Shown: positions 1 through 32,000, counted from the first letter of the stretch. The stretch is 32,000 bases of DNA from an uncultured Clostridia bacterium (GCA_934500865.1 CAKSUD010000007.1:6312-38311), one strand, 5' to 3'. Notes: generated by a model not told the origin, from the letters alone. Numbers and translations: made by a program.

Positions 1-160
1 AAAAGAAGAGGTTTTATATGTAGGTGACAGCATATATGATATGAAATGTGCTATGAATGCAAATGTAGACTTTGCTTTGGCAGGGTGGGGAGCAAAGAAT
101 AGAGTAGATGCACCAGTTATATGTAATACTCCGCTTGACATTGTAAATAAGTTAATATGA
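1..160 (+). CDS. HAD-superfamily hydrolase, C-terminal fragment (5' end lies outside the window)
   Basis: Frame 2 reads KEEVLYVGDSIYDMKCAMNANVDFALAGWGAKNRVDAPVICNTPLDIVNKLI and ends at TGA 158-160. VGDSxxD matches HAD motif IV (phosphoglycolate-phosphatase-like subfamily). Confidence 0.6.
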   Translation, partial: KEEVLYVGDSIYDMKCAMNANVDFALAGWGAKNRVDAPVICNTPLDIVNKLI

Positions 161-191
161 TAAAAATTGTTTGATAATATTTAATATGTAT

Positions 192-233
192 CCTCTTTAC
201 TAAGCATTTTGGTAAAGAGGTGCTTTTTATTTT
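192..233 (+). terminator. Rho-independent terminator after the HAD gene
   Basis: Stem CCTCTTTAC (192-200) pairs with GTAAAGAGG (212-220) around an 11-nt loop, followed by TGCTTTTTATTTT. Confidence 0.7.
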
Positions 234-287
234 GAAAAGATTATTTAATATTGGAAATATAATGTTTTTCTTGGCATGAATTAGTTC

Positions 288-316
288 TTGCGATAGAAAA
301 AGTTTTGTGTTAATAT
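288..316 (+). promoter_or_regulatory. Candidate sigma-A promoter for the activase-fusion gene
   Basis: TTGCGA (288-293), 17-nt spacer, TAATAT (311-316), preceded by a TGT extended -10. It lies ~40 nt upstream of the ATG at 356. Confidence 0.4.
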
Positions 317-355
317 AAGACTGATAAAAATTATGTCGAAAAATGAGGTAAGATA

Positions 356-3300
356 ATGGATAAATTGTTACACATAGGTATGGACATTGGTTCTACTACC
401 TTAAAAATAGTTTGTTTAGATGAAAACGAAAATATAATATTTTCTTCGTATGAAAGGCATTTCTCAGATACAAAAAATACTGTACACAATGCTCTAAATA
501 AGTTGCTTACCGAATATGGGGATTTTAACTATACAATAACCCTTACCGGTTCAGGTGCAATGTTTATTTCTAAAGCTTTAAAATTACCATTTATACAAGA
601 GGTAATTTCTTGTAAACGTGTGGTAGAAAAAGATATGCCAACTACTGATGTAGTAATAGAGCTTGGCGGGGAAGATGCTAAGATAATTTACTTTGATAAA
701 TCAATAGAGCAAAGAATGAATGGAACATGTGCCGGTGGAACAGGTGCATTTTTAGACCAAATGGCTTTGTTACTAAACACAGATACAATCGGACTAAATG
801 AACTTGCTAAGAATTATAAACTGATTTACCCAATAGCTTCAAGATGCGGAGTTTTTGCGAAATCAGATGTACAGCCGTTGTTAAACGAGGGGGCAGCTAA
901 AGAAGACATTGCTGTATCTATTTTCCAAGCGGTTGTAAACCAAACTATAAGCGGATTAGCGTGTGGCAGACCTATTAGAGGAAACATTGCATTTTTGGGT
1001 GGGCCACTTAACTATTTATCTGAACTTAAAAAGAGGTTTATAGAAACATTAAATCTGAAGGATGAAAATGTAATTTCACCGGAGAATGCACATTTGCTTG
1101 TTGCAAAGGGAGCTGCACTTGACTCTATTAATCATCAGCCAATTACTCCTGAAATATTACGCAACAGATTAAGTATGCTAAGCAACATTCAAGATGATAT
1201 GACTGAACCATTAAAACCATTATTTGAAAATGAAAAAGAGTATGGGGAGTTTTTAGCACGTCATAAGAAAAACGAAGTGGCAAAGGCTAATTTAAAAGAA
1301 TACAAAGGTAATTGTTTTTTAGGAATTGATGCAGGTTCAACAACAAGTAAACTTGTATTAACAGATGACAAAGGCAGACTACTTTATTCGGCATATAAAG
1401 GAAATGAAGGCAAACCACTACAAAGTGTTATTGAGATGATAAAGGAAGTATATAAAATTCTTCCACAAAAAGTTAATATTAAAAGATGTGGAGTAACCGG
1501 TTACGGTGAACAATTAATAAAAGCTGCGTTAAATGTAGAAGAGAACGAAATAGAAACGATTGCACACTATACAGCTGCAAGTCGTTTTATGCCTAAAGTT
1601 GACAGTATTGTTGATATTGGCGGTCAAGATATGAAGTATATAAAAATAAAGAACGGAACAATTAACAATATAATGTTAAACGAAGCATGTTCATCAGGAT
1701 GTGGTTCTTTCTTAGAAACATTTGCAAAGAGCTTAAATCTTACTATGGATAAGTTTGTTGAGGAAGCTCTAAAGTCAAAGAGACCGGTTGATTTAGGTTC
1801 TCGTTGTACTGTTTTTATGAATTCTAAGATCAAACAAGCTCAAAAAGAGGGATATACTGTTGGAGATATTTCTGCAGGGCTTTCTTATTCAGTTATAAAA
1901 AATGCTATTCAAAAGGTAATGAAGATAAGAGACATTAGTACACTAGGAGAAAATATTGTTGTACAAGGTGGTACTTTCTATAATGATGCAGTTTTAAGAG
2001 CATTTGAAATTATAACAGGAAAAAATGTAATAAGACCGGATATTGCCGGGCTTATGGGAGCATATGGTATGGCTCTTATAGCTAAAGAGAATTATGAGAA
2101 GTCAAAAAATAAGAATGTAAAAACAACTCTTCTTAGTGTTGGCGAGTTAGAAAGCTTAGAAATAAAAGTTGACTTTACGAGATGCAAAGGTTGTGAAAAC
2201 AACTGTATGCTTACAATAAATAAATTCTCAAATGGCGAGAGATTTATTTCAGGTAACAGATGTGAACGTGGAAGCGGAAAAGGCACATCTAAAAATGATT
2301 TGCCTAATTTATATAAATATAAGAATGAAAGAATTTTTGGATATACTCCGCTTGATGAAAGCGAAGCTAAAAGAGGGGTTATAGGAATCCCTAGGGTTCT
2401 AAATATGTATGAAGATTATCCTTTCTGGTTTACTTTCCTTACAAATTTAGGATTTAGAGTTATTCTTTCTGAGAAGAGTAGCAGAAAAACTTATGAAAAA
2501 GGTATGGAATCTATGCCATCCGAGTCAGTATGCTATCCTGCTAAACTTACACATGGTCATGTTATGAGTTTAATTAATGCTGGAATAAAAACTATATTCT
2601 ATCCTTGTATTCCATATTCAAGAAAAGAATTTGAAAAGGCAGATAATAAGTATAATTGTCCTATCGTTATTTCTTATCCGGAAGTTTTGAAGAATAACGT
2701 GGAGGAGCTTAAAGATATTAAGTTTATAAATTCCTTCCTTCCTTTCGATGTAAAGAATTTAGTTAGTGTAATTATGGAATTGCCGGAATTTGCTGAATAT
2801 AAATTTACTAAGAAAGAATTAACCAAGGCTGCTAAACTTGCTGAGGCAGAATATCAAAAGTGTAAGACTGATATAAGGAAAAAAGGAAGAGAAGCCTTAA
2901 GTTATATGAAGAAGAACAAGGTTCGCGGAATTGTTTTAGCGGGTAGACCTTATCATATAGACCCTGAAATTAACCATGGTATAGATACACTAATTACCGG
3001 ATTAAATTTATGTGTCTTATCTGAAGATTCTATTTCTGATTTGGCAGAAGTAAAGAGACCAATAAGAGTAGTAGACCAATGGGTATATCATGCAAGACTT
3101 TATGCGGCAGCTAATTTTGTTGGAAAAACTGACGGACTTGAACTTGTTCAATTAAATTCTTTTGGATGTGGTGTAGATGCAGTAACAACAGACCAAGTAG
3201 AAGAAATATTGTCAAGTTACGGAAAGTTATATACCTTAATAAAAATTGATGAGGTAAATAACTTAGGTGCAGTTAGAATAAGAATTCGTTCACTTCTTGC

Positions 3301-4642
3301 AAGTATGAATAAGCGTAAGGGATTACCATGCAGTAAAGAAAATGTAGGTAATTATGAGATAGATAAAAAGATATTTACAGAAGAAATGAGAAAGAACTAT
3401 ACAATTCTAGTTCCACAAATGGCTCCTATTCATTTCGCACTTTTAGAGGGCGTATTAAAGTCAGAAGGCTATAATGCAAAGCTATTAAAAAATTGTACAA
3501 TGAAAACTGTTGAGACAGGACTTAAATATGTTAATAATGATGCTTGTTATCCTTCTATTTTAACAACCGGTCAAATGATAGAAGCACTTGATTCCGGAGA
3601 ATATGATTTGGATAAAACTGCTCTTATAATGTCACAAACTGGTGGCGGGTGTCGTGCAACAAACTATATAGGATTTATCAGAAAAGCGTTAAAAGATGCC
3701 GGTTACAGCAATATTCCGGTAATATCATTTAATATAGTTGGAATGGAAAAGAACCCCGGATTTAAGATTACTTTTAGTATGGTAAGTAAATTACTAAGAG
3801 CTGTAATATATGCTGATTTACTTCAAAAGATGTTAATGAAGAATAGGGCGTATGAGGTAAATAAGGGAGAGACACAAGCATTATTTGAAAAGTGGATGGA
3901 AAAGTCTAAGAAACTTTTGACAAAATCAAGTATAAAACAATATAAACAAGGAATTGTTGATATGGTGGCTGATTTTGAAAAGATAAAGCTTGATACTTCA
4001 GTGGTTAAACCTAAGGTTGGAATTGTTGGCGAAGTTTTAATTAAGTATCATCCTTTTGGAAATAACAATGTTGCCGAGAAGCTTGAAGAGGATGGTGCAG
4101 AAGTAGTAATGCCGGACTTTATGGGATTTGTTAAGTTCATTGCAACTCACAAGATAACCTTTAACAAGTTATTAAATACAGATAAAACTAAGGCAAAGAT
4201 ATTTAAATATGCAATTAAGTTAATAGACAAGATAGAAGAAACAGCGAGGGTAGAACTTAGTAAGTCTAAAAAAGATTATTTGCCAACATGCAATATATGG
4301 GAACTAGAGGAGAAGGTAAAAGATATTTTATCTATTGGAAATCAGACTGGTGAAGGATGGTTCTTAACGGCTGAAATGATAGAGTATATAGAACACGGAA
4401 TACCTAATATAGTATGTGTTCAGCCGTTTGCGTGTCTACCTAACCATATTGTTGGAAAGGGAGTTATAAAGACTATAAGAAGTAAATTCCCTGAGGCAAA
4501 TATTGTGCCAATTGACTATGACCCGGGAGCGAGTGAGACTAACCAAACAAACAGAATAAAGCTACTAATGACGGTTGCTAAAGATAAATTAAAGGGGAAA
4601 GAAAAAGTAAAGGAAGAGAAAAAAGAGGAAGTTTTAGTATAG
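356..4642 (+). CDS. Fused acyl-CoA dehydratase activase-related protein: two tandem BcrAD/BadFG (HgdC-type) ATPase domains plus a DUF2229/2-hydroxyacyl-CoA-dehydratase-like C-terminal half
   Basis: 1428-aa ORF with GAGGT RBS at 345-349. Residues ~4-255 and ~319-578 each carry an acetate/sugar-kinase-fold phosphate motif (DIGSTT, DAGSTT). Each also has a Cys pair at the positions of the HgdC [4Fe-4S] ligands (C125/C164 and C445/C484). A C610-x2-C613-x3-C617...C636 motif follows. The C-terminal ~750 aa resembles the dehydratase-component/DUF2229 family. Confidence 0.85.
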   Translation: MDKLLHIGMDIGSTTLKIVCLDENENIIFSSYERHFSDTKNTVHNALNKLLTEYGDFNYTITLTGSGAMFISKALKLPFIQEVISCKRVVEKDMPTTDVVIELGGEDAKIIYFDKSIEQRMNGTCAGGTGAFLDQMALLLNTDTIGLNELAKNYKLIYPIASRCGVFAKSDVQPLLNEGAAKEDIAVSIFQAVVNQTISGLACGRPIRGNIAFLGGPLNYLSELKKRFIETLNLKDENVISPENAHLLVAKGAALDSINHQPITPEILRNRLSMLSNIQDDMTEPLKPLFENEKEYGEFLARHKKNEVAKANLKEYKGNCFLGIDAGSTTSKLVLTDDKGRLLYSAYKGNEGKPLQSVIEMIKEVYKILPQKVNIKRCGVTGYGEQLIKAALNVEENEIETIAHYTAASRFMPKVDSIVDIGGQDMKYIKIKNGTINNIMLNEACSSGCGSFLETFAKSLNLTMDKFVEEALKSKRPVDLGSRCTVFMNSKIKQAQKEGYTVGDISAGLSYSVIKNAIQKVMKIRDISTLGENIVVQGGTFYNDAVLRAFEIITGKNVIRPDIAGLMGAYGMALIAKENYEKSKNKNVKTTLLSVGELESLEIKVDFTRCKGCENNCMLTINKFSNGERFISGNRCERGSGKGTSKNDLPNLYKYKNERIFGYTPLDESEAKRGVIGIPRVLNMYEDYPFWFTFLTNLGFRVILSEKSSRKTYEKGMESMPSESVCYPAKLTHGHVMSLINAGIKTIFYPCIPYSRKEFEKADNKYNCPIVISYPEVLKNNVEELKDIKFINSFLPFDVKNLVSVIMELPEFAEYKFTKKELTKAAKLAEAEYQKCKTDIRKKGREALSYMKKNKVRGIVLAGRPYHIDPEINHGIDTLITGLNLCVLSEDSISDLAEVKRPIRVVDQWVYHARLYAAANFVGKTDGLELVQLNSFGCGVDAVTTDQVEEILSSYGKLYTLIKIDEVNNLGAVRIRIRSLLASMNKRKGLPCSKENVGNYEIDKKIFTEEMRKNYTILVPQMAPIHFALLEGVLKSEGYNAKLLKNCTMKTVETGLKYVNNDACYPSILTTGQMIEALDSGEYDLDKTALIMSQTGGGCRATNYIGFIRKALKDAGYSNIPVISFNIVGMEKNPGFKITFSMVSKLLRAVIYADLLQKMLMKNRAYEVNKGETQALFEKWMEKSKKLLTKSSIKQYKQGIVDMVADFEKIKLDTSVVKPKVGIVGEVLIKYHPFGNNNVAEKLEEDGAEVVMPDFMGFVKFIATHKITFNKLLNTDKTKAKIFKYAIKLIDKIEETARVELSKSKKDYLPTCNIWELEEKVKDILSIGNQTGEGWFLTAEMIEYIEHGIPNIVCVQPFACLPNHIVGKGVIKTIRSKFPEANIVPIDYDPGASETNQTNRIKLLMTVAKDKLKGKEKVKEEKKEEVLV

Positions 4643-4657
4643 TTAGATTTTTATGTA

Positions 4658-4742
4658 GGAGCTGTAAAAAACTCAAAAATCAATACAAACAGTGTGCTGT
4701 TTTATAATGATGAAAAACGAGTTTTTTATAGCCCCTTTTTTT
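4658..4742 (+). terminator. Structured terminator-like element after the activase-fusion gene
   Basis: Arm GGAGCTGTAAAAAACTC (4658-4674) pairs with GAGTTTTTTATAGCCCC (4719-4735), with one wobble and one mismatch. The loop contains an inner AAACAG/CTGTTT hairpin. A T7 run (4736-4742) follows immediately. Confidence 0.5.
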
Positions 4743-4745
4743 AGA

Positions 4746-4774
4746 TTTACAAATGTTCAAAAATAGTGTAAAAT
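4746..4774 (+). promoter_or_regulatory. Candidate sigma-A promoter for prfB
   Basis: TTTACA (4746-4751), 17-nt spacer, TAAAAT (4769-4774), ~30 nt upstream of the prfB ATG. Confidence 0.45.
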
Positions 4775-4804
4775 TGCAATATATAGTTGATTGGGAGTGA
4801 GAAA

Positions 4805-5909
4805 ATGATAGAGTTTGAAGAATACAAAATTCAGTTGGAGGAGCTAAAGAAATCTATTAAAGAATTGGGTGTTTCTCTTTGACATCGCTCAAAAAGAGAA
4901 AAATATAGAAGAGCTTGAAGGGGAGATTTCTAAAGATGGTTTTTGGGATGATTTAGAGAATTCTCAAAAGGTACTTCAAAAGAGTAAGAATTTGAAATCT
5001 TCTGTTGAGAAATATAATAAATTGGTATCTGATGAAGAAGATTTAGAAACATTAAACGAACTTGCTATTGAAGAAGATGATGCTAGTTTGGTTGAAGAAA
5101 TAGGCAAGGGAATTTATAAGTTAAATAAAACTACTGAGAAGATGAGACTTGAGGCTTTACTTAGTGGACCGTATGATAAAAATAATGCTATTTTGACTTT
5201 GCATTCTGGAGCGGGTGGAACAGAAGCTCAGGATTGGGTTGAAATGCTTTACAGAATGTATCTTAGATGGGCAGAGCAAAACGGATACAAAGCTCGTGAA
5301 TTAGATTGCCTTCCGGGAGATGACGCCGGAATTAAGAGTGTAACCTTTATTGTAGAGGGAGAAAATGCTTATGGATATTTGGCTTGTGAGAAAGGTGTAC
5401 ATAGATTAGTAAGAATTTCTCCATTTGACTCTAATGCCAGACGACATACTTCTTTTGCGTCTCTAGATGTTATGCCTGAAATTTCTGATGATATGAACAT
5501 TGACATCAATCCAGCAGATTTAAGGGTGGATACATATCGTGCAAGTGGTGCTGGTGGTCAGCATATTAACAAGACTGAATCTGCGGTAAGAATAACTCAT
5601 ATACCTACCGGTGTTGTTGTGTCTTGCCAAACAGAACGTTCTCAGATTCAAAACAGAGAAACTGCAATGAAGATGTTAAAGTCTAAATTGTTTGCTATTA
5701 AGGAACGTGAGCATTTGGATAAAATTGAAGCTATAAAGGGGGATATGAAGGAAATTGCTTGGGGAAGCCAAATTCGTTCATACGTTTTTCATCCGTACAG
5801 TATGGTTAAAGACCATAGAACAGATTATGAGGTCGGAAATGTTCAGGCTGTTATGGATGGAGAGATTGATGGTTTTATTAATGCATATTTAAATTCAAAG
5901 GTAAAATAG
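4805..5909 (+). CDS. prfB: Peptide chain release factor 2, expressed through a programmed +1 ribosomal frameshift
   Basis: Frame 0 runs ATG 4805 ... [25 protein letters not shown] and stops at TGA 4880-4882. The +1 frame continues from GAC 4881 as [14 protein letters not shown]... to TAG 5907-5909. RF2 hallmarks are present: SPF (RISPFDS) and GGQ ([11 protein letters not shown]). The ORF-track entry 4869..5909 covers only the downstream frame. Confidence 0.95.
4867..4883 (+). promoter_or_regulatory. prfB autoregulatory +1 frameshift site (CTT TGA C) with a weak internal SD-like GGGTG
   Basis: CTT TGA C at 4877-4883 is the canonical RF2 shift heptamer. GGGTG at 4867-4871 sits 5 nt upstream of CTT. 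Confidence 0.9.
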
Positions 5910-5918
5910 GTGAGAAAT

Positions 5919-6479
5919 ATGAAATTATTGTTACATAGTTGTTGCGGACCATGTTCTACATATCCGCTAAAGGTTTTAAAAGCACAAAACATAGATATAA
6001 CTTCTTTTTGGTTTAATACAAACATCCATCCATATACCGAGTATAAAAGTAGATATGAAAGCTATAAAAAGCTTATGGAAATAGAAAATATTCCAACCAT
6101 AGAAATTGATGAATATGATATTGTTAGATTTACACGAGCAGTCTATGGTAGGGAGCTTGAAAGATGTAGATATTGTTATGAAAGCCGTATGGAAGTTGTG
6201 GCTAAAACGGCTAAGGAGAAGGGATTTGATGCTTTTACTACTACTCTTTTGGTTAGTCCTTACCAAAAGCATGAGATGCTAAAAGAAGTGTGTATCGAAA
6301 TGTCAAAAAAGTATGATATAAATTTTCTTTATGTGGATTTTAGACCCGGATTTAGAGAAGGGCAACAAATCGCAAGAGATATGGGACTATATATGCAAAA
6401 GTATTGTGGATGTATTTATTCGGAAGAAGATAGGTATAGTAAACAAATAAAATGTCTGCAGAAAAATATGTTAATATAA
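5919..6479 (+). CDS. queH: Epoxyqueuosine reductase QueH (DUF208)
   Basis: MKLLLHSCCGPCSTYP..., RCRYCYESRM and YMQKYCGCIYSEE match the conserved Cys motifs of the QueH/DUF208 family. The ATG at 5919 has an AGGTGAG RBS at 5908-5914. The track's GTG at 5910 directly abuts the prfB stop and is the less likely start. Confidence 0.85.
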   Translation: MKLLLHSCCGPCSTYPLKVLKAQNIDITSFWFNTNIHPYTEYKSRYESYKKLMEIENIPTIEIDEYDIVRFTRAVYGRELERCRYCYESRMEVVAKTAKEKGFDAFTTTLLVSPYQKHEMLKEVCIEMSKKYDINFLYVDFRPGFREGQQIARDMGLYMQKYCGCIYSEEDRYSKQIKCLQKNMLI

Positions 6480-6584
6480 AAAATAAACACTGCGTAAGCT
6501 GAGAGATGCAAAAAATTAAAGCAGGATAAATGTAAATATTTAATTATTTGTTACGATATTTAAATTGGAGGAGCTGAAAAAATT

Positions 6585-8363
6585 ATGAAGAAATTCGGTA
6601 TAGTTTTAGCTATATGTGTAGTTATTGTATTAGGAGTACTGTGCTTTTTAATAATAAATAGTGAAGAGCCGTATTTAAATACAAATAAAGTAATTAATAA
6701 TGGAGAAAGTCCGTCACCCAGTCAATCATCTGATTTAGATGTCATAAATAGTAGTAGTCCGTCTCCGACATCTACCAATGATAATACAGAAGGAAATGAA
6801 GATAAGAAAGACGAAAATAAACAAGATGAAAATATAAATAAAAAGGTTATAGCTAAAGATGAGTTAGGAAAAGATGTTACAGGCACTGAGTATGAGGATG
6901 GTACATATGTTGTAAGCGGTGCAGGAGATATGTACAACTTTAATTTAGTTAATGGAGAAGTATGCTTTAATAAAGGAAAAGAACAAATAGTACGTAGAGA
7001 TTTAAGTAATGTAAAAAAAATAGTTATATCTAACGGGGTTAAAACTATTGGAAATAGAAGTTTTTATGATGCAACAAGTATGACAGAAATTGAAATATCC
7101 GATACGGTTACGAAAATTGGAGATTATGCTTTTATGAATTGTATAAAGGTTAAAAATGTTACTGTACCTAAGGGTGTTACTGAAATTGGCAGGGAAGTTT
7201 TTAAAAATTGTACAAGTTTATCCGGAGTTACAGTTGCGTCTGATGTGAAAAAGATTGGAGCATATGCCTTTGAAGATTGTAGCAATGTAACAAGTGTTAT
7301 ATTTTTTGAAGGATTAAAAAACATAGGAGAGTATGCGTTTAAAAACTGTTCATCATTAATGAATATTTACATTCCAAGCAGTGTAGATAATATAGGGAAA
7401 AATGCATTTAGTGGATGCACCAGTTTAGGGGAAATTGATGTGGATGAAAACAATAGTACATATTCTTCGGATAATGGCAGTTTATATAACAAAAATAAAA
7501 GTTTAATTATAAAAGTACCACAGAAATATAGCGGAGATTTTGTAATCCCTAGCACAGTTAAAAATATTGAAAGCTATTGCTTCGAATGTTGTAATGACAT
7601 TAGCAGTATAACTGTTCCAAGTGGTGTGACTGTTATTGATGATTATACATTTAGCGAATGCAAGGGAATAAAGAATATTGAATTGCCTGATGGTGTTACT
7701 GAAATTAGGAAGTATGCTTTTAGCAATTGTACTTCCCTTGAAAAGGTTACGTTACCAAGTACATTAACTAAAATCGGCGGGTATGCTTTTTATGAGTGCA
7801 AGGCTCTGACTAAAATAAGAATACCTACTAAAGCCTTAGATATAGGGGAATATGCTTTTAGTGGATGTGTTAGTTTGGCTCAATTGAATTTGCCGAATAA
7901 AATGTCAAAGTTAAATGATTATTTGTTTAGCGGTTGTACAAGCCTAAGGGATATTTCCATTCCTGAAAATGTAGTGGAAATTGGTAAAAATGTATTTAGT
8001 GGTTGTACAAGCTTAGAAAAGATAAATTTTCCGGCAAAGTTAAGAACTGTGGGCGATGCAGCTTTCTTTGGATGTAGTAGTTTATCTGGGTTAGATATTG
8101 AATATGGTGTTGAGAAAATCGGTACACATGTATTTGAAAATTGTACTAAGGTGAGAAGGGTTAATGTGCCTGAAAGTGTAAAGCAGATAGGATACGGAAC
8201 ATTTAATGGTTGTACTAAACTTGAAAGAGTCGTTTTTAAAAATCGTGCTAACACAATAAGTGATGTAAATATTGAGTCATATGGTAATGACTGGCTTAAA
8301 GATTTTAGAGGAGAATTAGTAGGAAACGATTATATATATATGAAATCATATGTGAACCAATAG
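6585..8363 (+). CDS. BspA-type leucine-rich-repeat (LRR_5) cell-surface protein with an N-terminal signal anchor
   Basis: GGAGGAG RBS. N-terminal hydrophobic segment (FGIVLAICVVIVLGVLCFLII), then an S/P-rich and acidic/K-rich linker, then ~16 units of a 23-aa repeat IGxxAFxxCxSLxxIxIPxxVxx. Confidence 0.85.
   Translation: MKKFGIVLAICVVIVLGVLCFLIINSEEPYLNTNKVINNGESPSPSQSSDLDVINSSSPSPTSTNDNTEGNEDKKDENKQDENINKKVIAKDELGKDVTGTEYEDGTYVVSGAGDMYNFNLVNGEVCFNKGKEQIVRRDLSNVKKIVISNGVKTIGNRSFYDATSMTEIEISDTVTKIGDYAFMNCIKVKNVTVPKGVTEIGREVFKNCTSLSGVTVASDVKKIGAYAFEDCSNVTSVIFFEGLKNIGEYAFKNCSSLMNIYIPSSVDNIGKNAFSGCTSLGEIDVDENNSTYSSDNGSLYNKNKSLIIKVPQKYSGDFVIPSTVKNIESYCFECCNDISSITVPSGVTVIDDYTFSECKGIKNIELPDGVTEIRKYAFSNCTSLEKVTLPSTLTKIGGYAFYECKALTKIRIPTKALDIGEYAFSGCVSLAQLNLPNKMSKLNDYLFSGCTSLRDISIPENVVEIGKNVFSGCTSLEKINFPAKLRTVGDAAFFGCSSLSGLDIEYGVEKIGTHVFENCTKVRRVNVPESVKQIGYGTFNGCTKLERVVFKNRANTISDVNIESYGNDWLKDFRGELVGNDYIYMKSYVNQ
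7047..8242 (+). repeat. Tandem ~69-nt (23-codon) coding repeats of the LRR_5 array
   Basis: About 16 consecutive IG(x)YAF..C..L..I.IP..V units, one of them interrupted by a ~35-aa insert. Near-identical DNA stretches recur, for example TTTAGCGGTTGTACAAGCCT and TTTAGTGGTTGTACAAGCTT. Confidence 0.8.
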
Positions 8364-8378
8364 ATAAAAGGAGAAAAT

Positions 8379-9323
8379 ATGGAATTATACATTTTTTATG
8401 GTGAAGAGGACTTTTTAAGAGAGTATAATGCAAACAAAGTTATAGGAGAATGTAATTTGTCAAATCCGTCTATGAATTTTGTAAAGTTAGATGATGAAAC
8501 TATTTCTAAATTGCCGGATAACTGTGAACAAATGCCGTTTTGTGATGAAAAAAAGGTTATACTTGTTAAGAACTCAGGGCTTTTTGCTTCAAGCAAGAAG
8601 GTTTCGCCGTCAGTTTCAGAAAAGGTTGTTGAGTATCTACTTAATTTGCCGGATTATGCCATTGTTGTATTTAATGAAGAAAGTGTAGATAAAAGGCTTT
8701 CGCCATATAAAAAACTTTCTAAGGTTGGAAAGTTTGAGGAGCTTAAATACCGAGGTACAATAGATCTAGCCAATTGGATTTGTAGCGGGATGAAGAAGTG
8801 TAATGCGGTGATAGACATAGAAGATGCAAAGTATTTGGCGGATAGCTGTGGCCCATCAATGAGCTATTTATACAGTGAAATTAAGAAGTTGGCTGTTTTA
8901 AATAATGAAGGCGAAAAGATAACCAAAGATTTAATTAATGAAGTATGTGTAAAAAGTATGCAGGGAATTATATTTGATTTAACTGATGCAATTGGCAATA
9001 AGGACAAGAAAAAATCACTTATTTTGATGAATGAATTAATTTTGAAAAAAGAGGCTGAACAATTTATACTTATTATGCTTTATAAGCACTTTAGAAATTT
9101 GTTTTTGCTTAGAGTTGCGACAGACGAGGGAAGAGCAAGTGCTGATGAGCTTTCTATTAATCCGTATGTATATAGAAAATTACTTGGCCAAGTAAAGAAT
9201 TATGAAAAGAATGAGCTTAGAAATATATTGCGTAAATTGGTTGAATTGGACGTGAAAAGTAAAAAAGGTGAAGTTGACTTAAGAATTGGGTTGGAAGTTC
9301 TTTTAACTGTTTGGGTAAAATGA
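8379..9323 (+). CDS. holA: DNA polymerase III delta subunit
   Basis: 314 aa with AAGGAG RBS. The N-terminus ELYIFYGEEDFL... and the overall length and helical C-terminal half are typical of Firmicute HolA. Confidence 0.8.
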   Translation: MELYIFYGEEDFLREYNANKVIGECNLSNPSMNFVKLDDETISKLPDNCEQMPFCDEKKVILVKNSGLFASSKKVSPSVSEKVVEYLLNLPDYAIVVFNEESVDKRLSPYKKLSKVGKFEELKYRGTIDLANWICSGMKKCNAVIDIEDAKYLADSCGPSMSYLYSEIKKLAVLNNEGEKITKDLINEVCVKSMQGIIFDLTDAIGNKDKKKSLILMNELILKKEAEQFILIMLYKHFRNLFLLRVATDEGRASADELSINPYVYRKLLGQVKNYEKNELRNILRKLVELDVKSKKGEVDLRIGLEVLLTVWVK

Positions 9324-9337
9324 TAGGGAGGTTACTT

Positions 9338-10453
9338 ATGAAAAAAATTATTATCGGAACAGCAATAGTTAGTGCATTAATGATGAATACTAGTATGGCT
9401 GTGTTTAGTGATGTGCCTGATACCCATTGGGCATATAATGCAATAGAGAAGATGCAAAATGATGGGATTTTAAGCGGATATGTAGACGGAACATTTAAGC
9501 CAAGCAACAATATAAGTTTGGCTGAATTTGCTACTATTTTTACGAAAATATTTGAATTGCCTAAAGATAATGTGTCTAATTATTTTACTGAGATTTCAAA
9601 AACACATTGGGCTAAAGACTCAATAGAGGCAATTCGTAAATATATTAATCCTTATTATGATTCGCTTGGAGAAACATTAGGGTTTGACGGTTATTCATAT
9701 ATGGAAGGAATAACCGGAGATTTAGAAATGACTAGAGAGGCATTTGTGTATGCTGTTTCTAAAATCTACGGATATGATGAAAGTGCATATGTACAGGGTG
9801 AAGAAAAAACACTTTTTGCTGATGCTGATGAAATCTTATTCCCAAAAGAAACAGTTTTAGCGTATAAGAACGGAGTTATAAATGGAGAAATTGTTGATGG
9901 TAAAACGTATATTCGACCTAGTCGCCATATAACAAGAGCTGAAGCATCAGCCATTTTTAGAAATTTACTTAAATATGATGCAAAAAGGGTTGAAAATGAG
10001 TATCAAGATAATGAGCTGGTTTCGGCTACAAATGGTTTGATGGATAGTTTTAAAAATGGTGATTTTGAAAAAGCAAAGAGTTTGATTTATGATACCGCAA
10101 ATGTTTTAGAAAATAAATATTTTACTGTTTCGGAAGAAGAACAAAAAATACTAAAGGAAATTACAAAGCAGTATTTTAAAAAGTTTGAGTATGAAGTTAC
10201 CGAAACGGGTTTTGATGGTTTTAATCATGGTTATGCAAAGCTAAAAATAAAAGGCTATGATATAAAAGAATTGCTTGATAATTGTATAAATAAGATTTCG
10301 ACTGATTTTAATGCTGACGACATTAATGGTATGCTAAAGGAACTAGTTGAGAACTTTTCTAAAGGAATAAAAAATAGAGAAATTAAAGTGACAGAATTTG
10401 AAGAAACATTTAATTTTGTTTATCAAGATGGAGAATGGAAGTTGAGTTTATAA
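9338..10453 (+). CDS. SLH-domain (S-layer homology) cell-wall-anchored protein
   Basis: Start MKKIIIGTAIVSALMMNTSMA (signal peptide) at ATG 9338 with AGGGAGG RBS at 9325-9331; the track's TTG 9311 start is rejected. There are three SLH-like segments: FSDVPDTHWAYNAIEKM...GTFKP, FTEISKTHWAKDSIEAI, and FADADEI...ITRAEASAIF. The C-terminal half was not recognised. Confidence 0.75.
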   Translation: MKKIIIGTAIVSALMMNTSMAVFSDVPDTHWAYNAIEKMQNDGILSGYVDGTFKPSNNISLAEFATIFTKIFELPKDNVSNYFTEISKTHWAKDSIEAIRKYINPYYDSLGETLGFDGYSYMEGITGDLEMTREAFVYAVSKIYGYDESAYVQGEEKTLFADADEILFPKETVLAYKNGVINGEIVDGKTYIRPSRHITRAEASAIFRNLLKYDAKRVENEYQDNELVSATNGLMDSFKNGDFEKAKSLIYDTANVLENKYFTVSEEEQKILKEITKQYFKKFEYEVTETGFDGFNHGYAKLKIKGYDIKELLDNCINKISTDFNADDINGMLKELVENFSKGIKNREIKVTEFEETFNFVYQDGEWKLSL

Positions 10454-11559
10454 TGAAAAAACTTGCAATTTATGTTCATATACCTTTTTGCAAGCAAAAG
10501 TGTAAATATTGTGATTTTACTTCATTTGCGAACTTAGAAAGCAGAGTTTCACAGTATGTTACAGCACTCTTAAAGGAGATAAGGGAATATAGTAGTGCTA
10601 AAAAGGGATATATTGTTACTTCGGTGTACTTTGGAGGAGGTACACCTTCTTTTATTGATGAGAATTTAATTGAGAAAATATACAATGAAATAAAAGATAA
10701 CTATGTTTTAAATGACGATATAGAGGTTACCATAGAAGCTAACCCTGGAACTATTAGCATCGAAAAACTAAAAAAATATCACGACATAGGATTTAATAGA
10801 ATTAGTTTTGGAGTTCAATCACTTTCAGATGAATTACTAAAGGAGATAGGCAGGGTACATACAGCAAGTGATGCTATTGAAGGATTTTATATGGCTAGAG
10901 ATGCAGGATTTACTAACATTAGTTTGGATTTAATGTTTGGACTGCCAAATCAAACATTAAGGGATGTTGAAGATACATTAGATGGGTTTATAAGACTTAA
11001 TCCGGAGCATATTTCAACATATTCGTTAAAAGTTGAAGAAAATACCGCCTTTGGGAAATTACAAAGCGAAGGAAAATTAACATTGCCAAGTGATGAAGTT
11101 GAGAGAGGTATGTATTATTTAATAAAAGAAAAGCTAAAAAATGCAGGATATGAGCATTACGAAATATCTAATTTCGGAAAAATTGGCTTTGAATCGAGAC
11201 ATAATACTGCATATTGGGAAAGACAAGCTTATTTAGGTTTTGGACTTGGGGCTTCTTCTTGTTTTAATGAAGTTAGATTTAAAAATACTGATGATTTTGA
11301 TAAATATATAAATGATTTTAAGAAAAATATTGAAGACAGTGAAGTTTTAAGCGAGGAAGTTATTAATTCGGAAAAGATAATTTTAGGGCTTAGGATGTTA
11401 AAAGGAATAAGTAAAGAATACCTTGTTTATGATAGATGGAGGGCATCAGCCAAAAAGCTTATTAATTTAGGATTACTTGAGGAAAAGGGTGAAATCCTAC
11501 GGCTTACTGATAGGGGACTGGATTTAGCTAATCAGGTTTTTGTTGAATTTATTGAATAG
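10453..11559 (+). CDS. hemW: Radical-SAM heme chaperone HemW (HemN-like, oxygen-independent coproporphyrinogen-III-oxidase family)
   Basis: MKKLAIYVHIPFCKQKCKYCDF carries the CxxxCxxC radical-SAM motif. GGGTPS and the C-terminal HemN_C-like region are present. The ATG at 10453 overlaps the SLH gene stop (TAATG). The track's upstream start at 10435 is rejected. Confidence 0.85.
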   Translation: MKKLAIYVHIPFCKQKCKYCDFTSFANLESRVSQYVTALLKEIREYSSAKKGYIVTSVYFGGGTPSFIDENLIEKIYNEIKDNYVLNDDIEVTIEANPGTISIEKLKKYHDIGFNRISFGVQSLSDELLKEIGRVHTASDAIEGFYMARDAGFTNISLDLMFGLPNQTLRDVEDTLDGFIRLNPEHISTYSLKVEENTAFGKLQSEGKLTLPSDEVERGMYYLIKEKLKNAGYEHYEISNFGKIGFESRHNTAYWERQAYLGFGLGASSCFNEVRFKNTDDFDKYINDFKKNIEDSEVLSEEVINSEKIILGLRMLKGISKEYLVYDRWRASAKKLINLGLLEEKGEILRLTDRGLDLANQVFVEFIE

Positions 11560-11594
11560 TGAGCATAAGAGTTTAATGGAGGGGGAGATAATAT

Positions 11595-11981
11595 ATGGGA
11601 AATAGTCCTCTTATAATTGATTGGATAAATAAAGCCGAAACAGATATGAAGTGTGCTAAAATTTTGTTTGAACATGATGGTGGGAACGATGCTGTTACTT
11701 TTCACTGCCAACAAGCAATAGAAAAGGCTTTGAAGGCAATTATATTATATTTGTTTTCTACATTGGAATCAGGACATAGCTTGTTGTACTTATGCAAAAA
11801 AGTTATAACTAAGTTGCCACAGTTCTCTACATATTTGGAGGGGTGTATTTTTGTAAATCAATATTATATAGAGACTAGATACCCTAATGAAAACCCTGTA
11901 ACAGTATCTAATGAAGAAGCTATGCAATGTCTTAAATATGCTGAAAATGTTCTATGTGCAGTTAAAGCAAATATTGAATAA
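11595..11981 (+). CDS. HEPN-domain protein (PF05168-like), with no adjacent nucleotidyltransferase partner
   Basis: 128 aa with a GGAGGGGGAG RBS. The pattern A..D...A..L.......A.F.CQQAIEKALKAI...GHSL..L......YYIETRYP....V..EEA matches the classical HEPN helical bundle. Confidence 0.7.
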   Translation: MGNSPLIIDWINKAETDMKCAKILFEHDGGNDAVTFHCQQAIEKALKAIILYLFSTLESGHSLLYLCKKVITKLPQFSTYLEGCIFVNQYYIETRYPNENPVTVSNEEAMQCLKYAENVLCAVKANIE

Positions 11982-12010
11982 AAAAAGTGGACTAAAGTCC
12001 ACTTTTTTTA
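11980..12010. terminator. Bidirectional rho-independent terminator between the convergent genes
   Basis: A-run, stem AGTGGAC (11986-11992) paired with GTCCACT (11997-12003), loop TAAA, then a T7 run. It serves both the HEPN gene (+) and the 12008-12904 gene (-). Confidence 0.8.
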
Positions 12011-12904
12011 TACTAAGCAATCTCCATACCTAAAAATTACGTTTTGTTTTAATGTTCCCAATGAAGTTTTTGTTTCTGTGACCATTTTTTCTATATATAA
12101 ATTAATTACATTTACATATAATTTTCCGTATGACAGTTTCCCTGATTTTGCTGGGAAATAGCCTTCATATACATAGTAATTTTCACTTGACAACTTATTA
12201 TTTAAATTCATTCCACAAGATAATGTGGATAAATAATTTATTTCTTCTAGTGTTGTACTGCTAGTCAGCTTAATTGCGGATTCGTGCCATGTGTTATTTA
12301 GTATGTTTTTTTCCATTATCTGATTTTTTCTTGTGTCTATATAAATGGAATTCCCAAAAGATACATTGTTTATTTCGTTTATAATGTCTATTTGTACATC
12401 ATATACATTGGAGATGATACTATTTAATCCAGAAAAAAAGGCATTTGTTTCAAAATAATCTTTAGCATTTTTTATGAATATAGTTTTTGAACTTTCATCC
12501 CAAATGGTAAAGTAGTCTAAAAATTCATTTAGTGTCCTAATTGGGATATATGTTTGGTTTTTATATAATACAGGAGCACATGGAATAAGGATTTCTAAAT
12601 TATTTATTTTTGCAACATTTGAATTGATTTTAAATATTAGTTCTTTATCCTCATAGATTATTTTTACGACTTGCTTGGTTTTATCCCATGAAAGATTATC
12701 TAGTGGGAGTGAAAGTTTTTCACACATTTCTTTGAGTGGGAATAATATGTTGGAGTCTGAGATTATTATTGGCGAAGATAGAGATACTTTTTCTGAGTTT
12801 ATTACAAGGTTTATGTTATTATTTTCGATATAATCTAGGTTGTTTGCTGAGCTTGTACATAAAAACGGAATTATAGTTATGAATAAAATAATCAATTTTT
12901 TCAT
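12008..12904 (-). CDS. Secreted protein with a copper-amine-oxidase N-terminal-like (stalk) domain
   Basis: The likely start is MKKLIILFITIIPFLCTSSA (signal peptide) at 12904, with an AAGGA RBS. The stalk-domain pattern is present: INSEKVSL..PIII.D.NILFPLKEMCEKL......W...K..V.I, then ...YKNQTYIPIRTLNEFL. The C-terminal half was not recognised. Confidence 0.6.
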   Translation of the reverse strand: MKKLIILFITIIPFLCTSSANNLDYIENNNINLVINSEKVSLSSPIIISDSNILFPLKEMCEKLSLPLDNLSWDKTKQVVKIIYEDKELIFKINSNVAKINNLEILIPCAPVLYKNQTYIPIRTLNEFLDYFTIWDESSKTIFIKNAKDYFETNAFFSGLNSIISNVYDVQIDIINEINNVSFGNSIYIDTRKNQIMEKNILNNTWHESAIKLTSSTTLEEINYLSTLSCGMNLNNKLSSENYYVYEGYFPAKSGKLSYGKLYVNVINLYIEKMVTETKTSLGTLKQNVIFRYGDCLV

Positions 12905-13077
12905 TTGTAAATCATCCTTTCTGTATAATAAATATATGCAAAAAGGAATTTTATAGAACAAAAAGTAAATAACAATTTAAATGTTAGAAAAATATTGTAA
13001 TTTCTAGTATTTTAAAGAATATAAGAGAAAGGGCAACCAAAATTAATGTAAATCGTATTTTTGAATAATTTGTGCAA

Positions 13078-13106
13078 TTGAAGAATAGTTTGTTTAGTGA
13101 TTAAAT
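13078..13106 (+). promoter_or_regulatory. Candidate groESL promoter
   Basis: TTGAAG (13078-13083), 17-nt spacer, TGA-TTAAAT (extended -10, 13098-13106). This would place the transcription start at the edge of the CIRCE element, the usual arrangement for HrcA-controlled promoters. The -10 is weak, and other hexamer pairs are also possible. Confidence 0.35.
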
Positions 13107-13111
13107 AACAA

Positions 13112-13138
13112 TTAGCAATCGAGATAACAGAGTGCTAA
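13112..13138 (+). promoter_or_regulatory. CIRCE operator (HrcA binding site)
   Basis: TTAGCAATC-N9-GAGTGCTAA compared with the consensus TTAGCACTC-N9-GAGTGCTAA: one mismatch in the left arm. It lies 36 nt upstream of groES. Confidence 0.9.
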
Positions 13139-13167
13139 TGAATAGAAAATATTTTGAAAGGGGATAG

Positions 13168-13458
<291 letters not shown>

Positions 13459-13476
13459 TTAAAAGACGTTTTATAA

Positions 13477-15135
<1,659 letters not shown>

Positions 15136-15148
15136 TAAGAGATAAAAA

Positions 15149-15184
15149 ATGGCTACAGCCTTAAGTGGGCTGTAGCCATTTTTT
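15149..15184 (+). terminator. Rho-independent terminator of groESL
   Basis: Perfect 12-bp stem ATGGCTACAGCC (15149-15160) paired with GGCTGTAGCCAT (15168-15179), 7-nt loop, T-run. Confidence 0.9.
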
Positions 15185-15241
15185 ATGCATGTCACTTAAA
15201 AAGACCCGTCCCTTTTGGGTAAAAAAATATCGAGGAAATTA

Positions 15242-15270
15242 TTGACAAGCATCTGAAACGGTGATAAAAT
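15242..15270 (+). promoter_or_regulatory. Near-consensus sigma-A promoter for rpoBC
   Basis: TTGACA (15242-15247), exactly 17-nt spacer, TAAAAT (15265-15270), with a TGn extended -10 (TGA at 15262-15264). This gives a ~260-270-nt 5' leader before the rpoB ATG. Confidence 0.7.
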
Positions 15271-15538
15271 TATAAAATGTATGAGTTTATGTGCAGACAT
15301 ACGTAAACAGTTCTTCATTTCGCAAGAGCAGGAATCCTGCTGCCAAATGGTAGACATTTGATATTGCACTTAGAAGGAATGATTTTATATTGTTTATTGT
15401 TAGTTTTGCTAAGAAATAAATAATTATTTAAGGAACAAGGATTACTTGGTCCTTATTGTCGTTCTTAAAATTACAAAATGCAACTAAAGATAACGTGCTA
15501 ATAGAGTAGTATTTGAATTTTATAGGAGGGGTAAAAAA

Positions 15539-18500
15539 ATGCATGAAATTAAACTGGGTAAAAACAAGAGAATGTCTTTTTCTAGAATTCCTGAAAAATT
15601 AGAATTACCTAATTTGATTGAAGTACAGAAAGATTCGTACGAGTGGTTTGTACGAGAAGGACTTAGAGAAGTATTTAGGGATATTTCTCCAATTACTGAT
15701 TATACGGGAGGACTAATTTTAGAGTTTTTAGATTATTCTCTAAAGGATGACCCAAAGTATACTATTGCGGAATGTAAGGAAAGAGACGCTACATATGCAG
15801 CTCCTCTTAGAGTTAAGATAAGACTTATTAATAAGGAGACCGGCGAAGTTAAAGAACAAGAAATCTTTATGGGAGATTTCCCTCTTATGACTGATAGTGG
15901 TACATTCATAATAAACGGAGCAGAGCGTGTTGTTGTAAGCCAATTAGTACGTTCTCCTGGTGTTTACTATGGAATGAAATATGATAAATTCGGTAAGAAA
16001 TTATTTGATACAACTGTAATTCCTAACCGTGGTGCATGGATTGAATATGAGACAGACTCTCAAGACATTTTCTATGCAAAAATAGATAGGACAAGAAAGC
16101 TTCCTGTTACAAGCTTACTTAGAGCTTTAGGTATTGTAACTGATGCCGAAATGCTTGAATTATTTGATAATGATGAAAAGATTTTAGCTACATTACAAAA
16201 AGATCCTGTAAAGACACAAGATGAAGCTTTAATAGAGTTATATAAGAGACTTCGTCCTGGCGATTTACCTACAGTAGATAGTGCTAGAAACTTACTTGAA
16301 GCTATGTTCTTTGACCCTAGAAGATATGAAATGGCTAGAGTTGGTAGATACAAATACAACAAAAAGTTATCTATTGCTACAAGAATTATGAAACATGTTG
16401 CTGCTGAAGATATTAAAAATGATGAGCAAGTGTTTGTAAAAGCCGGAGAAATTATTAACAGAGAAACAGCTTTTGAAATTCAAAATGCTGGTATTAACGT
16501 TGTATACCTTGATGTTGAAGGTAAGAAGGTTAAGGTTATCGGTAACAATACTGTTGATATTTCTAAATACGTAGATATTGATTTAAGTGAATTAGGAGTT
16601 AAGGGCTTTGTTAACTATACTATTTTAATGAATATTTTAGCTAATAATCCTAAGAAAGAAGATTTAATTGAAGCTATCAAGGAAAATCGTACAGCTTTAT
16701 CTGCTCCTACAATCACAATGGATGATATTATTGCTACAATTAGCTATTGCTTAAACCTTGAACATGGTTTAGGAAATACTGATGATATCGACCACTTAGG
16801 AAATAGAAGAATAAGAGCTGTTGGTGAATTACTTCAAAATCAATTCAGAATTGGTTTATCCAGAATGGAAAGGGTTATTCGTGAAAGAATGACAATTCAA
16901 GATATGGATATTGTTACACCACAAGCTTTAGTAAATATAAGACCTGTTTCAGCTGCGATTAAGGAATTCTTCGGAAGTTCTCAATTATCACAGTTCATGG
17001 ATCAAAACAACCCTCTTGCAGAACTTACTCATAAGAGAAGATTAAGTGCATTAGGCCCTGGTGGATTAAGCCGTGATAGAGCAGGATTCGAAGTTCGTGA
17101 TATCCACTATTCTCACTATGGAAGAATGTGTCCTATTGAAACTCCAGAAGGTCCTAACATCGGACTTATCGGTTCACTTTCTTCTTATGCAAGAATTAAT
17201 GAATATGGATTTATTGAAACTCCATACAGACTTGTTAAAGATGGTGTAGTTACTGATGATATTGAATATATGGCTGCTGATGAAGAAGATGGATATATTC
17301 TAGCTACTGCAACAGAACCATTAGACGAAAATAATAGATTTGTAAACCCTAAAACTAAAGTTAGATATAAGGCTGAAATCTTGGAAGTGGAAAGCAACAA
17401 GATTGAATTAGTAGATGTTTCTCCTAGACAACTTGTTTCTGTTGCTACTGCAATGATTCCTTTCCTAGAAAACGATGATGCTAACCGTGCTCTAATGGGT
17501 GCAAACATGCAACGTCAAGCAGTGCCTTTACTTAAAACAGATTCTCCAATCGTTGGTACTGGTATGGAATACCGTGCTGCAAAGGATTCAGGAGTTTGTA
17601 TCTGTGCTAAAAATGAAGGTATTGTTGAAAAGGTTACAGCTGACAATATCGTAATTAAGAAAAAAGATGGCAACTTTGATGAATATAAATTAGTTAAGTT
17701 CAAACGTTCAAACCAAGGTACTTGTATCAACCAAAGACCTATTGTTGAAAAGGGAGAACATGTTGGTAAAGGCGATGTTATCGCAGATGGACCTTCAACA
17801 GATAACGGAGAACTTGCGTTAGGAAAGAACATCTTAATCGGATTTATGACTTGGGAAGGTTATAACTACGAAGATGCTATTCTAATTAGTGAAAGATTAG
17901 TTAAAGACGATGTTTTAACATCTATTCATATTGAAGAATATGAATCTGAATCAAGAGATACAAAATTAGGACCTGAAGAAATAACAAGAGATATTCCAAA
18001 TGTTGGTGAAGATGCATTAAAAGATTTGGATGATCGCGGTATTATTCGTATCGGTGCTGAGGTTCACTCAGGCGATATCCTAGTTGGTAAGGTTACTCCT
18101 AAGGGAGAAACAGAGCTTACAGCTGAAGAAAGATTGCTTCGTGCAATTTTCGGTGAAAAAGCTCGTGAAGTTAGAGATACATCACTAAGAGTTCCACATG
18201 GTGAAGCCGGAATAATCGTTGATGTGAAGATATTTACAAGAGAAAACGGCGATGAAATGACTCCTGGTGTAAATGAAATTGTTAGAGTTTATATAGCTCA
18301 AAAGAGAAAGATTTCTGTCGGAGATAAAATGGCAGGACGTCACGGTAACAAGGGTGTTATTTCAAGAGTACTTCCTGAAGAAGATATGCCGTTCTTACCT
18401 GATGGTACACCGCTTCAAATTGTGTTAAACCCTCTAGGCGTACCAAGCCGTATGAATATCGGACAGGTGCTAGAAGTTCACTTGGGTTATGCTGCTAAAG

Positions 18501-19273
18501 CTTTAGGCTTTAAGATTGCAACTCCTGTATTTGATGGTGCTCGTGAAGGTGATATTTGGGATGCATTAAAACAAGCAGGATTAAATGAAGATGGTAAATC
18601 TATATTATACGATGGAAGAACTGGTGAGCCGTTTGATAGACCGGTTACAGTCGGATATATGTATATGTTAAAACTACATCACTTAGTAGATGATAAGATT
18701 CATGCTCGTTCTACTGGACCTTATTCTTTAGTTACACAACAACCTCTTGGTGGTAAAGCACAATTTGGTGGACAGAGATTCGGAGAGATGGAAGTTTGGG
18801 CTCTAGAAGCTTATGGTGCTGCTTATACACTTCAAGAAATCTTGACTGTAAAATCTGATGACGTTGTTGGACGTGTTAAGACATATGAATCTATTGTTAA
18901 GGGCGAAAATGTTCCTGAAGCCGGTATTCCTGAATCATTTAGGGTATTAGTTAAGGAATTACAAAGCTTAGGTCTTGATGTTAAGGTATATTCTAAAGAC
19001 AACGAAGAAGTTGCATTAAAAGAATATGTTGAAGATGAAATTGATGAAGAATTACCTGTTAACATTGAAGGTACAGAAGATTTACAGTTTGTTCGTCATT
19101 ATGATGAGCCTATGGATGATGTTATTATAGAAGACGCTGAAGACGATGATTTTGAAGATGAAGAAAGCGATGAAATCGATGACGATGTAGAAGAATTCGA
19201 TTTTGATGATAATGTTGTTGAGGATGATGAGCTCGGCGGAGAAGATTTAGACAATTTTGATGATGAAGAGTAA
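15539..19273 (+). CDS. rpoB: DNA-directed RNA polymerase beta subunit
   Basis: 1244 aa with AGGAGGGG RBS. Conserved beta blocks are present throughout ([64 protein letters not shown]). It has an acidic C-terminal tail. Confidence 0.99.
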
Positions 19274-19305
19274 ATAAAATGTATCACTATGAGAGGAGTA
19301 AAAAG

Positions 19306-22300
19306 ATGTTTGAACTAAATAATTTTGATAGTATTAAAATTAGTCTTGCTTCACCGGAGAAAATCAGAGAATGGTCAAAAGGTGAAGTTAAGAAACCTGA
19401 AACTATTAATTATAGAACATTAAAGCCAGAACGTGATGGCTTGTTCTGTGAAAAGATTTTTGGACCTCAAAAAGACTGGGAATGTCATTGTGGAAAATAC
19501 AAGAGAGTAAGATATAAAGGTATTGTCTGCGACAGATGTGGTGTTGAGGTTACTAAATCTAAAGTTAGACGTGAAAGAATGGGACATATTGAACTTGCGG
19601 CTCCTGTTTCACATATATGGTATTTTAAAGGAATTCCAAGTCGTATGGGACTTATATTAGACCTTTCTCCAAGAGCATTGGAGAAAGTCCTATACTTTGC
19701 TTCATATATCGTTATGGATGCTGGTACAACAGCATTAATGAAGAAGCAAATTTTGACTGAAAAAGAGTATGCAGAAGCAAAAGAACAATATGGCGCAAAT
19801 GCATTTAGAGTTGGTATCGGTGCTGAAGCTATTCGTGAATTATTAAAAGAAATAGATCTAGAGTCTCTAGCTAAAGAATTAAGAGAAGAAATGAATTCTT
19901 CTTCCGGTCAAAAGAAAGTAAAGATTATTAAGAGACTTGAAGCTGTTGACTCATTTAGATTATCAGGAAACAGACCTGAATGGATGATTTTAGATGTTGT
20001 TCCTGTTATTCCACCAGATTTAAGACCTATGGTTCAATTAGATGGCGGTAGATTTGCAACATCTGACTTAAACGATTTGTACAGAAGAGTTATCAACAGA
20101 AACAATCGTTTAAAGAGATTGCTTGATTTAGGAGCACCTGAAATAATCGTTAGAAACGAAAAGAGAATGTTACAAGAAGCAGTAGATGCTTTAATAGATA
20201 ATGGTCGTCGTGGTCGTCCTGTTACAGGCCCTGGAAACCGTCCATTAAAGTCATTATCTGACTTATTAAAAGGTAAACAAGGTCGTTTTAGACAAAACTT
20301 ACTAGGTAAACGTGTTGACTACTCTGGACGTTCTGTTATCGTTGTAGGACCAGAACTTAAGATTTATCAATGTGGTGTGCCTCGTGAAATGGCTATTGAA
20401 TTATTTAAGCCATTTGTAATGAAAAAGTTAGTTGAAAACGGAATGGCTCATAATATTAAGAGTGCTAAGAGAATGGTTGAACGTGTTAAACCAGAAGTAT
20501 GGGATATATTAGAGGAAGTTATTAAGGAACATCCTGTAATGTTAAACCGTGCTCCAACACTTCACAGGTTAGGTATCCAAGCATTCGAACCTGTATTAGT
20601 AGAAGGTAGAGCATTAAAACTTCATCCACTAGTTTGTACAGCATTCAATGCCGACTTTGATGGTGACCAGATGGCTATTCACCTTCCACTATCAGCAGAA
20701 GCTCAAGCTGAAACAAGATTTTTAATGTTATCTGCTAACAACTTGTTAAAACCTCAAGATGGTAAGCCGGTTACAGTTCCTACACAGGACATGGTATTAG
20801 GTAGTTATTACTTGACATATGAAACAGGTATGAATGATGAAAGAGTTCCATCATACTTATTAGATGTTCCGGAAGATGAAAGATATGCAAAAGATGCAGA
20901 CGGAAACTTTGTATTAGATGCTGAAGGCAAAAAGAGATTACTTCTAAAAGCATTTAGTGATAAAGATGAAGCTTTTGAAGCATATTCTGTTAATGCTATA
21001 AAGTTACAAGATCCAATCTTAGTAAGATCTACTAAGGAAATAGATGGAGTAAAGAAATCTAGAGTTATTAAGACAACAATGGGTAAGATTATATTCAATG
21101 AATCTATTCCACAAGACATTGGATTTGTAGACAGAAGCATTCCTGGAAACGAATTTAAGATGGAAGTTGATTTCTTAGTAACTAAGAAAGAATTAGGAAA
21201 GATTATTGATAAATGTATTAGAAAGTATGGCTTTACAATTTCTGCTGATGTAGTAGATAAAATTAAGGCTACTGGTTATAAGTATTCTACACGTAGTGGT
21301 ATTACAGTTGGTGTTGCAGATATGCAAATCCCAGGTGTAAAGGAACAACGTATTAAGGAAGCTGAAGCTAAGGTAGAAACTATTACAAAGCAATATCAAA
21401 GAGGATTACTTTCTAATGAAGACAGAAGAAATTCTGTTATTACAATTTGGGAAGATACAACAAAGGTTATTACACAAGACTTGATGGATGGACTAGATAG
21501 ATTAAATCCAGTTTACATGATGGCTCACTCTGGTGCGCGTGGTAATGTAAACCAGATTAGACAACTTGCCGGTATTCGTGGACTTATGGCGGATACATCA
21601 GGTAAAACAGTTGAAATCCCTATTAAGTCAAACCTAAAAGAAGGACTTGACGTTTTGGAATACTTCATTTCATCACACGGTTCTAGAAAAGGTCTTGCCG
21701 ATACAGCTCTTCGTACAGCGGACTCTGGTTACTTAACAAGACGTCTTGTTGATGTCAGCCAAGATGTTATTATTCGTGAAGAAGATTGTGGAACTAAGAA
21801 AGGTATTTGGGTTGAAGACGTTACTGAAGGTAAAGAAGTTATCGAACCACTTTCTGAAAGACTTGTTGGTAGAACTGCAATTGGTGATGTAGTAAATCCT
21901 GAAACAAACGAAGTAATTGTAAAAGATGATACATTAATTACCGAAACTCAAGCTAAGGCTATTGAGAAAGCAGGAATTAAGAAAGTATATATTCGTTCAA
22001 CACTTACTTGTCGTTCAAGACATGGTATTTGTGCAAAATGTTATGGTACGAACTTGGCAACAGGTAAACCTATCAATATTGGTGAAGCAGTTGGTATTAT
22101 TGCTGCTCAATCTATCGGTGAACCTGGTACACAGCTTACAATGAGAACGTTCCATACAGGTGGTGTCGCTGCTGCCGGCGGTGATATTACACACGGTTTA
22201 CCACGTGTTGAGGAAATTTTTGAAGCTAGAAAGCCAAAGGGACTTGCTGTTATTACTGAAATTAAAGGTAATGTTACAGTTAGTGATAACAAGAAGAAAC

Positions 22301-22938
22301 GTGAAGTTATCGTTACTGACCCTGATGGAGATGCAAAGACATACTTAATTCCTTTCGGTTCAAGATTAAAAGTTCGTGATGGCGACTTTGTAGAAGCCGG
22401 AGATGAGTTAACAGAAGGTTCTGTAAATCCACACGACATTATAAGAATTAAAGGTGTTGACGGAGTTCAATTATATATGCTTCGTGAAGTTCAAAAAGTT
22501 TATAGAATGCAGGGTGTTGATATCAACGATAAACACATTGAAGTTATTGTTCGTCAAATGCTTCGTAAGATTAAAGTTGATGAAGCTGGAGATACAAACT
22601 TCTTACCTGGAATTCTTGTAGATATGTTTGAATTTGAAAGTGAAAACGAAAGAGTTATAGCTGAAGGTGGAACACCGGCTACTGGTAAACAAACATTGCT
22701 TGGTATTACAAAAGCAGCTTTAACAACAGAATCATTCTTATCAGCAGCATCATTCCAAGAAACAACAAGAGTTTTAACTGATGCAGCTATTAAAGGTAAG
22801 GTTGACCCATTGGTTGGACTTAAAGAAAACGTTATCATTGGTAAGTTAATTCCTGCCGGAACTGGTATGGCTAGATATAAAGATATAAACATTCAAACAG
22901 TTAAGGAAGAAAAAAGTGAAGACGAAATAGTCGACTAA
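19306..22938 (+). CDS. rpoC: DNA-directed RNA polymerase beta-prime subunit
   Basis: The start [24 protein letters not shown] is at ATG 19306, with a GAGAGGAG RBS at 19291-19298; the track's 19279 start is rejected. A Zn-finger (CHCGKYK...CDRCGVEV) and the NADFDGD catalytic motif are present. Confidence 0.99.
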
Positions 22939-22949
22939 AAAATGAAAAA

Positions 22950-22984
22950 AGAGTGAAATCTTAAAAAAGATTTTGCTCTTTTTT
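22950..22984 (+). terminator. Rho-independent terminator of rpoBC
   Basis: 13-bp stem AGAGTGAAATCTT paired with AAGATTTTGCTCT (two G-U wobbles), AAAA loop, T-run at 22979-22984. Confidence 0.8.
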
Positions 22985-23047
22985 ATGTAAGAAACTATAT
23001 AAATTAAAAAAATTTAGATATAATACATTTGGAAGGAGAGGAGAATT

Positions 23048-24103
23048 ATGAATAAAACAAAAGTATTTCAAGTAGGAACAGGTAAAATGGCCAAATACAC
23101 AATGAGATATGTATTTGAAAAAGGTGGCGAGGTTGTTGGAGCTGCTGATATAAATCCGAAGGTTATAGGTAAAGATATCGGTGAAATAATAGGAGCAGAG
23201 AACAAAAACGTAAAAGTCACTGATGTTTCTAACCTAGAAAAAATTTTACTAGATGTAAAACCAGATGTTTGTATAGTAGAAACAATGAGCTTATTAAATG
23301 ATGTTGGAAATGTTTTGTTGACTTGTGCAAAATGTGGTGTAAATGCAATCACAACTTGTGAAGAGGCATTCTATTCTTGGAATTCAAATCCAACTCTAAC
23401 TGAAGAAATAGACAGATTAGCAAAAGAACACAACTGCACAATTACAGGAACAGGATATCAAGATATATTCTGGGGGCAACTAATAACATCACTTGCAGGA
23501 GCTACTCAAAAAATAACTAAAATAAAGGGAAGCTCTAGCTACAATGTTGAAGAATATGGTATAGCATTGGCAAAAGCACATGGTGCAGGTTTAACAAAAG
23601 AGGAATTTGAAAGAGATGTAGCATCAGCAGACGAAATAAGTAAAGAAGAAAGAGAAAAATTAATAAATAGCAGAGAATTTTTACCTTCATATATGTGGAA
23701 CACAAACGGATGGTTATGTTCAAAACTAGGCTTAACAATTAAGTCTCAAACACAAAAATGTGTACCACAATTCTATGATGAAGATATAGAATCAAGCACA
23801 CTAAATATGACTGTAAAGAAAGGTATGGCAACTGGAATGAGTGCTGTTGTTACTACTCAAACAGAGGAAGGAATAACAATAGAGTCAGAATGTATAGGAA
23901 AAGTATATTCCAAAAATGATGTGGATACAAACGAATGGACAGTATACGGAGAGCCTGATACAACATTAAAAATTACAATGCCGGCAACAGTAGAACTTAC
24001 TTGTGCAACAGTTGTAAACAGAATACCTGATGTAATAAAAGGAGAAGCAGGATTTGTTCCGACTTGTAAGTTTGGTGAATTAACATATAAATTCAAAATT
24101 TAA
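23048..24103 (+). CDS. NAD(P)-dependent oxidoreductase of the DapB-fold / 2,4-diaminopentanoate-dehydrogenase (native amine dehydrogenase) family
   Basis: 351 aa with GGAAGGAGAGGAG RBS. It has an N-terminal Rossmann motif VGTGKMA, and ..INP..IGKDIGEI.G......V.VTD followed by GTGYQDIFW. From memory this resembles the layout of Clostridial Ord/2,4-DAPDH and of dihydrodipicolinate-reductase-like proteins. No alignment was run. Confidence 0.55.
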   Translation: MNKTKVFQVGTGKMAKYTMRYVFEKGGEVVGAADINPKVIGKDIGEIIGAENKNVKVTDVSNLEKILLDVKPDVCIVETMSLLNDVGNVLLTCAKCGVNAITTCEEAFYSWNSNPTLTEEIDRLAKEHNCTITGTGYQDIFWGQLITSLAGATQKITKIKGSSSYNVEEYGIALAKAHGAGLTKEEFERDVASADEISKEEREKLINSREFLPSYMWNTNGWLCSKLGLTIKSQTQKCVPQFYDEDIESSTLNMTVKKGMATGMSAVVTTQTEEGITIESECIGKVYSKNDVDTNEWTVYGEPDTTLKITMPATVELTCATVVNRIPDVIKGEAGFVPTCKFGELTYKFKI

Positions 24104-24120
24104 TTAGAATTTATTAAACA

Positions 24121-24147
24121 AAAAAGAGACTTTTGGTCTCTTTTTTT
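24121..24147. terminator. Bidirectional terminator between the oxidoreductase (+) and the DUF1540 gene (-)
   Basis: AAAAAGAGAC-TTTTG-GTCTCTTTTTTT: a short GC-containing stem flanked by an A-run and a T-run. It overlaps the DUF1540 stop codon. Confidence 0.75.
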
Positions 24148-24307
24148 AGTCCTTGCAAATAAATGTTTCGCAACAAGTTCCGTCAGATGTATGAGCCTTA
24201 CCGGACATATTGTTTACGTCTAATTGTTTTGCTGTGCAAAAGTGATTTTCCCAGTATGTGCATGTGTCTACACTGCAATGAACAGGCATTCTATTTGGAT
24301 TTCCCAT
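24146..24307 (-). CDS. DUF1540-family small cysteine-rich protein
   Basis: MGNPNRMPVHCSVDTCTYWENHFCTAKQLDVNNMSGKAHTSDGTCCETFICKD fits the DUF1540 pattern V.C.V..C.Y.....C.A..I.V.........T.C.TF. The ATG at 24307 has an AAGGAG RBS 9 nt upstream. The track's longer start at 24340 has no RBS. Confidence 0.65.
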   Translation of the reverse strand: MGNPNRMPVHCSVDTCTYWENHFCTAKQLDVNNMSGKAHTSDGTCCETFICKD

Positions 24308-24388
24308 ATAACTCATCTCCTTTTTTATTATTTTGCACAAAATTTAATAAATATATGCTAAATATCTGATTAAAGTTTTATGGAAATA

Positions 24389-24431
24389 TTGACGAATAAC
24401 ATTTGGAGTATAATTTTGACAATTATATATT
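24389..24431 (+). promoter_or_regulatory. Candidate promoter region for the NRPS gene (exact hexamers ambiguous)
   Basis: Two options. One is TTGACG (24389-24394) with TATAAT (24409-24414), but the spacer is only 14 nt. The other is TTGGAG (24403-24408), 17-nt spacer, TATATT (24426-24431). A second TTGACA sits at 24415-24420. Confidence 0.3.
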
Positions 24432-24451
24432 GAATTAGGGAGGCAGTAAAA

Positions 24452-27400
24452 ATGGATAAAAAAATGTATACTTTGTCACGTCCGCAGAAAACTATTTGGT
24501 ATATGGAAAAATTGTACAAAGATTCTGGAATGACTAATATTTGTGGAACAGTAAGATTTAAAATTGAAGTTGATTTTGAACTTCTGCGTAAAGCAATTAA
24601 CATTTTTGTTTCTGCTAATGACGCTATGCGCGTTAAAGTGCAGGAGGATAATGGAACCCCGTATCAATATATAAAAGATTATAAAGAGTTTGAAGTTAAA
24701 TTTGTTGATTTTTCTGATAAAACTAAAGAAGAGTTTTATAGGTGGGAAGAAATTGAGAGCAAGAAACCAATTGATACTTCAAATAGTGAATTGTTTGAAT
24801 TTATAATGATTAAATTTAGTGATTCAGAGGGCGGATATCTTATAAAGGTTAACCATATTATTAGTGATGCATGGAGCATTATGCTTTTGGTAAGCGACAT
24901 AAAAGATATATATTCTGAGTTAGTTTATGGAAATTTTGAAAAATATGAAAAGCCCTCTTATTTAGATTATATAGACTCTGAGGAAGAATATTTTAATTCA
25001 AAGCGTTATATTTCGGATAAAGAATATTGGGAAGAGAAGTTAAAAGATTTCGAAGAGGTCACAACACTAAAAGACAATGTAGGAGATAAAAGCTTTACTA
25101 ATGCTACCAGAAAGACGTTTTTGGTACCGGAAAAATTAAATAGAAAAATGAAGTCTTTCTGTGAAGAAAATAAAGTGTCAGAATATGCATTATTCATAGG
25201 TGCATTGGCTATGTACATAAATAGAGTTAAGAATAAAGAAAATATATTGTTTGGCACATCTTTATTAAATAGAACTGGAATAAAGGAAAAAGAAACGATA
25301 GGGATGTTTGCTAGTACGGCTGTTCCATTAAAAGTTGATATTAAAGATGATACAAATTTTAGCATGTTTATAAAAGAAATATCAAAAGAAATTCTGTCTG
25401 TTTTAAGGCATCAAAAGTACCCTTATGAAGATATGCTTAAAATAGCCCAAAATGCTAACAAATCAACTGACAAAATATTTGATATAGTTCTTAACTATCA
25501 AAATGCAAAAGGAACTAAAGGCGTTTTAGAGCACGAAGTACCGTATTCTACAAGATGGAATTTCAATGGGGAGCAAATAGAATCTTTAATTGTTAATGTA
25601 AATGACAGAGATAATGAAGGTAAATTAATAATAGATTATGATTTCTTAAATCATATGTTTTGTATTAAGGAAATAGAGTTTTTACACCAACATATTATTA
25701 ATATTTTGTGGCATGCACTAGACAATCCGGAAAAAGCGATCTCAAAGCTAGAAATGCTTTCAGAGGATGAAAAAAGACAAATTCTATTTGATTTTAATGA
25801 TACAGAAGCAGCTTATAATAAGAATATTACAATACACGAATTATTTGAAGAGATAGTAAAAAAATATCCGAATAATATTGCTGTTAAATTTGAAAATGAA
25901 ACTATCACTTATAGAGAGCTGAATGAAAAGGCAAATAGTTTAGCCAGAACTTTAAGGAAGTTGGGTGTAAGGCGTCAGGATATTATTGCGGTTATAATGT
26001 ATAAGTCAATAAATACAATAATTGCTACTTTGGGTATTCTTAAAGCCGGAGCGGCATATTTGCCAATTGACCCTGATTTTCCAAGCGATAGGAAGAAATT
26101 TATGATTACTGACTGCAATTCAAGGGTATTGATTACTGAACAAAAGTTAAAAAATGAGAATCCTTTTGATGGAACAGTTATATGTTTAGACGAGGAAGGA
26201 GTATTCTGTGAAGATATAACTAATTTAGAAAATATAAATGAATCCGGTGATTTGATTTATATAATTTATACATCCGGCTCTACGGGTAATCCAAAAGGAG
26301 TTATGTTAGAACATAGAAATGTTGTAAGGCTTCTATTCAACAGTAAATTCCAGTATGATTTTAATGAGAATGACGTTTGGACAATGTTTCACTCATATTG
26401 TTTTGACTTCTCGGTATGGGAAATGTATGGTGCACTACTTTATGGCGGAAAACTTATAATTATATCTAAGGAAACCTCAAAAGACTTAAATAAATTTGTC
26501 AAATTGCTTAGAGAAGAAAATGTTAGCGTCCTTAATCAAACACCAGCGATGTTTTATAATGTAATTAATGAAGAAATGTTATATAATGACGCTGATTTAA
26601 ACATAAGGTATGTTATTTTTGGGGGAGAGGCATTAAATCCTAGTAAATTAAAACCATTTAGAGAGAAATATCAAAAATGTAAATTAATTAATATGTATGG
26701 AATAACTGAGACAACAGTTCATGTTACATTTAAAGAGCTAAGTGATGATGACATAGAAAATGGAAAGAGTAATATAGGTAAGCCTATTCCAACATTAAAA
26801 ACATATATAATGGATAAGAACTTGAACTTATTACCAATTGGAATACCAGGGGAGATTTGTGTTTCCGGTGATGGAGTTGCGAGGGGATATTTGAATCAAA
26901 AAGAACTAACCAACAAAAAATTTGTTGTTAATCCATATAGCCCAAATGAAAGATTATATCGTTCCGGTGACTTGGGAAGATTCTTTGCAAGAGGAGATAT
27001 GGAATACTTGGGAAGGATTGACAGTCAAGTTAAGGTTAGAGGTTTTAGAGTTGAAATAGGTGAGATTGAACGAAATATATCTAGTTTTCCTAAGGTAAAA
27101 GATGTTGTAGTTATTCCTAAGAAGGATGAAAATGAAAAGAGCTATTTAGTTGCTTATTTAGTGTGTACACAGGTGATAGATATTCAAGAATTAAAAAAAC
27201 ATTTAGGAAAATTTATGCCTACATATATGATTCCTTCATATTTTGTGTTTATGGAAAAGCTACCGATTAATGCTAATGGGAAGATAAATAGAAAGGAACT
27301 GCCTGAACCGTTAAGAGAAATAAAAGAGGATGTACCATATGTTGAGCCTAGAGATAAAACCGATAAAGTTTTGCAAACCGTTTTCTCAGAGGTTTTAAAG

Positions 27401-28771
27401 CTAGATAATATAGGAATAGATAATGATTTTTTTGCTATGGGGGGAGATTCTTTAACGGTTATTCAAGCATTGACTAAATTATATAAATATGATTTAGGAA
27501 TTAGTGCTACGGATTTTTATAAGTATCCTACAATTAGGTTGCTAAGTAATAAAGTTAAAAATAATATACAATTAGAGGATGATATGCAAAGAGAGACTTT
27601 TGCAGTGGTTCCTGATTTCAAATTATCAGAGAAGTTAACTAATAGGGAAATGAAAAATGTCTTAGTTACAGGTGCAACCGGTTTTTTAGGTAGCCATATT
27701 GTAAAGAATTTGTTAGACAATACTGAGGCTAAAGTTTATTGTTTGGTTAGGGGGAGTTCTCAAGCTGAAGCCAGGGAAAGGTTTTATAAAGTATTTAAAT
27801 TTTACTTTAATACTCAATATTGCGAAGATAGAATAGAAATTATTAATGGGGATATTACTATGGAAGATCTTGGAGTAGGCTCTGAGATGTCTTATAAATT
27901 GGGCAGAACAATAGATAATATTATACATACAGCTGCACTTGTTAAATATTATGGGGATTACAAAGAATTTGAGACAATTAATATAGCAGGTGTTAGAAAT
28001 GTAATGATTTTCGCAAAAAAATATGGCATAAAACTTAATCACATTTCTACAATAGGTATTTCAGGGAGCTATTTAGTAAGAAATAACATAAATTCAAAAG
28101 AGCTTACAGAAAAAGATTTATATGTGGGTCAAAATTACACTGAAAATGCTTATGTTAAGACTAAATTCTTAGCTGAAAATATGCTATTAAATGAGATTAG
28201 TAATGGACTAAAATTGACTATATTTAGAATGGGAAATTTAACAGGAAGGTATAGCGATGGGTATTTTCAAAAGAATGCTAAGGATAATGCTTTTTATAAT
28301 ATATTAAAATCTATAATAGAACTAAAAAAAGTCTCTTCAGATATGGATGATGTAGATGTTGAGCTTACACCAGTTGATATGGCTGCAAATTGTGTAGTAA
28401 GCATTGCCAAAACTAATGAATGCGATTCTAGAATTTTTCATATAACAAATTATAAAGAACCACATTTTGAAAAAATAAGACATATGTTGGTAAGACTTGG
28501 CTTTGATATTCAAGTTATTAGTAATGACGAATTTAATAGGTACATAAAAGAAGTGTCGGGTAAAGATGAAGAAAGTGAAATACTTAGAGGTATAATTACA
28601 GATGTGGGAACAGATGGTAGACTGAATTATAATATACCTGTAAAAGCAACTGCAAATATTACAGCAAAATATCTAAAAATGTTAGGATTCGAATGGCCTG
28701 ATATAGAAATTGAATACGTAAAAAAGATAGTGAATTATTTAAATTCAATAAATTATTTTGAAACTAAATGA
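24452..28771 (+). CDS. Single-module non-ribosomal peptide synthetase, domain order C-A-T-R (terminal thioester reductase); A-domain code predicts threonine
   Basis: 1439 aa with AGGGAGG RBS at 24437-24443. C domain, aa ~5-435: LSRPQKTIWYME, active-site NHIISDAW at aa 134-141. A domain, aa ~455-950: LIYIIYTSGSTGNPKGV, FDFSVWE, NMYGITETT, GEICVSGDGVARGY, YRSGDLG, GRIDSQVKVRGFRVEIGEIE, NGKINRKEL. T domain: FFAMGGDSL, Ser1000 at nt 27449-27451. R domain, aa ~1066-1425: LVTGATGFLGSH, HISTIG, YVKTK. Confidence 0.95.
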   Translation: MDKKMYTLSRPQKTIWYMEKLYKDSGMTNICGTVRFKIEVDFELLRKAINIFVSANDAMRVKVQEDNGTPYQYIKDYKEFEVKFVDFSDKTKEEFYRWEEIESKKPIDTSNSELFEFIMIKFSDSEGGYLIKVNHIISDAWSIMLLVSDIKDIYSELVYGNFEKYEKPSYLDYIDSEEEYFNSKRYISDKEYWEEKLKDFEEVTTLKDNVGDKSFTNATRKTFLVPEKLNRKMKSFCEENKVSEYALFIGALAMYINRVKNKENILFGTSLLNRTGIKEKETIGMFASTAVPLKVDIKDDTNFSMFIKEISKEILSVLRHQKYPYEDMLKIAQNANKSTDKIFDIVLNYQNAKGTKGVLEHEVPYSTRWNFNGEQIESLIVNVNDRDNEGKLIIDYDFLNHMFCIKEIEFLHQHIINILWHALDNPEKAISKLEMLSEDEKRQILFDFNDTEAAYNKNITIHELFEEIVKKYPNNIAVKFENETITYRELNEKANSLARTLRKLGVRRQDIIAVIMYKSINTIIATLGILKAGAAYLPIDPDFPSDRKKFMITDCNSRVLITEQKLKNENPFDGTVICLDEEGVFCEDITNLENINESGDLIYIIYTSGSTGNPKGVMLEHRNVVRLLFNSKFQYDFNENDVWTMFHSYCFDFSVWEMYGALLYGGKLIIISKETSKDLNKFVKLLREENVSVLNQTPAMFYNVINEEMLYNDADLNIRYVIFGGEALNPSKLKPFREKYQKCKLINMYGITETTVHVTFKELSDDDIENGKSNIGKPIPTLKTYIMDKNLNLLPIGIPGEICVSGDGVARGYLNQKELTNKKFVVNPYSPNERLYRSGDLGRFFARGDMEYLGRIDSQVKVRGFRVEIGEIERNISSFPKVKDVVVIPKKDENEKSYLVAYLVCTQVIDIQELKKHLGKFMPTYMIPSYFVFMEKLPINANGKINRKELPEPLREIKEDVPYVEPRDKTDKVLQTVFSEVLKLDNIGIDNDFFAMGGDSLTVIQALTKLYKYDLGISATDFYKYPTIRLLSNKVKNNIQLEDDMQRETFAVVPDFKLSEKLTNREMKNVLVTGATGFLGSHIVKNLLDNTEAKVYCLVRGSSQAEARERFYKVFKFYFNTQYCEDRIEIINGDITMEDLGVGSEMSYKLGRTIDNIIHTAALVKYYGDYKEFETINIAGVRNVMIFAKKYGIKLNHISTIGISGSYLVRNNINSKELTEKDLYVGQNYTENAYVKTKFLAENMLLNEISNGLKLTIFRMGNLTGRYSDGYFQKNAKDNAFYNILKSIIELKKVSSDMDDVDVELTPVDMAANCVVSIAKTNECDSRIFHITNYKEPHFEKIRHMLVRLGFDIQVISNDEFNRYIKEVSGKDEESEILRGIITDVGTDGRLNYNIPVKATANITAKYLKMLGFEWPDIEIEYVKKIVNYLNSINYFETK

Positions 28772-30780
28772 TACGAAAGAAAAGAGTGAAAAATATGAGA
28801 AAAAGGTCTGATGTGTGGGGAATTATAAATATTTATAATATTATAATAGTAATATTGGGAATAGGATTTTATTTTTTACTACCTATTTTGTTAAATTATG
28901 CACCAGGGTCATATAATAGTTATTTTGAAACTCAAATAGATTCGGGAATGAATTATTGTGTTCAGTTCTTCTTAGCAATACTTGCAGTAATTATTATTGT
29001 TGACACTTTCGTATGGTTTCAATTTAAAGAAATCAAGAGTTTGGAAGAGATAACTTCAGATGATAATACACGAGATAAAGAATGTAAAATAAAAGCAAAA
29101 TGCTTTAGGTTACCATTTAGATTATATTTATATGAAATAACTATAATTCCAGTAATAGTTGCTATTGTCTTGTGGGTAACTAAAACTGAAATAGGACTAA
29201 TTATAAAAACAACGTTGATAATATTTTTATTTGCTACAGTTCTTTCTACATCAGCATATGTGTTTACTAGAAATAAAATGAAACAGCTTTTCAACAGGAT
29301 AAAAAATATTGAAATATGTGGAGGAAAGTCTAATATAAGTCTTGCTAGTAAAATATTTTTGCAAATTTTTCCGCTTTTTTTGGTGATTTCAATTTTCTTA
29401 TCATTTTTAGGATATGTAAGACTGATTAATGAAAAAGGACTAATGCGGTTCGAAGAATATACGGTAAGATTAAATGAAAGTTTGAATCATAGCATCGCTA
29501 CAGAAAAAGAATTGTTTGAATTAGCAAATAAGATAGTTAGAATAAATCCTAATGACGAGATGTTTATAATACGAAATAATGAAGTTCTCTATAATGAAGG
29601 TAGTGAATTAAGTGGTTTTTTCATAAAATATGCAACAATTTTAGGGGAGGAATATAATGGACATTTGTACGACTATTATGGTTCAGATATTCAGGGAACA
29701 GCAAAATATATAATGATAGAAAATAACAATTATATAGTAGGTGTAAAATATAATTTAGTATCCCAAGAAATGATTTTGGTTTTTGTTTGTGGTACGATTT
29801 TTATGTTGCTTTTGACGATATTTGTACTTGTATTTTTAAGCAAGGATTTATCGGACGATATCGGTGAAGTAGGAATGTATTTGTATAAGCTTTCTAATCA
29901 AGATAGCATAGATTATGATAAAAAACTTCCTGTTACCTCTAATGATGAAATTGGTGAGTTGGTTATTTCTTTCAATAAAATTCTTGATTTAGAAAAGAAC
30001 AACATTGAAACTATGTCTAGAAACCAGGAAATTTTAGTAGAACAAGAACGTCTTTCGTCTTTAGGACAATTAATTGGTGGCATTGCACATAACTTAAAAA
30101 CACCTATAATGTCTATTTCCGGAGCTTTAGAAGGAGTAGAGGATTTAATAAAAGAGTATGATGAATCAATAGACGATAGCCAGGTCACAAAAGAGGATCA
30201 TCATCAAATTGCCGGTGAAATGAAAGGATGGATAAGCAAAATAAGACCATATTTATCCTATATGACTGAAGTCATTGACGCGGTAAAGGGGCAAGCTGTT
30301 TCAATGAATGCTTCAACCGTGGGAGAATTTTCAGCAGAGGAACTTATTGCAAGAACTCAGATTTTAATGAAAAATGAGTTAAAACGACGTCATTGTAATT
30401 TGAATCTTGATTTAAATATTAGTGAGAAGACACAAATTAAAGGTGAAATAAGTGCAATAGTTCAAGTTATGGATAACTTAATAATTAATGCGATGGATGC
30501 TTACGGAGAAAAGGGCGGAAATATAGACATTAAGGTAAGAGAAGATGAAGACAAGGTTTATATAGAAGTGGCGGATTTAGCAGGAGGAATATCTAGTTCA
30601 GTTAAAGACAAGTTATTTAAGGAAATGATTACTTCAAAGGGCAAGAATGGAACTGGATTAGGGTTATATATGTGCTATTCTACAATTAAGGGAAAATTTG
30701 ATGGTGACATGTGGTTTGAAAGTAAAGAAGGAGTGGGTACAACTTTCCATATTACATTAAACAAACTAAAGATTTCATAA
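28768..30780 (+). CDS. Multi-pass membrane sensor histidine kinase (6 predicted TM segments, extracytoplasmic ~115-aa domain, HAMP, DHp, HATPase_c); no cognate response regulator adjacent
   Basis: 670 aa. ATG 28768-28770 overlaps the NRPS TGA 28769-28771; an alternative in-frame ATG is at 28795. Hydrophobic segments lie at about aa 17-42, 63-86, 117-137, 142-166, 194-217 and 335-357. HAMP-like segment: DEIGELVISFNKIL. H-box: SLGQLIGGIAHNLKTPI, His441 at nt 30088-30090. N-box: NLIINAMDAY. G-boxes: DLAGGI and GTGLGLYMC. Confidence 0.9.
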   Translation: MIRKKRVKNMRKRSDVWGIINIYNIIIVILGIGFYFLLPILLNYAPGSYNSYFETQIDSGMNYCVQFFLAILAVIIIVDTFVWFQFKEIKSLEEITSDDNTRDKECKIKAKCFRLPFRLYLYEITIIPVIVAIVLWVTKTEIGLIIKTTLIIFLFATVLSTSAYVFTRNKMKQLFNRIKNIEICGGKSNISLASKIFLQIFPLFLVISIFLSFLGYVRLINEKGLMRFEEYTVRLNESLNHSIATEKELFELANKIVRINPNDEMFIIRNNEVLYNEGSELSGFFIKYATILGEEYNGHLYDYYGSDIQGTAKYIMIENNNYIVGVKYNLVSQEMILVFVCGTIFMLLLTIFVLVFLSKDLSDDIGEVGMYLYKLSNQDSIDYDKKLPVTSNDEIGELVISFNKILDLEKNNIETMSRNQEILVEQERLSSLGQLIGGIAHNLKTPIMSISGALEGVEDLIKEYDESIDDSQVTKEDHHQIAGEMKGWISKIRPYLSYMTEVIDAVKGQAVSMNASTVGEFSAEELIARTQILMKNELKRRHCNLNLDLNISEKTQIKGEISAIVQVMDNLIINAMDAYGEKGGNIDIKVREDEDKVYIEVADLAGGISSSVKDKLFKEMITSKGKNGTGLGLYMCYSTIKGKFDGDMWFESKEGVGTTFHITLNKLKIS

Positions 30781-30797
30781 AATATTTACTCAATCAA

Positions 30798-30826
30798 TTG
30801 ACTTTACATAAAAGACATGATAGAAT
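30798..30826 (+). promoter_or_regulatory. Candidate sigma-A promoter for the WG-repeat-like gene
   Basis: TTGACT (30798-30803), 17-nt spacer, TAGAAT (30821-30826), preceded by a TGA extended -10. Confidence 0.55.
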
Positions 30827-30883
30827 ATCTTGGTGTTTATTTAACACTAAATATCTAAATCAAATTGATTGAGAGGTCGTAAA

Positions 30884-31480
30884 ATGGGAAACTTTTTCGT
30901 AGACAACAACTGCCAACCCATCGATGCAAATGAGAACAACTTCTGTTTTGTAGGGGAGTATACTTATGGAAGAAGGATAGTAGGAATTTATACGGATAAG
31001 ATGTATTATGGAATTCAAATAAAAGGCGAAGTGGTTTCACCTTGGTTTGAAAAACTGGTAATTATGCCGAACTTTAATATTTGTCAGAAAGGTGAAAAGA
31101 ATTTCTTAACATCTCCTGACGGCAAGAAAGTTATTTCACCCGAATACAAAGAAATCGGAGGCTTTTGTAAATTACCTATGTTAAATAGGTATTATGCAAA
31201 AACAGAGGATTTTGAGGGCAAGTACGGTACTGTTAGTTCAGAAGGAAAAACAGGCATCGAATGTTCACAAGAAGAATTAACCAGATTCGGAAGTGCGTTC
31301 GCAGTATGCGGTAAGAAAATCAATGAACAACTAAGGTATGGCATATTTGGTGTAAATGGAGAAAAGGTTGTGGATTACAAGTATGTTTCTTATGCCACTA
31401 AGGGAGGAAGAGTGTGCTTGAAGTCACCGGAAGGTGAAATTGTAGCATATGACATATTTGGAATACTAATTAAAAAGTAA
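30884..31480 (+). CDS. Hypothetical cytoplasmic protein with WG-containing-repeat-like (PF14903-like) units
   Basis: The start MGNFFVDNN is at ATG 30884, with a GAGAGG RBS at 30871-30876; the track's TTG 30869 start is rejected. Recurrent units are YYGIQIKGEVVSPWFEKL, KYGTVSSEGKTGIE and RYGIFGVNGEKVVDYKY. There is no signal peptide. The family call is from pattern memory only. Confidence 0.4.
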   Translation: MGNFFVDNNCQPIDANENNFCFVGEYTYGRRIVGIYTDKMYYGIQIKGEVVSPWFEKLVIMPNFNICQKGEKNFLTSPDGKKVISPEYKEIGGFCKLPMLNRYYAKTEDFEGKYGTVSSEGKTGIECSQEELTRFGSAFAVCGKKINEQLRYGIFGVNGEKVVDYKYVSYATKGGRVCLKSPEGEIVAYDIFGILIKK

Positions 31481-31487
31481 TTTTTTT

Positions 31488-31514
31488 AGGAGACCGAAAG
31501 GTCTCCTTTTTTTG
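31488..31514 (+). terminator. Rho-independent terminator
   Basis: AGGAGACC-GAAA-GGTCTCCT (8-bp stem, GNRA-type loop) followed by T7. This is the first convincing terminator after the NRPS start. Confidence 0.9.
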
Positions 31515-31565
31515 AATATTTTTATTCATTTTGACAAAAATAACTATTGGAAGGATGTGTTATAA

Positions 31566-32000
31566 ATGATAAACAATGATACCATAGAATTACTTAAGGA
31601 ATGTAATGCCGGGGTAAAAATGGGAGTAAGTTCTATTGATGAAGTTTTACCTCAAGTAAAAAATGCTGTTTTAAGGAATAAGTTAACTGTTTGTAAAGAT
31701 GAACACGAAAAGCTTGGACTAGAGACAAGAAGATTACTTAATCAGTATAACGACTCAGGGAAAGAGCCTAATGTTTTCGCTAAAAGTATGTCATGGATGA
31801 AAACTAATACAAAGATGATGGCTTCTCCTACCGATGCAACAATAAGCGACCTTATAACTGACGGATGTAATATGGGTGTAAAATCATTAAACAGGTATTT
31901 AAATGAATACGGAGCAGCAGAAGAAAAAGCAAAGGATATTACCAAAAGGCTTATTAATTTAGAAGAACAATTAGCAGTAGATATCAGAGAATATTTATAA
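31566..32000 (+). CDS. Hypothetical protein, predicted all-helical, family not recognised
   Basis: 144-aa ORF with GGAAGGA RBS, ending at TAA 31998-32000 at the window edge. The heptad-like helical sequence has no TM segment and no motif I can name. Confidence 0.5.
   Translation: MINNDTIELLKECNAGVKMGVSSIDEVLPQVKNAVLRNKLTVCKDEHEKLGLETRRLLNQYNDSGKEPNVFAKSMSWMKTNTKMMASPTDATISDLITDGCNMGVKSLNRYLNEYGAAEEKAKDITKRLINLEEQLAVDIREYL

Follow-up and report, generated by a model that had tools for sequence, protein, structure and literature searches.

A conserved NRPS–sensor kinase pair of Clostridia as a candidate signal-and-receptor cassette whose specificity and sensor regions are exchanged together

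In the window analyzed in the present study (the whole 32,000-nt stretch of DNA, from an uncultured Clostridia bacterium), a single-module NRPS gene is followed by a sensor histidine kinase gene. A comparison with related loci revealed a mosaic: the specificity of the synthase and the sensor of the kinase are swapped jointly, and the kinase core remains constant. Based on domain content and comparative genomics, we consider it fairly likely that the NRPS and kinase act as the synthase and receptor of a lipo-amino-acid signaling cassette that is widespread in Clostridia. The first-pass annotation had proposed a signal synthase with a membrane sensor. This reading is strengthened because the pair is conserved and the sensor co-varies with NRPS specificity; however, three details needed revision: translational coupling through an ATGA overlap, an orphan kinase with a possible route to Spo0A, and the absence of an acyl-donor gene, which is true of the window but not of the family. 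An NRPS-kinase cassette of this type was not described in the literature searched, and the joint change of code and sensor suggests an undescribed chemical signal-and-receptor system.

Two plus-strand open reading frames are present, 24452-28771 (1439 aa) and 28768-30780 (670 aa). The first encodes the NRPS and is preceded by a strong SD, GGGAGG, 8 nt upstream of the ATG. Its earlier designation as a Thr-type C-A-T-R NRPS was confirmed by matches to Condensation, AMP-binding, PP-binding, NAD_binding_4, and the TIGR01746 thioester-reductase model, and by its specificity code. By Pfam and NCBIfam, the C, A, T, and R domains occupy aa 4-445, 465-944, 973-1033, and 1069-1435, respectively, all on the plus strand. 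The Condensation domain (24461-25786; Pfam PF00668, E 1.5e-81) carries NHIISDAW where the family consensus is HHLISDAW; compared with HHxxxDG, Asn takes the place of the first His and Ala that of the Gly; the second, catalytic His is unchanged, as is the Asp. Matches in the PDB include starter C domains, without singling out a subtype, and we presume that the domain is of the N-acylating starter type. The ten Stachelhaus positions of the Adenylation domain (25844-27283; Pfam PF00501 and PF13193), namely residues 652, 653, 656, 695, 722, 724, 748, 756, 757, and 944, read DFWNIGMVHK, which is the canonical Thr code. The Thiolation (PCP) domain (27368-27550; Pfam PF00550) has the phosphopantetheine site GGDSL. 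The terminal thioester reductase domain (27656-28756; PF07993, E 2e-49; TIGR01746 positions 1-370 of 371) has both its nucleotide-binding motif TGATGFLG and YVKTK (YxxxK).

The kinase reading frame, at its maximal extent (28768-30780, plus strand), encodes HAMP, HisKA, and HATPase_c domains (HATPase_c E 8e-19; HisKA and HAMP detectable, yet under the Pfam cut-offs) and six hydrophobic segments according to hydropathy; by Pfam, it has no receiver or HPt domain. At the gene junction, AAATGATAC, the NRPS stop (TGA 28769-28771) does overlap an ATG (28768-28770), as previously noted; however, translational coupling through this ATGA would be strain-specific. In the sister locus L011 (96% identical; loci of relatives compared herein are L-numbered), the NRPS stop is TAA, such that the junction reads ATAA and the ATG is absent; the L012 kinase begins at a GTG further downstream; and the closest homologues (79-70% identical) start at the equivalent of window Met10 (ATG 28795, MRKRSDVWG...). 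Therefore, ATG 28768 is probably not the real start. The probable start is ATG 28795, and the overlap is probably incidental. The spacing between the two genes is conserved as a gap of 20-45 nt (23 nt in the window) and not as a 4-nt overlap.

The sensor region (28795-29847, plus strand), delimited by hydropathy, an AF2 model, and conservation, comprises five TM helices, an extracytoplasmic domain of approximately 120 aa, and TM6. The AF2 model has a pLDDT of 80-89 in this part, and the extracytoplasmic domain is predicted to be alpha/beta with a PAS/Cache-like secondary-structure pattern. Motifs of the sensor family include LNYPP, EKG, FFxKY, and YDYYG, and only 228 clusters at 50% identity match the sensor region worldwide at E<=1e-3. 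The HAMP, DHp, and CA domains follow (29848-30777, plus strand), with the H-box GGIAHNLKTP (His at nt 30088-30090). The N, G1, and G2 box residues are invariant in 57 homologues, window included, as are the H, D/G, and GxGxG columns. The dN/dS of HAMP-DHp-CA is 0.004-0.012 against L005 and L091, and purifying selection on the core is extreme (dN 0.003, dS 0.87), which argues that the kinase is functional.

The association of the two genes, for which a search of other genomes had been proposed as a check, was conserved in both directions, in many species, and in differing contexts. When 80 species-representative loci were retrieved with the sensor region alone, the NRPS was directly beside the kinase in 68 and in the same cluster in 3 more (L034, L060, and L071). 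Of the 80 loci, 3 stop at a contig edge; an NRPS lies beside a sensor-family kinase or in its cluster in 71 of approximately 77 informative species-level loci. The approximately 6 loci of the 80 without an NRPS are among the most distant matches (25-30% identical over the full sensor); one of these, L087, matches a sensor fragment only, and three are from MAGs labeled outside Clostridia. In the reverse survey, which started from the closest C-domain relatives in metagenomes (at least 29% identity, with enough flank), a related kinase adjoined 29 NRPSs and was missing in approximately 6 (29/~35); none of the distant multimodular NRPSs had an adjacent related kinase. The pair is found downstream of rpoC, htpG, or dnaE, in otherwise unrelated surroundings, and the cassette is shared by dozens of Clostridia, most of them uncultured. 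We define a clostridial cassette of NRPS, polytopic kinase, and REC-HD-GYP regulator; its first feature, an R- or TE-terminated NRPS of one or two modules directly beside a kinase of this sensor/core family, is present in the window. Bimodular C-A-T-C-A-T-R versions with an adjacent kinase are present in human-gut contigs.

The A-domain code varies by species (Asn in 13 cases, Thr in 11, Ser in 11, DSELTAEVCK in 8, Gly in 7, and others), and sensor identity tracks this code at matched kinase-core identity. At a core identity of 0.7-0.8, sensors were 0.55 identical in same-code pairs versus 0.28 in different-code pairs. None of 5000 label permutations, a procedure that leaves some phylogenetic non-independence in place, gave an effect of this size; the association persisted when C-domain identity was also controlled.

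Among close relatives, nucleotide identity profiles delimit a variable block (25700-29870) that covers A-T-R and the TM and extracytoplasmic sensor of the kinase. Against L005, identity is ~85% to the left of the block, ~58% within it, and 83-91% to its right; against L091, the block begins at the NRPS start and has the same right-hand end. The contrast among L012, L005, and L091 controls relatedness, all three being at one chromosomal site after rpoC. L012 (rpoC ~90% nt identical to the window) shares the Thr code, and its sensor is 60-75% identical. L005 (rpoC ~95% nt) has a C domain 92% identical in aa, A, T, and R domains only 43, 48, and 43% identical, a Ser code, a sensor 36-54% identical, and a DHp-CA 99% identical to the window. 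In L091 (rpoC ~95% nt), the entire NRPS is exchanged for C-A(Gly)-T-TE, the sensor is 19-28% identical, and the core 98%. Therefore, sensor similarity is highest for L012, which is the more distant in genome but has the code of the window. The A-T portion of L005 is 72-76% identical to that of L013, whereas their C domains are only 44% identical, which indicates that the L005 NRPS is of chimeric origin. The C-domain dN/dS is 0.025 against relatives; synonymous sites have reached saturation throughout the locus, and thus the mosaic could be old. Two independent alleles share a right boundary at the junction of TM6 and HAMP; on the left, one allele changes at the C/A junction and the other at the start of the gene, and all of these are functional domain borders.

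Part of the variation shared by A-T-R and sensor could come from physical linkage inside one exchanged tract. The kinase may instead sense an unrelated host, envelope, or nutrient cue, with a sensor that is hypervariable on its own account, for example through contact with phage or the immune system at the cell surface, and that co-varies with A-T-R only by tract linkage. The variable block is contiguous, the R domain varies with it and is not necessarily specificity-determining, and synonymous saturation leaves the timing of exchange unresolvable, all of which suit this explanation. However, the block boundaries fall at domain borders in two alleles, and the code-sensor effect recurs across many lineages; moreover, NRPS and kinase have remained neighbors through deep divergence and in differing contexts, for which linkage alone is insufficient. 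We regard an unrelated cue as quite improbable and favor a sensor matched to the NRPS product.

The kinase had been regarded as an orphan that might act on Spo0A. The family does not bear this out: a REC-HD-GYP response regulator is directly 3' of the kinase in 49 of the 80 loci and within 6 kb in 7 more. Since this regulator accompanies the NRPS, the refuting case set out beforehand, in which a regulator pairs with the kinase family whether or not the NRPS is there, did not arise. This usual third gene encodes REC + HD_5 (HD-GYP) or REC + DUF3369 + HD-GYP, with intact HD and HHExxDGxGYP motifs and no DNA-binding output; therefore, the two-component system cannot simply be the transcription factor of the NRPS. 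The clade of the window has no adjacent REC-HD-GYP, having lost the adjacent copy; approximately 10 other species likewise have the NRPS and kinase with no regulator beside them. Similarly, the reported absence of an acyl-donor gene is true of the window, but not of the family, in which long-chain fatty-acid-CoA ligase-like genes are an optional feature (18 of the 80 loci, plus L007 and L009). The AMP-binding accessory of L007 scores 509 bits as a long-chain fatty-acid-CoA ligase (cut-off 476), and an ACP accompanies the cassette in L009 and L071. Since most loci of the family have the regulator and many have the ligase, both the orphan status and the missing acyl donor arose secondarily in the window's clade, which has neither gene.

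The rest of the window agrees with what had been reported of the flanks, namely, no response regulator, transporter, PPTase, MbtH, thioesterase, or acyl-donor gene. Even with a threshold of E<=10, the 32 kb yielded no receiver domain, second AMP-binding protein, or free carrier protein, and Pfam analyses of all large open reading frames revealed no transporter, PPTase, MbtH, or TE; these frames encode groES/EL, rpoB, rpoC, a DapB/Ord-like dehydrogenase, and further proteins with housekeeping or surface roles. Divergent from the NRPS is a gene for a 53-aa Cys-rich DUF1540 protein (24146-24307, minus strand; Pfam PF07561, E 5e-12), a conserved cassette neighbor in this clade only, at the same position in L001-L006, L011, L012, L013, and L091. 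Downstream of the kinase, a 198-aa protein of no known family (30884-31480, plus strand) is confined to the same clade. Its gene is on the strand of the kinase with no terminator between them; it has its own SD and a promoter-like site (TTGACT-17-TAGAAT, 30798-30826), and its membership in the unit is uncertain. The first and sole plus-strand terminator-like site after the NRPS start is a hairpin with a T-run at 31488-31507, which corroborates the claim that none precedes 31488.

These absences raise the question of whether the cassette of the window is a decaying, non-functional remnant that followed the loss of its regulator and acyl-CoA ligase. The 32 kb hold no REC, AMP-binding, or ACP gene, and the closest relatives are also without regulator and ligase. 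However, both reading frames are intact in several independent assemblies, the catalytic motifs are present, that of the C domain in the variant form NHIISDAW, and dN/dS against relatives is 0.004 for the kinase core and 0.025 for the C domain. Furthermore, species with NRPS and kinase but no adjacent regulator recur outside this clade, and the DHp residues beside the phospho-His are identical to those of kinases with an adjacent REC-HD-GYP. We consider decay to be very improbable.

Returning to a functional synthase and receptor, domain logic suggests that the starter C domain would pass a fatty acyl group, drawn in this host from the acyl-CoA or acyl-ACP pool of the cell, to threonine on the T domain. 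The R domain would then free N-acyl-threoninal reductively, possibly reducing it further to N-acyl-threoninol. The co-variation suggests that this amphiphilic product, rather than a precursor, may be perceived by the probably co-transcribed kinase through the five-TM bundle and extracytoplasmic PAS-like domain, the head group setting specificity. By analogy with the gene context of the family, the kinase would phosphorylate a REC-HD-GYP regulator, encoded elsewhere in the genome in the window's clade, and thereby alter c-di-GMP hydrolysis; thus, the signal probably feeds c-di-GMP turnover. The complete scheme for Clostridia, in which an NRPS places a head group on an acyl chain, a cognate kinase perceives it, REC-HD-GYP gives a c-di-GMP output, and "dialects" are exchanged, is one that we put forward tentatively. 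If true, it represents a previously unrecognized small-molecule communication system in Clostridia, gut and rumen species and Dehalobacter included, with species-specific head groups (Thr, Ser, Asn, Gly, and others) as aldehyde, alcohol, or acid.

Alternatively, the product may mainly be a bioactive compound aimed at others or at the envelope, for instance a membrane lipid or a protease inhibitor of the N-acyl amino aldehyde type; the kinase may then be a feedback or self-protection sensor of the producer, as NisK and BceS are for their peptides, instead of a receptor for communication between cells. Guo et al. (2017) reportedly described a gut-Clostridia family of R-terminated NRPSs that makes dipeptide aldehydes and pyrazinones. 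R-terminated NRPSs in gut Clostridia are reported to give protease-inhibiting peptide aldehydes (PMC12327764), which speaks for this explanation, as do the bimodular cassettes in human-gut contigs, and it accounts equally well for the co-variation of sensor and product. In contrast, the output domain is HD-GYP and not a transcription factor, the cassette has no conserved gene for transport or immunity across the surveyed loci, and Pfam on the large reading frames revealed nothing export- or immunity-like in the window. We consider such a product unlikely, and continue with the signaling cassette in the comparisons below.

C-A-T-R NRPSs are expected to release an N-acylated amino acid by reduction, and among them the NRPS matched the MxcG (myxochelin) model NF038078 end to end (model positions 3-1381 of 1442). 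However, it scored far under the NCBIfam equivalog cut-offs (MxcG, 611 bits versus 2300; AusA, 794 versus 2500), its code is Thr and not Lys, and the aryl-carrier partner is absent. With AusA and the R-terminated NRPSs of gut Clostridia it shares reductive termination, but the single module of the window cannot make the dipeptide aldehydes or pyrazinones. Vfm of Dickeya is a 26-gene proteobacterial cluster with the VfmI kinase and VfmH regulator, and differs in that its output passes from VfmH to the AraC regulator VfmE. Amino-acid-activating enzymes of that cluster make an extracellular signal that is sensed by a two-component system in the same cluster (PMC8860905); Vfm signals seem to be strain-specific, and their structure was still unsolved in that review (PMC8860905).

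The family locus resembles Rpf/DSF in that it joins a lipid-signal synthase, a polytopic kinase, REC-HD-GYP, and a fatty-acyl-CoA ligase, and its third gene is RpfG-like by Pfam. In Xanthomonas, these roles are played by the RpfF synthase, the RpfC sensor kinase, RpfG, a REC-HD-GYP protein that lowers c-di-GMP, and the fatty-acyl-CoA ligase RpfB. In contrast, the synthase here is an NRPS and not a crotonase; the kinase carries an extracytoplasmic PAS-like domain and is not of the hybrid type; the cassette belongs to Gram-positive anaerobes; and the window is without RpfG-like and RpfB-like genes. In CqsA/CqsS and Legionella LqsA/LqsS, a synthase joining an acyl chain and an amino-acid-derived unit is likewise encoded beside a six-TM kinase by which the lipophilic product is recognized. 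CqsA, which makes Vibrio CAI-1, is a PLP-dependent acyl-CoA transferase, and CqsS, a hybrid kinase, signals to LuxU/LuxO; the NRPS and kinase showed no sequence relationship to either pair. The agr system of staphylococci (AgrB/D/C/A) uses a ribosomal thiolactone peptide as its signal and a LytTR transcription factor as its regulator, and Pfam revealed no AgrD, AgrB, HPK10 AgrC, or LytTR AgrA domain in the window. So far, the variants of the present family have come to light between species that are closely related (rpoC dS ~0.26), not within one species. The pattern of variation is nevertheless that of the agr specificity groups, in which hypervariability spans the part of synthesis that determines the signal together with the membrane sensor, and a conserved kinase core flanks this block.

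The NRPS gene (24452-28771, + strand) encodes a single module with Condensation (C, aa 4-445), AMP-binding (A, aa 465-944), PP-binding (T, aa 973-1033), and thioester reductase (R, aa 1069-1435) domains. The ten Stachelhaus specificity positions of the A domain read DFWNIGMVHK, the threonine code. The protein scored below both the MxcG and AusA equivalog cut-offs, and a PDB sequence search did not separate the C-domain subtype, with starter and elongation C domains matched alike. The adjoining gene (28768-30780, + strand) encodes a histidine kinase in which six hydrophobic segments, HAMP, the H-box GGIAHNLKTP, and HATPase_c were recognised. Its AlphaFold (AF2) model was usable (mean pLDDT 76) and gave, in order, five TM helices, an extracytoplasmic alpha/beta domain of approximately 100 residues, TM6, HAMP, DHp, and CA. 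Judging from the order of the modeled secondary-structure elements alone, the extracytoplasmic domain may be PAS/Cache-like; this sensor fold is tentative because a Foldseek search of the model against the PDB matched only kinase cores and the WalK model. Domain matches, the code, and hydropathy confirmed the first-pass annotation of a Thr-type C-A-T-R NRPS beside a histidine kinase. That annotation was also correct in that there is no terminator from the NRPS start to 31488, the first terminator-like site on the + strand downstream of the pair, and in that the window has no response regulator or acyl-donor gene: no receiver domain, further AMP-binding enzyme, or free carrier protein was found in the entire 32 kb.

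The two genes are kept together in related genomes. Kinase homologues with 72, 53, and 48% identity are each preceded by a C-A-T-R NRPS, at loci behind rpoC, htpG, and dnaE, respectively. One genome of each GTDB species was scanned with only the N-terminal sensor region as the query (alignment A1), which yielded 80 loci. According to the domain map, an NRPS lies directly beside the kinase in 68 (mostly upstream, downstream in four) and elsewhere in the same cluster in three more, while a contig end cuts three. The approximately six loci without an NRPS are among the most distant matches (25-30% identical over the full sensor); one of these, L087, matched as a fragment only, and three are from MAGs labelled outside Clostridia. 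Distant sensor relatives in MAGs labelled as non-Firmicutes were L038 (Ignavibacteriales), L060 (Brevinematales), and L085 (Chitinivibrionales), of which L038 and L085 have no adjacent NRPS; they could represent real spread or binning contamination. Metagenome contigs were scanned in the reverse direction with an alignment of family C domains. Among the relatives with at least 29% identity and enough flank, a related kinase adjoins the NRPS in 29 and not in approximately six, and none lies beside the more distant multimodular NRPSs. The sensor family is small: out of 1.84 billion representatives, 228 clusters (50% identity) matched at E<=1e-3.

Some kinases in the reverse scan are related to the family through the core alone (50-56% identity); their sensor is a different one, built of 6-7 TM helices and lacking a loop. 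This second subfamily, which has no extracytoplasmic domain, follows bimodular C-A-T-C-A-T-R NRPSs on human-gut and other metagenome contigs (L104, L108, L111-L119, L122, and L125); some of these NRPSs may belong to the known dipeptide-aldehyde family of the gut. Two cassettes lie side by side in some genomes, as in L036 (618-20523: a bimodular NRPS, kinase, and REC, then a second kinase and a C-A-T-R NRPS) and L034 (4310-13561: a kinase-REC fusion, then an NRPS, then a kinase).

Translational coupling had been proposed from the overlap of the NRPS stop and the kinase ATG as ATGA. The overlap is physically present in the window; however, it is not conserved. In L011, a sister locus with 96% identity, the NRPS stop is TAA and the junction reads ATAA. 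The kinase of L012 starts at a GTG further downstream, and the spacer in L005 is 42 nt. The nearest kinase homologues (79-70% identical) have the N-terminus MKK(K/R), which aligns to Met10 of the window kinase (ATG 28795). As judged from these sequences, the 4-nt overlap is probably an accident of the TGA stop and is not a conserved start, and we rejected it as a conserved sign of coupling. Co-transcription is likely because the genes are 23 nt apart with no terminator between them, and translational re-initiation at the kinase is possible.

The description of the kinase as an orphan and of the NRPS as having no acyl donor holds for the window, but not for the family. A gene for a receiver protein lies immediately after, or divergent from, the kinase in 49 of the 80 loci, and no more than 6 kb away in seven further loci. 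By Pfam, this protein is REC plus HD_5 (HD-GYP) or REC plus DUF3369 plus HD-GYP, and its HD and HHExxDGxGYP motifs are intact; we assign it from these features as an RpfG-like regulator of the c-di-GMP phosphodiesterase type, not a DNA-binding one. In 18 loci, as well as in L007 and L009, there is an AMP-binding gene with the scores of a long-chain fatty-acid-CoA ligase, and a gene for a 76-aa ACP is also found in L009 and L071. Both the regulator and ligase are missing in the window and its nearest relatives (L001-L006, L011-L014, and L091), and likewise in approximately ten other species. Since the family has these genes and the relatives of the window have neither, both absences are local, derived states. 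The suggestion that the kinase phosphorylates Spo0A was unsupported by the gene context, and we rejected this phosphorelay since the partner in the family is REC-HD-GYP. Around the phospho-His, the DHp residues do not differ between kinases with and without an adjacent regulator, which suggests that the window kinase may have a partner of this type at another site in the genome. On the contigs of close relatives of the window, no REC gene was found near the cassette within 10 kb or before the contig end.

The A-domain codes differ across species (Asn-type 13, Thr 11, Ser 11, DSELTAEVCK 8, Gly-type 7, and others). Sensor identities were compared for locus pairs matched in kinase-core identity. 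At a core identity of 0.7-0.8, sensor identity was 0.55 with the same code and 0.28 with different codes; at 0.9-1.0, the values were 0.87 and 0.48, respectively. This effect persisted when C-domain identity was added as a covariate. It was reached by none of 5000 label permutations; since relatedness is only partly removed by these, more weight than on any other evidence falls on a comparison of loci that share a single chromosomal site, rpoC-(dehydrogenase)-DUF1540-NRPS-kinase, with the window as the reference. L012 (rpoC approximately 90% identical in nucleotides) retains the Thr code, with 60-75% amino acid identity in the sensor and 93% in the kinase core. In L005 (rpoC approximately 95%), the C domain is 92% identical, the A, T, and R domains are only 43, 48, and 43% identical, and the code is Ser; sensor identity is 36-54% and core identity 99% (HAMP 82%). 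In L091 (rpoC also approximately 95%), the entire NRPS is replaced by C-A(Gly-type)-T-TE, and sensor and core identities are 19-28% and 98%, respectively. Thus, L012, from the farther genome but with the same code, keeps a sensor closer to that of the window than L005 or L091 does.

The boundaries of the exchanged segments lie at domain junctions. Nucleotide identity between the window and L005 falls from approximately 85% to 58% at approximately 25,700 (the C/A junction) and returns to 83-91% at approximately 29,870 (the TM6/HAMP junction). The variable block of L091 extends from the NRPS start to approximately 29,870 and has this right-hand point in common with L005. The A-T region of L005 is 72-76% identical to that of L013 and the C domain 44%, which, on these identities, shows the L005 NRPS to be of chimeric origin. 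Synonymous sites are saturated across the locus; therefore, the exchanges may be old. The genomes compared are related species (rpoC dS approximately 0.26), not strains of a single species. The kinase core has a dN of 0.003 at a dS of 0.87 and is, therefore, under very strong constraint. A cassette without regulator and ligase genes might be regarded as a remnant in the window genome; however, this is unlikely because the ORFs are intact and purifying selection is strong. Variation of the sensor for unrelated reasons, with mere linkage to the synthase, remains as an alternative. Taken together, conservation of the pair and co-variation of the sensor with the code support and extend the core idea of the first-pass annotation, a cassette of a signal synthase and a membrane sensor.

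In the most likely mechanism, reasoned from domain logic, the C domain would N-acylate Thr-S-T using a fatty acyl thioester, and the R domain would release N-acyl-threoninal or, upon a second reduction, the alcohol. The NRPS of L091 (6001-9975), at the same site and with a Gly-type code, has a terminal thioesterase where the window NRPS has the reductase, and its predicted product is N-acyl-glycine, not an aldehyde or alcohol. Co-variation and gene order suggest that the kinase may sense the N-acyl amphiphile, with the head group as the specificity determinant. For the family, the gene context indicates that the signal would pass to the REC-HD-GYP regulator and then to c-di-GMP. This non-transcriptional output argues against an ordinary cluster-situated regulator that turns on the NRPS. 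It also remains that the NRPS product may mainly be an inhibitor or lipid, with the kinase acting as a producer-side feedback sensor.

The window is low-GC (approximately 32%) chromosomal DNA of an uncultured Clostridia-type bacterium. Its genes are, in order, a fused BcrAD/DUF2229 activase, prfB, queH, a BspA-LRR protein, holA, an SLH protein, a HemN-like radical SAM enzyme, a HEPN protein, groES/groEL, rpoB, rpoC, a DapB/Ord-like dehydrogenase, and a small divergent DUF1540 gene, followed by the NRPS and kinase. No Rfam match to a riboswitch or other known RNA 5' of the NRPS, such as a c-di-GMP riboswitch closing the loop, was obtained in the window; the sole match (24121-24234, E 0.35) was at chance level. 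The DUF1540 gene (24146-24307, - strand) encodes a Cys-rich protein of 53 aa. It is present throughout the clade of the window (L005, L011, L012, L013, and L091), even in the different genomic context of L013, and does not occur elsewhere in the family. The dehydrogenase (23048-24103), which resembles 2,4-diaminopentanoate dehydrogenase below the cut-off, occurs in the window, L005, and L091 and is cleanly missing in L011 and L012 (alignment gap 22968-24167). Downstream of the kinase, the gene for a 198-aa protein (30884-31480) without a Pfam or NCBIfam match is preceded by a separate promoter-like site, the -10 of which is TG-extended (30798-30826); it occurs 3' of the kinase only in the clade of the window (L001-L006 and L024), with a weak match in L025. 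We rejected all three genes as cassette members because they are confined to this clade, and the dehydrogenase further because of its absence from L011 and L012.

Other features of the window were also noted. The prfB (RF2) ORF (4869-5909) starts at a GTG only 8 nt before CTTTGAC (4877-4883), the motif at which prfB classically undergoes +1 programmed frameshifting; the ORF as listed (346 aa) is, therefore, probably the portion of the gene that follows the frameshift. The 1428-aa activase fusion (356-4642) combines two BcrAD/BadFG-type ATPase modules with DUF2229 (CoA-enzyme activase), and aa 7-76 weakly match the N-terminal region of IS110 transposase below the threshold. The stand-alone HEPN-domain gene (11595-11981) adjoins the only large minus-strand gene of the window (12008-12961), which encodes a Cu_amine_oxidN1-domain protein. 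This region may be an inserted segment because its GC content is markedly lower (26%) and its AT skew is reversed.

Small-molecule quorum sensing is known mostly from Gram-negatives, and Firmicutes are thought to depend on peptides and AI-2. Small orphan NRPS clusters are numerous in gut Clostridia, and discussion of their products has until now centred on inhibition of host proteases. If the cassette is a signal-receptor pair, anaerobic Firmicutes would gain an AHL-like lipo-amino-acid language linked directly to c-di-GMP, these clusters would gain a physiological role, and a natural collection of matched synthase/receptor alleles would be available for studying the evolution of signalling specificity. 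The hypothesis is directly testable because the predicted ligands are easy to synthesise and a carrier, Dehalobacter restrictus DSM 9455, is cultured.

No description of an NRPS-kinase-HD-GYP cassette was found in the literature searched, which lay mostly outside subscription journals; its novelty is, therefore, probable, not certain. We regard the cassette as a variant of an already known type of system, in which the synthase of a small-molecule signal is paired with its cognate two-component receptor. Functionally, it most resembles Rpf/DSF, CqsA/CqsS, Vfm, and agr; however, it belongs to none of these because the types of synthase and kinase differ. It has in common with Rpf/DSF the combination of a ligase, synthase, polytopic kinase, and REC-HD-GYP, and with CqsA/CqsS an acyl/amino-acid-derived signal and an adjacent six-TM kinase. 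In Dickeya, Vfm similarly joins amino-acid-activating enzymes to an in-cluster two-component system, and its signals appear strain-specific (PMC8860905). The likeness to agr lies in a hypervariable synthase and sensor: the agr specificity groups have a variable synthase-specificity region and a variable sensor beside a fixed transmitter, the same pattern as in this cassette.
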